The notes beneath the pieces are model-generated. The model was not told the origin of the DNA and made no database searches. It saw only the letters and a program-made list of their open reading frames with translations. From Patescibacteria group bacterium (lineage in GTDB: Bacteria > Patescibacteriota > Microgenomatia > Daviesbacterales > UBA10151): a stretch of 50,095 nucleotides of DNA. Position 1 is the first letter of the stretch. Every line of letters starts with the position of its first letter. The stretch covers positions 1 to 50,095 of the forward strand of contig JBBTSA010000005.1 of NCBI GenBank assembly GCA_038064895.1. The letters run 5' to 3'. The position numbers were made by a program, and so were the translations under genes. Positions 1 through 50,095 of this stretch are shown piece by piece.

Positions 1-396
1 ACCAGAATTATCCAGCAAGCAGCTTCTGGTATTTCTCCATTTGAAGTTACTCCGGCCTATATTGATGGGTTTCCAAACCTTCACCATCCCAATAATCTTT
101 GGGTTGGAGTAAAGGGAGATATAGATAAAGTTCTGCTAATAAGGGAAAAAATAAAAGATGGGCTGGAATATCTACATCTGCCTGTTGATGAAAGAAGATT
201 TGTGCCACACATAACAATAGCTAAATTTAGCACCCCGTTTAAAATAAGCAGAAAACTGGAGGTGGAACTGGAAAAAATCATGGCTCAAGCCTTTGATCCA
301 ATAAGGATATCATCAATCAAGTTATTTGAATCCATTCCCTCCGACGGCTTCCACAAACATAATACTCTAGCAGAAGTTAAATTGAATTCTAATTAA
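1..396 (+). CDS. thpR: RNA 2',3'-cyclic phosphodiesterase (2H family), 5'-truncated by window edge
   Basis: Frame is open from base 1 (TRIIQQAASGISPFEVTPAYIDGFPNLHHPNNLWVGV...DERRFVPHITIAK...), with the second HxT motif and the GFP...LWVG pattern. Confidence 0.88.
   Translation, partial: TRIIQQAASGISPFEVTPAYIDGFPNLHHPNNLWVGVKGDIDKVLLIREKIKDGLEYLHLPVDERRFVPHITIAKFSTPFKISRKLEVELEKIMAQAFDPIRISSIKLFESIPSDGFHKHNTLAEVKLNSN
346..383 (+). repeat. 38-bp direct repeat, copy 1 (3' end of thpR)
   Basis: ggcttccacaaacataatactctagcagaagttaaatt; 36/38 identical to 1140-1177. Confidence 0.95.
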
Positions 397-815
397 TATT
401 TTGTAATGGATTTTACTAGCTTACTTTTAGCTTTCTTTACTAAGTTTTCATCAGCTGTATAAAAAGGAATATTAAGATATTCTGCCAAAGCAATATATGA
501 TCCGTCATAGGATGAAATATTAAGATCAATTGCCATTTTTAATGCAGCCTCAAGAAGCTTTTTTGAATCATACACTATAAAATTAAGCTTTAAAAATGCA
601 CTGTAAAACTCCTGGGCTTTTTCTCCATTAATTCTCCCACTTAAAGTTGCAGATTTTAAAAGGTTATTAACTTCATAAAATAAAAGACTTGGAATATAAA
701 TTTCAATTTCTTTATCTCTAAAATCATCTTTAAGAATATCTGCTTTAAAGCTGGATTCGTCAGCTAGCAACCACTTAGCAACAACTGAGGCATCTATAAC
801 ACAGGATTTTTTCAC
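393..815 (-). CDS. vapC: PIN-domain toxin, VapC family
   Basis: VIDASVVAKW...E...SYD..YIALAE...FYTAD..L acidic PIN motifs. Confidence 0.92.
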   Translation of the reverse strand: MKKSCVIDASVVAKWLLADESSFKADILKDDFRDKEIEIYIPSLLFYEVNNLLKSATLSGRINGEKAQEFYSAFLKLNFIVYDSKKLLEAALKMAIDLNISSYDGSYIALAEYLNIPFYTADENLVKKAKSKLVKSITKY

Positions 816-1099
816 TTAAAATTTCTCAATATCCTATCTGCACGTTCCTGAAGTTCTCTTTTATTTTTTTCTACCAGGGCTTTGGTATTAATTTTACTAC
901 CCTTTAGGCTTTGTCTAAGTTTATCTATTTTATCCATAGCAGTTCTTTGGGGATCTAAATCAGTAATGTAACCAAACCCCTGGACCAAGGCTTCATTAAC
1001 TACTTCTTGTAAAGAAGTATTGGTGCGCAGAGCCAAAAGCTTTGACTGATCTAACAAATCCTTTCTAATTCTAATAGTAGTTCTTACCGTAGTTTGCAT
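812..1099 (-). CDS. Antitoxin, VapB-like (ribbon-helix-helix)
   Basis: VRTTIRIRKDLL N-terminus; 4-nt overlap with the downstream PIN gene. Confidence 0.75.
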   Translation of the reverse strand: MQTTVRTTIRIRKDLLDQSKLLALRTNTSLQEVVNEALVQGFGYITDLDPQRTAMDKIDKLRQSLKGSKINTKALVEKNKRELQERADRILRNFK

Positions 1100-1107
1100 A
1101 TATTTTA

Positions 1108-1136
1108 ACTATAGCATCAAGATGACAAGATGTCAA
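1108..1136 (-). promoter_or_regulatory. Sigma70 promoter of the TA operon, likely leaderless
   Basis: TTGACA-N17-TATAGT, 8 nt before the ATG at 1099. Confidence 0.75.
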
Positions 1137-1139
1137 CAA

Positions 1140-1177
1140 GGCTTCCACAAACATAATACCCTAGCAGAAGTAAAATT
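1140..1177 (+). repeat. 38-bp direct repeat, copy 2 (displaced thpR 3' end)
   Basis: ggcttccacaaacataataccctagcagaagtaaaatt; reads GFHKHNTLAEVKLGL*. Confidence 0.95.
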
Positions 1178-1208
1178 AGGCCTATAGGTTGCAAATTAAC
1201 TACACGTA

Positions 1209-2162
1209 GTGTATGCTTATACGCTTATGGAAAAAATACCTCCGCATGATCATTTAATAATTAAAGGGGTTATTAGTGCCTTATCTAAAGAGAAGGAGCC
1301 TTTAACAGCACTTACCTATTATGATCCTGCTGAACCTTTTCTACCATTTTCAAATACTCGAAGAGGTAGATTTAATGTTGAAGGTAAAATTTTACAAATA
1401 TTAGGCGTGCCCCCTGAACAAATAGCCAACTTAACTTCTAATCAGGTTAGAGCTACACTCGCTGACGGTCTTGTAGGAAGTTCTGTCCTACAAGGAGGAT
1501 TTCTACCTTTCTTTGATAGTAAGAGTTTTGCATTACAGTATCGTAATGGTCCAGAAGTAGCCAGAATACTACGAGATCCTAACACAGCTTTAGTACAAAG
1601 AGCAGGAGAGATAGCAAATTTGGCAGAGTTGGTATCAAGATATTCAGATGAAATAAGCAGCAGTATTGAACCTGCTAAAGGACCTCAAGGAATGCTTTAT
1701 GCCAGTAATGTTTTTGCCTCCAAATTACTGATGGCAGCAGTTGCATACTTCCAAGGGCCTCCTGCGTATAACAAAGACATACGTCATTACGCAAATTTTA
1801 CAGCCCAAGCTGTTATCAGAAACGTCACTCAAGATCTACCTCCCCACATTCAGGATATAGCATGCTGGGCAGCTAATGAGCTTCAGATAATAGGATATGA
1901 CGGACGTATAACTGCCCTGGTACGTGATCCTGTAGAGGGAGTTATAGAAGTTAAAAGTGAGTTATTTTTCCTCCCACTTTTAGTAGATCCAGAAGGACAG
2001 CCATTAACCTTAGGGTATTTAAGAGATTACACAATGAAAGGATGGGAAAGAAACCTTACTCCCGGAGCTATGAATAGGAATAGAAAAAGATTCTTTGGTA
2101 TGGTGGCTGAAAGACGTGCAGAACTCAAGAAAGCTAGAGAGCAATCAAATCCCTCAACCTAA
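1209..2162 (+). CDS. Hypothetical protein (start probably ATG 1227)
   Basis: 317-codon ORF; TTGCAA-N17-TATGCT at 1189-1217; no family recognised. Confidence 0.7.
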   Translation: MYAYTLMEKIPPHDHLIIKGVISALSKEKEPLTALTYYDPAEPFLPFSNTRRGRFNVEGKILQILGVPPEQIANLTSNQVRATLADGLVGSSVLQGGFLPFFDSKSFALQYRNGPEVARILRDPNTALVQRAGEIANLAELVSRYSDEISSSIEPAKGPQGMLYASNVFASKLLMAAVAYFQGPPAYNKDIRHYANFTAQAVIRNVTQDLPPHIQDIACWAANELQIIGYDGRITALVRDPVEGVIEVKSELFFLPLLVDPEGQPLTLGYLRDYTMKGWERNLTPGAMNRNRKRFFGMVAERRAELKKAREQSNPST

Positions 2163-2287
2163 ATTGACTCCAATTTTCCACACCCCCTTTTCCCTAAAGC
2201 TGGGTATTGTTTGTCTTTTGGCCACCAGATTCACGTCTTTTTGTCAATTTAACGTGAATTTATCTGATTTTAGGGATATATTCACGT
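2154..2287 (-). pseudogene. Relic of a Fic-gene paralog: promoter/operator fused to the last ~23 codons
   Basis: 2154-2225 reads VAKRQTIPSFREKGVWKIGVNLG*, like the Fic C-terminus AAKRQTIPAFREKGVWSIGIK*; 2229-2287 aligns without gaps to 4405-4463. Confidence 0.85.
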
Positions 2288-2326
2288 TTTTTGTGGCTAG
2301 CTGAAGTTAAATTGGACTTCTTCTTC

Positions 2327-2355
2327 TTGACAAAAGCTTAACTTTATCCTAACCT
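2327..2355 (+). promoter_or_regulatory. Sigma70 promoter
   Basis: TTGACA-N17-TAACCT. Confidence 0.6.
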
Positions 2356-2368
2356 TATATCAATCATG

Positions 2369-2396
2369 CCGAGGACAAATAGGTCCTTGGTTTTTT
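2369..2396 (+). terminator. Intrinsic terminator-like hairpin in the leader of the 2405 ORF
   Basis: ccgaggac-aaatag-gtccttgg followed by T6. Confidence 0.5.
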
Positions 2397-2404
2397 AAAA
2401 GATT

Positions 2405-2668
2405 ATGCCAGGACCGGAATCAAATCCAGAAACCAGACAAGAAAAAGCCTTCGGTGGAGCCCGGCGAGGTTTACCAAATCTGGGAGCTAGAGGGGATCAG
2501 TTAAGAGATGCTCATTTAAATGGGGGTTTATCTCCAGATACACCAATAGAAAACCTACAAACCTATCTTGGTGTGGATAAACCATTTAGCGGATCCTCAA
2601 GGAATTTGAGAAATCCGCATTTTAAACTACCTAAAACTAAACCAGGAGAAGAAATTACTTTTATATAA
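2405..2668 (+). CDS. Small hypothetical protein
   Basis: 87-aa ORF downstream of a promoter. Confidence 0.5.
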   Translation: MPGPESNPETRQEKAFGGARRGLPNLGARGDQLRDAHLNGGLSPDTPIENLQTYLGVDKPFSGSSRNLRNPHFKLPKTKPGEEITFI

Positions 2669-2690
2669 GTGGAATAGTTTTATATCAATA

Positions 2691-3518
2691 TCAAGTAGGC
2701 AGAAAATAAATGTCCTTATGATACCTTTCATCCGTAAATTGAAACTCACCCCTTCCATCTAGAATAGCCTGATAAGCAATACAGTCACATTTTCCTTTTT
2801 CATTACATACCCAACTCTTGGTTACAATTGCCCCCTTAACCTCTTTTGCCTTTTCTGTAAGCCACTCTAGTCTAGGCTCAAGTGCATCCAAAACAATCTC
2901 TCTTGGTGCATCGTCCCTATCCAAATACCAGAAGCTTGCAGCAGATACACTTTTCCCAAAATTAGCTTCTGCTAAAATTGCATAAATATAAAGCTGCAAA
3001 GGATCTTTTTCATCATTTACTCCTGTTTTAAAATCGCAAACATGCAAAGTTCCGTCCTGCCTTTCTCCTATAAAATCAAAATTCCCCATAAGTATCACAT
3101 CTTCAAAAAGATTAAGTTTTGGAAAATCTATTTTGTGGGTAATTTTTTCAAGCCTTTTTGCATTTTTAAAAAAATTATCAAGCATTTTTATGCCTCTTTT
3201 CCCAAATACAGCTTCATCTTCTCTTGTGGCAAAACCTCCGCGCTTTCCAGAGTATTTAAGCCAAAAATTCCTGAATTTTTTTTCAAGCTGATCATAAGTT
3301 ATTTGTCCATCCATCTCTATGTACCACTTGACACTGTCATGAACAGTTGAACCTAAAGAAAGATAAGGGGATGCAACCTGGATCCTATTACCTGTTTTTT
3401 TATCCCTATAAAGATTTTTAAAATAATAAGTCCTAGGACATTTTAAAAAATCAGATAAAGATGTATAGGAAATAAAAATAGGATTTTTAATATAATCAGT
3501 TTTAGATTTAGTAATCAT
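2691..3518 (-). CDS. PD-(D/E)XK nuclease, RecB/AddB-like
   Basis: ISYTSLSDFLKCPRTYY, GSTVH, GNFD...VCDFKTG, QLYIYA; start 3518 gives an ATGA overlap with the Fic stop. Confidence 0.85.
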   Translation of the reverse strand: MITKSKTDYIKNPIFISYTSLSDFLKCPRTYYFKNLYRDKKTGNRIQVASPYLSLGSTVHDSVKWYIEMDGQITYDQLEKKFRNFWLKYSGKRGGFATREDEAVFGKRGIKMLDNFFKNAKRLEKITHKIDFPKLNLFEDVILMGNFDFIGERQDGTLHVCDFKTGVNDEKDPLQLYIYAILAEANFGKSVSAASFWYLDRDDAPREIVLDALEPRLEWLTEKAKEVKGAIVTKSWVCNEKGKCDCIAYQAILDGRGEFQFTDERYHKDIYFLPT

Positions 3519-4387
3519 TTGATCCCTATACTCCAAACTCCTTTTTCTCTAAAGGCTGGGATCGTCTGACGTTTGGCTGCATTTAAAACTGCTGAAGGAC
3601 TCATATTGGATTTTCTAGCATATTCCATAAGTTCTATAACATCCATACCTTTAAGATAAGCTATTCTTTTGTGTAAAGCTTCTAAGAGGGCTAAAGTAAC
3701 TATACGTTCCATTATTTTGGTATTTTTGCTATCACGGTATGCAACAAAACCACGGTAATAATTTTTCTGTTCTTTATGCCGGATGATAATACCCGGAAAT
3801 CCCAAGCTGTACAATTGGTAGTTTATCAATACACGTCCTATTCTACCGTTACCATCAAGAAATGGATGAATATTCTCAAAATCAAGATGGAATTTGGCAA
3901 TTTTATCGGTAAAGTAGAGCCTAAGATCAGATGAGAATTCAATTAAAATATCTTCAATCCTCCTTTCAATATGCTCCGGAGGCAAAGCTATATGAGTACC
4001 GATTCGGACATACTCATTTTTTTTTCTAAACCTTCCGGCAATACTTTCATCAATATTACCTAAAAACATCTGGTGATAGAGTAAGACTTTTTCTTTTGAT
4101 AAATCTTCTTTCTGCAATTTTCGTATATATTCCATCACCCTAGCTAAATTCTTTGCCTCAAAAACTTCTCTTAAAGAAAGATTGCCTGATAATTCCATCT
4201 CAAGAAGAATTTTTTCAGTTTCTTTCAAGGTTAGGGTTGAATTTTCTATAGCATTTGAGTTATAAACACTTTCCGGAACTTCTGCTTCATCTATTATCTT
4301 AAGCAGGGACTCCTTACCCGATTTTAGACGGTCAAACTCGCTTTTAAGTCTTTCAATTCTATTTTTAATTGGAAGAGGGGTTGCCAT
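3515..4387 (-). CDS. Fic-domain protein with C-terminal HTH-like tail
   Basis: HPFLDGNGRIGR catalytic motif and SNAIEN inhibitory-helix-like motif; start moved to ATG 4387 behind the promoter. Confidence 0.93.
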   Translation of the reverse strand: MATPLPIKNRIERLKSEFDRLKSGKESLLKIIDEAEVPESVYNSNAIENSTLTLKETEKILLEMELSGNLSLREVFEAKNLARVMEYIRKLQKEDLSKEKVLLYHQMFLGNIDESIAGRFRKKNEYVRIGTHIALPPEHIERRIEDILIEFSSDLRLYFTDKIAKFHLDFENIHPFLDGNGRIGRVLINYQLYSLGFPGIIIRHKEQKNYYRGFVAYRDSKNTKIMERIVTLALLEALHKRIAYLKGMDVIELMEYARKSNMSPSAVLNAAKRQTIPAFREKGVWSIGIK

Positions 4388-4394
4388 AGAATTT

Positions 4395-4463
4395 ATTATA
4401 TCAAATTCACTTACTTTTGTCAATTTAGCGTGAATTTATCCCGAAAGTGATCTAAATTCACGT
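4395..4463 (-). promoter_or_regulatory. Fic promoter with three ATTCAC(G) operator-like boxes
   Basis: TTGACA(4423-4418)-N17-TATAAT(4400-4395); attcac/gtgaat boxes at 4405, 4430 and 4456. Confidence 0.75.
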
Positions 4464-4479
4464 ATGCTACAATACAACA

Positions 4480-5553
4480 ATGGTTATTTTAGGTATAGAA
4501 ACTTCCTGTGATGAAACTGGGGCAGCTGTTTTGTCCTTCGACTCCGCTCAGGATAATAAGAACAAAAAAGGTATAAGGATTCTTTCCAACATAGTTGCCT
4601 CATCAGCTTCTATTCAGGCCAAATACGGAGGAGTGATTCCAGAACAAGCAGCTAGAGAACAGATTAAGGCAATAATTCCTGTAATACAGGAAACACTTCG
4701 ACAAGCTCAGTGCAGTCCTGAAGGACTGGCTGCTATAGCGGTAACGTATGGACCAGGATTAATTGGATCACTTTTAGTAGGAGTTGAAACAGCAAAAACT
4801 TTGGCCACGGTCTGGAACAAGCCACTTATTCCTGTAAACCATCTTATTGGTCATTTTTATGCAAACTTTATCCAAGCAGAACACCTCCGAGGTGTGCGTA
4901 AGGTGACAGCTAAAATTCACCTCGGAGGTGAAGCGCCATCTTTCCCATGTATAGGTTTACTAGTCTCAGGTGGCCATACAGATTTGGTGCTATTCACAGA
5001 TCATGGAAAGTATAAATATTTAGGTGGAACAAGAGATGATGCTGCTGGGGAATGTTTTGATAAATGTGCAAGGCTTTTGGGCCTTCCATATCCGGGTGGA
5101 CCTGAAATTTCCAAATTAGCCTTAAAAGGTGATCCAAAGGCTTTTGATCTACCAAGACCCATGATAGATTCAAAAAACTTTGACTTTTCTTTTTCCGGCC
5201 TGAAAACTGCTGTAGCCAAACTCACCTCCGAGGAGTCAAAGCCCACCTCGGAGGTGTTGCCTGGTTTAGCTGCATCCATTGAAGCTGCTATTGTTGATGT
5301 TCTAGTCTCAAAAACTATCAGAGCAGCCCAAGTCTACAAGGTAAAACAAATTATGATCGCAGGCGGTGTAGCTGCCAACAGGAGGTTAGTTCACAGGTTA
5401 CAGGTTACAGTAGGTAGATTGAAAATTAAACTTCATGTCCCCCCGCCAGAGCTCTGTACTGATAATGGTGCCATGATAGCAGCCGCAGGATTCTTTACTA
5501 GTCCCACCAAAGATCCTCTAACCTTACAAGCAGACCCAAACCTTGCGCTCTAA
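4480..5553 (+). CDS. tsaD: tRNA N6-adenosine threonylcarbamoyltransferase
   Basis: ILGIETSCDET, HLIGH, SGGHT, DDAAGE.FDK, FSFSGLKT, CTDNGAMIA. Confidence 0.98.
   Translation: MVILGIETSCDETGAAVLSFDSAQDNKNKKGIRILSNIVASSASIQAKYGGVIPEQAAREQIKAIIPVIQETLRQAQCSPEGLAAIAVTYGPGLIGSLLVGVETAKTLATVWNKPLIPVNHLIGHFYANFIQAEHLRGVRKVTAKIHLGGEAPSFPCIGLLVSGGHTDLVLFTDHGKYKYLGGTRDDAAGECFDKCARLLGLPYPGGPEISKLALKGDPKAFDLPRPMIDSKNFDFSFSGLKTAVAKLTSEESKPTSEVLPGLAASIEAAIVDVLVSKTIRAAQVYKVKQIMIAGGVAANRRLVHRLQVTVGRLKIKLHVPPPELCTDNGAMIAAAGFFTSPTKDPLTLQADPNLAL
4531..4556 (+). repeat. Palindromic element (cttcgactccgctcag family), in frame in tsaD
   Basis: ttgtccttcgactccgctcaggataa = LSFDSAQDN; relatives at 4694, 29508, 29561. 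Confidence 0.8.
4694..4712 (+). repeat. Palindromic element, in frame in tsaD
   Basis: cacttcgacaagctcagtg = TLRQAQC. Confidence 0.75.
4881..4932. repeat. Inverted pair of CACCTCCGAGGTG palindromes in tsaD
   Basis: acacctccgaggtgt ... ttcacctcggaggtgaa. Confidence 0.85.
5223..5256. repeat. Second inverted pair of CACCTCCGAGG palindromes in tsaD
   Basis: cacctccgaggag ... cacctcggaggtg, in a different reading frame from the first pair. Confidence 0.85.
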
Positions 5554-5578
5554 AGCTTAAGCCAATATACTTAACCTC

Positions 5579-7783
5579 ATGGATAAAGTATATGACCAAA
5601 AAGAGGTTGAGGGAAAATGGTATAAATTCTGGGAAGAAAATGGGTATTTTAAGGCCGATCCAGAATCTTCTAAAAAACCCTACGGCCTTTTAATGCCTCC
5701 GCCAAATGTTACAGGTGAACTTCATCTAGGCCATGCTATGGAGCATTCAATCATGGATGCTATTGCCAGATTTAAGAGAATGCAAGGATATGATGTCTTA
5801 CTTTTACCAGGAGTTGACCATGCAGGGATTCAGTTTGAAGGAACTTTAAATAAAATTTTAGAAAAAGAGGGAATCTCCAGAGTGAAACTTGGGAGAGATG
5901 CTTGGCTAAAACGTGCCTGGAAATTTAAAGATGAGGTTTATAAATCCGTATCTGCTACATGGAGAACCATGGGTTTATCAGCTGACTGGTCAAGAGAAGT
6001 TTTTACACTTGATCCTAAGGTTGCCGAAGCAGTCTTATATGAATTTCAAACATTTTTTGATCAAGATCTGCTTTATAAGGGTGCTTATATAGTTCAATGG
6101 TGCCCAAAAGATAGAACAGCCATAGAAGATGTAGAAATGGAATATGAAGAGCGAAAAGAAAAGTTTTATTACATTAATTACCCATTTGCTGATGATTCAA
6201 AAAAGTTTATAACAATAGCAACTGTTAGGCCGGAAACTATGTTTTCAGATGTTGCAGTAGCTGTTAATCCAAAGGATAAAAGATACAAGAGCCTAATTGG
6301 CAAAAAAGTTATTGTTCCGCTTATTAACCGCGAGGTCCCAATAATTGGGGATTCCTCAATTGATATGAAACTTGGAAGCGGAGCGTTAAAAGTTGATCCT
6401 CCACATTCATTAATTGATTATGAAATTGGCAAGAAAAATAACCTGCAAATTATTCCTGTTATAGGAAAAGACGGCAGGCTAAATGAAAATGCAGGTAAAT
6501 TTGCAGGTCAAAATGCACAGGAAGTTAGAAAAATCATAACTTCCGAACTGGAAAAACAAGGCCTCATGGCTAAAGTTTTGGATATAATCCATGCTGTTCC
6601 TGTTTGTGAAAGATGTAAAGCAACTATTGAACCTCTTATTTCCGAGGAGTGGTTTGTTAAGATAAAACCTTTGGCAGACAAGGCTTTAAAAAAGATTAAT
6701 GAGATCAATTTTGTACCTAAGAATTACCAGAAAATTTTATCTGTCTGGATGGAGGAAATTCACGATTGGTGCATCTCAAGACCTCTTTGGTGGGGATACA
6801 GAATTCCTGTTTGGTATTGCCAAAAGTGTAATCCAAACCATGAGGTTGAAAAAAACAAGGATATGGTTATTTCCATGGAAAAACCTGGCAAAAATTGTCA
6901 GACATGTAGGGAGAAACACTGGGTTCAAGAAGAGGCTTTACTTGATACCTGGTTTTCATCAGGCCTTTGGCCTTTAGGCACTTTAGGCTGGCCCGCTTCG
7001 CGAGGCGAGCCGGATAAGTCAAAAGAATTTGAAAAATATTTCCCTTGGGATTTTGAAACCTCAGCAGGTGAAATAAAATTCCTCTGGATTGCCAGAATGA
7101 TTATGCTTTCTGTTTGGTTTACAGATAAAATCCCATTTAAAAATCAGTTTTTCCATGGAATGTTACGAGATCTAAAAGGAAGAAAGTTTTCCAAATCTTT
7201 GGGCAATGGTATTGATCCTAATAAGTTAAGGCAAGATTGGGGCATTGATGCTACTAGAATGGCTCTTTATACCTATTCTGCCCCGGGCAGAGATGGTAGA
7301 GTTTCAAAACAGACAATGGATGAACGGGCTAAAAACTTTAGAAATTTTTCTACAAAGCTTAAAAATATAGCCAGGTTTATTGTGGACTTGGCTCCGGCAG
7401 AGATTGCTTCGTCGAAGACTCCTCGCAATGACGTCATTGCGACCCCGGACTTGATCCGGGGGAAGCAATCTCAAAATAAAGATGATAAGGAAATTGTAGA
7501 AAAACTTGACAGGGTAATAAGTGTTGTTACTAGGAACATTGATAGTTTCCAGCTTCATTTGGCCTCAGAAGCCTTATATGAATTTATATGGCATGAGTTT
7601 GCGGATAAATATATAGAGGCAACTAAAAATAGAAGGACTGAAGCTCAACCTGTTTTGGAATATGTTTTCAGAACCAGTCTGGAACTGCTTCATCCTTTTA
7701 TGCCTTTCATAACTGAGGAATTATGGCAAAAGTTACCTCACGAGGGGAAGTCTATAATGGTTTCAAAATGGCCAAAAATTTAA
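5579..7783 (+). CDS. valS: Valine--tRNA ligase (short form)
   Basis: PPPNVTGELHLGH, DWCISR.LWWG, LDTWFSS, KFSKSLGN, LHPFMPFITEELW. Confidence 0.97.
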   Translation: MDKVYDQKEVEGKWYKFWEENGYFKADPESSKKPYGLLMPPPNVTGELHLGHAMEHSIMDAIARFKRMQGYDVLLLPGVDHAGIQFEGTLNKILEKEGISRVKLGRDAWLKRAWKFKDEVYKSVSATWRTMGLSADWSREVFTLDPKVAEAVLYEFQTFFDQDLLYKGAYIVQWCPKDRTAIEDVEMEYEERKEKFYYINYPFADDSKKFITIATVRPETMFSDVAVAVNPKDKRYKSLIGKKVIVPLINREVPIIGDSSIDMKLGSGALKVDPPHSLIDYEIGKKNNLQIIPVIGKDGRLNENAGKFAGQNAQEVRKIITSELEKQGLMAKVLDIIHAVPVCERCKATIEPLISEEWFVKIKPLADKALKKINEINFVPKNYQKILSVWMEEIHDWCISRPLWWGYRIPVWYCQKCNPNHEVEKNKDMVISMEKPGKNCQTCREKHWVQEEALLDTWFSSGLWPLGTLGWPASRGEPDKSKEFEKYFPWDFETSAGEIKFLWIARMIMLSVWFTDKIPFKNQFFHGMLRDLKGRKFSKSLGNGIDPNKLRQDWGIDATRMALYTYSAPGRDGRVSKQTMDERAKNFRNFSTKLKNIARFIVDLAPAEIASSKTPRNDVIATPDLIRGKQSQNKDDKEIVEKLDRVISVVTRNIDSFQLHLASEALYEFIWHEFADKYIEATKNRRTEAQPVLEYVFRTSLELLHPFMPFITEELWQKLPHEGKSIMVSKWPKI
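6988..7013 (+). repeat. GC-rich palindromic element, in frame in valS
   Basis: ctggcccgcttcgcgaggcgagccgg = WPASRGEP; related to 28803-28842. Confidence 0.8.
7400..7472. repeat. 73-bp composite palindrome, in frame in valS
   Basis: Terminal IR gagattgcttc/gaagcaatctc with inner tcgcaatgacgtcattgcga and ccccggacttgatccgggg. Confidence 0.92.
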
Positions 7784-7832
7784 GGTTTTGAGGCTAAATC
7801 CCCGCAAAATTAACGCAAATTTAACGAATTAA

Positions 7833-8141
7833 TTATAATTCTTGTGATGCAGGATCAGTTATCTCTTCTAAAGAAGGTCTAAATAATCTGCCTAACACCA
7901 CAATCGCCCCAGAGACATTGGTAAAACCTGAGGAATCTGACCACTTTCTCTCTTCTAGTCCAGCTAATCTTCTAAACTGAAAATCCATCTCCGGGTCAGA
8001 CCTATCCGGATCGTAAACATCCAGTACAAATCTGTTTACCAACTCTTCCGGTGAAAGATCTCTAATTACACTATAATCCGGCAGACCTTCAGGAAATGGC
8101 ATTACAAGATTATCGTACTCACAACTTTGGAGAGTTGTCAA
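7833..8141 (-). CDS. Small hypothetical protein (start probably ATG 8102)
   Basis: ORF fills the valS-rplY gap; no family recognised. Confidence 0.5.
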   Translation of the reverse strand: MTTLQSCEYDNLVMPFPEGLPDYSVIRDLSPEELVNRFVLDVYDPDRSDPEMDFQFRRLAGLEERKWSDSSGFTNVSGAIVVLGRLFRPSLEEITDPASQEL

Positions 8142-8149
8142 ATCTTAAC

Positions 8150-8938
8150 TTAATTACCCTGCTTTTCTGAAGTGTTAGATTCTTCGGATGGTTTTTCTCC
8201 AGCCTCCCGCCCTTGGCGAGGCTCGCCTTCGGCGGCAGCTGGTGTTTCAGCAGATTCAGCTGGAGTCTGACCTTCTACTGGAGGAGCCTCCTCTTCAGCC
8301 CTCTCTACAACAGTCTCTGCAGCTTGAGCAGCTTTTTCAGCAGCCTCCTCTTCCAGAAGCTTTTCAGTTTCAGCTGAAACAGCAGGAGCAAGCTTTACAA
8401 CTATTTCTTCAGGATCCGCATGAATGGTAATTTTTTCTCTATCTATGGAAAGCTGGCTTACTGTTATGGCATCATCAATTGCAACAAGTTTAGATATATC
8501 AACTTCTATATTTTCAGGCAAATCCGTTGGTAGAGCTTCAACCTCCAACTCATTAACAGTTTGCAAAACTATTGCCTCACCCAGATGTACTGCCTCCGGC
8601 TGCTCACCTACTTGCACGACAGGCACAGCCACTTTAACTTTTTCAGAAAGATTAACCTGATAAAAATCAATGTGTATTGGGGAATCTGTAATGGGATCAT
8701 ACTGAACATCCCGGATAAGAACCGGTCTAACTTTTTCTGCACCAATCTTAAGATCAATTAAACCTGTTTCACCTGCCTGGTGAAAGGTCTTTAAAAAATC
8801 CCCTGCTTTAACAGCAACTGCCTCACTATCAACCCCTTTACCGAATACATGTCCTGGCAGAAGGCCATCTTTCCTTAAACTTTTTACTTTTTTACCCAAA
8901 ATTTTTCTTTCCTGTGCATGCAAACTTAACCTATCCAT
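8150..8938 (-). CDS. rplY: 50S ribosomal protein L25 (CTC form) with acidic tail
   Basis: GKKVKSLRKDGLLPGHVFG, HIDFYQV, EALPTDLPENIEVDIS. Confidence 0.96.
   Translation of the reverse strand: MDRLSLHAQERKILGKKVKSLRKDGLLPGHVFGKGVDSEAVAVKAGDFLKTFHQAGETGLIDLKIGAEKVRPVLIRDVQYDPITDSPIHIDFYQVNLSEKVKVAVPVVQVGEQPEAVHLGEAIVLQTVNELEVEALPTDLPENIEVDISKLVAIDDAITVSQLSIDREKITIHADPEEIVVKLAPAVSAETEKLLEEEAAEKAAQAAETVVERAEEEAPPVEGQTPAESAETPAAAEGEPRQGREAGEKPSEESNTSEKQGN
8201..8227. repeat. Palindromic element, in frame in the rplY tail
   Basis: Minus strand ggcgagcctcgcc-aag-ggcgggaggct matches jag 14397-14419 ggcgagcctcgcc-tct-ggcggga. Confidence 0.8.
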
Positions 8939-9027
8939 GGTCTAGTAATTTAACATATTCAGCTTTGCTTAGCAACAGCAAAAGAGGGCTTACCCCAAGG
9001 AAACCCATAGTATTCTCACGTGCAGGT

Positions 9028-9870
9028 TTATGCCAACCCAAGAATTATGACTCCTGATAGAAGAATACCTGCACCTACTAAAACTTGCAGCTTATGTCTG
9101 GGCTGGGTAATCTCTTTAAAATAAAACAGGCCCCAAAAGACAGCTATTAAAACTGCGAGCTGCGTCAAAGGAAAACCCTTTGCAAGACCAATTAAAGAAA
9201 CGGCAATGATGCTTAATAAATTTCCCAGACTCCATATTCCACCAGCTAACAAGCTACTAAATATTGCTTCATTTTTAAATCTGGCTTGTTTGAAAAGAAA
9301 AAAGATTACTCCAAACAAAACTATACCTACTGACATGGGGAAGAAAAAAGTGGACGGTGAAAGATTACCAACTTTTAAAGGCATCAGTTGAGAGCCAAAT
9401 AAAGTACCTGCAAGAACAGATAATAGAATTCCCCTTCTGATATTTTTATTCTCTACATTGCCAGTACTACCTACTAAAACTACCCCCAAAATTATTAAGA
9501 CAATACCTACCAAACCCTTCATTAAACCTGCGGGCAATTCTTGAAATGCAATCACCCCCCAGAGAAACGAAACCAGTATTACTACAGAAACCCAAATAGG
9601 CATAGCTCTGGATAATCCAATATCAGCAACCGCTTTCAAAGACATTGCGTTTGCTAAAGCCCAAAGAACACCTCCGGTGATACCGTATATATTTAGAGTT
9701 AACGGATATCCAAGAAAAGGTACTACAACTAAGGCAAATAGAAAAATACCAACAGTCATTAGAGCCTGAAACTGTATAAGATTAGCGGATGTTGACATCT
9801 TAAAAGGGACAATGTAAGAACCCCAAACCAAGGCTGCGCTTAAAGCGGTTAGCATACCTAAATTTTCCAT
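9028..9870 (-). CDS. GRP/GlcU-family sugar transporter (DMT superfamily)
   Basis: About 10 TM helices; WGS..VP.K, GLSRAMPI, GFPL.QL.VLIA..WG. Confidence 0.85.
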   Translation of the reverse strand: MENLGMLTALSAALVWGSYIVPFKMSTSANLIQFQALMTVGIFLFALVVVPFLGYPLTLNIYGITGGVLWALANAMSLKAVADIGLSRAMPIWVSVVILVSFLWGVIAFQELPAGLMKGLVGIVLIILGVVLVGSTGNVENKNIRRGILLSVLAGTLFGSQLMPLKVGNLSPSTFFFPMSVGIVLFGVIFFLFKQARFKNEAIFSSLLAGGIWSLGNLLSIIAVSLIGLAKGFPLTQLAVLIAVFWGLFYFKEITQPRHKLQVLVGAGILLSGVIILGLA

Positions 9871-9871
9871 G

Positions 9872-12649
9872 TTATTTAGTAAATACTACCTCAAAGCTTC
9901 TGTCTTTTGATAGATCTGTCTGGATGGTTTGTTCCTGAGGACCAATTTTTTGTCCGTCAGCTGACGGACTGCCGGATACTATCTGGTAGTTTATTGGGTA
10001 AGTGATTTTCCAATTCAAGGGATCACTTAAAGTCCCTGCCTGCTTTATGGCATCCAATCTGTAAACTACCTTCCCTTCTTTAAATTCAAACTTGCCAGGC
10101 ACTTCATAATCCAAAATAAAGGCTTTTTGTTGCTTTGGGGCAAGTTCTAAAACAAAAGAATACACTGATTTTCCAGAATCAACATATGCGTATGCATCTT
10201 TGGTTATATTAGCCTCTCCCCACAAAACTTTTGTGAGTTTTGTTCCTAATGGAAAATAAATTCTTAACCTGTTTTTATATTTTCCTGCAGGGTGAGTATA
10301 AGAAGGACTTTTATTTGTATAGTTTATTTTAAGATGGTGTTTTACTTCTCCGTCTTTACCAATTACAGTCTCAAGGTTATAACTCCTATCTAAATAGTAA
10401 TTAGCTTTATTTGCCCCCATATTTGCCTCAACCGGCGCAAGGAAATCTTGAAATTCACCACTTTCTGCCTCCTTCGCCCTTGGCAAAACACCATTCCATC
10501 CTTGGGATATCAAATAAGAAAAAAGTTTTGGATCATCCAAAAATATACTTACATGCTTTGTTTCCAAAGACTTGCCTAATGCGTTAACAATGCCTGCCCA
10601 ATTTTGATTAGGCAGGAAAAATAGCTTATTAAAAATTTGCGCTGTGAGTTTTGTTAGAAAACCCTTCTCATTATGCACTAGCGCTTTCTCAAATATATTT
10701 TCGGCAGGTCCCAAAACAGCTGAAAGATTATCTAAAGCTTTAATATCCAAAGTTATCACGCCCGCAACTGCTGTTCCGGTTTCCTGGTTAAAAAACCACT
10801 CTGCTTGTTTTGCAGATTGAGGGAAATCAGGCTCAAAATTTGAATCGCGCAAGTACCAGTCCTTCTGACCTAAATCTTCCTTAATTTCTTTTGGCGGCTC
10901 AACGTGAATTTTAAGCTGGCTATCTACTTCATCAATATCACCAAACTTAAGCTTCTTAAGCTTTCCCTTTTCAAAAGAAATAAGGCCATATGAAGAAATA
11001 AGGCCTCCTGTGGGCCGAAGCTCCATATTATCCTGTAGAAGTATTAGATAACTTTTATCTGATACGATTATTTTTGGCAAAATTATACTTGCAACATGAG
11101 CCTTTTTTACAACAGAGCTAAAATCTCCAACAAAATCTCCCAATACGGGTATCTTAATTTCATCTTTATTTATTCGCGCAGCCACAGTAGATAAACTATC
11201 ATCAGCAAATCCAAGTTCTACTTGAGCAGAGGCGAAGAAGTCAAAAGGCTCTTCTTTTGTCTCACCGGTTACGGCCCTAAGACCCTGGTATAGAAATCCA
11301 GTCCCCGCTGCAGCGCTTTGAATAGATGAAACTAGGGAGGAAGCAAGGTTTAAAATTTGATCTGCCCGGTCAAATTCTTCATTTACAAGATTGGTCCTTC
11401 GCAAAAGTTCTAATGAATTAATAATATTTTCAGCCTCGTCAATACCCACCTTCACTCTGGCAAGTGATGCCAGACTTTCATTAAAATCTCCTTTTGCCAA
11501 ACTATCCGAGGCCTTCTGTAGCTCAAATCTAAATGTTACAAAACCCCACCCTAAAGCAAATATTGGATAAACTATTCCTAAAACAATTATTGCAGTCGCA
11601 AAAAGTAAATAAAGATTTGGAATTCTTATCCTAAATTTTGGCGAACTGGGTTCTTTTTTTACAACCTTTGAGGCTTCCTCAACCTTGCTCTCGGATTGTT
11701 CTTTAAATTTTTCAAGTTCTTCTTTTTTCTCATACTCCCAGTTATCGTATCTTTTGGTTTGGGGTATTTCAACTTCATTATCTCTAAAGTAACTTAAAGT
11801 CTGCCTTAAGCTCCCAACCAATTTGGCTTTTGGTTTCCAGTTTAGAAACTTCATAGTTTTTTCCAAATTAGGTGTTGGCCAAGGAGGAAGTTCCGAGGGA
11901 CTAAATCCTTTTTGGTCATACCAAACAGGATCTAAAAGTACCTGCTTTATTTCAGATACTTTGATCGGAGTGGGCAGTACTCCGTCAAAGATTTTTTGGG
12001 CTGTTGAACCCGCAAAAATACTTTTAATCATTAGATCCACTGCATCCTGTACATACAGCGCTCTTGAGGAAAATTCCAAAGCCTCCTCCTTTTGAATCTC
12101 ACCCAGAAGTTGGGCCCAAATAAGCCTGATTGCCGGGTCAGGAGTCTCAAAATGCATTCCAGGACCAAATACGGGGCCCAGTCTTAAAATTCTTGCATTT
12201 AGATTATGTGCATGCGCAAACTTTGCCAAATGTACTTCTGCATCTTTGAACCACTTAAATCCCTCTTCATCCCTTTTGTCATATAGATTAATCCAGGAAA
12301 CAAACAAACATCTTGCCTGTCTTTCCAAAAATAAGTTTAACACCCCGTTAATATTCCAATCCTTACCGCAAACTATAAAAATATAATCAAGCCTTTCCAA
12401 ATTTAAATCCAGCTTCTCCGCATTTTCGTTTAAGAAATGAAACTTTTTATCTTTAACCGCTTTCCCGAGATTCTCCTTTTTCCCGGTTGAAAAATTATCC
12501 AATCCCACAACCTGAAGTCCCTTCTCAAGTAGAGCCTCAATCAGATTAGATCCCAAAAAGCCTGCGGCACCCACGACTAAAGCAGCAGGTGTGTTTCTCG
12601 AAAGCAATATTCTAGTTTTTTTGTTGATATTTTTGTCTTGTTCGTCCAC
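9872..12649 (-). CDS. NAD-dependent epimerase-like domain + TM + DUF4012-like extracellular domain
   Basis: LVVGAAGFLGS..GLDNFSTG at the N-terminus; YLILLQDNMELRPTGG, RDSNFEPDFP, ANMGANKAN. Confidence 0.85.
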   Translation of the reverse strand: MDEQDKNINKKTRILLSRNTPAALVVGAAGFLGSNLIEALLEKGLQVVGLDNFSTGKKENLGKAVKDKKFHFLNENAEKLDLNLERLDYIFIVCGKDWNINGVLNLFLERQARCLFVSWINLYDKRDEEGFKWFKDAEVHLAKFAHAHNLNARILRLGPVFGPGMHFETPDPAIRLIWAQLLGEIQKEEALEFSSRALYVQDAVDLMIKSIFAGSTAQKIFDGVLPTPIKVSEIKQVLLDPVWYDQKGFSPSELPPWPTPNLEKTMKFLNWKPKAKLVGSLRQTLSYFRDNEVEIPQTKRYDNWEYEKKEELEKFKEQSESKVEEASKVVKKEPSSPKFRIRIPNLYLLFATAIIVLGIVYPIFALGWGFVTFRFELQKASDSLAKGDFNESLASLARVKVGIDEAENIINSLELLRRTNLVNEEFDRADQILNLASSLVSSIQSAAAGTGFLYQGLRAVTGETKEEPFDFFASAQVELGFADDSLSTVAARINKDEIKIPVLGDFVGDFSSVVKKAHVASIILPKIIVSDKSYLILLQDNMELRPTGGLISSYGLISFEKGKLKKLKFGDIDEVDSQLKIHVEPPKEIKEDLGQKDWYLRDSNFEPDFPQSAKQAEWFFNQETGTAVAGVITLDIKALDNLSAVLGPAENIFEKALVHNEKGFLTKLTAQIFNKLFFLPNQNWAGIVNALGKSLETKHVSIFLDDPKLFSYLISQGWNGVLPRAKEAESGEFQDFLAPVEANMGANKANYYLDRSYNLETVIGKDGEVKHHLKINYTNKSPSYTHPAGKYKNRLRIYFPLGTKLTKVLWGEANITKDAYAYVDSGKSVYSFVLELAPKQQKAFILDYEVPGKFEFKEGKVVYRLDAIKQAGTLSDPLNWKITYPINYQIVSGSPSADGQKIGPQEQTIQTDLSKDRSFEVVFTK
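9952..9969. repeat. Perfect 18-bp palindrome, in frame
   Basis: gtccgtcagctgacggac = SPSADG. Confidence 0.75.
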
Positions 12650-12712
12650 GCGTAAATCGTAACACCAAGATGAATAAAAGCAAGAGAGATAAAACGTGAC
12701 ATTCTATGTCAT

Positions 12713-13120
12713 TTACCGGGAGTCTAGTGCGAGGTTTGCAAGTCTATCCGCAAGAGTATTTTTTGACCTAGGCACATGGCTAAACATTATCCCACCAAGT
12801 TCTAAAGATAAAAATTGAATTTTCTCGATAATGGGCTTTAAATGTTTAGCTTTAATTTTATATCTTCCAGATAGTTGTTCCGCCACAAGTTTTGAATCTA
12901 CATATAGTTCAATCCTCACTCGACCCTTAATGTTTTCCTTTATCCATCTTAGGGCTTCCAATACTGCTGTGTATTCAGCGACATTATTAGTAGTTACCCC
13001 AATGTATTTACCCTCTTCAAAAGTAAGTTTCCCTTTTTCATCAGAAATAGTAAAACCATACGACGAGTGACCTGGATTACCCCTTGATGCTCCGTCTGTA
13101 TATATAATAAGTTTTGTCAT
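12713..13120 (-). CDS. rnhA: Ribonuclease HI
   Basis: YTDGASRGNPG, TNNVAEY, DSKLV..Q, HVPR..N..AD.LAN. Confidence 0.95.
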   Translation of the reverse strand: MTKLIIYTDGASRGNPGHSSYGFTISDEKGKLTFEEGKYIGVTTNNVAEYTAVLEALRWIKENIKGRVRIELYVDSKLVAEQLSGRYKIKAKHLKPIIEKIQFLSLELGGIMFSHVPRSKNTLADRLANLALDSR

Positions 13121-14346
13121 TTACGAAGATAAAGTATGCCTATTTGGAGCATTAAAATCAAGTATTCCGAGATTCCAGTTATCCATGAGGCCCCGATATA
13201 AGAATATTTTGGAATAAACATAATATTCATTAAAGCATTAAAGATAAGCCCTACCAAATAAATTATGACCATTTCCTTATACATTTTCTTTGCAACCATT
13301 ATCCAAAGAGCCAATGCTGATAAAAAATAGGCTGGGAAACCAAAAGATAAGATTTGTAAGGATTCAACCGAACCAGCAAAACCTGCGCCTGTGATTAATT
13401 TGATTACTAATGGGGAAAGTATGTAGGTTAATACTAAAATACCAACAGAGCAAAAAAGGAGTCCTAAAACTGCAAGTCTAATCTGATAGCCAAATCTGGC
13501 AATATTTAGTTTAATTGTTTGGAGCATCATAGGGTAGAAAGAATTCATAATGAATGTCGGCAAAACTAGCACAGCTTGAAAAACCTGGTATGCTGTATTA
13601 TAAACTCCAACAACAGAAGAAGGATGGTAGAAAGATAGTATAAAGGCATCTAGCCTAAAATAAATTGTATTTAAAACAAGGGTAGCTGCTAGGGGCCAGG
13701 AGCCTGTAAACAGCAGTTTAGTAAACTTTATATCAAATATTGGGGTAACGTATTTAGTAAATTTAGAGGCAAGGAGTATTGTAGATACTCCATAGATAAT
13801 CCATGAAAGAACGTAGCCTAAGATTATCATTTGGACGGGAAAACCAGCTTTTGCCATAAGTATTATCGAGATTACTCCTGCTGGAGCAGAAAAAAGTACT
13901 GGAATTGCTCCAAATTCATATTTGAGTTTTGCCTGGAAAATACTATTAGCTGTTGAGTTAAGAGCATAAAAAAAGATAGTGATAACGCCTAAAATAACTG
14001 CAACCCTAAACTGTGGAGAAAATGAAGCCATTGGTAAAAAACCTGCTAAAAATAAGGCCAAAGCCATTAACAATATGCTCCATAATATCCTTGCCCCCAA
14101 AAGTTTTCTCCAAATAATTGGATAGTTTTTTTCCTGTAATTTTCCTAAAAGGTGAGCATTAAACCCAAAATCAGAAAAAATATAAAAAAAAGTAAGATAT
14201 GTTAAAGCAAGTGTAAATACGCCAGTACCGGCCTCACCATAGTTTCTACTAACTATTCCTAAAATAATAAAACCACCTATTGAGGTAATAACTTTAACGA
14301 CCGTCTGCCAGAAAGTTTGTTGGTATATCTTAAGAAGACTTTTCAC
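13117..14346 (-). CDS. Polysaccharide flippase (Wzx/MOP family)
   Basis: About 12 TM helices; SDFG, RLD..ILS, VGVYNTAY, N..FIPKY..IGAS. Confidence 0.88.
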   Translation of the reverse strand: MKSLLKIYQQTFWQTVVKVITSIGGFIILGIVSRNYGEAGTGVFTLALTYLTFFYIFSDFGFNAHLLGKLQEKNYPIIWRKLLGARILWSILLMALALFLAGFLPMASFSPQFRVAVILGVITIFFYALNSTANSIFQAKLKYEFGAIPVLFSAPAGVISIILMAKAGFPVQMIILGYVLSWIIYGVSTILLASKFTKYVTPIFDIKFTKLLFTGSWPLAATLVLNTIYFRLDAFILSFYHPSSVVGVYNTAYQVFQAVLVLPTFIMNSFYPMMLQTIKLNIARFGYQIRLAVLGLLFCSVGILVLTYILSPLVIKLITGAGFAGSVESLQILSFGFPAYFLSALALWIMVAKKMYKEMVIIYLVGLIFNALMNIMFIPKYSYIGASWITGISEYLILMLQIGILYLRK

Positions 14347-14893
14347 TTTTGAGTTTTGCCGCCTTTGGCCCAGCCTCGCTCTCGCTCGGCGAGGCGGGCG
14401 AGCCTCGCCTCTGGCGGGACTTCTGTTCTGCCGAAGGCAGGTTATTTGTTTTGAGTTTAATTACAATGTGTCTGTCTCTTCCTTCACCGACACTTTCGGA
14501 AACTAGCCCATCCATCTCGGATATACCCATATGCACAACTCTTCTTTGCCAGGGGGATTGTGGCTCAAGGACAAGCTCATGACCTTCCTCCAAAACCTGT
14601 TTGCCCCAAACTTCAGCCTGTTTTTTCAAATCTTCTTCTTTTTGCTTTCTCCAATTAGAAACATCCAAAATAACTCTTTTAAACCCTTCTTCTTCTATTT
14701 TTCTAGACATTATCTGATTAATGATCAGTTGCAGGCTTTCCAAAGACTCTCCTCTTACCCCAATTAGTCTTCCCGCATCATTTGTATCAATTGAAACAAA
14801 AAATCCTTCCTCTGTTTCATTTATCTCATAACTACCCTCCAAAAGAAGTAGGCCCAAAATATTATCCAATACATCTGATAGCTGCTGTTCCAT
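14330..14893 (-). CDS. jag: Jag/KhpB RNA-binding protein (KH + R3H)
   Basis: GRLIGVRGESLESLQ, RRVVH, SVGEGRDR; downstream of yidC; start MEQQL at 14893. Confidence 0.92.
   Translation of the reverse strand: MEQQLSDVLDNILGLLLLEGSYEINETEEGFFVSIDTNDAGRLIGVRGESLESLQLIINQIMSRKIEEEGFKRVILDVSNWRKQKEEDLKKQAEVWGKQVLEEGHELVLEPQSPWQRRVVHMGISEMDGLVSESVGEGRDRHIVIKLKTNNLPSAEQKSRQRRGSPASPSESEAGPKAAKLKSEKSS
14372..14441. repeat. Stacked GC-rich palindromes forming the Jag C-terminal tail
   Basis: gcctcgc...gcgaggc, gcctcgcctctggcggg, ctgccgaaggcag. Confidence 0.8.
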
Positions 14894-14907
14894 ATTACAA
14901 ATGTTTA

Positions 14908-15753
14908 TTATTTGGTGTTTGTGATTTGAAATTTGCCGATTATATCGGCCAGTCCTCCCCAACCCTGAATACGGTGCTGCTGGATTATACCCAATATTGT
15001 GTACACATTCCAGTAAACTGCAAGACCAACAGGGAAAGAGAATGCAAAATATCCAATCATTATTGGCATAAGATAAACCATTTGTGATTGTACCGCACTC
15101 ATTGTATCTTCCATTTTCTCTTTTTCTTTTGTCTCTTTTTGGGGCTCGCCTTTATGATGTGGAATTGCTTTTAGCATCATCATCTTAGACTGAATAAAGG
15201 TAAGAAAAGCTGTTATGAATGGGACCATAAGCAATCCAACACCATATTTCCCAAATTCAGAAGGCTTAACACCTAAATTTAATCCAAAAAAATTAGGATC
15301 TATGTGGGCGGGCAACTTAAGTTGGGAAGAATACAAAAGGCTGTTAACATGATCCAGATTGCCGCCCGCTCCCGGAATAATATTGATGATTGCCTGATAT
15401 AAAGCTATGAATACAGGTATTTGTATCAAAGCCGGCAAACAACCCCCGGCAGGATTAACGCCATGCTCTTTGTATAAGGCCATTTGAGCGGAAGCCAAGG
15501 CTTGTTTGTCATCTTTGTGTTTTTGTTTTAACTCTTCAAGATGAGGCTTTAAATCACCCATTTTTTTTGTGGCCTTTATTTGAGAAGTCATTAAAGGCCA
15601 GGCCAAAAATCTAATTAAAACAGTAAGGATTATTATTGCAAAGCCTAAAGCTCCAGGAATATGTGTTGCTTGTAGACCATGGAATATTAAAACCAAAAGA
15701 TTAATTATTGGGCCAAAAAAAAGCAGATTGAAAAGATCAAATATAAAACCCAT
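14908..15753 (-). CDS. yidC: Membrane protein insertase YidC
   Basis: AIIILTVLIR, LYKEHGVNP.GGCLP.LIQIP, GLAVYW. Confidence 0.96.
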   Translation of the reverse strand: MGFIFDLFNLLFFGPIINLLVLIFHGLQATHIPGALGFAIIILTVLIRFLAWPLMTSQIKATKKMGDLKPHLEELKQKHKDDKQALASAQMALYKEHGVNPAGGCLPALIQIPVFIALYQAIINIIPGAGGNLDHVNSLLYSSQLKLPAHIDPNFFGLNLGVKPSEFGKYGVGLLMVPFITAFLTFIQSKMMMLKAIPHHKGEPQKETKEKEKMEDTMSAVQSQMVYLMPIMIGYFAFSFPVGLAVYWNVYTILGIIQQHRIQGWGGLADIIGKFQITNTK

Positions 15754-15954
15754 TTATCTACACCCCCACAGCCTTTTTAGCCCAAGAAGTACACCTTTAT
15801 AAACTCCAAACCTCTGAATAGACTCTTTTGTATATTCGGAGCAGGTTGGGGCGTTTTTGCATGCTCCAAAGGGGGCAAGGAACATTAAAATACCCCTGTC
15901 AAAGGATAAGTATTTTTGATAAAACTCAATAAGGTTAATCAATATTTCTTTCAT
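15754..15954 (-). CDS. yidD: Membrane protein insertion efficiency factor
   Basis: C...PTCSEY....I.RFG...G..LGLKRL..C; conserved position. Confidence 0.92.
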   Translation of the reverse strand: MKEILINLIEFYQKYLSFDRGILMFLAPFGACKNAPTCSEYTKESIQRFGVYKGVLLGLKRLWGCR

Positions 15955-16279
15955 ATTCCTTCTTTAATATTTCCTCCAAATCCAAAAGCGCATCAGATGA
16001 TTTTACATCAAGAATACCAGGTTTGGGAATAGCCACAATAGAGATATTAGTTGGCAGTTGGGAGTATGCAGACTCAAAAGCTGAGGACACTAACCGTTTA
16101 GCTTTATTTCTAGCGGTGGCTTTTTTAAAAGTTTTAGAGGAAACTGCAATGCCAACTTTAGCTTGAGTACTCTGTCCATACTTCACATAGATTTTTAAGT
16201 ATTTAGTCTCAAGTTTCTTGCCGGATGCCACCCATTTAAAATCTTTTTTTAAATTAAGCCGCTTGGATTTTGGAAGCAT
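15935..16279 (-). CDS. rnpA: RNase P protein component
   Basis: MLPK..RL, GIAVSSK..KKATARNKAKR; conserved position. Confidence 0.93.
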   Translation of the reverse strand: MLPKSKRLNLKKDFKWVASGKKLETKYLKIYVKYGQSTQAKVGIAVSSKTFKKATARNKAKRLVSSAFESAYSQLPTNISIVAIPKPGILDVKSSDALLDLEEILKKEYERNID

Positions 16280-16416
16280 TAAACTGAGAGGCGAACTCTA
16301 CCCCTTGCCCTTCTTCTTTTTAAAACTTTCTGCCCACCAGAAGTAGCCATCCTTTTTCTAAAACCATGTTTTCTAACCCGCTTCAGTTTTTTGGGTTGAT
16401 ATGTTCTTTTAGGCAT
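16279..16416 (-). CDS. rpmH: 50S ribosomal protein L34 (not in ORF track)
   Basis: [45 protein letters not shown]. Confidence 0.98.
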
Positions 16417-16516
16417 TTAATTCTCCATTATTTTTTTGGTTGACGTTTTTGGCGTAGCCAAAAAGGCAAGGTTCTGATGTCGAAGACATCAGGTTCTTAT
16501 AAACTCTCTTTGGCAT
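16409..16516 (-). other. 35-codon upstream ORF mimicking the rpmH start and carrying two hairpins
   Basis: [35 protein letters not shown]; TAAACT-N6-ATG; stop overlaps the rpmH start (ATGCCTAA). Confidence 0.55.
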
Positions 16517-16556
16517 GAGGGTAGTTTACTAAAAGCAACCTCGTAAAGCAACTAAA

Positions 16557-17534
16557 TTAACTTAAAGTAATATCCTCCAATCTCATATGTTCCTTTTCTA
16601 AAACATCACCTAGAAGCGGTCTATCTCCTTTCTGTTTCACATATTCCCTGGCTATTTTGATACATTTTGTTAAATGATCCGCTAATTGCTGGTATAGTTC
16701 ATGAGCTTTTGGATTTTCTTTAGCTGCTCTAAGGATTGCCAGTGCTTCATTCCATCTTCCCTCTAACCCTTCTGGGGTAGTATCTATTGGCCAATCTGCA
16801 GGGCCAAAATTTTGTCCAGGTTCAGATAACAAAGCTCGTCTTTCTATAGCAACATATTCCCTCAAATCTCCTTGTCTCGCATGTTGAAGGTAAGTTTCTA
16901 ATCTATTAACAGCCCTCTCCATACCTAATCTATTATACTGATCTACAATATTCCCTAAACCTCCAAGAAGTTGAAGAGCCTCGTCTGTAGGTTCTTGAAG
17001 ATCGTAATTATCCAGCACCTGTTGTACTAAAACCGCTGAAAGTCCTTCTAAATTTTGTTTAAGTCCTGTCTGCTCAACTAATTCCGGCTCTAAAGCTCCT
17101 AAGAAAGATACAAACCTGTTTCTGTTGGAAACATTAATCCTCATTTGACCTTCACCGGCTTGTTGTCCTAAAACCATAAGGGTTGCCCCTTTACCGGATA
17201 CTGGTTCAAGCGATAAACCAATTTTATCTAATGTGTCTTTATGAATAACAGCTAAGGCAGAAGCAGTCATTTTTTGATGATCTTCTTCTCGGCCAAGACT
17301 ATCAGGTGCTCTAGGTTCGTCATCATCTTCAAATCTTACTACTGAGAATAATGACCGCGCCATCATAGCTCCCATTGAAAATTGTTGATTGTATCTGTCT
17401 ATATCGGAAAATAGATGGCTTACCGCAGGAATTTTCACTTCATAAGGTTCTCTCTCTGTCTCTATTCTAACGGTAAGAGGTTGATCTGGTGTAGCAGCTT
17501 GTGGTTTTACATCCCCTGTTTGTTCTTCCGGCAT
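16557..17534 (-). CDS. Hypothetical protein
   Basis: 325-aa ORF; TATTAT-N6-ATG; no family recognised. Confidence 0.75.
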   Translation of the reverse strand: MPEEQTGDVKPQAATPDQPLTVRIETEREPYEVKIPAVSHLFSDIDRYNQQFSMGAMMARSLFSVVRFEDDDEPRAPDSLGREEDHQKMTASALAVIHKDTLDKIGLSLEPVSGKGATLMVLGQQAGEGQMRINVSNRNRFVSFLGALEPELVEQTGLKQNLEGLSAVLVQQVLDNYDLQEPTDEALQLLGGLGNIVDQYNRLGMERAVNRLETYLQHARQGDLREYVAIERRALLSEPGQNFGPADWPIDTTPEGLEGRWNEALAILRAAKENPKAHELYQQLADHLTKCIKIAREYVKQKGDRPLLGDVLEKEHMRLEDITLS

Positions 17535-17621
17535 AGATACATAATAACAAACTGGGATTATTTTTCAATTAAGAAAAGTTATTATTCATTTTTAAGAATC
17601 AGTTGCAGATGGTGGAAGTTT

Positions 17622-17858
17622 TCATTTTACCTTTTCAAGCAACTCAAAATAACGATCTCTTGATATCCCTGCTGTAGTTAAATTAGTTCTAATATGAGTT
17701 ACAGCCACATTGTGAGGACTGGTTTTAATAACAACCGGTCTTCTAACCCCAGGCTTAGTCATCGCGATATGGTCGCCTCTCTTTCTAGAAACCTGGAAAC
17801 TCTCCAGTTCAAAAATCTGGACTAATTTTTTGTAATTCAGGGGAACAATCTTTGGCAT
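17622..17858 (-). CDS. hicA: HicA toxin
   Basis: LVQIFELESFQVSRKRGDHIAM...RPVVI...AGIS.D.YFELL. Confidence 0.88.
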   Translation of the reverse strand: MPKIVPLNYKKLVQIFELESFQVSRKRGDHIAMTKPGVRRPVVIKTSPHNVAVTHIRTNLTTAGISRDRYFELLEKVK

Positions 17859-18122
17859 TTAAATTCCCAACGCCATGCGTTCGGTAACCAAAGGATCATT
17901 ACTACGCCACTCTTTATTCTTAGGCTTGAAACCTGCCTCAATTAAGACATCATCCAAACTTCCCATCCTTTTGCATTCTTCTAAGAATAATGCTACAGCT
18001 TCACGAAGAGACCTTCTGGCCTCTTTTTGCGACTTTCCAAAACTGGAAACATTAAGTTCAGGAGCAACAGCAACATAAAGGTTACCCTCTTTAAATATTT
18101 CAATACGGAAATCTAGTTTCAT
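17859..18122 (-). CDS. hicB: HicB antitoxin (short form)
   Basis: KEG..YVA..PEL.VSSFG.S..EA...L.EA..LFLE. Confidence 0.9.
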   Translation of the reverse strand: MKLDFRIEIFKEGNLYVAVAPELNVSSFGKSQKEARRSLREAVALFLEECKRMGSLDDVLIEAGFKPKNKEWRSNDPLVTERMALGI

Positions 18123-18230
18123 AGCAAAACTATTTTACTTTTTCCAAAGTCAGAAAACAAGTCCAAAATTTTTGATATACTTTTAAGTAGTTTTGCTATC
18201 TTGTCAAGAAAAACTTTGTGGACTATGGTT

Positions 18231-18249
18231 TGTGGATAAGTTTTCCACA
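18231..18249. promoter_or_regulatory. DnaA boxes upstream of dnaA
   Basis: TGTGGATAA (18231) and TTTTCCACA (18241). Confidence 0.85.
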
Positions 18250-18273
18250 ACTTGTGGTGAGCGAAGCCAAACC

Positions 18274-19593
18274 ATGGATAATCTAAGACTTCAGCATAAA
18301 TTTTTAGAAATCATAAAATCTCAAGTATCCTCTGCTAATTTTAGGGCATGGTTTACAAACACCCATATAGAGAGTTTAGAGGAGAATAAAATAATTTTAG
18401 CAATCCCGTCAGCTTTTGTAAAAGAAACGCTAAATTTAAGACATCTTAAACTCATAGAGGATGTTCTTTTTCAAATTACAGGTAAGAAACTCAAGGTTGA
18501 ATTTACAATCAAAAACGGCCAGCTACCCAAACCAAACGGCGATGGAGAAGAAGATATTTTCCAACCCATAAGGACACATACAACCTCATTCCTTAACCCA
18601 AAATATACCCTGGAAAATTTTGTAGTGGGGCTTTCGAATAATGTAGCTTATGCAGCAGCACAGGCGGTAATACAAAACCCAGGTCTCTCTTATAACCCTC
18701 TTTTCCTTTACGGCGGCACCGGCGTTGGGAAAACTCACCTTATGCTTGCAATCGGCAATACCCTCCTCAAATCCAAACCTAATCTTAAAATAATTTATTG
18801 TCCCTCAGAAACATTTATGAATGATTATGTTAATGCAATACAAACCCATAAGATGGGTGATTTGCGCGCAAAATACAGAGCTTGCGATATGCTTTTAGTT
18901 GATGACATCCAATTTTTTTCAGGCAGGGAAGGAACCCAGCAGGAATTCTTTCATACCTTTAACGAACTTCAGAGTAAAAACTCACAAATGGTTTTGACAT
19001 CAGATAACCCCCCAAACGAGATAGCGAAACTTGAAGATAGGTTAAAATCACGCTTCCAAGGAGGATTGATGGTTGATATTCAACCACCTGATTTCGATAC
19101 AAGAGTCGCAATTCTTAAAGCAAGGTGCATGGAGAAAGGAGAGAGTTTAGAAGAAGATGCCTTAAAACTTTTAGCTTCCTCACTAGATTCTAATATTAGA
19201 GAGCTTGAAGGAAAGCTTATGCAAATAATGCAGTCATTAAAATTAAAAAATCTCGAAGCTACTTATGAGAATATCATTCCTTTTTTAAACCATCAGCCCA
19301 AAAAGAAAGGCCAAAACCCCAAGCAACTCTTATCTACGATTTCTGATTTTTTTAATTTAAATTTAAAGGACCTAGTAGGCCCAAGAAGACACAAAGAGTT
19401 GGTTCTGCCTCGCCATGTTGCTATGTACCTTTTATCCGAAGAGTTTGATATGACTGTTGAAAGCATTGGCAAGCTTCTTGGAGGAAGAGATCATACTACC
19501 GTTATGCACGGACGGGATAAGATAAAAAAAATGATTACAACCGATCGGGAGGTACAAAGGATAATGATTGAAGTTAAAAGCAGACTTAGCTAA
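18274..19593 (+). CDS. dnaA: Chromosomal replication initiator DnaA
   Basis: YNPLFLYGGTGVGKTHL, DDIQF, RLKSRF, GGRDHTTV; ATG 18274 preferred over TTG 18193. Confidence 0.98.
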   Translation: MDNLRLQHKFLEIIKSQVSSANFRAWFTNTHIESLEENKIILAIPSAFVKETLNLRHLKLIEDVLFQITGKKLKVEFTIKNGQLPKPNGDGEEDIFQPIRTHTTSFLNPKYTLENFVVGLSNNVAYAAAQAVIQNPGLSYNPLFLYGGTGVGKTHLMLAIGNTLLKSKPNLKIIYCPSETFMNDYVNAIQTHKMGDLRAKYRACDMLLVDDIQFFSGREGTQQEFFHTFNELQSKNSQMVLTSDNPPNEIAKLEDRLKSRFQGGLMVDIQPPDFDTRVAILKARCMEKGESLEEDALKLLASSLDSNIRELEGKLMQIMQSLKLKNLEATYENIIPFLNHQPKKKGQNPKQLLSTISDFFNLNLKDLVGPRRHKELVLPRHVAMYLLSEEFDMTVESIGKLLGGRDHTTVMHGRDKIKKMITTDREVQRIMIEVKSRLS

Positions 19594-19594
19594 G

Positions 19595-19775
19595 TTATCA
19601 ACAAAAAATCACAGTTATCCACAATTTATCCACAATAAATCCACTTCATACCAACACGAAATTTTACCAAAAATCAGATACAAAAACACTAATTTCCAAC
19701 ATACCCACAACACATATTAATATGACTACTATTTAATATATTTGTTGTATAATCTACAAACTTTGTGGAAAATCT
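19595..19775. promoter_or_regulatory. Probable oriC
   Basis: TTATCAACA (19595), TTATCCACA (19615 and 19626), an AT-rich tract near 19712-19745 and TGTGGAAAA near 19764. Confidence 0.85.
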
Positions 19776-19778
19776 AAA

Positions 19779-20231
19779 ATGGAAATAAATTGGTGGATTA
19801 TAGGAATTGTAACCCTGCTTTTGATAGTAACATACCTTATTGGAAGATTACATGGCAAAAAACCTTCTGATATTCCAGCGGATATAATAGATCTTTATAA
19901 AGGATTACAAGAACTCCCCCAAAAAGTTTTACAAGTTATTCAAGGCTCTATAAATCCTCAAAAGGGAAGGATGGCGGAACTTTTAACATATGCGGAGCTA
20001 AGATATGATTATGATCGGATTATTCCTTTAGGTTGGCCTATTGATTTTATAGGAATAAAAAACAACGATAGAATTGACTTTATAGAAGTGAAGTCAGGTC
20101 AATCTCCTATCTTGACAGAAGAGGAAAAACACATTAAAAACCTAATTAGCAAAGGTGCGGTAAGTTTTAGATTAATCAAGATCACAGAAGAGGAGATACA
20201 AAAATTTGTTGAGTCCAGGAAGGAAAATTAA
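19779..20231 (+). CDS. Membrane-anchored endonuclease related to archaeal Holliday junction resolvase
   Basis: N-terminal TM; KGRMAE, LGWPIDFIG, FIEVKSG...LTEEE..I...I..G.V.F. Confidence 0.75.
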   Translation: MEINWWIIGIVTLLLIVTYLIGRLHGKKPSDIPADIIDLYKGLQELPQKVLQVIQGSINPQKGRMAELLTYAELRYDYDRIIPLGWPIDFIGIKNNDRIDFIEVKSGQSPILTEEEKHIKNLISKGAVSFRLIKITEEEIQKFVESRKEN

Positions 20232-21332
20232 GTGAAGTTTAGCTGTTTACAGCAAGATCTTCTGCCTATTCTCCAATCAGTAAGCAGAGCTGTTGGGATA
20301 AGGTCGACGCTGCCGGTTTTAGACAATATTCTTTTTTCAGTTGAGGGCAAAAAACTAAAGGTTGCTGCAACTAATTTGGAAATTGGTGTAATTAGATTCA
20401 TACCAGTAGATGTTTTAGAAGAAGGAGCAACCACCGTGCCCGCAAAAACTCTTTTGGAGCTATTTTCCGGTATGGGTCAGGGTAAGGTTACCATAGAATC
20501 CAAGGATGATTTGCTTAGTCTTCAAAGCGGCAGCTTCCATGCTGAAATTAACGGTATCGCCGCCTCCGAATTTCCGGCAATCCCTCTTTCAAAAGAAGGA
20601 GGGATAACCCTACCAAAATCAGTTCTTCTTCGAAGTGCAGAAATTCTTTTTGCTGCTGCTGTTGATGAGGGAAGACCTGTTTTAACCGGAGTTTTAACAG
20701 AAGTTAAAGATACCAAGCTGGATATGGTTGCAACAGACGGCTTCAGGCTTGCGCACAGGCAAGTTGCCATTCCGAAAACTACCGGTGCTTTTAAGAGCCT
20801 GATTCCCAGAAGGACTTTGGAAGAAATTCTTAAAATTTTGGATGAGAGTGAAGTAGAAGAGGTTGAAATAAATCTTTCTGAAAATCAGAACCAGATTATT
20901 TTTAATATTGGATCTGCTGTGCTCTCCTCAAGACTTATTGAGGGACAGTTTCCTGCCTGGGAAAAAATAATTCCTCAAAATCTTGTGACAAGAGCGGTCC
21001 TTGAGCGTGAGGAATTTTTAAAAGCTATAAAACTTGCAGCTGTTTTTGCAAAGAATGAGGCTAATATTGTGGTTTTAACAACAAAAAAGGGCTTCTTGGA
21101 GCTTAAATCTTCTGCAAAAGAAATAGGCAGTCAGGAAAATCAGGTAGAAGCCCAGACAGAAGGGGAGGAACTCCAAATTGCATTCAACGCCAAGTTTTTA
21201 ATGGATGCATTATCTAATATCCCCGCCGCCCAACTTACAATGGAGTTTTCAGGACCTTTGTCCGCAAGCTTAATCAAGCCGGTTGGAGAGGAAGGATTGG
21301 AATTTATAGTCATGCCAGTTAGACTCAGTTGA
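20232..21332 (+). CDS. dnaN: DNA polymerase III beta clamp
   Basis: ATNLE, RPVLTGV, ATDGFRL, SRLIEGQFP, VMPVRL. Confidence 0.98.
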   Translation: MKFSCLQQDLLPILQSVSRAVGIRSTLPVLDNILFSVEGKKLKVAATNLEIGVIRFIPVDVLEEGATTVPAKTLLELFSGMGQGKVTIESKDDLLSLQSGSFHAEINGIAASEFPAIPLSKEGGITLPKSVLLRSAEILFAAAVDEGRPVLTGVLTEVKDTKLDMVATDGFRLAHRQVAIPKTTGAFKSLIPRRTLEEILKILDESEVEEVEINLSENQNQIIFNIGSAVLSSRLIEGQFPAWEKIIPQNLVTRAVLEREEFLKAIKLAAVFAKNEANIVVLTTKKGFLELKSSAKEIGSQENQVEAQTEGEELQIAFNAKFLMDALSNIPAAQLTMEFSGPLSASLIKPVGEEGLEFIVMPVRLS

Positions 21333-21335
21333 ATT

Positions 21336-21782
21336 TCACACTCCGCTGTACTGTATCGTCCTGAAATGAAACACTTTTTCTCCATCCAGTCTTTCTCCTC
21401 CTTCAAATTTTGCATCCTGATGGATAAATAGAGTATAGGTGGTTCCAAGCTCAAACTCTTTTTTGGGTGTGATTTTTACTGTTTTTCGGTTAAAAGATAG
21501 CTCCAAATTATATTCAATTTCCGGGTCTATCCTGTGTTTGAATTCGGGCGCATTTTCCAGGGGTTTGTTAAATCTAATCTCTACTGTTTCTTTGGCCGAA
21601 ACTATAGATCCTTCCAAAGGATCTGGTTTTGTAGAAACTATTTTAGGAGGCTCATTTTCAGAGATAGCCATAGGGGCTGTGGACTGCTGTGAGCCTTCTG
21701 GAATAGGTTTATCTTCTTGACTTAGGAAAATATAGGCTGCTGTTAAAACAATAATTATTCCTAAAATAATTTTATATTTCAT
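21336..21782 (-). CDS. Membrane-anchored Ig-like (Big_5/SbsA-type) protein
   Basis: PPKIVSTKP...IRFNKPL...ITP...GTTYTL.I...F.F.T. Confidence 0.75.
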   Translation of the reverse strand: MKYKIILGIIIVLTAAYIFLSQEDKPIPEGSQQSTAPMAISENEPPKIVSTKPDPLEGSIVSAKETVEIRFNKPLENAPEFKHRIDPEIEYNLELSFNRKTVKITPKKEFELGTTYTLFIHQDAKFEGGERLDGEKVFHFRTIQYSGV

Positions 21783-21784
21783 AA

Positions 21785-23275
21785 TTAATTCCGAAGGATT
21801 TCCTGAATAGTGTTAAATATTCTAGTTCTTGCATCATCATCTGTAACGTATAACAATTGTGAATGGCCTAGATTAGCCTCTCCCAGATCCAGGATTTCTC
21901 CGAATCCCGGAATGATTGCATACTCCGGTGGGACTAATTTGTCGCCCCTATTCCCAAAACAGAAAATATGAATCCCGTTTCTCTCTTGAAGAAATTTAGC
22001 AGAACGTGTATTAATTGCTTTAGTAAATTCCAAGGCTTCAGGTCTTCCCAATGCTCCAAGATATGCTGTTGCAGGATTTCCAATCTGTGTTTCCAAATCC
22101 AAAATTCCTGCTGATTGTGCATATGTAATAAAATCCTCAAATGGAACACCGTTTACAGGAGAATGTAGTAGTAGCGCCAATCTTGTCCGAGCTAAGTTAT
22201 GGTGGGGTCCGTTTGGCGGTAAAATGCGATCCCAAAAATACCTTAACAAAACATTCCCTCCAAAAGAATGTGCCTCAAAATCTATACGATTGTAATGAGG
22301 GCTTAATTTATCAATCATATCTTCAAGATAATCAACGCTTCTCTCAATAGGTTGATAAGTATGGCTTGGTTCATATGGATAAGGGGACCATATGGGCGGT
22401 GCATTATTTGAAAATTCAATTACCTCACCCCCTGCGTAACTGAATTGGGCAGACATATCATAACCAAGAACAGGTAAATCTGAATATCTAAAAGGTCCGT
22501 CACCTAATCCCATTCCGGGACGGATTCTACTTCCCAAGCCTTCCAGAAAAATTGCACAGGATCTTTCTACAAGAGATGAGGAAGGATTATAATCCCCTCC
22601 CTTCCACATATTCCAGTATCCGTCAACAGTAGAAGGCACAAATTCCTGTATTTCTGTCACATCTCCTCCTCTTATACCACCTGCATCCCTTAACCCTCCT
22701 TCCCCTGTATAGACAACAAGAGCAATTCCTCTACTTGCAAAAACATGAGTATTATATGGCCCCCAGATTTGAGGGTAATAGGAACGTGGTGCCATAGTAT
22801 ATATTTCTCTGGAACTCGGATGATGAATAATAGTATCAGGTGTTTGAGAGAGTGGCATGAAATCTTCTTTTCCCCCCCCACCAGATCTTTTAAACAAGGC
22901 AACGCCGTCTTTTTGAGTAATGGCCAAATTTATACTTCCTCTTACACTGTCCATGCCGCTCAAATAACTTGGCATTGTATATCTTATTAACTGACCCATA
23001 TTTCTTTTTGGTAATGGATCAGATGATGAAGAGTAAAGCGGGGAGAGAATTCTGTTCATCCATTGATGTATACTGTTAACTTCTTCATCAGTTGTTTTAC
23101 CTACCTCAATACTCCTAAAAGCACTGAGAGCCTGTTCTAATGCCGATTGAGCAGAAATGTGGTTTGGCCAGAGGATATTATGGGCAGTGAGGCCTGCAGC
23201 AAAACCAGTTGCCACTCCCCCTAGAAATTGTCTTCTGCTAAGATAAAGATTTAAAATTGGTTCTTGATCTTTCAT
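21785..23275 (-). CDS. Exported protein with C-terminal alpha/beta hydrolase (lipase-like) domain
   Basis: SRRQFLGG N-terminus; AHSFGG nucleophile elbow, HSPVNG, GDKLVP, GHSQLL. Confidence 0.7.
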   Translation of the reverse strand: MKDQEPILNLYLSRRQFLGGVATGFAAGLTAHNILWPNHISAQSALEQALSAFRSIEVGKTTDEEVNSIHQWMNRILSPLYSSSSDPLPKRNMGQLIRYTMPSYLSGMDSVRGSINLAITQKDGVALFKRSGGGGKEDFMPLSQTPDTIIHHPSSREIYTMAPRSYYPQIWGPYNTHVFASRGIALVVYTGEGGLRDAGGIRGGDVTEIQEFVPSTVDGYWNMWKGGDYNPSSSLVERSCAIFLEGLGSRIRPGMGLGDGPFRYSDLPVLGYDMSAQFSYAGGEVIEFSNNAPPIWSPYPYEPSHTYQPIERSVDYLEDMIDKLSPHYNRIDFEAHSFGGNVLLRYFWDRILPPNGPHHNLARTRLALLLHSPVNGVPFEDFITYAQSAGILDLETQIGNPATAYLGALGRPEALEFTKAINTRSAKFLQERNGIHIFCFGNRGDKLVPPEYAIIPGFGEILDLGEANLGHSQLLYVTDDDARTRIFNTIQEILRN

Positions 23276-23280
23276 TAATT

Positions 23281-23724
23281 TTAAAATGTTGTCAAAGGTG
23301 CTTTAAAAATAATCTTATAAGGATTAGCCATATAAACTCCTTGAGTGCTCCTTGCTGAGAGGATTGTTAAAGTATATTCTTGATCTATAACCCACCAGGG
23401 ACCTTCTGCTTTTGGTTTGAAGATGACATTTTGGCCATTAAAGTTTACTGGCACATCAATAGGTGGCTCAATACTATATTCAAATGTCTTTGGATCGACT
23501 GCTTGAGTAAAAGTGATCATGATGGGTGTTACATAAGTAATCTGCATAAGATCTGATACAGGGGGTTTGATGGATTTGACAGCAAATATTTGGCTTTGAG
23601 TAGCTGTAGTGGGGATTGCTTGTGGCTGATTGGATAGACTGCCATCTTTAGGTCTTGTTGTTATAAATAAGAGAATGGCAAAGATAATAAGCAGTATAAC
23701 AATAATAAGCAGTGTTTTATGCAT
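23281..23724 (-). CDS. Membrane-anchored Ig-like protein
   Basis: TM then PIMITFTQAVD...IEP...FKP...YTLTI. Confidence 0.7.
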   Translation of the reverse strand: MHKTLLIIVILLIIFAILLFITTRPKDGSLSNQPQAIPTTATQSQIFAVKSIKPPVSDLMQITYVTPIMITFTQAVDPKTFEYSIEPPIDVPVNFNGQNVIFKPKAEGPWWVIDQEYTLTILSARSTQGVYMANPYKIIFKAPLTTF

Positions 23725-23726
23725 AA

Positions 23727-25679
23727 TTATTCACTTACACACAAACCTAATGACTCTGGGTCCAGCCAGCCGTTGTTTTCACCATAGTTAACAAGCTTTC
23801 GACCCCCCTCGTCACTCCCTATATTAACATGTAGATGAGGAAAGCCTGTATTAGCTATTGTGAGAACTGGGTCGCCTGAATGGTATCCTCTCCCCAAAGG
23901 TGGAGAGATGACAATTGGATCCACATGGATAAAATAAACCAGCCAGACATTGCCATCAACGTCTGTATTAAATACTCGGATATAACCGCCTCCTTCTTCG
24001 GGGGAGAGGGGACCAAAATCAAGACCTGAATTATGAAACCATGCTGAACTCTTACCGTTTATAAAGGGTAATTTAACTTGTTCTCCAGGGCTTGCATTTA
24101 TATCAATGGAGTGTGCTCTTCTTAATTTAGGTATTTCGTTCGGATCAGTAATGAGAACTATGCGGTCTTTAGTGTGGGGATTACTGCACCAGCCGTAATT
24201 TGATCCACAATGTCCTCTCTCAATTGGTTGAGTCCCACGACATTTATTTACATTAAATCTATTATCTGACATAAATGAACCGCAGCTGATAACCCTAGTG
24301 CCATCTAGAGGACAAGAGACAACTGCTCCGCCAGCAACAGGTGGGGATGTTGCAATAGGTGCCAATGCCCCCGGGCCTGAAGGGACAAGTTTTGAGTACC
24401 AGTCTTTTATATTTTTAGGGAAGAACTTATTTGCTAAAAAGCTGCAAGGAGACAGTTTTGATTCGCTATACATGCACATAAAGTTAGCAAACTTATCATT
24501 TCCAAACCTGGAAAAGTTATTAAACAAGCACTTTAAGGATAAATCAATATCTGCTGTTGGTTGTCCCGGAGCACACCCCAGGGGGTCGCTATAGTTTGGT
24601 ACGCCTTGGGCACCGGTTTCTTCAATCCAAAGGGTCAAGACAAAAGCTGGATTCCACCCATTGTTAATGCTTTGCTGAACAATTGTATCCCAGTTTGCAA
24701 GTTTTGCATTAGGCCAAAAACTTTTGACTTGATTTTTAATAACATCAGGATTGGAAACAGATATACTGGAATTTCGAAACGGGATTTTGTAATCTAAAGC
24801 TTGGCCTTGTCCAACTTGGGCAGGGGCTGGTTGGGTTCCCGGGGTTTGTGACGGGGCAAAACCTGTAAGAATACCTGCTGAAAGGAACAATCCTAAGAAA
24901 ATAAAAACCAATAATCTGCCGGAGATAGCTATCCCGCGCCCCCTGGTCATTTGAGTGCCAATATCTGCTAAAGCATAGCCTCCTCTCAAAAGAGTCCCTC
25001 CCAAAAACTTCCCTCCTCCTCCGGCAATACCACCTAACAGACCACCACCGCCTCTGCCAATGCCTCCAAGCATGCCGGAAAGATTAGTACCAGCTCTTGT
25101 AAGGCCCTTTTTTAACCCAATGCCAGTTTTATTGCCTACTTCTTTTACTACCTTTTCTCCAATGATATTCATGTTTTTATTGGCAATAAATAATTTTGAT
25201 CCTGGTGTTTCTTCTGGAGTATGGGGAATATCATGAATTACTATCTTAGGTGCAGCGTGAATAGAAGGAGTTGAGGGAAGATTTGGAATGCCTTGGTCAG
25301 CCATAGTGGATGAAGGTTCTCCAACTGGAGGCTGCTCAGCTTGTTCGCTCGTCTGTGCCTCTTGAGTCGGCTGTTCGCTTACCTCTTCTCCTGTTGATTT
25401 TTTTTCTAAAATTACCCTAAACTCTTCTTGTTGTTTTTGAGTAAATCCCGCCTTTGCCAGAAAATCTTCTTTCTTGCGAGGATCTTTTAGGTATTGAATT
25501 AAAGTATTAATTAGAGTGTTGTCGTCCTTAAACTGTTCTGCCTGAAATTGCGGGAGTTTTCTAAGCGAGGCAAGGGAGTTTGCTCTGATGGAGTAAGGAA
25601 TATTGAAATCCGGTTTGTAGTTAACATCCTTTATTGCCTGGAAAAGTGTCTTGAGATTTTGAAGATCCCTTAAGTCCAT
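23727..25679 (-). CDS. Membrane protein with lysozyme-like and M23-like peptidase domains (putative T4SS wall hydrolase)
   Basis: Gly-rich linker, TM, NPAFVLTLWIEETG, HSIDI, IH, PHLH. Confidence 0.65.
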   Translation of the reverse strand: MDLRDLQNLKTLFQAIKDVNYKPDFNIPYSIRANSLASLRKLPQFQAEQFKDDNTLINTLIQYLKDPRKKEDFLAKAGFTQKQQEEFRVILEKKSTGEEVSEQPTQEAQTSEQAEQPPVGEPSSTMADQGIPNLPSTPSIHAAPKIVIHDIPHTPEETPGSKLFIANKNMNIIGEKVVKEVGNKTGIGLKKGLTRAGTNLSGMLGGIGRGGGGLLGGIAGGGGKFLGGTLLRGGYALADIGTQMTRGRGIAISGRLLVFIFLGLFLSAGILTGFAPSQTPGTQPAPAQVGQGQALDYKIPFRNSSISVSNPDVIKNQVKSFWPNAKLANWDTIVQQSINNGWNPAFVLTLWIEETGAQGVPNYSDPLGCAPGQPTADIDLSLKCLFNNFSRFGNDKFANFMCMYSESKLSPCSFLANKFFPKNIKDWYSKLVPSGPGALAPIATSPPVAGGAVVSCPLDGTRVISCGSFMSDNRFNVNKCRGTQPIERGHCGSNYGWCSNPHTKDRIVLITDPNEIPKLRRAHSIDINASPGEQVKLPFINGKSSAWFHNSGLDFGPLSPEEGGGYIRVFNTDVDGNVWLVYFIHVDPIVISPPLGRGYHSGDPVLTIANTGFPHLHVNIGSDEGGRKLVNYGENNGWLDPESLGLCVSE

Positions 25680-25694
25680 ATAGTTAGAGTATCA

Positions 25695-27419
25695 TTAAAC
25701 ATTTTGTCTTGCCAATATCTCTTGAGGACTTGATGTAATCAGTTGATGTTCCCAGCCCGATGCTAAAATTTTCATTGCTGCATGGGTACTGCCTGCAAAA
25801 AATAAACCTTCTCCTACCCCTTCTGAAAGCAGAAGTCTTTGTTCTCCTTCCGAAAGATTAAAAAGTTGGGCTAAAAGATCAATTGATGCGGGTGCTTGCT
25901 TAAGGAGTACTTGTATGGATGAATTGGAAATAATTTCCTTGCCCCGCTCGGTTGCTAAAAAATCCTCAACATCCTGTGTTATGGTTGTCAGTCCTAAATA
26001 ATACTTGCGGGCTCTTTTTGCCATGTCTACCAAAAAGTCGGCCGAGTCCGGAAACCTCATTAGATACCAGGCCTCATCAACAATAAGAATTCTTTTTTTT
26101 AGTTTGCTGCGGACTTTTGTCCAAATAAAATCTAAAATCATATGAATTGCCAAAGGCCGTAGTTGATCCGGAAGGTCTCTTACCGAAAAAACAGTAAATG
26201 AGTTTGTTATATCAATATTGGAATGAGCAGAAAAAATACCTGCCAAAGAACCCTTGATGAATCTCTCAAGCCTTGCTGATAGTTCCCCTGCAACTTGCTC
26301 CTCCATACCAATAAGGACTTTATACAGGTCCTCCATAAGAGGCGGGGTTTTAATTTGTGTTTTAGGATCATCAGTTATGCCCTTAAGCGCATAAGTTTGT
26401 TTTAAGGCTCTGTCCAGGATAGCTGCCTCTTGAGCAGATAAATTACCTAAAACGAGCTTTAAAAAAGAGGTTAAAGACAAAATTTTTCTGCCTAACTCAT
26501 TTTCTCCTGTTACAGAAGTTCCTGACATGTCAAAAGGATTAATTTTGGCAGGAGAAGAGGTAGAGAAGTTAACAAATTCACCGCCTACTGCTTGTGTCAA
26601 AGGTAAATATTCTTGTTCAGGATCAATGATTAATATTTCAGTACCAAACATGAGTGACCTTAAAGCCTCAAGTTTAACTAAAAAACTTTTCCCACTGCCG
26701 CTTTTGCCAAAATAACAGGCATTAGCATTCTCCAGGGAGAACCTGTCAAAAAGAATTAAAGAATCATTATGCTCATTTATGCCATACATGATTCCTTCAT
26801 TTGCAGTAAGTTCCGATGATGCAAAAGGGAATGTTGTTGCCAATGATGTAGTATCCATATTGTGAGTTAAGTTTAAAAGATCCGAACCTATAGGCAGTGT
26901 GGATTTGAACCCGTCTTCCATTTGAAGGGTTGTGGGTCTGGCAGTTATTGAAAGAGAAGCCAGTGTTGATTCAACAAGCTTGGAAGTGTTTCGTAATTCA
27001 TCCAAATCTTTGGCAGGTACGCTTATATAAAGAGCAAATTGAAAAAATCTCTCCGTGCCCCTTACCAGCTCATCCTGCAAAGCTCGTGCGTCTTCCAGGG
27101 TAACCTGTACAGCAGGATCCATAGCTTTTCCTCTTTCAAGATCAGTTTGGATTGTTGCCTCCATTTCAGCAATTTTTCTTTTTAAATCATCGAGCACGCC
27201 TGCTGATTCTGACGGGTATATAAAGATGGATATAAAGAGCGAGCGGTCAAAAGAGATTAAGGGTTCCAGCCAGTTAGGTTCAACAAATCTTGGATATTTT
27301 GAAACAAAATATGTTCTTAAAAAACGATTATTAATTCGGACATGATTAAAATCAACCTCTATTTCTGAAGGAGCAAGAACATCAGAGATAGTTAATTGAG
27401 GAGTAGTTGGGTCTTTCAT
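25695..27419 (-). CDS. virB4: VirB4-like ATPase
   Basis: GKSGSGKS, IIDPEQEY, INPFD, LIVDEAW, KRARKY, ITQDV.DF, GEGL. Confidence 0.93.
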   Translation of the reverse strand: MKDPTTPQLTISDVLAPSEIEVDFNHVRINNRFLRTYFVSKYPRFVEPNWLEPLISFDRSLFISIFIYPSESAGVLDDLKRKIAEMEATIQTDLERGKAMDPAVQVTLEDARALQDELVRGTERFFQFALYISVPAKDLDELRNTSKLVESTLASLSITARPTTLQMEDGFKSTLPIGSDLLNLTHNMDTTSLATTFPFASSELTANEGIMYGINEHNDSLILFDRFSLENANACYFGKSGSGKSFLVKLEALRSLMFGTEILIIDPEQEYLPLTQAVGGEFVNFSTSSPAKINPFDMSGTSVTGENELGRKILSLTSFLKLVLGNLSAQEAAILDRALKQTYALKGITDDPKTQIKTPPLMEDLYKVLIGMEEQVAGELSARLERFIKGSLAGIFSAHSNIDITNSFTVFSVRDLPDQLRPLAIHMILDFIWTKVRSKLKKRILIVDEAWYLMRFPDSADFLVDMAKRARKYYLGLTTITQDVEDFLATERGKEIISNSSIQVLLKQAPASIDLLAQLFNLSEGEQRLLLSEGVGEGLFFAGSTHAAMKILASGWEHQLITSSPQEILARQNV

Positions 27420-28129
27420 CCTTCCTCCAGTTCCTCCACCACAAAAGGATGGGTTTTTGATATGCTTGGCCGGGTTATTGGTGGAGGCATGGAGGGTGGA
27501 GGCTCTTTTTTGGGAGTCTTAACTACCTGGGGACTTTTTAATGTGGCGGGCTGGGTTTGTCTTGAATGGATCGGGGCAAAACTTGCTTCATTGTATATGT
27601 CAAAAAAAAGTTCTGTTAGTTTATCGGAAGTTAACTGGGTTGCTTTAAGCCCGGCTCTTGCAAGCTGCCTTATTACCTGATCACGTCTTGGCAAAAGAGT
27701 GGTTTTAATCTTTTGTCTAAGTGTTTCTCTGCTTGTTATAAGACCAAGCTCCAGTTTAAAAAGAGGAATAACAACATAGAATTTTTTATCCAAAACCTCC
27801 CTTTCCTTTATAAGGGTTTGGATAAAAAGTCTGTAATTTACCATCATTTTGGAAAGCAGGGTATTAGTTTGAGTTTGTTGGGCTTTATCTAAAAGATTTA
27901 AATATGAGGAGATATTTAGCCTTTTTGAGTGAATCATAATTTGAATACTGAAAGATAGCGAATTTAGCATTTGAGCAAAGCTTACGATAATTCCAAGCTG
28001 TTCTCTTTCAGATAAAAGTCCAAAATTTACAGCAGAGACCTGCAGCACAAGTGCGCCGCCGCCGGTCTTTAATAGCACCATGTCATCTACTATATCTTTA
28101 ATCGGTATATGATCCTGCGTTGTATTCAT
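27416..28129 (-). CDS. Protein resembling the VirB4/TraC N-terminal region
   Basis: VSAVNFGLLSE.EQ..I...F..MLNSL; lies between prgI and virB4. Confidence 0.75.
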   Translation of the reverse strand: MNTTQDHIPIKDIVDDMVLLKTGGGALVLQVSAVNFGLLSEREQLGIIVSFAQMLNSLSFSIQIMIHSKRLNISSYLNLLDKAQQTQTNTLLSKMMVNYRLFIQTLIKEREVLDKKFYVVIPLFKLELGLITSRETLRQKIKTTLLPRRDQVIRQLARAGLKATQLTSDKLTELFFDIYNEASFAPIHSRQTQPATLKSPQVVKTPKKEPPPSMPPPITRPSISKTHPFVVEELEEG

Positions 28130-29196
28130 ACCCTGGCTGCTTCTTTTGCTGTGATCATAAGAGGCGGTAAAACCTCTCCTGTTAATTCAATTTGCAAAAC
28201 ATCAAAACTAAAATTTTCTTTCTCAAGCTCCAAAGTATATACGCCATTAGGCAAGGGAGTGGAGCCTGTGAATTGACCCAGTCTGTTAGTTTTTAACGCT
28301 CTGACAGGTAAACCTTCCTTATCATGAATTACCGCAATCACTCCTTCCAGATAGTTTCCGCTGTTGTCTTTTGTAATACCGTTTATTACATTAGGGAAAG
28401 TAGTTAAAGCCACCTGCTGGGGTTTTGGTTTAGTGAGCATGACAATCTTTACGACCTTGGGCATCTCTAACGGCTTAGCTCTCTCTTTCTCGGGGCCTGC
28501 AATAACATCAAGCTGTCCCTTTATTTGGGATGCCTCCATCATCAACTTTTGCAAATTTGAGAGGATATCATTTACTTGATTTGTATAATCAATAGGTATG
28601 GGTGTTGGTTTTTGAGCCTCGGATCTAATCTGGCTTAAAGTTCTTTCTGTCTGGATAATCTGCATCTGCAGGTTTTGTGCCTCTCTTGCCAGATCAACTG
28701 TTTTTTTAAGTTCATCCGGGGTCGGAAGGTCGGAAGGAGCAGAGGTGGGAGGGATGGATGTGGGAAATGGGACAGCCGAAGGGGTAGAGATTTGAGTCGG
28801 CTGCTCGCCTCGTGAAGCCTCGCCGAAGGTGGGCGAAGCGGGTAAACTTGAAAGATAAGTTATATACCGGCTTTGGAACAGCGGATCCTCTTTGTAAATC
28901 TTATTATTTTTACGCCATACCCTTTTTGTTGGGGAGTATATTGTTTTTAGGAATGCTGCCAGCCAATAATCCAAAGGCCTTGAGCCTACCCCCAAAAAGG
29001 CAAAAGCAGCGCCTAAAGAAGCAAAGATAAGAATCAAGGGCCAGGCCAAAAGAGGGTAAGGTGCTGCAAAAAATACAAAGATAATGTAGGCTAAAGTTGA
29101 ACCGGTTGCCAAATAGACAAACTGTTTTAAGGTCATGTCTCCAATTAGCCTGAACTCAAATGATGAGATATTTTGCGGGATAGGGTGGGGTTCCAT
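28126..29196 (-). CDS. prgI: PrgI-family (VirB3-like) protein with C-terminal beta-sandwich domain
   Basis: HPIPQNISSFEFRLIGDMTLKQF, two TMs, RPLD.W, P..RVW. Confidence 0.85.
   Translation of the reverse strand: MEPHPIPQNISSFEFRLIGDMTLKQFVYLATGSTLAYIIFVFFAAPYPLLAWPLILIFASLGAAFAFLGVGSRPLDYWLAAFLKTIYSPTKRVWRKNNKIYKEDPLFQSRYITYLSSLPASPTFGEASRGEQPTQISTPSAVPFPTSIPPTSAPSDLPTPDELKKTVDLAREAQNLQMQIIQTERTLSQIRSEAQKPTPIPIDYTNQVNDILSNLQKLMMEASQIKGQLDVIAGPEKERAKPLEMPKVVKIVMLTKPKPQQVALTTFPNVINGITKDNSGNYLEGVIAVIHDKEGLPVRALKTNRLGQFTGSTPLPNGVYTLELEKENFSFDVLQIELTGEVLPPLMITAKEAARV
28803..28842. repeat. Nested palindromic element, in frame in prgI
   Basis: Minus strand cccgcttcgcccaccttcggcgaggcttcacgaggcgagc = PASPTFGEASRGE. 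Confidence 0.8.
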
Positions 29197-29346
29197 AAAA
29201 TAGGTTATACAGCGTGAAAAACTACAAGTCTAGTAGTAAAAAATGGATCAATTCAGAATAATTCAGAACAAATCAGCTAAAATCAGATAGATCGGACAAT
29301 AGATAGATCAGAAGTATCAGATAGACCGGAATGTTATACTAAAAGT

Positions 29347-29427
29347 ATGATTTATGATGTTACTGACCTAGATGTTTATAATCGTGCTATAGGAGCATTA
29401 GATCTGGTTTATCCGGCCTCTCCATAA
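29347..29427 (+). pseudogene. Truncated four-helix-bundle gene flanked by oppositely oriented short repeats
   Basis: TATACT-N6-ATG; MIYDVTDLDVYNRAIGALDLVYPASP*; (a)tcaga/tcgga repeats upstream, tccga/tctga repeats downstream. Confidence 0.6.
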
Positions 29428-29507
29428 TCCGATACACTGATTTCATCCGATCTTTTCTGAAGTTTCTGAACTTACTCTCGTCAGGATTCTATCAGAATTA
29501 AATCAAG

Positions 29508-29580
29508 CAGTTCGACTTCGCTCACTGTAAACTTGTGGACAAAAGATCAGATTTTGAAAATCCTGAGCATAGTCGAAGGA
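29508..29580. repeat. Inverted pair of ttcgac..gctca palindromic elements
   Basis: cagttcgacttcgctcactg and tcctgagcatagtcgaagga. Confidence 0.8.
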
Positions 29581-29645
29581 TTGACAGCTGATCTTTGGAA
29601 GTTCTATGCTAAAAATGCCATAGAATTTCCTGAAAGGAAAAATAT

Positions 29646-32600
29646 ATGGCACAAGAACGTATGGCAGAAGAAACATCAGGACCAGGTACAGAAGGACCCC
29701 CTCAGGCAGGGGGAAGTCCTGATATCCAAAGATCAATAGCAGGCCCGGATGCTCCCAGCTGGGGTGGAGCAGATGCAAATCCCCCGGCATGGGGTGGCCA
29801 AAACCCTTTGGAGACCCTTAGAGGCCAGCTTACAACTCCAGAAACTGAATTAAATCCTGAAGGGAAAAAGCCAGAAGAGGTAGTATCCATCATGCAAAGG
29901 ATAGATACAGAGGAAGCTGCTACAAGAGAAACTCATAAAGAAGTTTTCCAGCAGGCTTGTGATGTTTTGAAGACTTATGCTCACAAAAGTAAGCTTCTTG
30001 ATTTAGACACAAAGACTATAAACCTGGAAAGAGAGCTTGATAGAGCTGATCAAGCTGTAATTGATCAAGTTGATACTCAAAACCCACGGCAAGGTATGGT
30101 TCTACAAGGACTACTAGATAGTCTTGATTCTACGGAGGAGGAATTAACTAGAGTAGTCAATACCTTAGGGGATGATCAATATGAAGGATTATTCTCAAAA
30201 GAAGGTTGGGAGCAGTTCAAGAAAACAAGAGAAAAACTTCAACAGGAAAAAACTAATTTTGAGCAACAGATAACCGGTATGACACCTCAGAACTTTCTGG
30301 CCGAGAGAAATCAGAAAAAAAATGCCATAAGGCAGGCAAAAGAAAAAGCGGTGGAAGACGACAGGGTAGATAGAGAGAAAGCCATAAAAGAGCAGCGCGC
30401 AGAACCTGAAAAATGGGAGTTAGAGTTAGAACAATTGCTCCTTCAAGATGCTGAACCTACCATAACACAACCTGGTAAAACAACTTTTGCCGAGCAATTG
30501 GAGTTTTTCCGAGAACAGCAAAAATTGAAGGATACAGGAGATCCTAATTTTCAACAACAAGATTTGGATCAAGCAAGAGAAGGCTTAAGCTGGTATTTGC
30601 ATCAGGCAAGGAGAGTGGGAGTTTTTGATGATTTAGAGGAGAGGCTGGATCATAAATATCAGGAATGGGCTAGCAGTTTATTGCCTCATCGCGAGATGAG
30701 CCAACTGGATATGCTGACAGATTCACCGGGCCGTTTAACCCAGAAAACTTTTGCCGAGATAGAAGATGAAATTATTGAATATTTTAGCGCTCTTTTGGAC
30801 AATAATAAATCTCAATATGTGGAGCATTCCGCACGCTGGGATCTTCTTCAAAGAAGAGGGCTAACATCTGCAGCAAGACAAGCCTTGCAAGGAATTAGAG
30901 GGGAATTTATCAAAAGGGCTCAAGCCCAAATTGAGGATTCTCTTTTAAACTTTGACCTGCCGGATAGGATTTCCGGTGAGTGGAATGTTCACAGAATAGA
31001 AAGAGTGATTACAGAGAGAAGAGAAAGACAGGCCTTAGAGGCAGGAATTGAACCTTGGTTTAGAGAAGAATCTTATTACAGGATCAAATTACTTGGAAAT
31101 ACCAGACAAGAAATAGAATTGGGCGCGGATCAGGCGGCTGAAAACATTACCCAAAGCGCTACCACCTTTGATATTAGCGCTATCCAGCAAAGAATGGAGA
31201 TGTTGCTAAAAGCTTTAAGAGAAAAATCAACTGACTTACAAAGAAGTGAAAGAATTTCCAAAAAAGATGCGGATGATTTAATTGTACAGATGGAGGATTC
31301 AGTCACTAATAAAATTGATTTTTTCATATTAAACTGGGCTGGGGAGAATCTACAAATGGATTTATTCAATTCATTTTTAGAACAAAGGATGCGTATTCGG
31401 GGAGTTGAAAAATTAAGACAGATGCCTTCTATGAATGACGGTCTAGTGGGTATAGCATTATCACTGCTGCTTTCGGACCAGTACAGACTCTATTACAGAC
31501 CTCAAGGCTTTAAAGGTCAATTGTTTGATGATGATACAACCCATAAATATCTTCGCGACTTACTGGAAGAGCAGCTTATAAGCAAATTAATGGAGTATGA
31601 GTTAAAAGGAGGAATTGATGAAAAAACAGGTAGAGAGGATGAAGAAAGAACCCGCGCTAGAGCAAATTTAACCACAGTGACTACAGCGGATCAATTTTTA
31701 TCAAATTTTGAGCGTAGAGAGGCTCCTGATATAAGATTAAAGCGAATCAGCGAAGATTATAAACAAGACTCTAAGGAAGTAGAGGGAAAAAAGGAAAACA
31801 ATCAAGCTACTTTTGAAGACCTAGCAAGGCTGAGAGTAGCACGGAAAGTATTAGCTTCGGAACAAAGCAGATTTCAGGAAGTGAAGAGAAGGGCTACCAG
31901 TGCTTTTGGTATTGCAGCTCAAGTGATGAATATATTTGGTGAAGCAGCGGAGCTTGGATCTCCATCAATTAAAATGGACAACGGTGATTATATAAGAGTA
32001 GATGATGCCGTTTTATTTTATAAATACGTTATCTTGCAGGCTGCTAAGGAGTACGGAGAGCAATACGGCGCAGAGGATAATTTAGCGTTTATCAGGTGGA
32101 GAAGCAGAATGTGGATTGATAGGTGGAAAAACGCCGGATTAAATAGAGCAAATACTGATAATAAGTTTCACATAACTCTAACCAATGGTAGAACAATACC
32201 AATTGAGTTGCAGAGAGGATTTGAAGAAACAGGATTAAGTAAGGAAGAATGGAGCGCTTTTCAGGATGCGGTAAAGAAAATAAGAGAGAGTGGCTATAAT
32301 GCGACAATTAAAATAAAAGTTAGACAGCAAGACGGCACGTATCAGGAAGAGGAGAAAAGGTTTGAAGAAATTATTAAGATGGATAGTCTTAGGCCGGTTA
32401 ATAATAATTTCCTGGCTGATTATAAATCATCCGAAAGCCAGATTAATAACGAGGTGGTATTGGAACAGGTGGCCAAGGGTAAACTGCCAGCCATAAGAAA
32501 TGTACTTAGAAGATTGGGATTAACCGGAAGGCAGGGTATTGAAGGTAATACCACGCAACAAAGAATTGATAATCTGACCCAGATGATTGAGGATTCCCGG

Positions 32601-33659
32601 TCTTTGTATGCTGAATTGGAAAGACTTGCCTATTTTGAAGCAACTCATGGATTGCCAACAGAGGAAATACTAGATCCCAGGATGCTTCCTTTTTCAGCAG
32701 ACAGAATTGACTATGGTTTTCAAAATCAGTCTTGGGGAGTAAAAAGACTGCATTATCTTAAGGCCTTTTGGTATACCAATTTGAGAAGAACAGTCCCAAG
32801 AGGAGTAGATTTAATACATGCCATGCCATTTTCAATGGGTAGCCTTTCCCAGGAAATGACTTTTGAAAATATTCTGGAGCTTGCATTAAACGTCAATACT
32901 AAAACAAATGGTATGGAATCTGTTGATAATCCCGCGCTTACTATGTTTGCTGATAGGCATAAAGATTTGGTTTATCTAAGAACTAGCTCAGAGGGAGGGG
33001 TAGATTTGGAGAAGGGTAGAATATGGGGGTTTCTAGAAAAACTATTAGTGGATGCTAATGCTTTATGGGCTGTAATTGAAGGGGTTATGCCCGGTGTTAC
33101 ACCTGAGCAAGCTGTACTCATGTTGACCCGTGGTCTAAAGGAGCTTACTGAAAATAACAAGGAAAAGATTGTAAATGCATTATGGAATGAAGGTAGAGGA
33201 CATCTTGGCAGGTTTGCTCCGATTGTTCAGGGTACTGAAAAATTATATGGGGAAGACAGACAAGCCTTATCTTCCGGTGCAGGATTTGACGAGAATGAAA
33301 AGTTTGCTTTAAGGTTTTTAGAATGGCTGCTTTCAGAAAAAAGAGCAACTGAGGAGCATGCTGAAAGAGAAGAAGCTGGTATGGAAGCTTATTCTGAAGT
33401 TGCAGATATCATTAGATTTATAACAAGTCCTGGTTCATATAGAGCAGTATACAAAACAGCAGACGGTAGGAGTGTACATAAAGTAGTAGATAAGGAGGTG
33501 TATAGAGTAGAAGGAGATCATCAGGAATTTACAAAAGATAAGCTGGTTTTAGATTTGGAAAAGAGTTTTAGTATTTGGGATGAAGTATGGAGAAAATTAA
33601 CACCAAGTCACAATATCCGCTTACCTGTCCGTGCTCCTGAACCTACATATGCAGGTTAA
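29646..33659 (+). CDS. Large hypothetical protein (1337 aa), Glu/Arg/Gln-rich
   Basis: 4-kb open frame antisense to the T4SS-like locus; no TM or motif recognised. Confidence 0.85.
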   Translation: MAQERMAEETSGPGTEGPPQAGGSPDIQRSIAGPDAPSWGGADANPPAWGGQNPLETLRGQLTTPETELNPEGKKPEEVVSIMQRIDTEEAATRETHKEVFQQACDVLKTYAHKSKLLDLDTKTINLERELDRADQAVIDQVDTQNPRQGMVLQGLLDSLDSTEEELTRVVNTLGDDQYEGLFSKEGWEQFKKTREKLQQEKTNFEQQITGMTPQNFLAERNQKKNAIRQAKEKAVEDDRVDREKAIKEQRAEPEKWELELEQLLLQDAEPTITQPGKTTFAEQLEFFREQQKLKDTGDPNFQQQDLDQAREGLSWYLHQARRVGVFDDLEERLDHKYQEWASSLLPHREMSQLDMLTDSPGRLTQKTFAEIEDEIIEYFSALLDNNKSQYVEHSARWDLLQRRGLTSAARQALQGIRGEFIKRAQAQIEDSLLNFDLPDRISGEWNVHRIERVITERRERQALEAGIEPWFREESYYRIKLLGNTRQEIELGADQAAENITQSATTFDISAIQQRMEMLLKALREKSTDLQRSERISKKDADDLIVQMEDSVTNKIDFFILNWAGENLQMDLFNSFLEQRMRIRGVEKLRQMPSMNDGLVGIALSLLLSDQYRLYYRPQGFKGQLFDDDTTHKYLRDLLEEQLISKLMEYELKGGIDEKTGREDEERTRARANLTTVTTADQFLSNFERREAPDIRLKRISEDYKQDSKEVEGKKENNQATFEDLARLRVARKVLASEQSRFQEVKRRATSAFGIAAQVMNIFGEAAELGSPSIKMDNGDYIRVDDAVLFYKYVILQAAKEYGEQYGAEDNLAFIRWRSRMWIDRWKNAGLNRANTDNKFHITLTNGRTIPIELQRGFEETGLSKEEWSAFQDAVKKIRESGYNATIKIKVRQQDGTYQEEEKRFEEIIKMDSLRPVNNNFLADYKSSESQINNEVVLEQVAKGKLPAIRNVLRRLGLTGRQGIEGNTTQQRIDNLTQMIEDSRSLYAELERLAYFEATHGLPTEEILDPRMLPFSADRIDYGFQNQSWGVKRLHYLKAFWYTNLRRTVPRGVDLIHAMPFSMGSLSQEMTFENILELALNVNTKTNGMESVDNPALTMFADRHKDLVYLRTSSEGGVDLEKGRIWGFLEKLLVDANALWAVIEGVMPGVTPEQAVLMLTRGLKELTENNKEKIVNALWNEGRGHLGRFAPIVQGTEKLYGEDRQALSSGAGFDENEKFALRFLEWLLSEKRATEEHAEREEAGMEAYSEVADIIRFITSPGSYRAVYKTADGRSVHKVVDKEVYRVEGDHQEFTKDKLVLDLEKSFSIWDEVWRKLTPSHNIRLPVRAPEPTYAG

Positions 33660-33663
33660 TACT

Positions 33664-35481
33664 TTATCGAATCCGGACAGGCTGTTGTCTCCTTAATGCT
33701 CCAGCTATACCAGGTTTTCGATAAACATAATATCCCAGCGGATCATTTGGTGCTGGTATAATCTCATATGTATCCCCAAGAGATTGGCCTAAAGGACCGA
33801 GGGCCCTGCCTGTTTGTCCTGGAGCAGCCCCTAATCTTCCGGCATAACCTTGCCCGGCTCTGGTTGATCCAGAAATTTCTTGACCAATCAATTGCCCTGC
33901 TTGACCCATTCTTCCAATTGTTCTGTTTATTATATCAGGAATGGCAGGGGTTGCCAGTAAGGCTCCATAAGCTAATAAAATTCTAATGAAATTTAGATCT
34001 AATCCACCAAAAAGCGGCAGTGTTTGGGGTCCGGCTACTCCTGGGCTTGCAGTAATTCCAAATAATTGCCCTGGTGCAGTATTTGTTCCCCAAAGATAAG
34101 CCACAAAATAGAAAACCGCAAAAACTGCCGGGAAAGCCAAAACATTAGCCAGCATATTTAATATCCAGTTTGTTGCAACCCCTTGTCTCCCTGGGAGTGC
34201 AGCTGCTAAGAATTGGAAAGGAGCGGTTACTGTTAGGAAGATGATACTTAAGAAGCTATTAATCAGACGAAGTAAGAGTTTAAACATGGCATAGATTAAA
34301 ACCGCTATTGCAACAAAATAAATAACAAGACTGAAAGTAAAAGTAGGATTGGCAAAAGCGGGGATTCCTAAGACACTTCCCCCAATAACTTGGCCGGCAA
34401 GCCCTGTTAACATGCCACAAAACGGGGCAATTGCAGCACCGATACCTCCTGCCGGTGCCGTTAAAGTACCTGCCACAGCAGCACAAATTCCTGCACCACC
34501 AAGGCTCCCAATAGGTCCTCCTATTGAAGCTCCTGTTTGGAAACCTATTACTCCAGCCAGAAGCCTAATCCAAAACTGAACCCCGCCATCTAAACTATTA
34601 AAAACCGAACCTAAAGCACCCGATATATCTCCAACACTAAGCATACCCACAAATTTACTAAAAATTGTTCCCACATTATCTCCAGCAATATCTTGAGCAA
34701 GTTTTGGAGGCGAGCCTGTTTGTGCAGCACTGAAATAATGCCCCACAACGTTAACTCCCAAAAATGCAGTGTCAGTAAGTAAGGCTGCAAAGAAGTAGGA
34801 GAAAGTTATTAGGATAAGGCCAATTACAAGGCCTGGTAAGGCTGCTTGGGCTGTAATTACTGTTTGGGGATTTATTCTTTGCCTAAACATTACCATAAAG
34901 CCAATGATTACAAAAATTATTATCATAATTACATAAGAAATGTTTCTTGAAACCTGCCAGAGTTTTAAAATAGGACTTAAAACCTGGGCTCCTGAACCAA
35001 CAACTTGGGCATGAGCTGGTTTTACAATTCCTAAGCCTTCTCCAACTGATGCCAGATAATCTATGGTTCTAACCGGAGGATTCATATAAAGACCTGCTAT
35101 AAGACCTGTTGTTGCCCCTAAAAGGCCTCCGGATAAGTTAGCTGATGAAAGTATTGGTACTCCCTGAATTGCTCCCTGGGCATTTTGGGTAATCTGATAA
35201 GTAAGACATGGCTGGCCAATTATGGATGAACCAATAGAGAGACAGGAGAAAGTATGGAATAGGTTATGAACTAAAAGATCAGTATAGATGGGGGAGGTAG
35301 GAGGAATTGAGGATGGAAGCTGGAAACTGGAAGCTGGATTTTGAAGCTGGAGGGTAGAAGACGGAGTGGAGGATTGGGCATGGACAGGACTAGGTAAACT
35401 CAAAACGCAAATGTTAAATGTCAAAACTATAACTAAAAATCTCAAAACTTTTGAGATTTGAAATTTGAGATTTTGCAGCAT
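33664..35481 (-). CDS. VirB6/TrbL-like polytopic membrane protein
   Basis: Multiple TMs; WQVSRNISY...GFMVMFR...QT; TVTAPF..L..ALPG...W...LA..LAFP. Confidence 0.7.
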   Translation of the reverse strand: MLQNLKFQISKVLRFLVIVLTFNICVLSLPSPVHAQSSTPSSTLQLQNPASSFQLPSSIPPTSPIYTDLLVHNLFHTFSCLSIGSSIIGQPCLTYQITQNAQGAIQGVPILSSANLSGGLLGATTGLIAGLYMNPPVRTIDYLASVGEGLGIVKPAHAQVVGSGAQVLSPILKLWQVSRNISYVIMIIIFVIIGFMVMFRQRINPQTVITAQAALPGLVIGLILITFSYFFAALLTDTAFLGVNVVGHYFSAAQTGSPPKLAQDIAGDNVGTIFSKFVGMLSVGDISGALGSVFNSLDGGVQFWIRLLAGVIGFQTGASIGGPIGSLGGAGICAAVAGTLTAPAGGIGAAIAPFCGMLTGLAGQVIGGSVLGIPAFANPTFTFSLVIYFVAIAVLIYAMFKLLLRLINSFLSIIFLTVTAPFQFLAAALPGRQGVATNWILNMLANVLAFPAVFAVFYFVAYLWGTNTAPGQLFGITASPGVAGPQTLPLFGGLDLNFIRILLAYGALLATPAIPDIINRTIGRMGQAGQLIGQEISGSTRAGQGYAGRLGAAPGQTGRALGPLGQSLGDTYEIIPAPNDPLGYYVYRKPGIAGALRRQQPVRIR

Positions 35482-35520
35482 ATCTTAAGAGTAAAACAAA
35501 ATGATTAACTTTTGCAAGTT

Positions 35521-35844
35521 TTATGGTTGGCACCAGTCTTTACCTCCTGGCACAATTATGCATAGAGCTCTTATATTAAAAACCGTAACCTCTATTCCTG
35601 TAAATGTTTGGATAAGCTGTAGAATAATCCAGGCTATTGCTAAAAATAATATCCCTAAAAGAGCCCATGTTACTGTTAAATGGGCCGCTTGTATTGCTTT
35701 TGGTTCCCCACCTGAAGTTATATATTTTATTCCTGCAAATATAAGCAGAACAAGGGTAGCTATAAATCCCAAGCCAACAACAACAGAAACTAAAGAAGAA
35801 AAAACCTGTTCAATTTCAGCTAAACCTGCAGGGTCAGGGCCCAT
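35521..35844 (-). CDS. VirB2/TrbC-like pilin
   Basis: LIFAGIKYITSGGEPKAIQAAH.T.TWALLG. Confidence 0.85.
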   Translation of the reverse strand: MGPDPAGLAEIEQVFSSLVSVVVGLGFIATLVLLIFAGIKYITSGGEPKAIQAAHLTVTWALLGILFLAIAWIILQLIQTFTGIEVTVFNIRALCIIVPGGKDWCQP

Positions 35845-35846
35845 AT

Positions 35847-36239
35847 TTATGGAGCTGGAGTAGGTATTTTGAAATCAAGGACATTAAAGCCCAGGAACTG
35901 GCCTGCTACCTGGAATAGTGCAAAAGCTATTGCCAAAATAGCAAGACCGACTAAAGCATTAATAATTCTTCCCCTTGCTTTTCCAACGGCATCCTTGTCT
36001 CCGCCTGATGTTATCCACTCAAATGCTCCCCAAACAAGCATAAAAAGTACAACAATGACTGCTACGATAAAAAGCAAAGCCAGAGTATTTTGAATAAAAT
36101 TACCCAAAGTACCAAAGCCTACAGGCTTGCCGTCAATTACAGGTCTTTCTATTTTAATTTGTCCAGGATCTTGAGCAAAAGCTGGCATACCAGTAAGAAG
36201 ATATAAAAAGGTAGAGGCTATGGAAACTATTTTTTTCAT
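35847..36239 (-). CDS. VirB2/TrbC-like pilin (candidate major pilin)
   Basis: Signal peptide; LVWGAFEWITSGGDKDAVGKARGRIINALVG; own TTGACA-N18-TAAGAT promoter at 36278-36249. Confidence 0.88.
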   Translation of the reverse strand: MKKIVSIASTFLYLLTGMPAFAQDPGQIKIERPVIDGKPVGFGTLGNFIQNTLALLFIVAVIVVLFMLVWGAFEWITSGGDKDAVGKARGRIINALVGLAILAIAFALFQVAGQFLGFNVLDFKIPTPAP

Positions 36240-36287
36240 TGCATCTTAATCTTACTCATAGAGAAATTTACTTGTCAAGTCCTTACT

Positions 36288-36710
36288 TCAAGGAGTAAAG
36301 AATTTGAAGCCTGTAAACTGACCCAAGATCTGAATAATTGCATATGCTGCGGCAAAAAGAAGAATTCCTACAACTGCATTTATTATTTTATCCCTTGCTC
36401 TGGCAATTTTTTCCTTATCACCTTCTGAAGTCATCCAGTCAAATGCTCCCCAAAGGATCATAAAGATAAAAACTATTGCAGCAATAACATAAATAAGCCT
36501 AACCAGATTAGTTAAAAATTGACTGATCCCTGCTGTACCTGATGGATCTGGTGCAGTGAAAGGTATAAGTGCAGGAGGAGGACTTATGGTGCCAAACTTA
36601 CACTCAACGCGGTCTTTATCAGCTCCAGTGCAATCCAAAGCAGAAACAGAGGGAGTAAATACTGAAAGAAAAAAATAAATAAATATAGTTATTGTAATAA
36701 GAATTTTCAT
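36288..36710 (-). CDS. VirB2/TrbC-like pilin
   Basis: ILWGAFDWMTSEGDKEKIARARDKIINAVVG. Confidence 0.88.
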   Translation of the reverse strand: MKILITITIFIYFFLSVFTPSVSALDCTGADKDRVECKFGTISPPPALIPFTAPDPSGTAGISQFLTNLVRLIYVIAAIVFIFMILWGAFDWMTSEGDKEKIARARDKIINAVVGILLFAAAYAIIQILGQFTGFKFFTP

Positions 36711-37114
36711 CCGATTAATCTTAATTCATTTATACCAAACAACTTAGATAATAAAAACTGTATTATTAGAAAAGCAAATATTAAGATTAGAAACCCAATT
36801 ATTGCATGGTTTATCATATTTCTTGCTCTTTCAATCTCTTCTTTATTCCCTCCTGCCTTAAGATAAAAAAAAGCTCCAATTAGAAAATATATTATAACTA
36901 TTGCGGTAGTAACCTCAAATGCCGGAACAACAAGCTTTGAGGTTGCCTCACCAAGGGAACGGATATCTCCGAAGCCGAATTTCTCGCCGATAGGTACTGG
37001 AGATTGAGCATGACTAGGGTATAGGGTATAGGGTATAGGGTATAGAAAAATAAATGCTAGTAAAAAAATTGTTATTAAGCTAAACCCTAACCCCCAAACC
37101 CTAGTTCCTTTCAT
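36707..37114 (-). CDS. VirB2/TrbC-like pilin
   Basis: LIGAFFYLKAGGNKEEIERARNMINHAIIG; start MKGTRV at 37114 (TGATG overlap). Confidence 0.85.
   Translation of the reverse strand: MKGTRVWGLGFSLITIFLLAFIFLYPIPYTLYPSHAQSPVPIGEKFGFGDIRSLGEATSKLVVPAFEVTTAIVIIYFLIGAFFYLKAGGNKEEIERARNMINHAIIGFLILIFAFLIIQFLLSKLFGINELRLIG
37015..37045 (-). repeat. (CTATACC)x4 heptamer tract in a signal peptide
   Basis: Encodes LYPIPYTLYP; identical tract at 40191-40221. Confidence 0.92.
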
Positions 37115-37425
37115 CAAAATGGTAGTCCTCCTTTCGCCGGAAAAATCTGTCCCGCATATGTAGCTATAGTATAAGCCATTACTGTTACCAAAAGCCCAAT
37201 TAAAGCCCATTTTATTTTTTCCCTGGCTTTTGCCAGGTTTTCCTTTTCCCCGCTGGCAAAAATATATGCCCAGGCTCCCCAGATAAGATAATAAAAGCTT
37301 AAAAAAGCGGCAATAAATATGGAAATATTTAAAAGGCCGGAAACAAGAGCTCCCAAGTCTGGAATCTGTGGAACAGGATTATCTATATCCTCACCGCCGG
37401 GAAGTTTTAAAGCCAATTTGTTCAT
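37114..37425 (-). CDS. VirB2/TrbC-like pilin
   Basis: LIWGAWAYIFASGEKENLAKAREKIKWALIG. Confidence 0.85.
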   Translation of the reverse strand: MNKLALKLPGGEDIDNPVPQIPDLGALVSGLLNISIFIAAFLSFYYLIWGAWAYIFASGEKENLAKAREKIKWALIGLLVTVMAYTIATYAGQIFPAKGGLPF

Positions 37426-37437
37426 AGCGACTCTCTT

Positions 37438-38547
37438 TCATCTTCCGAATCCAGGTATATCCAGTATACCAAATCCAATTATCTGAAGCAGTAGTACGGA
37501 AAATATGACAAACAAAAGTCCTATTACAGCATTAGTTAACCTGTCTTTCCCTGCTGCTAAAGTCTCAGGATTTCCTGCGGATGTTAACATCTGAAATACC
37601 CCCAAAAGCATCATTAAAAATGCCAATCCTCCTCCTATTCCAAGGCCAAACTTTAAGAAATCTTTTACAAGTTCTACAGGATTGGTGTGTATACAGCCAA
37701 TAGCAGTCTGAAAGCCAGGATTATTTGCATCCCCGCACGAAATCCCTCCTGCTAAAGCACAATCAACATGTTTGTTTGGATCAAAACCAGGGTCGCTTTT
37801 AGATTTGCATACCTTTTTAATAGTGGTAGTGGGTTGTATTCCAAAACGGCACTGTTTACCCTTTCCAATTGTCCAGCAAGTATATTGTGAACAGGCCGCT
37901 CCACCTGATTGACAATTAGCATCAATTGAGCAGAGTGCATTTTCTTTACTGCAGATATTTGCTGGGTTTTGACACTTTCCAGGAGTGCGGCCAGCGACTA
38001 ATCCAATACATTGATAATCATTACATCCAGGCTGTGCCTGGCAGGTACTAGGGTCTTGGTTACAGTTAGATCCTTCTTGGGGACATAGCTGTGTTGCTTC
38101 TGGTACACATTCGCAACGATCAGTAGTACCATAAATAGGATGGGGTTTATAGCCAGGCTTTGTACAATTATCCTGGACGTCCTTTCTAATTCCTCCTCGT
38201 GGACCGATTGGTACTCTAACTACATCGCATGAGCCTGAATTAGGTGGGAGGTTAGGAATTGGTGCCGGAGGGGTATAATTTGGATTACATGTCTCATCCT
38301 CCAATTCATCAACTATCACAGAAAGGTCATCTGCACATGTATACCCGGTCCGATAACCAGGTGTGCTACTACATTCTCCAGACCATGAGTCGCCTATATT
38401 GCGTAGGTTACTATTTTGATCAACACACACCTGACGGCACGAGGTATCATTTGGGTCTCCGCTGGGGCAATCTTCAGCCGACACTGATTTGACAAAAATA
38501 ATGCAAAAGATCAAAAAGCAAAGGCCTGAAAAAAATATTTTTCCCAT
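37438..38547 (-). CDS. Pilin-domain protein with Cys-rich N-terminal extension
   Basis: Signal peptide; 26 Cys in the mature N-terminal region; C-terminal LTSAGNPETLAAGKDRLTNAVIG. Confidence 0.85.
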   Translation of the reverse strand: MGKIFFSGLCFLIFCIIFVKSVSAEDCPSGDPNDTSCRQVCVDQNSNLRNIGDSWSGECSSTPGYRTGYTCADDLSVIVDELEDETCNPNYTPPAPIPNLPPNSGSCDVVRVPIGPRGGIRKDVQDNCTKPGYKPHPIYGTTDRCECVPEATQLCPQEGSNCNQDPSTCQAQPGCNDYQCIGLVAGRTPGKCQNPANICSKENALCSIDANCQSGGAACSQYTCWTIGKGKQCRFGIQPTTTIKKVCKSKSDPGFDPNKHVDCALAGGISCGDANNPGFQTAIGCIHTNPVELVKDFLKFGLGIGGGLAFLMMLLGVFQMLTSAGNPETLAAGKDRLTNAVIGLLFVIFSVLLLQIIGFGILDIPGFGR

Positions 38548-38583
38548 TATTTTTAGCTTAGCACAACTTTAATTTAGGGTCTA
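38545..38583 (-). repeat. 39-bp direct repeat, copy 1 (promoter and ATG of the pilin operon)
   Basis: cattatttttagcttagcacaactttaatttagggtcta; 34/39 identical to 39819-39857. Confidence 0.9.
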
Positions 38584-39738
38584 TAGAGTAGGAGTGAGTA
38601 AGACCTCGGATATTTTTTCGAAGTAATTTTGTATAGTAACTGTTTCAGATACATGCGGTAAAGGAAAGATTTTTTTCACTTTTCCCTGATCGACTTTAAT
38701 CTCGAAAACTGTATAATTTTTTTTATAGTCCTCTATCACAACATCAACCTCTTTCCCGCCATATTCTCGGTAAAAATATAGATTTACTTTAATATTTGAC
38801 ACTATGCGCCATTTTTCAATCTCTGAGATAATAAAATTTTCAAACAACCCTCCTTTATCGGGACGCAGCACTAAATCCCGGAAATCTTGAACCAGGATAT
38901 TCCGAATACCTAAATCATAAAAGTAAAGTTTTCTATTTTCAGATACCGCTTTCCTTATGTTGGTCCTAAATGAAGCCAATGGAATTAAGATATAGTTTTT
39001 TATAAAAATCTCAATATAATTGGAAACTGTTGAGGGGTTTGCACTAAGTGAGTCCGCTATTTCTCGAATTGATACCTCGCTTCCAAGTTGCAAAGCAATT
39101 TTTGTTAAAATATCCTTGGCCAGTTTAGTATTTTTTAATTGATAAATATCAATTACATCTTTTAAAACATAGGTATCAAGAATATTTTGTAATAGGTCAA
39201 TGCGTTGCGTTTCAGATAGTTGGTCTTGTACATATACTTCCGGGTAAGCACCGAATATTTGAAGTTTGTGTGCGAGATTTCGCTCGTATGCTGGCTTTTC
39301 AGATTGCCAAACTCCCTCATTTTCAGCTATCTCAAAAACAGACAAAGGCAAGCAGTAGGTTTCAATAAATCGTCCTGCCATTGTATCGAAGTCTTTAGAT
39401 TTTTGCCGAAGCTCACTACTGCCGGTTGCAATAACCTTTACCCTAAACTCATCGTGAAGAATCTTGAGCATTACTGTTACTTCTGGATAGTTTTGTACCT
39501 CATCAATTAAAATGATTTCGTTTTCTTTAACAATTTTTTCAAGAATTTCCCTTCTGGGAGCAAACTTTTCCCTATCTGACTCAAGATCAAAATTAAATTT
39601 TGTAACGCCTAAGTTTTTTGCTAATTTATTAAGAAGTGTTGTTTTTCCTGAGCGTCTTGGTCCCCAGACGTAAAGCACTTTATAAGTTTCTCCTTGCAGA
39701 TATTGGTTTATTATATTCTCAATTGCCCTTTTTAACAT
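38581..39738 (-). CDS. AAA+ ATPase (AAA_14 + DUF4143-type)
   Basis: GPRRSGKTT, IDEVQ, ATGSS, GAYPE, KLYFYDLGIRN, EVD.V...FEIK. Confidence 0.92.
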   Translation of the reverse strand: MLKRAIENIINQYLQGETYKVLYVWGPRRSGKTTLLNKLAKNLGVTKFNFDLESDREKFAPRREILEKIVKENEIILIDEVQNYPEVTVMLKILHDEFRVKVIATGSSELRQKSKDFDTMAGRFIETYCLPLSVFEIAENEGVWQSEKPAYERNLAHKLQIFGAYPEVYVQDQLSETQRIDLLQNILDTYVLKDVIDIYQLKNTKLAKDILTKIALQLGSEVSIREIADSLSANPSTVSNYIEIFIKNYILIPLASFRTNIRKAVSENRKLYFYDLGIRNILVQDFRDLVLRPDKGGLFENFIISEIEKWRIVSNIKVNLYFYREYGGKEVDVVIEDYKKNYTVFEIKVDQGKVKKIFPLPHVSETVTIQNYFEKISEVLLTPTL

Positions 39739-39818
39739 ACATTTACTATATCATTTTACTACTAATTTGTATTATGTCAATATACAATTTACTACAAATT
39801 TGTACAGTCTAGCTTGGA

Positions 39819-39857
39819 CATTATTTTCAGCTTACCACAAGTTTTAATTAGGGTCTA
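39819..39857 (-). repeat. 39-bp direct repeat, copy 2
   Basis: cattattttcagcttaccacaagttttaattagggtcta. Confidence 0.9.
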
Positions 39858-39889
39858 GTAATTAGGCACTAGGTACTAGAATAAAAGAA

Positions 39890-40080
39890 TTAGGGTTTAG
39901 TGATCAATCTGCTAATTAATTTATTTAACATCTTTTGAACTTCTGTAAGTAGGCTACTAATTTCTTCAAATTCTTTTAATGTTAAAAAATCAAGCTCTTT
40001 CGACTGGTAGCTTTGAATATTTTGATAGTTAGTTTAAAAGCTTTTTGCCAAACCGTTAATTGCTGATAAGAGGTTAACAT
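39890..40080 (-). pseudogene. Four-helix-bundle gene with the central region deleted
   Basis: N-terminus MLTSYQQLTVWQKAFKLTIKIFKAT joined out of frame to C-terminus KELDFLTLKEFEEISSLLTEVQKMLNKLISRLITKP*. Confidence 0.8.
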
Positions 40081-40148
40081 AATTTAATCTTAGCATCTAA
40101 TACATGTTAAAATTAAATGCATTCTCAAATTTTAGCATGCTTACTTTT

Positions 40149-41864
40149 ATGAGAAAGATTATCCTGATTTGCCTTTTGTTATTTTTTTTTCTATACCCTA
40201 TACCCTATACCCTATACCCTACCTTTGCTGATGAAATAGAGGACCTGCAAAGACAAATTGATGAGCTTTCAAAATCCAGGGAACTTTCTGTTAATGCCAC
40301 CAAGCCTTTGGAAGGACAACTGGATTCCTTAAGGCGTCAGCTTGCTCAAATTCAAGCAAACATAGACGGCCTGACAGATGGGATTAGGCAAAAACAGAAG
40401 GACTTGGATGTAAGGGAAGATAAATTAGCCCTGCAGCAGGCGCTTTTGGAGGAAAGAGTTAAAGCATATTATATTCGCTCATATTTAACTGATCCACTTT
40501 TAGTAATTCTGTCTTCCATACAATCAGGGGATTTATTTAGAGAACTATCTTACCGTCAATCAGTAACGCGTGAAGATCGGCAGATTATTTCCTCCATAAC
40601 AGGCGAGGTTGTTGACCTGCTGACTCAAAAAGACAAACTAGAGAAAGATAAAGCAAGGCTTGCTATTTTGCAAGCTGAAGTTGACAAAAATGCAAAGTTT
40701 TTGGGCGGAGAGGTAGCAAAAGCCAAAGTTTACCAGGCAGAACTTTCCTCTAAAATTGCTCAACTTAGCGCAAGACAGCAACAAATTATTGCTCAACGTC
40801 AGGCCTCTTTGAATCTGCCAACCTCACTGGGGGCAGGTCCGCTTTTTTGTACTGATGATAGAAAGTTAGATCCAGGGTTTTCTTCTGCCTTTGCATTTTT
40901 TACCTATGGTATTCCGCACAGGGTAGGTATGAACCAATATGGGGCATACGGCAGGGCACAGGCAGGGCAAAATCATGAAGATATTTTAAGAGCATACTTC
41001 CAGGATTTCTCATTTGAACAAAAGCCTAATATAAATATTTCTGTGCAAGGTCATGGATCAATGCCTTTGGAAACCTATCTTTTGGGTATTTATGAAATGC
41101 CGGATTCCTGGCCAATTGAAGCTTTAAAAGCACAGGCCATTGCCGCCCGCTCTTATGCCCTTGCCTTTACAAACAATGGGCAGTCTGAAATCTGCACCAG
41201 CCAGCTTTGCCAAGTTTACAAAGGCGGCAATAAAGGAGGAAATTGGGAGCAGGCCGTACAGCAAACAAATGGCAAAACAATGGTTTCAGGAGGATCGCCT
41301 GCAAAAGCCTGGTATTCATCAACAGACGGGGGCTACACTTTTACCTCGGGAGATGTTTGGGGCTCAAACAGATCTTTTACAAAAAGATTAAGGGATACAG
41401 CAGGGGATATTGGAGGGTTCGGGGATCTTTCTTCCAAATCATATGACAAAGACTCCCCATGTTTTTATGCGGCTCAAGGGTTTCGCAGTCAGTATGCAAA
41501 ATCCGCATGGTTAAAAAGTGAGGAGGTTGCGGACATTGCTAATGTAATAATGCTTGTGAAGATGGATTCGGGCGTATCGGCGCACATATACCAGACAGAC
41601 AAACCCAATCCTGAAGGCAGTGATACCTGGGACGAGGGCAGAGTGAAACAGGAAGTAAGAAACAGGGGCAATACCCCGTTTAACAGTGTTTCATCGGTTT
41701 CTGTAGCAGCTGATTTTGGAAGCGGTATGGTTACATCTGTTAGTGTTTCAGGAGATAAAGGTTCGGAGACATTTAACGGCACGGAATTTAGAAATTTCTT
41801 TAACCTAAGAGCTCCTGCAAATATTCAAATTGTCGGACCGCTTTTTAATGTTGAGCAAAAGTAG
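40149..41864 (+). CDS. Coiled-coil + SpoIID/LytB-domain exported protein
   Basis: Signal peptide, long coiled coil, HRVGMNQYGA, YLLGIYEMP.SW..EALKAQAIAARSY, CQVY; start 40149 preferred over 40104. Confidence 0.9.
   Translation: MRKIILICLLLFFFLYPIPYTLYPTFADEIEDLQRQIDELSKSRELSVNATKPLEGQLDSLRRQLAQIQANIDGLTDGIRQKQKDLDVREDKLALQQALLEERVKAYYIRSYLTDPLLVILSSIQSGDLFRELSYRQSVTREDRQIISSITGEVVDLLTQKDKLEKDKARLAILQAEVDKNAKFLGGEVAKAKVYQAELSSKIAQLSARQQQIIAQRQASLNLPTSLGAGPLFCTDDRKLDPGFSSAFAFFTYGIPHRVGMNQYGAYGRAQAGQNHEDILRAYFQDFSFEQKPNINISVQGHGSMPLETYLLGIYEMPDSWPIEALKAQAIAARSYALAFTNNGQSEICTSQLCQVYKGGNKGGNWEQAVQQTNGKTMVSGGSPAKAWYSSTDGGYTFTSGDVWGSNRSFTKRLRDTAGDIGGFGDLSSKSYDKDSPCFYAAQGFRSQYAKSAWLKSEEVADIANVIMLVKMDSGVSAHIYQTDKPNPEGSDTWDEGRVKQEVRNRGNTPFNSVSSVSVAADFGSGMVTSVSVSGDKGSETFNGTEFRNFFNLRAPANIQIVGPLFNVEQK
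40191..40221 (+). repeat. (CTATACC)x4 heptamer tract in a signal peptide
   Basis: Encodes LYPIPYTLYP. Confidence 0.92.
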
Positions 41865-41876
41865 TATACTTTTGCC

Positions 41877-42422
41877 ATGTTCCCTGCATATGTAGAAAAT
41901 CCTTTAAACTGCCGTTTTGAAGGTCAGGACGCGGACGAAAAAATACTTCTTCTTTTAAGAGCTCATCCTATTACAAATTTGAATTGGGTTATCCCCGCAA
42001 TTGTACTTCTTTTTACCCCCTTTTTTATTCCTGCGGTTTTTTCATTTCTTAATTTGAATATAGCATCTATCCCTCCCTCGTTTGGGATAGTTTTTTTAAT
42101 AATTAATTTTCTTTTGATTATGACGGTTACTTTTGAAGGCTTCCTGCACTGGTACTTTAATGTTTATATTGTGACTGATAAAAATATAGTTGACTGCGAT
42201 TTTCATTCAATTCTTTTTAAAAATATTGATGTTGCACCCCTTCGAAATATAGAAGATACTTCATCCTCTATGGGCGGTATATTAAATTCTCTCTTTCACT
42301 ACGGTAATGTATTCATCCAGACAGCAGGAGCATCAAGAAATATTGACTTCCATTCTGTTCCAAGACCACACCATGTGGCTGATTTTATTTTAGATGAGGC
42401 TCATAAACTCTATGGAAATTAA
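41877..42422 (+). CDS. Membrane protein with bacterial PH domain
   Basis: Two TMs then YIVTDK.IVD...IED...YGNVFIQTAG. Confidence 0.8.
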   Translation: MFPAYVENPLNCRFEGQDADEKILLLLRAHPITNLNWVIPAIVLLFTPFFIPAVFSFLNLNIASIPPSFGIVFLIINFLLIMTVTFEGFLHWYFNVYIVTDKNIVDCDFHSILFKNIDVAPLRNIEDTSSSMGGILNSLFHYGNVFIQTAGASRNIDFHSVPRPHHVADFILDEAHKLYGN

Positions 42423-42636
42423 TATTTTTACATCAGCTGCTTTTTTACTTCTAGTAAAAACTGCAGTTTTGATAATTCTTTTCTTTTACGTTATATTCGC
42501 CCTGATGGTTATAAGGCAAGTTGATCTTATGAGTAAGACAATTATTACAACAACTTCAAAGATTTTGTCTGCAATCGCAATTATTCATGCGGGTTTTGCA
42601 ATAGGACTGATTGTTTTAGCCTGGGGAATCTTGTGA
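42412..42636 (+). CDS. Small two-TM protein (DUF5657-like)
   Basis: YVIFALMVIRQVDLMSKT. Confidence 0.65.
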   Translation: MEINIFTSAAFLLLVKTAVLIILFFYVIFALMVIRQVDLMSKTIITTTSKILSAIAIIHAGFAIGLIVLAWGIL

Positions 42637-42652
42637 TGAATATAAATGTTCT

Positions 42653-44500
42653 ATGCGAATAAAAGTTGTTCAGATTGTTGGTTTAAACACTGATCAAAAG
42701 GCTGCGCAGGTTCTTTCTCAGCAAAGAGAAGAAGAATCCTTTTTGGCTGTTTTACAGCTTACTTCCGATGATGCTTTTACAAAAGGTAGACTGATCCTTT
42801 CTGAACTTGCTGATTTTTACTTTGACTTCGAATCCGGCTCTGCAGGAGAGAAGCTGAATAATACTTTTTTGGAAGGCCTTAAAAAATTTGGATTAGCGGA
42901 CAGCTTTGATTTGGTACTGGGTTCAATCTCTGGTAAAGTGCTTTATCTAATTGGAAAAGGTGATTGCGAAGTTTATCTGAAAAGATCCGATGAATTATCC
43001 CCGCTCCTTAAATTAGGCTCCGAACAACAAATTATTTCCGGATTTTTACAGCCTGCAGACAAAATACTCTTAGCCACTAAAAGTTTAACTACATTTTTGG
43101 GTGACGGTTTGGATAAGTCGTTAAGTTTATCTTTAGATGCCTTTGAGGAAGAAGTTTCTTCGCAAGTTGCAGCAAGCCCTTTGCCGGATGAAACCGAATA
43201 CTCCTCTGTAGCAGGTTTGGCTGTAGAGGTAGGACCAGACGAGGAAGATAAGGATATCATTCAGTTGCCAAAAGAGGAGGAGTCTCAATATGAAACGACG
43301 GAAGATATGGAGAATCAGTATGCAAAGAGTGCAATCATTAAAAATATCCTTTCAAATCAGATGAAAACCCTAGTTTATAAACTCCATAAATTATTTCCAA
43401 AAAGCGGCAGAGGCAGGCTATTTTTAGCTTGTGGTTTGGTGATTATTATCGGATTAGGCGTAGGACTTCAATATACAAGCAGTCGGGATAAGGAGCGCAG
43501 ATTGCAGTTTAATCAAAGCTTGCAATCTGCCACAGATGACTTTGCTGCGGCAAAGGGATTATCTTCCCTAAATCCCTCGGAGGCAAAGATCAAACTTGAG
43601 GGGGCTAAGAATAAAATCGCAGCTACACTAAAATTATATCCAAACAGTCAAGAAGCAAAAGATCTAAAGAAGCAAATTGAGCAAGAAGAGGGTTCAATTT
43701 TGCAGCAGTATGAGCTTTCTGAATTCCCCCTGTTTTTGGATTTGGATCTTATTAAAAAAGACTTTAAAGCTCAAAATTTGAGCCTGTCTGCAGGCAAAAT
43801 ATTACTTCTGGACCCAGATACAAAAACTTTAGTTTCGGTAGATCTTTCAAAAAAGAGCCACGAGATTCTTTCCGGAAAGGAAAAGTTGGGAGATGCAAAA
43901 TATGCGTCAGTAAACGGTAGTCTGGTTTTTATTTACTCAAAAGATAAAGGCATTATTAGAGTTGATGCAGGTGACAAAAAAGATACGGAAGTTGCAAAAC
44001 CGGATTCAGATTGGGGGGGGATTAAAGATATAGTGGGTTTTGCAGGTAATGTATATCTTTTGGATGTTTCTAAAAACCAAGTATGGAAATATTTACCAAC
44101 ATCAACCGGCTATTCTGATAAGAGAGAGTACTTAAGTAAAAATACAAAGGCGGATTTTTCAGGCACTTTGCGGATGCAGATTGAGTCTTCGATCTATGTT
44201 TTAAAGCAAGGCGGAGAAATTTTACGTTTCACAAGAGGAGAAAAAGACCACTTTTCTTTAGGAGGTCTGGAAAGGGCTGTAAAAGATCCAAAGAGTTTTT
44301 TTGTTTCATCCGACACTGATAATCTATATGTTTTGGATTCAGGCAACTCACGCCTTTTGATTTTAACAAAAACAGGGGAATACAAAGGGCAAATAACAGG
44401 GAATAAATTCGGGACAGCATCTGATCTGGTTGTAGATGAGAAGGGGAAAAAGGTATATTTACTTGATGGAAGCAAGATTTATACGGTAGACTTGAAATAG
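42653..44500 (+). CDS. Membrane protein: degenerate PP2C-like N-domain, TM, helical region, beta-propeller
   Basis: Single TM; repeated YLLD/YVLD blades at the C-terminus. Confidence 0.7.
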   Translation: MRIKVVQIVGLNTDQKAAQVLSQQREEESFLAVLQLTSDDAFTKGRLILSELADFYFDFESGSAGEKLNNTFLEGLKKFGLADSFDLVLGSISGKVLYLIGKGDCEVYLKRSDELSPLLKLGSEQQIISGFLQPADKILLATKSLTTFLGDGLDKSLSLSLDAFEEEVSSQVAASPLPDETEYSSVAGLAVEVGPDEEDKDIIQLPKEEESQYETTEDMENQYAKSAIIKNILSNQMKTLVYKLHKLFPKSGRGRLFLACGLVIIIGLGVGLQYTSSRDKERRLQFNQSLQSATDDFAAAKGLSSLNPSEAKIKLEGAKNKIAATLKLYPNSQEAKDLKKQIEQEEGSILQQYELSEFPLFLDLDLIKKDFKAQNLSLSAGKILLLDPDTKTLVSVDLSKKSHEILSGKEKLGDAKYASVNGSLVFIYSKDKGIIRVDAGDKKDTEVAKPDSDWGGIKDIVGFAGNVYLLDVSKNQVWKYLPTSTGYSDKREYLSKNTKADFSGTLRMQIESSIYVLKQGGEILRFTRGEKDHFSLGGLERAVKDPKSFFVSSDTDNLYVLDSGNSRLLILTKTGEYKGQITGNKFGTASDLVVDEKGKKVYLLDGSKIYTVDLK

Positions 44501-44940
44501 TGAGAATCGTCAACAAAAAAGCTCTCCATAATTACCATATTCTTGAGCATATAGAAGCTGGAATTGTCCTTTCTGGTGGCGAGGTTAAGTCTATCCGTTC
44601 CGGCAGGTTGGATCTGGGTGAAGCTTATGTCAGGATCTTAAATGGAGAAGCATATCTGGTAAATGCCAACATACCAAACTATCAGGGAGCAGGAGGCAAG
44701 GAATATGATGCTACACACTCAAGGAAACTGCTCCTGCACAAAGATCAAATAGATTCTTTGGCTGGAAAAGTATCTGGAAAAGCTACAACTTTAATTCCTG
44801 TTTCAATCTACGAGAAAAATAATAGGTTTAAAGTTGAAGTGGGGCTTGGAAAATCTAAAAAAGAGTTTGACAAAAGAAAGATTTTAAAAGAAAAAGACCA
44901 TGCACGCCGTGTTGAACAAGAACTAAGAGGGAAAGCCTAG
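44500..44940 (+). CDS. smpB: SsrA-binding protein
   Basis: NKKA.HNY...EAGIVL.G.EVKSIR, RKLLLHK, GK/SKK.FDKR. Confidence 0.97.
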   Translation: MRIVNKKALHNYHILEHIEAGIVLSGGEVKSIRSGRLDLGEAYVRILNGEAYLVNANIPNYQGAGGKEYDATHSRKLLLHKDQIDSLAGKVSGKATTLIPVSIYEKNNRFKVEVGLGKSKKEFDKRKILKEKDHARRVEQELRGKA

Positions 44941-45443
44941 GTATGCCTGTCTGCAACAACATATGCCCCGTATGATTCAGGCTTAGTTTTGGCAACATAG
45001 CCGTTGCCTGAAACCATGCCTACAACTTCCTTAATCATATCCCTTGTTGCCCCATTTGGTCCAACATCAATATGGATCTCAAGATCATATAAGCCGTCGG
45101 GTACTGCCTTTCTAATAAGGGGGATGAGATTTTCTGCAAGAGAAAGTGACAGGAGAGTTTCAGTATAAATTCGGTCTCTTAAAAACATTTTTTGCACTCT
45201 TTTTTCTTTACTCCAGAAATACCGTCCTCCTAAACCAATCCTATGGATTACAACTGCAGTTACAAAAAAGATTTCAGATGATCCGTTGTTCCCCCTGATT
45301 TGAGAGTCAGTACCTATTATCAGTCTGTACAGATTATCCCCCTTTTCCATAATGAATTTACCAATTTCCAAAACAAGCTCGGAAAGTGTAAGTTCACCTT
45401 TACTTGGACTAAAAAAACCGTTCATTAGGTGGGATTGTACCAT
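44937..45443 (-). CDS. RNase H-like YkuK (DUF458) protein
   Basis: IIGTDSQ, TAVVIHR.G.GG, EIHIDVG.NG.T, KP.SY.A..VADRHT; start moved downstream of the tmRNA. Confidence 0.88.
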   Translation of the reverse strand: MVQSHLMNGFFSPSKGELTLSELVLEIGKFIMEKGDNLYRLIIGTDSQIRGNNGSSEIFFVTAVVIHRIGLGGRYFWSKEKRVQKMFLRDRIYTETLLSLSLAENLIPLIRKAVPDGLYDLEIHIDVGPNGATRDMIKEVVGMVSGNGYVAKTKPESYGAYVVADRHT

Positions 45444-45457
45444 ATGAAGGCGAAGTG

Positions 45458-45822
45458 TGGAGATGCCCCGTTTTGAGCGGGGGTCCAAAATTGTTTCTTA
45501 AAAAACTTCTACAAGCTTAGCTTTTATATATTTTTGAGTGTTAATTTGTAACCTAAAAGCAGGAAGATTAACACTTAATCCAAGTTTCTTTGTTTAGAAT
45601 ATGGATTAGATATCTAAACTGCATCCAGACTGGGTACATACCCTGGTGATCTAGCCTGGAGAAGATCATCCAAGATAATGCTTATACTACGGCGTAATTG
45701 CCGGCAAAGGCATAGCGGTCAGAATTTCTGCCGTTTGTGTTTTGAAACAATATTTAATGTTTAATGTTTCCTTAACAGCTTGCAGTTTTTAAAGAGCAAT
45801 CCTGTCGAGACTATACATCCCC
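45458..45822 (-). ncRNA. ssrA: tmRNA
   Basis: GGGGATG/CATCTCC-A acceptor stem with G3.U70; TCGAC; P2 pairing CTGCAAGC/GCTTGTAG; tag ORF 45732-45682; TATACT promoter; close to smpB. Confidence 0.92.
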
Positions 45823-45862
45823 AAGGCTAGTATACTACCATAATTAGGAGGTAAGATCAAAT

Positions 45863-46576
45863 ATGAGGATGACAAACTGGATTCTGGACATTCTTTTCCC
45901 AAAAAAATGTGTTGGTTGCGGGAAGTTTGAAACATACTTTTGCAAGGAATGTGTAGACAACCTTAAACAGGGGGAGCTTGTTTGTCCAAGGTGTGAGCAT
46001 CTTGCAGTTGGAGGACAAACTCATCCTATTTGTAGGCGCAGACTCGGTCTGGATGGACTGTGGAGTCTGGGGGTTTATGAGGGGGTACTTAAAAAAGCTA
46101 TCCAAAAGCTAAAATATGAGCCTTCTTTGGTTAGGGATTATGCTCCGGATTTAATGGATATTTTCATAGAATATTGGGCCATATTCCAGCCTTTTATCTT
46201 GGATCAAATTAAAAAGGACAGAGGAGAAGGATGGGTAGTTGTACCCGTACCACTGCACTGGTATAGAGAAAATGAAAGGGGTTTTAATCAGGCAAAACTT
46301 TTAGGACAAATATTATCCAAAAAATTAGGTTTAGCTTATTGTGAGGGTTTAAAACGAACTCGTTATACAAAGTCTCAAGTAAGGCTTTCAGAAAAACAAA
46401 GACGAAAAAATATTTTCGGTGCTTTTGAAATTTCTTCTGACTATACCCTATCCCCTAAACCCTATACCCTATTAATTGATGATGTTTGGACAACAGGTTC
46501 AACCTTAAGGGAGTGTTGTTACATCTTAAAAAGAGCAGGAGCTAAAAAAGTCTGGGCCCTCACTTTAGCTAGATAG
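45863..46576 (+). CDS. comF: ComF family protein
   Basis: LFPKKCVGC double Zn ribbon, VPVPLH...RGFNQ, LIDDVWTTGSTL. Confidence 0.95.
   Translation: MRMTNWILDILFPKKCVGCGKFETYFCKECVDNLKQGELVCPRCEHLAVGGQTHPICRRRLGLDGLWSLGVYEGVLKKAIQKLKYEPSLVRDYAPDLMDIFIEYWAIFQPFILDQIKKDRGEGWVVVPVPLHWYRENERGFNQAKLLGQILSKKLGLAYCEGLKRTRYTKSQVRLSEKQRRKNIFGAFEISSDYTLSPKPYTLLIDDVWTTGSTLRECCYILKRAGAKKVWALTLAR
46441..46470 (+). repeat. Degenerate CTATACC heptamer tract, in frame in comF
   Basis: ctatacc ctatccc ctaaacc ctatacc = YTLSPKPYTL. Confidence 0.8.
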
Positions 46577-46613
46577 CATAGGATCTTATTTAATGTTAAA
46601 ATTTAGGCTGGTT

Positions 46614-46699
46614 GGTGGGTTGTCTGAGTGGTTTAAAGAGGAAGTTCGCTAAACTTCTGGCGCGTAAGCGTCACACAGGTTCGAATCCTGTACCCACCG
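46614..46699 (+). tRNA. tRNA-Ser(GCT), CCA not encoded
   Basis: GGTGGGT/ACCCACC-G acceptor, long variable arm, GGTTCGAATCC; anticodon loop TC-GCT-AA. Confidence 0.88.
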
Positions 46700-48282
46700 C
46701 ATACGGAGGCGTGTCCGAGCGGTTTATGGAGACAGTCTTGAAAACTGTTGGGGATGAAAGTCCCTCGCAGGTTCGAATCCTGCCGCCTCCGCAGGTCAGA
46801 ACGATAAGTAGGTTTTAGCAGCACATCGTAAGGCTTTTGGTACGTCCAGACAAGCTTCTCGTCTTTTAGCAAGACGTTCCAACCGATCTTTGCAACTGCT
46901 TTACGTTTTGCCTCCAAATCATCACTATTTAACATCTCCCGAGCCTGATAGGCTGTTGTAAAGAAGTCCTCGGCAAGTTCCAACCAGGAGCGTTGTCCGT
47001 TTATTCCGTCATCTATTTTTTCTTTTAATTTTGCCTGTTCATCAAAGATAGCCTTTTTCTTATTTGTAAACTCATCAGCAGTCATCTCCTCCCGAGCGCG
47101 CATCTTAAAATAGCCATCAAGCTCACCTTGCAACCTTTGATACTGCCTTTGCCGGCTTTCTACCACCTGCGCCCGTTGTTTTGACTCTGATTCATACTTG
47201 GCATTGAGCAATTCAATACCTAAACGCCATGTCTCCTCATCAATTGTCACCGGAGCAATCTTGTCATCTAATTGATGTTCGAGTTCAGCAAGATCTATCC
47301 CCTTTTGAGTACACTTACTACACCTTTTGCTTGAACGGGCATAAGTATATTCTGCCCACCGGTCAGTCTTCTTATAATACTTTCGCTTAGTTTCAAAGAT
47401 GATTGAAGCACCGCAGCCACAGCCGCATTTCAAAAGCGCAGCATATGGCCAGTCGTTCACAATCTTCTTAGGCTTTGCCTTATTGTGTAAGACTATCTGT
47501 AGATCATCAAAGAGGCGTTTTGAGATAAGCGGTTCGTATGTTCCATTGTGCAGTTCGCCTGCGTGTTCATAAACACCATAATATATTGGATTTTGCAGGA
47601 TCCGGTGCAAATGTGATTTACTAACAGGCTTACCTTTACGGGTTCTAAGTCCCCAGGTGAATATTGCATCAGTCATTTTACCAAGTGAGTAATTGCCGGT
47701 TGAGTACTCGTTAAAGACCCTTATAACCAAGTCTTGACGCTCCGGATCAGGGGAGATATTAGTTACTCCGTTTACCTTGGTATTGGTATAGCCAATAGGA
47801 GCGTAGTTTGGATATTCTCCACGCTCATATTTTTGCCTAATACCACGCCTGACATTATCTGATAGATCGTCTGAAAACTTCTTAGCCATTCCAAACTCCA
47901 AAGCCATAAAAAACTTATCATCCCCGTTATTCTTATATTGCTTGTGGGGTGTATCTACCTGTTTAATCTTCCCTTCATCCATAAACCAGACAAAATCGCC
48001 TCCATCTTTAGAGTTTCTGGCTATACGGTTGATCTGCCAAACCAGCACAGAGTTAGCCTCACCTGTTTCGATCCTATTCATCATCTTGTTAAACACTTCC
48101 CGCCCTGGTTTGCTGGCTGATTTACTTTCAATCAAGGTATCTATTAGGTGGAGATTGCACTTCTCGGCATAATCTTTTAGCTCCCGAACCTGAGCCTCCA
48201 AAGATAATACCTGTCTGTCCTCATCCTCTTCAGACTTTCTACAGTAGATAAAATATTTTAATTGCTCGCCGTTTATATTCAT
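46633..48282 (-). CDS. Large serine recombinase (integrase)
   Basis: YCRKS catalytic Ser, Q..RIARN, LSDNVRRG, APIGY, L.NP.YYG, Zn ribbon, coiled coil. Confidence 0.93.
   Translation of the reverse strand: MNINGEQLKYFIYCRKSEEDEDRQVLSLEAQVRELKDYAEKCNLHLIDTLIESKSASKPGREVFNKMMNRIETGEANSVLVWQINRIARNSKDGGDFVWFMDEGKIKQVDTPHKQYKNNGDDKFFMALEFGMAKKFSDDLSDNVRRGIRQKYERGEYPNYAPIGYTNTKVNGVTNISPDPERQDLVIRVFNEYSTGNYSLGKMTDAIFTWGLRTRKGKPVSKSHLHRILQNPIYYGVYEHAGELHNGTYEPLISKRLFDDLQIVLHNKAKPKKIVNDWPYAALLKCGCGCGASIIFETKRKYYKKTDRWAEYTYARSSKRCSKCTQKGIDLAELEHQLDDKIAPVTIDEETWRLGIELLNAKYESESKQRAQVVESRQRQYQRLQGELDGYFKMRAREEMTADEFTNKKKAIFDEQAKLKEKIDDGINGQRSWLELAEDFFTTAYQAREMLNSDDLEAKRKAVAKIGWNVLLKDEKLVWTYQKPYDVLLKPTYRSDLRRRQDSNLRGTFIPNSFQDCLHKPLGHASVCGGYRIRTCVTLTRQKFSELPL
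46705..46791 (+). tRNA. tRNA-Ser(TGA), CCA not encoded
   Basis: GGAGGCG/CGCCTCC-G acceptor; ACAGT-CT-TGA-AA-ACTGT; long variable arm. Confidence 0.95.
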
Positions 48283-48389
48283 CTTAATTTAACTTAAGTA
48301 TAGTTACTCCTTACTGGATACTAACTCTTGTTACTATATTGATACCAGTAACTATAGTGACTATATAGTTATTTATTGTTACTATGCGA

Positions 48390-48749
48390 TTAAATCGGTA
48401 TCGCGTCCATGTTAACATCTTCTACCGATAGTATTCCTCTTACTTCGCCGGTTAGCTTGCAGTACAAATCAATGGTGTAATCACAAAGCCTTTTAAACAG
48501 CTGTTTATCTTCAATAAACATGACTTTAATATAACCACGCCCGGTCTTAATCGCTGGGGGATCGTAACTTAATATGAGCTTATTGTGTTCCCCAAAAGGT
48601 TTCTCGCGGATAGTGCCTCCGTATATCTTAATCATGCCTAAGTCTATTCGGAATATCCAGGTAACAAAGGCCTTGATATTGTCTTGGCGTATGACCGGTT
48701 TTATTTCAGCTGAGAACCCGGTTAGATTAATATTAAGTTCAAGGTCCAT
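48390..48749 (-). CDS. Hypothetical protein, possibly nucleic-acid binding
   Basis: Beta-rich, IKAFVT...IKIYG..I; acidic tail EDVNMDAIPI resembles SSB tails. Confidence 0.6.
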   Translation of the reverse strand: MDLELNINLTGFSAEIKPVIRQDNIKAFVTWIFRIDLGMIKIYGGTIREKPFGEHNKLILSYDPPAIKTGRGYIKVMFIEDKQLFKRLCDYTIDLYCKLTGEVRGILSVEDVNMDAIPI

Positions 48750-48903
48750 ATTTTTGTTTCCATTTCATCTTCAAAAAGGCCTCCATCAGATCTGTCAGGT
48801 TCTCGGCTATCTCAAGTACCTCATCATCAGTTAAGGATCTTTTATAACGAGGCTCAAAAATCTTCCTAATCTCTTTTTTAAGATCTTCATTTAGCCAATT
48901 CAT
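48739..48903 (-). CDS. Small hypothetical protein (54 aa, not in ORF track)
   Basis: MNWLNEDLKKEIRKIFEPRYKRSLTDDEVLEIAENLTDLMEAFLKMKWKQKYGP*; overlaps both neighbours. Confidence 0.7.
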   Translation of the reverse strand: MNWLNEDLKKEIRKIFEPRYKRSLTDDEVLEIAENLTDLMEAFLKMKWKQKYGP

Positions 48904-49147
48904 AGATTCTGGATTTCAAATATCGTTGAGCTTCAAAAAAGGCGATTGGTTCTATGAAGAGTTTTCTTTGCCAAAAATTGTTGACTGCTTCATCTAAACT
49001 TTCACTACGTTTAAATATAAAAACAGTCCTTTGGGGATTAGTTTTGTCCAAAGAATCCAAAGAGAAGTTTAAACAGATCAATGCCGCACAAAGAGATAGT
49101 TCGCTTGTAGCAAAGTATCTCTGCTCGTAATTTAAATTGCTGTTCAT
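48887..49147 (-). CDS. DUF5659-like small protein
   Basis: FATSEL.LCAAL...F.L..LDK.NP.R..FIF...FW...L.IEP..FF...R.LKSRIY. Confidence 0.7.
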   Translation of the reverse strand: MNSNLNYEQRYFATSELSLCAALICLNFSLDSLDKTNPQRTVFIFKRSESLDEAVNNFWQRKLFIEPIAFFEAQRYLKSRIYELAK

Positions 49148-49248
49148 AGTAATCTGTACGCCATGAACAGCGTAAATCTAAACGGAGATATCGTTGCAAC
49201 ATGTAGTTTCAATGAGATTTAGCTTCAACGATAGTCCAGTTTCAGAAA

Positions 49249-49965
49249 CTAAACGTTACGTTTTGGGTAAGGATGTAGTCTATATGCGCCTCCAAAATAG
49301 TCACCCTTAGATTCTACTGTGATAAGGTGCGAGTATCCCTTATTGCGAATTTTTGCCTTGATTTGATTGAGTTTAGTTCTGACTTGACCGGCATTTTCTC
49401 CTGTAAGGCCTGCCATATCAACAACTTTTACCCAATCTTTTTCATCAGTCATCTTCTTAAAATAAGTTTTAGTTTTATTATCCTCCTTGGCCATAAATGT
49501 GATCCGTCCTTCTCCGGCAAGATCGTACGTATTCTCATCTATCCACTTAAAATTATCCGGCCATGTAATATTGTCTGTAACTGGAGCTTCTATTGCTTCA
49601 TCATTATCTTTATTTTTCTCCATTCGTTTATGAATAGAGTTCAGTTGTTTCTGCGCTTTGTCAAACATTTCCTTGTTTACTACAATCCTGACTTTATCCT
49701 CCCAAGTGTTAAAATGCGCCTTGTATAACTGATATGCAGAAATAGCACCTATTTCTTTAAGGTAATTTATGGCTTCCAATCTGTCCTGGCAGTACCTTTC
49801 TTTAGAAAATGGGGTATCTTCAGGAAAAAGCTTGGGGAACCGAATTCTAGATGGAAACAGATCAATTGTTATGTCGTTTGTAGCAGAGAGCTGAAGTTTA
49901 TCCTGTATATCGAGTAGTACATCATAAACCTTTAAAAAATTTAATCCTTCCAGCTTAATCTTCAT
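49249..49965 (-). CDS. Hypothetical protein with possible C-terminal winged-HTH
   Basis: DWVKVVDMAGLTGENAGQVRTKLNQIKAKI...GAYRL. Confidence 0.65.
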   Translation of the reverse strand: MKIKLEGLNFLKVYDVLLDIQDKLQLSATNDITIDLFPSRIRFPKLFPEDTPFSKERYCQDRLEAINYLKEIGAISAYQLYKAHFNTWEDKVRIVVNKEMFDKAQKQLNSIHKRMEKNKDNDEAIEAPVTDNITWPDNFKWIDENTYDLAGEGRITFMAKEDNKTKTYFKKMTDEKDWVKVVDMAGLTGENAGQVRTKLNQIKAKIRNKGYSHLITVESKGDYFGGAYRLHPYPKRNV

Positions 49966-50095
49966 TTTAATCTTAATAAATTCTTACACTCAACTATTAT
50001 ATAAGATAAATCCCTCTGTTATAAGCAGCTTAACAAAGATAAAGTTTCAAGCTAGCTTATAAACTAAGTTTTTGCTAAAATTAACACTAGATGTA

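Follow-up and report, generated by a model that had tools for sequence, protein, structure and literature searches.

A putative toxin–antitoxin operon between two copies of the thpR gene end: a probable 3'-end displacement scar at a gene-gain hotspot

The vapBC-type operon and the thpR-end repeat

The DNA analysed here (the window, 50,095 nt) belongs to genome G000, a 41-contig assembly of 1.0 Mb from an ultra-small groundwater bacterium. The contig begins within the thpR gene, the first ~60 codons of which are absent from the assembly. The features present at this end of the window are the following (coordinates, strand, description).

1..396, + strand: thpR (RNA 2',3'-cyclic phosphodiesterase), 3' two-thirds of the functional copy, cut by the contig start (PF13563, 33 bits; PF02834, 25.1 bits)
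346..384, + strand: repeat copy 1, where the functional thpR has its 13 final conserved codons (GFHKHNTLAEVKL) (sequence comparison)
385..396, + strand: new thpR tail, NSN-stop, past the TIGR02258 profile end (residue 128 of 131), its stop codon overlapping the stop of the convergent PIN gene
393..815, - strand: vapC-like gene for a PIN-domain toxin, 140 aa (PF01850, 41.2 bits, cut-off 23.6)
812..1099, - strand: vapB-like antitoxin gene, 95 aa, with a 4-nt overlap with the PIN gene (its only family match, DUF6364, is below cut-off, 22.7 versus 27.3 bits)
1108..1136, - strand: promoter-like site of the cassette (TTGACA, 17 nt, TATAGT, with TG), a consensus match only (11 of 12 positions)
1140..1178, + strand: repeat copy 2, a displaced thpR end joined to no gene body (sequence comparison)
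1179..1187, + strand: old tail, GL-stop, following displaced copy 2 (reading frame)
1209..2162, + strand: 317-aa ORF of no known family, in the same variable gap (no Pfam or NCBIfam match)
2691..3536, - strand: PD-(D/E)XK nuclease gene, conserved as the convergent partner of thpR (PF12705, 63 bits)

With its ~60 N-terminal codons missing, the partial thpR of the window stayed below the TIGR02258 cut-off of 65.7 with 58.5 bits; the full-length orthologue of a relative, G008, reached 121.5 bits. Orthologues are present in 34 of the 36 family genomes sampled, at 53-77% identity. In relatives where nothing is inserted, thpR is directly adjoined by the PD-(D/E)XK nuclease gene, in many cases at no more than ~15 bp from the thpR stop, and the tail-to-tail arrangement of these two genes is the default of the family. 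For the 317-aa ORF that lies between them in the window (1209-2162), a tblastn search of 116 related loci gave no match behind thpR.

The two genes of the cassette form a self-contained, putative toxin–antitoxin (TA) pair of the vapBC type, the PIN domain of the predicted toxin scoring above its cut-off. Six further genera of the family have relatives of the VapC protein at 52-62% identity, encoded at different loci and behind other genes, and small ORFs homologous to the 95-aa ORF precede PIN homologues in G034, G011, G073, G118, G062 and G105. When close VapC relatives were sought in one-genome-per-species contigs, none of the 100 pattern matches was confirmed. An earlier note on this DNA had seen no integrase or transposase next to the operon; indeed, no integrase or other recombinase gene occurs inside the cassette or less than 45 kb from it, and the 49 ORFs of the window include no tyrosine recombinase and a single recombinase of any type, a large serine recombinase at 46633-48282.

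The same note had placed the operon between two copies of the thpR end identical at 36 of 38 positions. Re-measurement gave the same value for 346-383 versus 1140-1177, and 36 of 39 when one more base is included (346-384 versus 1140-1178). With up to 3 mismatches allowed, the 1.0-Mb assembly contains no further copy, and two matches to the repeat were obtained in 0 of 100 dinucleotide shuffles. Both copies read in frame as GFHKHNTLAEVKL. Their codon differences are ACT/ACC and GTT/GTA, correctly described before as synonymous, and a third one, TTG/TTA, at the 39th nucleotide; all three are synonymous (P = 0.003 versus random substitutions). As also claimed, the copies end differently, with NSN-stop (385-396) after the first and GL-stop (1179-1187) after the second. 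The displaced last 13 codons and their tail are a dead fragment lying 794 bp downstream of the functional copy, and the promoter-like site of the cassette is 3 nt away from it.

Both junctions of the cassette are bridged in contigs of four sequencing runs from two studies. A single contig of run X2, from another sample, covers positions 1-2700, and the contigs of X4 and X5, from the second study, cross both junctions with 0 differences. The bracketing of the TA operon by a thpR-end repeat is therefore real. It had also been suggested that the cassette could excise through the repeats, and for this part no corresponding product was seen: neither an empty nor a circular junction appeared in the Logan contigs of the 4 runs (contigs in which rare variants are dropped), and the exact empty-site pattern had 0 matches in metagenome contigs. 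Neither a same-species empty allele nor a donor of the window cassette was found in the relatives' genomes, the run contigs or the metagenome contigs.

Recurrence behind thpR and at other gene ends

A pattern scan for thpR-end copies was carried out on 96 genomes of the family (0.6-1.6 Mb); the reversed pattern, used as a control, gave 0 matches in all 96. Same-strand copies on the same contig were found in four different genera, in G000 (2 copies), G008 (4), G073 (2) and G117 (2), and further arrays were found on the metagenome contigs L138, L152 (the same as L155 and L168) and L160. Behind thpR each array holds one to three cassettes (the tandem accretion reaches three in G008), every one of them closed by a same-strand thpR-end copy, and the spacing between cassette and repeat is 3-40 nt on both sides in every case. 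The cargo is varied: a PIN gene with its small upstream ORF, HicB, asparaginase, glutaminase and ankyrin genes, RHH plus PIN, RHH plus a RelE-like ORF, HicBA and Bro-N. Type II TA pairs make up most of the genes taken up at the thpR/nuclease junction, together with the non-TA cargo. None of the cassettes in these arrays contains a recombinase gene, and the 74 ORFs from occupied gaps of relatives comprise 0 integrase or resolvase and 1 IS1595 transposase. A few other matches were discarded: the double match of G084 corresponds to the overlapping ends of two contigs, and the second matches in G098 and L101, as well as the L149 match, are due to chance or unrelated. One copy, in L116, lies 13 nt from a contig start and has an internal stop; it was left unclassified.

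Relatives with one copy and no insert, which the earlier note had proposed to look for, do exist: among 58 distinct related loci, 31 are unoccupied behind thpR and 27 are occupied by varied cargo. At one of the unoccupied loci, L107, the native thpR end is directly joined to the flank that is found after the displaced copies in G008 and L138. L107 is an empty-site allele for these two sister arrays, whose displaced copies are former resident ends. In the window, where copy 2 is followed by an ORF that relatives lack behind thpR, it is by analogy with G008 and L138 that copy 2 may be regarded as the former resident end.

Most of the displaced copies have common boundaries. In 7 out of 9, the 5' edge is within ~6 nt of the same Gly-Phe codons, in different genera and with different cargo, and their 3' edge, after a Leu codon, is shared too; the displaced copies of G008 and L138 are demonstrably the products of separate events. 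Two copies are longer (115 and 177 nt). The 177-nt one, copy 3 of G008, is identical to the resident gene over its first 85 nt, diverged over the remainder and fused to a 3' fragment of the PD-(D/E)XK gene, which is the structure to be expected if a fragment that included both gene ends had recombined by homology. Duplicated PD-(D/E)XK 3'-end fragments are present in G008, G014 and L162. Neighbouring copies in G008, G073, L138 and L152 agree at 25-30 of 39 positions and their uninterrupted matches measure 5-12 nt, a likeness not sufficient for RecA to pair the two efficiently. No decayed copies were found: against a profile of native ends, no displaced copy scores below 41 bits and the interval from 14 to 41 bits is empty, an absence which calls for fast turnover or constraint.

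Over 8 displaced copies, 38 codon differences are synonymous versus 11 non-synonymous (P ≤ 0.01 for each copy versus random substitutions). In three displaced copies, non-synonymous changes hit the HNTLAE motif, which is invariant elsewhere; a copy that is no longer functional would be expected to change in this way. The predominance of synonymous differences means that the functional and displaced copies are different alleles and not the outcome of a target duplication in situ; judging from the codons, the incoming DNA appears to have brought its own thpR end. What is now in place in the window lineage is the thpR end of another allele, a new 3-codon tail and a vapBC operon with its promoter-like site. 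The earlier proposal that the cassette arrived carrying a thpR end is borne out as regards insertion into the 3' end of the gene and the allelic nature of the copies; the mechanisms that went with it (attP-like integration in trans or short-homology recombination) go beyond what the data show.

In G000 itself, the same layout is found at the 3' ends of uvrB, a trxB-like gene and fmt, and at tRNA-Leu and tRNA-Tyr, with TA cargo at all of them. The repeats are 100% identical at fmt (32 nt) and tRNA-Leu (79 nt), those of uvrB differ by 4 synonymous versus 0 non-synonymous changes, and the tRNA-Tyr copies show compensatory stem changes. Since the layout recurs at different targets, the duplicated unit is fixed by the target and not by the cassette; no motif common to the cassette edges of these targets was seen by eye. 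From the above survey, we concluded that the thpR/nuclease junction takes up small self-contained genes again and again. The event seen in the window is one case of a recurrent hotspot, involving several genera and several gene ends, and is therefore ordinary for this lineage rather than singular.

Origin of the displaced gene ends

The explanation that we favour, and hold to be moderately probable, is that the window carries the scar of a 3'-end displacement, at a site where genes are gained repeatedly. Incoming DNA consisting of a thpR end and its cargo would have recombined into the resident gene end; the left side would be joined through homology within thpR, and the right side where the conserved FHxHNTLAE block begins. 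The right join could be made in three ways: the incoming piece may already have included a displaced copy of the thpR end, by which it paired with the resident one (portable homology arms), it may have been a circular intermediate with one copy (as in the Rhs model), or an illegitimate end-join may have followed DNA uptake (as in the homology-facilitated illegitimate recombination model). No element-encoded recombinase would take part. Once in place, the TA pair would presumably withstand loss through addiction, which would account for the dominance of TA pairs among the cargo. Random illegitimate joins should however be scattered, and an edge shared by 7 of 9 copies fits better with a site-specific enzyme or a single founding event. 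This sharp common boundary keeps a site-specific enzyme acting in trans in contention alongside the homology route.

An enzyme of this sort is at the centre of a second explanation, which we see as possible if rather doubtful. The ~39-nt thpR end would be an attachment site, and small circular cassettes carrying a mimic of it would be integrated Campbell style, in series, by a recombinase encoded elsewhere. Integrase-less att-flanked elements (CIMEs) and Xer-dependent modules provide likenesses for such cassettes, and so do the cassettes of integrons. Besides the edges shared across genera and cargos, and a divergence between copies too large for RecA pairing, the compact and self-contained cassettes with their accretion to three in G008 are in its favour. 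Tyrosine recombinase genes (2-3) and large serine recombinase genes (1-2) are present elsewhere in all array-bearing genomes, and the tRNA duplications at two other cassettes of G000 look like classic att sites. The recombinase itself, however, is neither in nor beside any cassette, nor among the 74 gap ORFs of relatives, and a search for a helper element by tblastn with the two tyrosine and two large serine recombinases of G000 gave nothing in the 116 related loci. About four enzymes would need several specificities to serve the seven or more different targets of one 1-Mb genome, and one and the same TA family occurs at different targets, each time with target-specific repeats. The two long thpR copies are far beyond the size of the supposed site, which also lacks a hairpin or inverted repeat: both strands of both window copies fold no better than, and in fact more weakly than, shuffled sequences (z from +1.2 to +1.9), so that an attC-type palindrome was not found. 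Other points against it are the 0 matches of the thpR-end pattern in viral contigs and the failure to see a circular or empty junction in the contigs of the 4 runs. A role of dif and Xer was considered and dropped: likeness to the E. coli dif sequence looked poor, and the thpR locus, at ~18 kb from dnaA, is not where dif is expected.

Taken further, the ends of thpR, trxB, uvrB, fmt and tRNA genes would be docking points for an undescribed class of minimal mobile cassettes in CPR bacteria, i.e. promoter-bearing TA units of 0.4-0.8 kb whose coding mimic of the last ~13 codons would be the attachment site, inserted at a fixed nucleotide by a recombinase acting in trans. We consider this unlikely; if true, these would be integron-like arrays without an integron.

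It is more unlikely still that integrase-bearing islands once settled at the thpR end and were later reduced to a TA pair and att scars. TA pairs resist deletion, through post-segregational killing, and the genomes concerned are strongly reduced (0.6-1.6 Mb); gene-end direct repeats, with a regenerated target and a displaced fragment, are moreover the standard signature of islands as described in Islander. Against such a decay, there are 0 integrase remnants in the ~27 occupied loci and 0 in the 7 arrays, non-TA cargo is present as well, and the constant 3-40 nt spacing to both repeats would rarely be reached by independent deletions.

A genuine long target duplication in situ, where a fragment would be inserted at staggered breaks ~39 nt apart and the gaps filled in, a mode proposed for restriction-modification (RM) units, is very improbable. 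Repeats of 30-100 nt around addiction modules without a mobility gene are described for RM systems (PMC2853133), and the identity of the G000 repeats at fmt and tRNA-Leu would suit this origin. Neutral decay of duplicated targets, however, predicts mostly non-synonymous-type differences, which is the opposite of what thpR (38 synonymous versus 11) and uvrB (4 versus 0) display, and the compensatory stem changes at tRNA-Tyr also speak against it. Finally, an assembly or binning artefact joining reads of two strains, for which the 41 contigs, the contig start inside thpR and the presence in the same sample of a relative with a G008-like thpR might plead, is ruled out by the bridging contigs of the four runs and two studies and by the occurrence of the same architecture in unrelated assemblies.

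Known footprints and the meaning of gene-end stubs

The thpR scar is a known kind of recombination footprint. In the rhs loci, as presented by Jackson et al. (2009, PMC2935791), who propose homologous recombination with circular intermediates, an intact gene is likewise followed by same-strand partial 3' copies, which are former ends displaced by lateral DNA (a new end plus cargo), and repetition builds arrays. The rhs gene, however, is a polymorphic toxin gene whose swapped tip is the functional payload, with an immunity gene, whereas thpR is a housekeeping RNA-repair gene that codes for a phosphodiesterase, its swapped tail extends 2-3 residues past the conserved fold, and a TA operon unrelated to it forms the payload. 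The fragments are also of variable length at rhs, in contrast with the one edge common to 7 of 9 thpR copies.

The effector-immunity modules of type VI secretion (T6SS) in Vibrio cholerae, for which the account of Kirchberger et al. (2017, PMC5361080) proposes homology-facilitated illegitimate recombination and draws an explicit comparison with integron arrays, resemble the thpR arrays in having a homology anchor on one side and a non-homologous join on the other, in the movement of older genes downstream and in the absence of an integrase. There, the anchor is conserved and upstream and whole immunity genes are kept, whereas at thpR only a 39-nt gene-end stub remains. RM units inserted with a long target duplication (Furuta, Abe & Kobayashi 2010, PMC2853133; Nobusato et al. 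2000, as cited therein), reported mostly from naturally competent species and with a mechanism given as unknown, are like the thpR cassettes of the addiction type, have no mobility gene, and are flanked by direct repeats of more than 30 bp, which can overlap the 3' end of a neighbouring gene. Their repeats are near-identical target copies (44-47 of 46-47), whereas the thpR copies are distinct alleles; the cargo here is TA instead of RM, and unlike in the RM case the thpR site was struck repeatedly, in different genera.

With the integrase islands located at tRNA and gene 3' ends (Islander), the thpR arrays share the regenerated target, the displaced fragment and the tandem accretion; they differ by the 0 integrase in ~27 occupied thpR loci and by a size that goes down to 0.4-0.75 kb. 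Compact cassette arrays with a repeat closing each cassette are also a property of integrons, and the TA cassettes of Vibrio superintegrons carry their own promoter, according to the review of Van Melderen & Saavedra De Bast (2009, PMC2654758). The thpR arrays, in contrast, have no IntI and no attI, and their repeat is a coding gene end without hairpin, defined by the target gene. In the literature searched, no paper dealt with thpR together with TA systems and integration, and among the entries listed on TA systems with flanking direct repeats, or on CPR bacteria with TA systems and hotspots, none described the thpR layout.

Of all the features, only the insertion point common to several genera is left unexplained by ordinary models based on homology, and it offers a concrete test for a recombinase acting in trans. 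To conclude, the thpR locus shows TA genes entering genomes that are very small and poor in integrases while essential genes stay intact, as a copy of the gene end comes along with them; in uncultivated bacteria, the dead stubs left behind are a simple marker by which gene-gain hotspots can be searched for.

The thpR repeat and its cassette in the window

The source assembly of the window comprises 1.0 Mb in 41 contigs. Contig C5, of which the window is bases 1-50,095, starts within thpR, so that the gene is truncated there and scores 58.5 bits on TIGR02258 (cut-off 65.7); its identity comes from the full-length orthologue of the related genome G008 (121.5 bits). The earlier note had placed a vapBC-like operon between two copies of the thpR end, and this layout was borne out, both by the repeat itself and by contigs of several sequencing runs:

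346-384, plus strand: copy 1, the functional thpR 3' end
393-815, minus strand: PIN-domain ORF (PF01850, 41.2 bits)
812-1099, minus strand: 95-aa ORF overlapping the PIN ORF by 4 nt; sole family match DUF6364, below cut-off
1136-1108, minus strand: putative near-consensus promoter, TTGACA-17-TATAGT (consensus match), 3 bases from copy 2
1140-1178, plus strand: copy 2, the displaced thpR end

The direct repeat covers 38 nt (346-383 versus 1140-1177) with 36/38 identities, or 36/39 when one base longer; a two-match outcome was obtained in 0 of 100 shuffles, and no third copy was found in the whole assembly at up to 3 mismatches. Both copies read in frame as GFHKHNTLAEVKL, their three differences (ACT/ACC, GTT/GTA and TTG/TTA) being all synonymous, and are followed by different tails (NSN-stop for copy 1 versus GL-stop for copy 2). 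The TIGR02258 profile stops at the Lys-Leu closing the repeat, which places the swapped tails beyond the conserved fold. Between the copies the cassette forms a compact minus-strand operon, and the stop codons of the PIN gene and thpR overlap. No Rfam family or tRNA was found in 1-5000.

Positions 1-2700 were compared with Logan contigs that came from four public runs in two studies. A single contig of run X2, from a different sample, covers the whole segment, and its 10 differences all lie outside the repeats and the cassette; the segment is represented in run X1 by two pieces (1-952 and 976-2700); in the second study, both junctions are bridged by X4 (88-724, 873-1202) and by X5 (51-713, 1054-1282). 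The repeat-cassette-repeat layout is no assembly artefact. The suggestion that the cassette could excise via the repeats found no support: the contigs of the four runs, which lose rare variants, contain neither an empty-site nor a circular joint. Within thpR, contigs of three other runs show 8 differences clustered in 22 nt (66-87), the remainder of 1-2700 being nearly identical, a pattern suggestive of a short tract of recombination between thpR alleles.

The backbone order is thpR, a variable stretch, PD-(D/E)XK nuclease, Fic, tsaD and valS, with rnpA, yidC, dnaA and dnaN at 16-21 kb; the thpR site lies near the replication origin. The PD-(D/E)XK and Fic genes are flanked by a 39-nt direct repeat (2226-2264 and 4402-4440, 87% identical) that includes an inverted repeat and the first Fic codons; since the block also occurs on other metagenome contigs with unrelated flanks, it may be a common operator. 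A second small TA-like pair, made up of a HicA-like ORF whose match is below cut-off and an adjoining 87-aa ORF, lies just upstream of dnaA (17622-18122). Further on are a type IV secretion-like cluster (21336-38547: TraG-type ATPase, PrgI-like protein, four T4SS pilin-domain ORFs and large family-less ORFs) and a large serine recombinase ORF (46633-48282, minus strand) whose 3' end overlaps two tRNA-Ser genes (46614-46700 and 46705-46792, plus strand); this overlap (46614-48282) may mark the edge of an integrated element.

Recurrence behind thpR and at other targets

The 60 sampled relatives all belong to other genera, and thpR was present in 34 of 36 sampled family genomes. A search of 96 family genomes used a degenerate pattern of the conserved thpR end with at most 2 mismatches permitted; the reversed pattern gave no match in any of them. 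Several copies on the same strand and contig were found in the genome of the window, G000 (2), and in G008 (4), G073 (2) and G117 (2). Two candidates were rejected: the matches of G084 are overlapping contig ends, and the second match of G098 is an unrelated 2-mismatch one. From a metagenome scan (87 stretches, 78 loci) came the further arrays L138, L152 (identical to L155 and L168) and L160, as well as the G008-like contigs L134 and L167.

Contents of thpR cassettes, assigned by Pfam
G008, cassette 1: HicB-like
G008, cassette 2: asparaginase, ankyrin, glutaminase and a 513-aa ORF
G008, cassette 3: RHH and PIN
G073: RHH and RelE/ParE-like (toxin matches below cut-off)
G117: three ORFs including Bro-N; after the second copy, PIN and Phd
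L152: HicB, HicA and a 70-aa ORF
L138: a 279-aa ORF without family

Among 58 distinct related loci with thpR and a downstream backbone gene, that gene lay within 150 bp of thpR in 24, and a diverged PD-(D/E)XK gene adjoined thpR in 7 more, so that relatives with an empty site do exist (31 unoccupied versus 27 occupied; the gaps reach 7.7 kb). Neither integrase nor resolvase genes occur among the 74 ORFs of the occupied gaps, one of which is an IS1595 transposase; TA-type domains (PIN, MazE, RelB, YafQ, DUF433/DUF5615) were frequent. The thpR 3' site is a hotspot. In G014 (L039, 464-1072) and G018 (L040), thpR has an in-frame insert of about 14 codons, placed precisely at the Gly|Phe boundary, the starting point of displaced copies.

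Self-comparison of G000, with targets checked by Pfam and ARAGORN, revealed at least seven further sites at which a small cassette, with mostly TA pairs as cargo, is bracketed by a duplication of 30-100 nt taken from the end or start of a gene or from a tRNA gene (C10:13673-14426, C14:50785-53047, C2:33565-34315, C39:3952-4826, C38:1982-3888, C10:239739-240464 and C7:8378-11111).

Duplicated-end layouts at other targets in G000
uvrB 3' region: 40-nt repeat (4 synonymous, 0 non-synonymous differences); DUF4258 and MqsA-like
trxB-like end: three copies; RelB and YafQ-like, and a cyclase gene
fmt end: 32-nt repeat, 100% identical; PIN
tRNA-Leu: 79-nt repeat, 100% identical; MazE and Doc
tRNA-Tyr: 46-nt repeat with compensatory stem changes; MazF and Fic
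5' end of a gene: 38-nt repeat; DUF5678 and aspartyl protease
upstream of a UvrD-type helicase gene: non-coding repeat

VapC has its nearest relatives (52-62% identity) in other genera, behind trxB-like or dnaJ-like genes, as named from their translations. The closest vapBC relatives (L195 of G011, L197 of G118) follow a trxB-like gene and precede a second RHH and PIN pair; in G011 a 20-nt stub reading as a trxB-like end terminates each of the two pairs (698-717 and 1457-1476), and this hotspot is the one with three copies in G000. The repeated unit is therefore set by the target, and not carried as a fixed cassette site. Fragments of the PD-(D/E)XK (convergent nuclease) 3' end, 16-26 codons long, lie beside cassettes in L037 (G008), L039 (G014) and L162; in G014 the fragment is separated from the full gene by a MazE and PIN pair.

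Origin of the displaced ends and route of insertion

When eight displaced copies were each compared with the functional copy of their own genome, codon differences were 38 synonymous and 11 non-synonymous (P ≤ 0.01 in each comparison, against random substitutions, expected to be mostly non-synonymous). The two ends therefore diverged in separate lineages while each still closed a functional gene, and did not arise by duplication of the target in situ. In 3 displaced copies the HNTLAE motif, invariant elsewhere, is altered, as expected for copies released from selection. In the related locus L107, the native thpR end runs directly into the flank found behind G008 copy 4 and L138 copy 2, which makes the downstream copy the old resident end in these two arrays and the upstream functional end the one that came with the insert. 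In the window, copy 2 would by analogy be the old resident end and copy 1 the arrival; the analogy stands in for a direct comparison, because the 317-aa ORF downstream (1209-2162), without Pfam or NCBIfam match, was matched by nothing behind thpR in the 116 related loci. The codon bias and the L107 flank thus support the proposal that the cassette came with a thpR end from another lineage.

We propose a homology-driven route, by which incoming DNA would recombine into the resident gene end and displace the old 3' end downstream. In its favour are the many different targets within one genome, two long thpR copies (115 and 177 nt) and G008 copy 3, whose first 85 nt are those of the resident gene and which adjoins a PD-(D/E)XK 3' fragment. 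The lack of a recombinase in any thpR cassette examined, which upholds the earlier claim of a cassette without its own, also favours homology. However, the start points of 7 of 9 displaced copies fall at the same Gly-Phe codons to within about 6 nt, and neighbouring copies are only 25-30/39 identical with perfect runs of 5-12 nt, both of which count against homology and for a site-specific enzyme. Part of this evidence is reconciled if both flanking copies move along with a cassette and serve it as portable homology arms, the edge being inherited, as may be the case; entry of new cargo between the arms is then left unexplained. Action in trans of a site-specific recombinase at the thpR end seems to us rather unlikely, given the many targets in one genome. 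All four array genomes do have 2-3 tyrosine and 1-2 large serine recombinase genes on other contigs; none could be linked to the thpR site. Neither a hairpin at that site nor a match to it in viral contigs was found.

In topology the arrays match C-terminal displacement at rhs loci, where the proposed route is homologous recombination via circular intermediates (PMC2935791), and sequential displacement in Vibrio T6SS clusters, where it is homology-facilitated illegitimate recombination (PMC5361080). Restriction-modification units inserted with long target duplications are a further parallel, but there the repeats are near-identical target copies, unlike those at thpR (PMC2853133). In the literature, as far as its sources were accessible, no paper was found on TA cassettes with displaced housekeeping-gene ends in these bacteria. 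The window case is one member of a recurrent class, and the duplicated-end layout is a general habit of the G000 genome.

Follow-up and report, generated by a model that had tools for sequence, protein, structure and literature searches.

The single tsaD gene of this patescibacterial genome is read through short copies of selfish hairpin repeats, which lie in floppy surface loops of the encoded protein. We consider it likely that these loops were colonised by two families of mobile hairpins, M1, which is linked to RAYT-like transposases, and M2, which is associated with GIY-YIG nucleases, and that a run of heptamers in the same gene is an unrelated product of slippage. This type of event is known, for example from Rickettsia; the lineage and the types of repeat are new. 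Based on alignments and a predicted structure, compared site by site, only two of the five repeat segments of tsaD qualify as true micro-insertions; a third is ambiguous, and the remaining two have not been inserted. A first-pass annotation had described five in-frame micro-insertions from three repeat families and an active invasion of the gene. This reading was largely right in outline, but 'five insertions' and 'active' were overstated.

Repeat segments in the tsaD gene

The window, a stretch of 50,095 nt, is contig C5 of an assembly of 1,007,788 bases in 41 contigs (37% GC, 97% complete). tsaD is present as a single copy, with one match in the whole genome, and its ORF is intact. The metal-binding residues H121 and H125, as well as D328, are invariant across 16 aligned relatives. 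When the whole window was searched with Rfam at gathering thresholds, a tmRNA and two tRNAs were detected and tsaD gave no match. Whether a segment is an insertion was judged against TsaD of 19 related genomes, with inspection of the DNA at each site, and HMMER alignments to the solved TsaD proteins of E. coli and Salmonella served as a second reference. In addition, an AlphaFold2 model was built from 16 sequences (mean pLDDT 83.8). Internal residues with a pLDDT below 50 were found only at 23-28 and 137-149 of this model, and these correspond to two insertions. All five repeat features described previously were recovered (Table 1), with the M2 motif at 4537 (TTCGAC-N3-GCTCAG) and at 4697 (TTCGAC-N2-GCTCAG).

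Table 1. The tsaD gene and its repeat features, in window coordinates
Feature	Position	Strand	Sequence	Reading
tsaD	4480-5553	+		TsaD, 357 aa; Pfam PF00814, E 3.5e-89
M2 copy 1	4534-4554	+	TCC-TTCGAC-TCC-GCTCA-GGA (one M2 unit)	21-nt in-frame insertion, SFDSAQD, residues 19-25
M2 copy 2	4694-4712	+	CAC-TTCGAC-AA-GCTCA-GTG (complete unit)	LRQAQ, length unchanged
M1 doublet 1	4882-4930	.	CACCTCCGAGGTG-N23-CACCTCGGAGGTG	REPIN-like 49-nt hairpin
M1 doublet 2	5223-5256	.	CACCTCCGAGGAG-N8-CACCTCGGAGGTG	TSEESKPTSEV
Heptamer run	5393-5410	+	ACAGGTT x2.6, tandem	HRLQVTV, non-insertion

The 21-nt insert with the first M2 copy, whose minus strand is the structured strand, is missing from 16 of the 20 aligned TsaD genes. 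Nearly identical 21 nt are found at this site in L002 and L014, and L020 carries a 30-nt insert there with an M2 unit in another frame (PSTSSG). The second M2 copy aligns without gaps to the relatives and to E. coli, and LRQAQ is located at the end of a predicted helix (mean pLDDT 95 for the residue block 71-80). At the LRQAQ site, L006 has an M2 unit with one mismatch, and insertions are present in L013, L014, L017 and L019.

M1 (CACCTCSGAGGTG) was found at 4882, 4918, 5223 (with one mismatch) and 5244. All four matches lie inside tsaD, compared to 0.02 expected in the window, and none of 100 shuffles reached four. They form two inverted pairs with complementarity of 13/13 and 11/11 and spacers of 23 and 8 nt, which fold as DNA hairpins (z -4.9 and -4.7); none of 200 shuffled sequences folded equally well. 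The insertion with doublet 1 comprises 51 nt (17 aa, EHLRGVRKVTAKIHLGG), including an AA that is present on both sides. Its site is empty in seven of the 20 TsaD genes and in E. coli, and it corresponds to the low-confidence residues 137-149. Doublet 2 is predicted in a coil between two helices (residues 252-258), in a length-variable loop; its length deviates from that in E. coli by 1 aa and exceeds that in the shortest relative by 5 aa. A near-identical 34-nt copy of doublet 2 is present elsewhere in the same genome (C35:639-672), and at the doublet 2 site L013 has a copy with an inverted spacer and L003 a longer version. In L003 the arms of the doublet at the tsaD site are CACCTTTCAGGAG/CACCTGAAAGGTG, and its spacer encloses an M2-like unit.

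Of the five proposed insertions at tolerant loops, the segments at 4534-4554 and 4882-4930 thus add length and are indels in loops predicted with low confidence. On the other hand, LRQAQ and HRLQVTV align with the orthologues as length-conserved residues in confidently predicted helices (pLDDT 94-95), and 5223-5256 lies in a loop of variable length. As stated before, the same motif is read in different frames, M1 as HLRG..HLGG and TSEE..TSEV and M2 as FDSAQ and LRQAQ.

Distribution and reading frames of M1

Both palindromic motifs are strongly over-represented in the genome and dispersed, in both orientations and two frames, which supports the earlier view that they are families at the DNA level. 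With 27 exact copies per 1.008 Mb, M1 ranks first among the 13-mers with a GC content of at least 0.4. When two mismatches were allowed, 19 adjacent M1 pairs were found, a few of which share an arm, with 23 nt as the commonest spacer. All pairs lie within long ORFs, the shortest host having 266 aa. Both orientations with respect to the host gene occur, as do both orders of the C- and G-centred arms. In variant doublets, for instance CACCTTCCAGGTG/CACCTGGAAGGTG, the arms stay complementary through changes on both arms.

Housekeeping Pfam families were identified in 13 of the 14 M1 host ORFs. The hosts include UvrD, a DinB-type polymerase (two doublets), the CCA-adding enzyme, L3, a PurL-like protein (five pairs), a CoA ligase subunit, a release factor, the ATP synthase subunit AtpD, UvrA, an M1 peptidase, PheT, DnaK and an amidase. 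Among the M1 hosts, UvrA, UvrD, DinB and DNA ligase parallel the repair-gene hosts of REPs. In the DinB gene (C8, 10181-11479), the M1 strand that is read is opposite to the one read in tsaD. The 27 exact units are read as HL(R/G)G in 15 cases and as TSEV in 12, and the PPR/PRR reading was found in none of the 27, though this frame is open in many copies. Because the units are read in two frames and on either strand, a peptide motif is excluded for M1, and its frame usage is what selection after insertion at the DNA level would give. All 27 exact copies are contained in ORFs that are 100 aa or longer. Such ORFs cover 93% of the genome, and therefore an enrichment of M1 in coding sequence was rejected: there is no coding preference, merely no alternative.

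When searching 61 related genomes, we found the exact 13-mer in 32 of them and a reversed control pattern in none, and the copy number of the present genome is the highest among the 61. In public genomes the doublet pattern was found in at least 118 stretches, mostly of CPR bacteria of the Microgenomates group, including Daviesbacteria, Curtissbacteria, Roizmanbacteria, Beckwithbacteria, Woesebacteria, Levybacteria and others. Only one of the 27 M1 copies has GTAG or CTAC within 6 nt, so that M1 is not a GTAG-tagged repeat. We discarded the idea that M1 serves as a DNA uptake signal, since the motif has only 27 copies per Mb and adjoins transposase genes. We also looked for a clean target-site duplication. 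The tsaD site fits a 49-nt core plus AA, but in atpD the insert of 57 nt has ill-defined borders, and therefore no target-site rule is claimed. This atpD insert is present in the genome studied here alone among 14 aligned; in one relative, its place is taken by an insert of heptamers.

M1 flanks RAYT-like transposase genes in related genomes

Two Y1/HUH transposase-like genes are present in the genome, and both passed the Pfam Y1_Tnp threshold (41.6 and 31.6 bits compared to 23 bits). Their scores with the NCBIfam model for REP-associated transposases (NF047646) were 38.6 and 52.3 bits, below the cut-off of 80; this scoring covered the two RAYT-like proteins of the genome itself. Neither M1 nor M2 was found within 1.5 kb of the two genes. 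Upstream of the RAYT-like gene on C26 stands TTCCCACTCGTCAAGTGGGAA followed by CGTAG, and the repeat core CACTCGTCAAGTG also occurs inside the gene, while the gene on C40 is bracketed by CTACAATCCCGGTTTG.

RAYT-like homologues were identified in 45 of the 61 related genomes, with up to 13 per genome. By comparing the positions of these genes with those of M1, five candidate loci were chosen. In four of them (L053-L056; G033:C12, G001:C11, G001:C4 and G033:C9) a single M1 copy is located on each side of the RAYT-like gene, as the first-pass annotation had led us to expect, and in L057 (G046:C1) a copy is located on one side. The M1-bracketed genes encode proteins of 214-238 aa, and M1 lies within about 10-90 nt of them. 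More generally, a flank repeat of at least 10 nt is common to both sides in 27 of 33 non-redundant RAYT-like loci; in two further loci, C26 of this genome and L057, only one flank has a copy. In a tree of RAYT-like proteins, a clade with TTCCCAC-type repeats is set apart from a clade in which most flank repeats are short xACC-N5-GGTx palindromes. The M1-flanked genes fall within the latter and do not form one group. Since single M1 copies flank RAYT-like genes on both sides in relatives, M1 appears to be a REP-type unit and its doublets REPIN-like.

A cognate, M1-flanked RAYT was not found in this 97%-complete assembly. A tblastn search with five M1-flanked RAYTs returned the same two genes only, with no third gene or fragment, and none of the contigs ends in M1. 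The cognate transposase may be encoded in the unassembled 3%, or it may have been lost or replaced by another enzyme. Among the best literature matches, no paper dealing with RAYT together with CPR was found.

M1 doublets could also be MITE-like deletion derivatives of autonomous insertion sequences of the IS200/IS605 type instead of REPINs of a domesticated single-copy RAYT. Some relatives indeed have several Y1 transposase-like genes (up to 13 matches in one genome), each gene lies between copies of a short palindrome of its own that recall the ends of an insertion sequence, and the Pfam Y1_Tnp model was passed where the NCBIfam RAYT model was not. However, the copies within one genome are divergent paralogs, about 42-56% identical and with different flank repeats, not the near-identical copies of an insertion sequence, and we regard this origin as unlikely.

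REPIN-RAYT systems are well described (Bertels & Rainey 2011, PMC3116915). M1 resembles them in having a short palindromic unit with tens of dispersed copies, mostly in inverted doublets that form a longer hairpin, in the bracketing of a Y1/HUH transposase gene by the unit (for M1, in relatives) and in the co-evolution of the arms. For several phyla, Di Nocera et al. (2013, PMC3733652) describe intragenic REPs and REP dimers that encode 20-30 residues, many of them in DNA repair genes, which is a further likeness to M1. In contrast to known REPs, the M1 unit has only 13-15 nt, carries a GTAG tag in one of 27 copies and is wholly intragenic, not predominantly extragenic. The transposase-like proteins also differ, with about 215-235 aa, scores below the NCBIfam RAYT cut-off for the two of this genome and several paralogs per genome in relatives, and the cognate gene was not found in the M1-rich genome itself.

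M2 is associated with small GIY-YIG genes

The genome contains 39 exact copies of the M2 core TGAGC-N2-4-GTCGAA, and about 50 when one mismatch is allowed. According to standard energy rules the two M2 copies of tsaD do not fold (z -0.4 and +0.4). The three-base closing stem pairs in 38, 38 and 34 of the 39 exact copies, with two to three types of Watson-Crick pair each (CG/GC; CG/AT/GC; TA/CG). When the partner was slid by +1, -1 or +2, the corresponding counts were 28/12/13, 0/27/17 and 15/10/9 of 39. The 3-bp closing stem of M2 covaries, and its structured strand would contain tandem G-A mismatches.

Ten GIY-YIG matches were found in the genome, nine of which are small stand-alone ORFs of 79-115 aa, several of them beside tRNA genes. 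The small proteins resemble UPF0213 structures (1zg2, E 2.8e-9). Using one of them as query, we collected 30 loci from this genome and its relatives and searched their flanks with a permissive M2 pattern. An M2-like unit was present at most 150 nt upstream of the small GIY-YIG gene in 19 of the 30 loci, and at most 200 nt downstream in seven, compared to a background of 27 matches in the remaining 72.7 kb of the same loci (0.056 per 150 nt). The earlier proposal to look for such units beside GIY-YIG genes was therefore borne out on the upstream side, and M2, as captured by this permissive pattern, seems to be associated with small stand-alone GIY-YIG nucleases.

The Ssn GIY-YIG single-strand nucleases are paired with the hairpin repeats NTS/SRM (PMC11893778). 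M2 has in common with this system the small single-domain GIY-YIG genes and a dispersed hairpin repeat with sequence-specific conserved parts. It differs in that none of the 39 M2 copies overlaps the five genome matches to the published SRM pattern, and in that the unit is mostly upstream only. Moreover, the nearest solved structures of the M2-linked proteins are those of UPF0213, and the likeness to Ssn (cd10448) is one of arrangement.

History of the insertions in relatives and sequencing runs

In a FastTree phylogeny of TsaD, the genome studied here groups with L014, L013 and L017 (support 0.94). The 21-nt M2 insert is present in L001 and L014 but not in L013 and L017, and is found again in the more distant L002. 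Its GGA loop (structured strand) is seen in no other exact M2 copy of the genome. Because the insert is common to two relatives it looks old, and the pattern points to an old insertion followed by losses, or to conversion, not to a recent invasion. At the two M1 sites of tsaD, M1 arms occur in L001, L003 and L013. Other relatives have heptamer arrays, other palindromes or inserts of up to about 37 aa at the same sites.

Contigs from four DNA runs of two studies were aligned to the window. Contigs of two runs (X3 and X4, one per study) match tsaD exactly across doublet 1. Doublet 2 shows a 5- to 8-fold increase in contig depth, with many contigs diverging or ending exactly at 5223 and 5256, as a dispersed repeat should; these breaks have no bearing for or against mobility. 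Two joints at doublet 2 connect opposite strands and look like effects of palindrome assembly. No joint that skips an element was found, and neither transposition, excision nor polymorphism was seen in the contigs of the four runs. Together with the missing cognate RAYT and the apparent age of the 21-nt insert, this does not support the active invasion proposed earlier.

The hairpins might alternatively be kept for a function in mRNA or DNA, such as translation pausing, RNase sites or self-marking against a single-strand nuclease. In line with such a role, the 21-nt M2 insert shows only one to two changes among L001, L002 and L014, less than its neighbouring codons (6 of 18 differ between L001 and L002), the arms stay complementary through double changes, and the same loops hold repeats in many relatives. 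Yet relatives have unrelated repeats or nothing at the same sites, as in the seven of 20 genes with an empty doublet 1 site, and the conservation could equally result from recognition by a mobilising enzyme or from conversion between copies. We therefore consider a function of this kind improbable, more so than the MITE-like origin.

A model for the colonisation of tsaD

We propose that two families of short, mobile hairpin repeats have colonised tsaD at loops where additional residues are tolerated. M1, usually as two inverted copies 8-26 nt apart, would be an element of the REP/REPIN type. Its partner would be a RAYT-like HUH tyrosine transposase, the gene of which is bracketed by single M1 copies in related genomes, and by analogy with REP/RAYT and IS200/IS605 this enzyme would act on the folded single strand by cutting and rejoining it. 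M2 would be a second hairpin repeat, in which a variable 3-bp stem closes the conserved core, and its association with small stand-alone GIY-YIG nucleases may resemble that of the Ssn nuclease/hairpin pairs. The copies in tsaD are presumably translated as additional loop peptides, because they maintain the reading frame and contain no stop codon in it. Survival would be limited to copies that do not shift the frame and do not encode a harmful peptide, which would leave all copies in frame and none in the Pro-Pro-Arg frame.

Rickettsia palindromic elements, reportedly described by Ogata et al. in 2000, are alike in behaviour only, being palindromes that lie in frame in housekeeping genes and are read through as a surface peptide. 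They are longer, about 100-150 bp, and restricted to Rickettsia, and to our knowledge no transposase partner has been established for them. They are treated alongside intragenic REPs in section 15 of PMC3733652, which mentions no transposase partner.

Four aspects of the present case are new. M1 is a very short, untagged and wholly intragenic type of REP. In relatives it appears to be linked to RAYT-like genes, and the genome itself yielded no such M1-linked gene. A second hairpin family seems to be tied to small GIY-YIG genes, and several repeat classes converge on the same loops. The case shows where extra protein loops in ultra-small bacteria come from, and it is a caution for annotation, as segments of this kind and the antisense ORFs that cross them consist of repeat DNA. 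The pairing of REPs with transposases and of hairpins with nucleases is extended to a lineage that has hardly any intergenic space, in which genes are the only room left for such elements. The M1 13-mer and the transposase genes also offer a simple test system for the recognition of very short palindromes.

Heptamer arrays and the origin of loops

A whole-genome search with TRF yielded 60 period-7 arrays, compared to four of period 6 and seven of period 8, and three period-7 arrays in the shuffled genome. The heptamers are a phenomenon different from the palindromes: the run in tsaD is a tandem array, and not, as had been assumed, a third family of the same kind. It would be an unrelated product of the genome-wide tendency towards 7-nt arrays, for which replication slippage is the probable cause; as three units amount to 21 nt, the frame is kept. 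The cyanobacterial STRR are likewise heptameric tandem repeats. An excess of 7-nt arrays as found here is also reported for bacteria (PMC4692102, PMC4679880); in the present genome, 42 of the 60 are read through, being located in ORFs that are 100 aa or longer.

That the tsaD segments are ordinary lineage-specific loops under peptide-level selection, with a secondary resemblance of their DNA, would suit the position of LRQAQ and HRLQVTV in confidently folded helices with conserved length, but the same DNA is used in two frames and on both strands of real genes such as DinB, and the M1 13-mer also flanks transposase genes outside coding sequence, so that this idea is refuted for M1 and the first M2 copy, remains for the heptamer run and is highly improbable as a whole.

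Several repeat classes have hit the same few TsaD sites repeatedly in different genera. Three DNA-level processes are seen here, namely RAYT-linked doublets, GIY-YIG-linked hairpins and 7-nt slippage arrays, the last of which even encode parts of folded helices. We tentatively raise the possibility, which we ourselves doubt more than we believe, that in CPR bacteria of the Microgenomates group the variable loops of essential housekeeping enzymes are largely built by processes at the DNA level and not by selection on the peptide. If this is true, selfish and slippage-prone DNA would be a main source from which CPR proteins acquired their typical lineage-specific insertions. It would further follow that a REPIN population is able to persist in a genome that lacks the cognate transposase, with a copy number that is the highest among 61 relatives.

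The heptamer run of tsaD is identical in L013 and close to it in L014. As judged by eye, most relatives are 7-nt periodic at this site with other units, and the length is unchanged.

Tandem arrays with a 7-nt period

Tandem arrays of period 7 are strongly in excess in this organism: 60 were found in the whole genome vs 3 in the shuffled genome, and the neighbouring periods 6 and 8 were represented by only 4 and 7 arrays, respectively. Of the 60 period-7 arrays, the majority (42) fall within ORFs. Since three 7-nt units make up 21 nt, or seven residues, such arrays give rise to a 7-residue period in the encoded protein. At residues 305-311 of TsaD, where the ACAGGTT heptamer run is located, the DNA is 7-nt periodic in most relatives, with units that differ between them, and this segment lies within a confidently folded helix.

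Features of the window and of contig C26
Feature	Position	Strand	Remark
PD-(D/E)XK nuclease-family gene	2691-3536	-	upstream of tsaD
Fic/DOC-family gene	3515-4423	-	upstream of tsaD
valS	5579-7783	+	tsaD neighbour
Compound palindrome	7400-7475		in frame within valS
Inverted M2 pair	29511-29577		a short way upstream of ATG at 29647
7-nt arrays	35314, 35450, 37015, 40191, 46441		window sites
RAYT-like gene	G000:C26:7513-8217		L021

Upstream of tsaD, the Fic/DOC-family and PD-(D/E)XK nuclease-family genes overlap each other by about 20 nt.

Hairpin repeats and associated genes

The inverted M2 pair, in which the two units are 37 nt apart and one carries a mismatch, shows that the M2 hairpin, like the palindromic M1 repeat, also forms doublets. 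Small stand-alone GIY-YIG ORFs, the nuclease genes with which M2 is associated, number nine in the 1-Mb genome (L058-L066) and are distributed over contigs C8, C10, C14, C17 and C18. Several of them directly adjoin tRNA genes or tRNA-like fragments.

The palindrome in valS spans roughly 70 nt, has a reading in frame that contains EIASSKTPRNDVIATPDLIRGKQSQ and is composed of elements of the GTCATTGCGAG / GATTGCTTCGTC family. The sequence CTCGCAATGAC, which is of the CGTC-tagged type, is present in 20 copies in the genome. The flank repeat of the RAYT-like gene on C26 belongs to the TTCCCAC...GTGGGAA family; a full TTCCCACTCGTCAAGTGGGAA followed by CGTAG is found immediately upstream of the gene. 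The coding sequence itself also contains, in frame, the core CACTCGTCAAGTG of this flank repeat, read as the peptide FPLDEWE.

Hosts and spread of the repeats

Among the genes hosting M1 or M2 genome-wide, DNA repair genes appear prominent (L068, L069, L077 and L085), encoding UvrD, UvrA, a DinB-type polymerase (two doublets) and an ATP-dependent DNA ligase (two M2 units). Di Nocera et al. (2013, PMC3733652) describe the same tendency towards repair genes for intragenic REPs in other phyla. The M1 doublet was also present in several public records deposited under the labels 'uncultured Gammaproteobacteria' or 'Pseudomonadales' bacterium (L150-L152, L157, L160 and others), one of which is an 804-kb contig.

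Follow-up and report, generated by a model that had tools for sequence, protein, structure and literature searches.

In the 50,095-nucleotide stretch of DNA analysed here (the window), a 1.23-kb single-gene mobile cassette sits at the start of a pilin operon, and we consider it probable (roughly 0.8) that it was inserted there by insertion with long target duplication. The locus is an insertion, the pilin-promoter target was duplicated, and the cassette is mobile between unrelated sites. The host is an ultra-small groundwater bacterium of the Patescibacteria with a gene-dense genome of 1.0 Mb (G000).

The pilin gene (37438..38547, minus strand; T4SS_pilin, PF18895) encodes a Cys-rich T4SS-type pilin, is the first gene of a six-gene pilin operon, and is divergent from a SpoIID-domain gene (40104..41864, plus strand). 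Between the two, positions 38545-38583 and 39819-39857 form a direct repeat that is identical at 34 of 39 positions without gaps. Gapped local alignment lengthens it to 48-49 nt with one gap, and the 49-column alignment scores 54, compared to 16.7 ± 2.3 (maximum 25) in 300 shuffles. When the genome was scanned for direct repeats with a spacing of 200-5000 nt, this pair had a score of 24, and 20 shuffles of the entire 1.0-Mb sequence under a second-order Markov model gave no pair with a score as high as 20. The repeat reported in the first-pass annotation is therefore real, as its score lies above all shuffles. On the minus strand, the left, pilin-proximal target copy (38545..38592) contains conserved heptamers, TGTGCTAAGCT, seven nucleotides, and the ATG at its end that starts the pilin ORF; it also includes the TAG stop of the cargo gene (38581-38583). 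The right, distal copy (39819..39866) has the same promoter-like element and ATG, followed by cassette DNA. TAAGCT-N7-ATG on the minus strand of each copy was likewise confirmed, with the left one starting the Cys-rich pilin and the right one opening a relic frame of nine codons (M S K L D C T N L stop, reading ATG TCC AAG ... TAG; 39792..39821, minus strand). The two 48-nt copies are separated by 1226 bp with one ORF inside. A generic promoter element was considered and rejected: TGNTAAGCT-N5-9-ATG occurs at nine sites in the genome and coincides with a called gene start at the pilin gene only.

The cargo gene (38581..39738, minus strand) encodes a 385-aa STAND-like AAA+ ATPase with a winged helix and a C-terminal DUF4143 domain of the PD-(D/E)XK family, and corresponds to the PADLOC candidate PDC-S01 (profile match, E 4e-87). 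Both AAA_14 (84.7 bits, cut-off 27) and DUF4143 (111.7 bits, cut-off 28.1) score past the curated Pfam cut-offs. The predicted structure (pLDDT 89.7) has a STAND/AAA+ fold, with the last four residues (382-385) modelled at low confidence, and sequence conservation among orthologs ends about 10 codons ahead of the cargo stop. Foldseek matches to the whole model cover the AAA+/STAND part only, and a PDB sequence search with the cargo protein returned nothing below E 0.07. The Walker A and B motifs and a D332...E346-x-K348 motif (D...ExK, PD-(D/E)XK type) are intact; across 34 aligned homologs, there is no variation at G26-T34, D79, E80, D332, and K348, and conservation of E346 is 90% or higher. 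Judged from its sequence, the product is a candidate anti-phage ATPase-nuclease, and the PDC-S01-type family has been ranked fourth in frequency among the defence systems of prokaryotes (PMC12988326).

Upstream of the cargo gene, the cassette leader (39739..39818, minus strand) carries its own sigma-70-type promoter, TTGACA-16-TAAAAT (39780-39753, 11/12 matches), bordered by two direct operator-like repeats of ~20 nt, and the leader is kept in orthologous cassettes at other loci. Since the 80 nt between the right repeat copy and the AAA start codon contain this promoter, the repeat flanks a cassette and not a bare ORF. The initial description of a repeat flanking the gene exactly thus holds on the left, where the stop lies inside the copy, but not on the right. 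Pfam profiles detected no transposase domain in the cassette, and no recombinase gene lies between or beside the repeats.

The pilin-to-SpoIID interval was compared in 15 related loci, comprising 13 with both genes on one contig and the metagenome loci L124 and L125. None of the 15 has an ortholog of the cargo gene in this interval and six are empty, so the AAA gene is not fixed at the site. The empty loci have a single promoter copy, to which both copies of our genome align, in a comparison between genera rather than strains. The remaining nine loci hold other cargo, mostly toxin-antitoxin pairs, and the interval is an insertion hotspot in relatives. In four of the nine, the pilin promoter and start codon are duplicated: (i) G019 has a PDC-S01 paralog, only 33% identical, with a 27-nt repeat (26/27); (ii) G018 has AbiEii and a small ORF with a 40-nt repeat (39/40), the junction lying 7 nt past the pilin ATG; (iii) L124 has the promoter-plus-start unit four times, bracketing two DUF433/DUF5615-like pairs; and (iv) G014 has PIN/VapB with a 17-nt repeat, which is counted for its position and as weak support, since a score of 14 could arise by chance in 5 kb. 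Beyond the ATG, the repeat covers a further 11 nt of the pilin frame in G019 and 4 nt in G018.

The analysis found no cassette-free genome or strain of the same species; the relatives checked all belong to other genera, and therefore the pre-insertion target is seen only at ~70-85% similarity. A metagenome scan with the pilin protein for a cassette-free strain with the same allele returned only three loci, all distant. In public reads, the stretch is present in eight runs from two studies, all as contigs. Among the four runs compared, contigs span the left junction in three (X1, X3, and X5) and the right junction in all four, with no differences. No contig of these four runs joins 38545 to 39819, as an empty allele would, or joins the cassette end to end as a circle or tandem, although contigs drop rare variants.

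Orthologs of the cargo protein (66-78% at the amino acid level) occur at other loci in G023, G039, G007, and G035. In G023, the ortholog is flanked by a 78-nt repeat (70/78) that is part of a longer duplication, covering 115 nt or more of the downstream gene's 5' end. We collected 80 orthologous loci, of which 68 were usable, and applied a threshold score of ≥18 to flanking direct repeats. Such repeats (28-84 nt) flank eight of the 68 loci, compared to none in either the inverted or the permuted control. In eight repeat-flanked loci tabulated with their real flanks, cassette length is 1219-1334 bp; the 5' edge is found 59-171 nt ahead of the ATG, and the position of the 3' edge varies between some 11 nt short of the stop (G000) and some 60 nt past the matched end. 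The repeat sequences at orthologous loci are unrelated to each other, and the shortest target duplication overall is 17 nt, the longest at least 115 nt. The share of eight in 68 counts against our preferred explanation, as most orthologous cassettes have no repeat at score 18; these loci are either old or were reached in another way.

The same type of scar is widespread in the genome. Thirteen repeat-flanked intervals were found, including the pilin-site cassette, with repeats of 27-79 nt (median 39), a number far above the expectation from the 20 genome shuffles. All 13 carry toxin-antitoxin, nuclease, Fic, or defence cargo (toxin-antitoxin, nuclease, or Fic genes in the 12 beyond the pilin site), and all 13 overlap a gene end, promoter, or tRNA. 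The first-pass expectations of an excess over shuffled sequence, a length near 40 bp (here as the median), a location at gene ends and promoters, and toxin-antitoxin or defence cargo were borne out. Cassette types with this kind of scar include PIN, ParE/RelB, HicA, Doc, MazF, and AbiEii, and the 13 repeat pairs have no common sequence. Two of the other intervals lie in the window. The second cassette (346..1177) is flanked by a 38-nt repeat (346-383 and 1140-1177, 36/38), contains a PIN toxin gene (393-815, minus strand) and its antitoxin gene (812-1099, minus strand), and adjoins the 3' end of a LigT/ThpR-like gene (1-396, plus strand); this is the thpR duplication noted earlier. The third (2229..4440) is flanked by a 36-nt repeat (2229-2264 and 4405-4440, 32/36) and contains genes for a PDDEXK_1 nuclease (2691-3536, minus strand) and a Fic protein (3515-4423, minus strand), just upstream of tsaD (4480-5553, plus strand). 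At the C31 PIN cassette, 12 of 25 relatives have both host genes at most 90 nt apart and lack the cassette, and in G014 a single stretch aligns to both of its repeat copies; empty alleles, as anticipated, exist both here and at the pilin site. The C14 interval has a triple repeat. An Rfam search of the C7 repeat region gave no match, and one of the window found a tmRNA and two tRNAs only.

The insertion probably proceeded as follows. The inserted unit comprises its own promoter, the operator-like repeats, and the PDC-S01-type ATPase-nuclease gene, and about 48 nt of target, namely the conserved pilin control element TGTGCTAAGCT-N7 and the ATG, were copied to both sides. The downstream copy would keep pilin expression going, while the upstream copy is a relic that opens the nine-codon frame. 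The duplication probably arises during insertion, either when a widely staggered break is filled in or through replicative template switching, and the duplicated sequence would not be brought in by the cassette. The suggestion that the repeat rebuilds the promoter is better replaced by one in which this is a by-product of target duplication and the survival of neighbour-sparing insertions; there is no sign that the cassette brings the duplicated sequence along. The process is probably not cargo-specific, given that the same scar occurs on toxin-antitoxin cassettes whose toxins are not DNA nucleases. Repeat-flanked inserts would last mainly if their cargo is addictive or defensive and the neighbouring gene is left intact, and this bias in persistence would account for their location at gene ends and promoters in a gene-dense genome.

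Alternatively, the PDC-S01 protein could insert its own gene as a one-gene transposable element, with the PD-(D/E)XK domain making cuts with a wide stagger and the AAA+/winged-helix part binding the leader repeats. This explanation agrees with ours on the event and differs only on the agent. We regard it as rather unlikely, although several observations fit it: the D332...E346-x-K348 and Walker motifs are conserved in the 34 aligned homologs, DUF4143 is a listed PD-(D/E)XK family (PMC3424549), the unit is tightly bounded at unrelated sites, the two operator-like repeats of the leader are conserved, flanking repeats are found at orthologs and not in controls, and a distant second family member occupies the pilin site in G019. 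The conserved D...ExK motif also makes the "enzyme-free" part of the route proposed by the first-pass annotation doubtful for the AAA cargo, while a general insertion route is supported. Against self-insertion, the PIN, ParE/RelB, HicA, Doc, MazF, and AbiEii cassettes bear the same scar with toxins that are not known DNA endonucleases, none of eight cassettes has terminal inverted or direct repeats above shuffles, the cassette edges differ by tens of bases, and the genome has a single DUF4143 gene.

The sequences of the two target copies bear on a further possibility. The right copy continues ATG TCC AAG, like pilin genes that begin with MSK in several relatives (G011, G019, G008, and G014), and the first three codons of the relic frame encode these residues, whereas the left copy continues ATG GGA AAA, resembling G006. 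The five mismatches in 39 positions and the difference in allelic type between the copies count against insertion with long target duplication, since a plain in-situ duplication does not predict them; one would have to assume that the pilin 5' end was replaced afterwards or that one of the copies came from a donor. Distinct natural types (MSK and MGK here, MPK and MSK in G014) would be expected from a Campbell-type import, in which a circle that had looped out of the pilin promoter site of another genome with one copy of the repeat recombined homologously with the resident promoter, so that both copies would be donor/recipient hybrids. The hotspot with repeats in several genera is also consistent with this, and the published life-cycle hypothesis for restriction-modification (R-M) units includes release and re-invasion (PMC2853133). 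Such an import is nevertheless improbable: none of the 80 orthologous loci lies beside the pilin promoter motif, with pilin genes near one partial match only (L122); the new, unrelated duplications at other sites are beyond the reach of homology-dependent import; and no circle or excision junction was present among the contigs of the four runs, bearing in mind that contigs lose rare variants.

Still less probable is a recombinase acting in trans, whereby the repeats would be attL and attR of a non-autonomous or decayed larger element, of which the addictive gene survived. It has in its favour that tRNA genes (tRNA-Leu, tRNA-Tyr, and tRNA-Asp), with parts of the tRNA duplicated, are the location of three of the 13 intervals, which counts against our preferred explanation, as tRNA genes are the classical integrase target. 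The genome also has recombinase genes, though only two tyrosine and two large serine ones, with a serine recombinase gene in the window at 47815-48252; none is inside or adjoining the AAA_14/DUF4143 cassette, the closest being about 8 kb off. Moreover, the repeat pairs share no sequence and vary in length, orthologous cassettes use unrelated targets, and the repeats enclose the cargo with almost no base to spare. That there is no scar at all, only two instances of one regulatory element serving the AAA and pilin genes or a chance similarity, can be practically dismissed despite the intact TAAGCT-N7-ATG in both copies, as chance is excluded by the genome and alignment shuffles, relatives with an empty site have one copy only, the G019 and G018 repeats run on into the pilin frame, and the AAA gene has its own, different promoter that travels with the cassette.

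Insertion with long target duplication of R-M gene units is reportedly the subject of Nobusato et al. 2000, Gene 259:99. Furuta, Abe and Kobayashi 2010 describe the same footprint for R-M units (PMC2853133), and the system is therefore not undescribed, contrary to the initial claim. The likeness to that account extends to a short gene unit between direct repeats that is single-copy in genomes without the unit, repeats of >30 bp and variable length that often overlap the end of a neighbouring gene, and no integrase, transposase, or other mobile element (PMC2853133). By the criteria given there, our repeat is single-copy in insert-free relatives, the duplication exceeds 30 bp, and the insert is below 20 kb without mobile-element genes; restriction and modification genes are missing from the insert, so that the mode is the same and the cargo class another. 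The repeat-mediated amplification proposed for R-M units fits the four-fold promoter unit of L124, while the common cause proposed there, DNA breakage by the restriction enzyme, does not cover RNase-type toxins (PMC2853133). In contrast to the R-M case, the cargo at the pilin site is a PDC-S01 ATPase-nuclease gene, and that at the other sites of the genome comprises type II/IV toxin-antitoxin, Fic, and small nuclease genes; the hosts are Patescibacteria; and one promoter has been struck repeatedly in different genera. What is new is the recurrent promoter hotspot and the extension of long target duplication to toxin-antitoxin cargo.

Other known systems fit less well. Defence and accessory hotspots are filled by integrase-bearing mobile elements or by recombination in flanking homology. 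The pilin locus resembles these and the phage "morons" in that a fixed core-gene interval (pilin operon, SpoIID) holds varying modules with their own promoters, but here single cassettes bear their own target duplications and no recombinase. In cis-mobilisable elements or islands at tRNA genes, att direct repeats restore the interrupted gene end, as do the repeats here, three of them at tRNA genes; unlike those elements, the cassettes do not share an att core and lack a recombinase within or next to the unit, and a single cassette family uses many targets that are unrelated. The locus thus has neither of the hallmarks of a site-specific integrative element (its own recombinase or a shared att core), nor the terminal inverted repeats, transposase, and fixed short duplication of IS or DDE-type transposons. 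Homing endonuclease genes copy into the same site of an empty allele without long target duplication. Free-standing ones (GIY-YIG beside tRNA) are similarly lone selfish nuclease genes between host genes, present or absent among relatives, whereas genes of the PDC-S01-type family occupy many unrelated sites and have a fresh duplication at each.

A broader, more tentative and less likely reading joins these observations into a recombinase-independent insertion pathway in Patescibacteria, perhaps in many prokaryotes, with PDC-S01 possibly acting as its own insertion enzyme. Minimal promoter-to-stop cassettes would enter at gene boundaries, duplicating 17-115 nt (mode ~40 nt in G000), and repeated strikes on one active promoter would build integron-like arrays of cassettes and target copies, as in L124 and the triple repeat of C14. 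PDC-S01 may then be a new class of one-gene transposable element, instead of or besides being a defence gene.

Since 2000, long target duplication has been recorded for R-M genes only, with no mechanism to explain it. Here, the scar extends to a candidate defence family and a dozen toxin-antitoxin or nuclease cassettes in one 1-Mb genome, and one short promoter segment has been struck independently in several genera. The compact 1.2-kb cassette, with its own promoter and a clear read-out in the form of a new duplication, makes an old question testable in a transformable laboratory host. If the process is cargo-independent, it would be a main route for the gain and loss of defence and addiction modules in ultra-small, recombinase-poor bacteria and would explain how such genes land harmlessly inside gene ends and promoters.

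The AAA_14/DUF4143 gene at the start of the pilin operon (38581-39738, minus strand) lies between the copies of a direct repeat, 38545-38583 and 39819-39857, that are identical at 34 of 39 positions; with one gap allowed, the match grows to 49 columns and a score of 54, against 16.7 ± 2.3 (maximum 25) in 300 shuffles. We scanned all contigs of the focal genome, G000 (1.0 Mb, 41 contigs), for direct repeats spaced 200-5000 nt apart and obtained 80 pairs scoring at least 20 (the focal pair scores 24), whereas in 20 shuffled genomes (second-order Markov) no pair reached this threshold and a mean of 1.15 pairs scored 18 or more. The repeat described in the first-pass annotation is therefore real, and such repeats exceed shuffled expectation, as it had proposed. 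Also as originally read from the window, the left, pilin-proximal copy closes with the start ATG of the Cys-rich T4SS-type pilin gene (37438-38547, minus strand), and the right, distal copy opens a 9-codon frame. The claim that the repeat flanks the AAA gene exactly holds on the left, where the TAG stop lies inside the copy, but not on the right, where 80 nt separate the repeat from the start codon.

No other sequence in the region matches the sigma-70 type as well as TTGACA-16-TAAAAT (39780-39753, minus strand; 11 of 12 matches), which lies in this 80-nt leader beside two operator-like direct repeats of ~20 nt each. Leader and gene are kept together in orthologous cassettes of four other genomes, and the similarity among orthologs runs from ~75-80 nt before the ATG to ~10 codons before the stop; therefore, the mobile unit extends from the promoter nearly to the stop codon, ~1.23 kb. 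The focal ORF reads into the duplicated target, up to the first stop there, and nothing terminator-like was detected on the minus strand from the AAA gene to the pilin gene. The protein matches the PADLOC candidate defence system PDC-S01 (E 4e-87), and an alignment of 34 homologs shows conservation of Walker A (G26-T34), D79/E80, and a D332...E346-x-K348 motif. Its AlphaFold model (pLDDT 89.7, pTM 0.89) resembles STAND/AAA+ proteins (CED-4, the archaeal ATPases 2qen and 2fna, Orc1/Cdc6, and RuvB) and is disordered over the final four residues, which belong to the stretch that the duplicated target encodes. DUF4143 is placed among PD-(D/E)XK families with unknown function (PMC3424549), and PDC-S01 is ranked fourth in frequency among the defence systems of prokaryotes, with most PDCs awaiting validation (PMC12988326).

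Throughout the family, the pilin operon stays in synteny with the divergent SpoIID gene (DNA search, 40 relatives), and we compared the interval between them in the 13 genomes with both genes matched on one contig and in two metagenome loci (L124 and L125). Six loci (genomes G015, G016, G022, G024, and G008, and L125) are empty, with start codons ~40-190 nt apart and one promoter copy. The others hold PIN and a MazE-type antitoxin (G011), BrnT and CopG (G006), DUF5615 and DUF433 (G009), PIN, VapB and two small ORFs (G014), a 23S_rRNA_IVP four-helix protein (G007 and G003), AbiEii and a small ORF (G018), a PDC-S01 paralog of only 33% identity plus an IVP gene (G019), or two DUF433/DUF5615-like pairs assigned by eye (L124). 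An ortholog of the focal cassette gene occupies none of the 15 intervals; therefore, the gene is not fixed at this site across the lineage, and the interval is an insertion hotspot.

Duplication of the pilin start recurs here. Around the paralogous PDC-S01 gene of G019, a 27-nt repeat (26/27) spans the promoter, the ATG, and 11 nt of the pilin frame; a 40-nt repeat (39/40) around the AbiEii unit of G018 ends 7 nt into that frame (ATG plus 4 nt); and the 17-nt repeat (16/17) around the PIN pair of G014 is on its own within chance reach. In L124, a unit of promoter plus ATGTCCAAAA occurs four times, bracketing toxin-antitoxin pair 1, pair 2 (~78% DNA identity to pair 1), and a 279-nt piece. This array reflects either serial insertion or tandem amplification via the repeats; direct evidence for repeat-mediated amplification of R-M units is cited by Furuta et al. 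(PMC2853133). In G000, the right (relic) copy reads ATG TCC AAG from 39819-39821 on (MSK type, as in G011, G019, G008, and G014) and the left (working) copy ATG GGA AAA from 38545-38547 on (MGK type, as in G006); G014 is likewise mismatched, its relic copy being MPK and its working copy MSK. Either the hypervariable pilin 5' end was replaced later or one copy came from a donor, and the mismatches hint that pilin 5' ends may be exchanged between alleles.

The element T(G/A)TGCTAAGCT, set 6-8 nt ahead of the pilin ATG, is shared by nearly all 13 genomes and would fit the extended -10 box of a leaderless mRNA. As a general promoter motif of G000 it was rejected, since only one of its nine genome matches falls at a called gene start. 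In G011, G014, and G008 (loci L014, L017, and L020), a ~30-nt palindromic insert just upstream of the ATG splits the element, which then reads TGCTAAGC-CACAA...TTGTG-GTAAGCT, leaving two partial copies; the insert may be a miniature insertion or an excised-cassette scar. Genes for 23S_rRNA_IVP/bAvd-like four-helix bundles are wedged among the operon's pilin genes in several relatives (L015 951-1358, L016 1263-1649, L017 421-825, and similar) and lie upstream of the operon in G007, G003, and G019; the G000 operon has none. Four tandem copies of the 7-mer CCCTATA encode YPIPYTLYP in the signal-peptide regions of both the SpoIID gene (window 40181-40221) and a pilin gene (37015-37055, opposite orientation). 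Many relatives have nearly identical runs, on both strands, and in most relatives the pilin promoter is preceded by the related heptamers CCCTAAT/CCCTAGA.

Orthologs of the cassette protein (66-78% amino acid identity) occur at other loci in G023, G039 (another family), G007, and G035. The 78-nt repeat (70/78) around the G023 cassette belongs to a decayed duplication, 115 nt or longer, that covers the start of the downstream cytidylyltransferase/APS-kinase gene. No comparable flanking repeat was found at the other three sites: G039 and G007 gave nothing scoring 14 or more, and G035 a single 14-nt pair with one copy inside the gene. A wider sample of one genome per species yielded 80 orthologous loci (53-80% identity) spread over many Patescibacteria lineages and including some Chloroflexota; 71 have a near-complete gene, 68 of these with at least 300 nt on either side. 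Among these 68, direct flanking repeats of score 18 or more (28-84 nt long) occurred in 8, against 0 in both the inverted and the permuted control, and at 14 or more the counts were 11, 1, and 2, respectively. One of the eight, L043, is almost certainly the G023 locus, judging from contig coordinates and the identical 78-nt repeat. Of nine tabulated repeat-flanked loci, L055 was set aside because its repeat resembles the operator sequence of the cassette itself. Cassette lengths at the other eight are 1219-1334 bp, with the 5' edge 59-171 nt ahead of the ATG and the 3' edge anywhere from ~11 nt before the stop (G000) to ~60 nt past the matched end; terminal repeats, inverted or direct, exceed the level of shuffled sequence in none of the eight. 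The pilin promoter motif adjoins the orthologous cassette at none of the 80 loci, and only one of them, a partial match, has pilin genes nearby.

From the G000 scan we left out paralogous coding repeats and ~10 pairs (on contigs C7, C11, C13, C14 at 33542, C18, C24, two in C2, C37, and C41), most of the latter having other or unclear cargo. Thirteen short intervals remain, given here by contig, repeat positions, identity, and Pfam-named cargo: C2 33565/34284 (32/32; MazE, PIN), C5 (the window) 346/1140 (36/38; PIN, antitoxin), 2229/4405 (32/36; PDDEXK_1, Fic), and 38545/39819 (34/39; PDC-S01), C10 13673/14387 (35/40; DUF4258, MqsA-like), 45831/46151 (26/27; GIY-YIG), and 239739/240427 (35/38; DUF5678, aspartyl protease), C14 50792/51492 (41/42; ParE, RelB) and 51492/52992 (52/56; cyclase), C31 5823/6556 (28/31; PIN, MazE), C39 1098/1604 (42/43; HicA) and 3952/4748 (79/79; MazE, Doc), and C38 1982/3843 (41/46; Fic, MazF). 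Repeat lengths are 27-79 nt with a median of 39, in line with the predicted mode near 40 bp. The expected placement at gene ends and promoters was likewise borne out, all 13 repeats overlapping a host gene's last 80 nt or less (fmt and a sigma-factor-like gene, thpR, uvrB, a thioredoxin-reductase-like gene, dnaX, and glmS), its first codons or promoter region (a TsaD-family gene, tsaD, and the pilin gene), or a tRNA gene (Asp, Leu, and Tyr). The predicted empty alleles exist both at the six pilin-SpoIID loci and at the C31 site, where 12 of 25 relatives lack the cassette and have a glyA-dnaX gap of at most 90 nt; in G014, one stretch aligns to both C31 repeat copies. The C31 cargo ORF stops inside duplicated host sequence, as in the focal cassette, a pair related to that of C2 stands beside fmt in three relatives, and 3 of the 13 PIN genes of G000 lie inside repeat-flanked intervals.

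Several of the pairs left out have distinct contents. Non-TA cargo is found at C41 7383-10258 (60-nt repeat, 52/60; a HAD-like hydrolase and a 746-aa protein without Pfam match, at the 3' end of a SpoU methylase gene) and at C37 161-3052 (82-nt repeat, 71/82; an inositol-monophosphatase-like gene and a 315-aa ORF without Pfam match, adjoining a terminase-small-subunit-like gene). At C11 17547-19456, an 85-nt repeat (84/85) surrounds IS-type integrase fragments (rve_3, HTH) within a DUF4258 toxin gene. At C7 8378-11111 (L035 1378-4111), directly after a PIN gene, three perfect AT-rich repeats of 91-93 nt with inverted ends of ~13 nt each separate segments of ~1.1 and ~1.4 kb with 52-59% G+C (genome, 37%), whose ORFs have no Pfam match and whose DNA matches nothing in Rfam even at E 0.1. 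The region looks like either an attC-like array of foreign cassettes or a chimera produced in assembly.

The focal cassette is thus an insertion with a duplicated target, and its family is mobile between unrelated sites. Because one cassette family bears unrelated duplications at unrelated sites, the duplication probably arises during insertion. No recombinase or transposase gene lies in or beside the cassette, and G000 encodes just two recombinases of the tyrosine type and two of the large serine type. One large serine recombinase (Resolvase domain 47815-48252, minus strand; 551-aa frame) stands in the window with a tmRNA (45455-45822, minus strand) and two tRNAs (46614-46791, plus strand), and this cluster (45455-48252) may be the edge of an integrated element. 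For this family, the PDC-S01 ATPase-nuclease might insert itself, which we consider unlikely: the same scar also surrounds cassettes whose toxins we take to be RNases, a kinase-type Doc, and a gyrase-poison-type ParE, and we therefore favour a pathway outside the cargo's own coding. The unrelated duplications at unrelated sites exclude, as a general explanation, both homology brought in with the cassette and a single att site. Insertion through a pathway that the cargo does not encode could proceed by a widely staggered break and fill-in or by replicative template switching onto incoming DNA. The "function-restoring" look of the duplications would then follow from two filters: (i) recombination between the repeats would easily remove inserts unless the cargo is addictive or useful, and (ii) in a dense genome, the survivors would be insertions whose duplication leaves the neighbour whole.

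Nobusato et al. (2000) is reportedly an earlier reference on long target duplication. As described by Furuta, Abe and Kobayashi 2010 (PMC2853133), this insertion mode is defined by R and M genes in the insert, an insert of <20 kb, a duplication of >30 bp, and no other mobile element; the duplications range from 46-47 bp up to ~400 bp, and most species with such cases are naturally competent. These authors propose that the R-M system breaks DNA and that the units follow a virus-like cycle; of the proposed steps, only amplification has direct evidence (PMC2853133). The focal case agrees with this definition in everything except the R-M cargo. Accordingly, the suggestion of an undescribed system does not stand; that of a general insertion route survives in the mobile family, the 13 intervals of G000, and the hotspot, but the mode itself was already known. 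In the open literature, none of the titles, abstract openings, and selected passages surveyed describes such insertion for DUF4143, PDC-S01, or toxin-antitoxin cargo. The focal case is the known insertion mode extended to other cargo, and the window adds to it a promoter that is hit recurrently, with arrays of cassettes and target copies, and shows clearly, within a single small genome, that the mode extends to toxin-antitoxin cargo.
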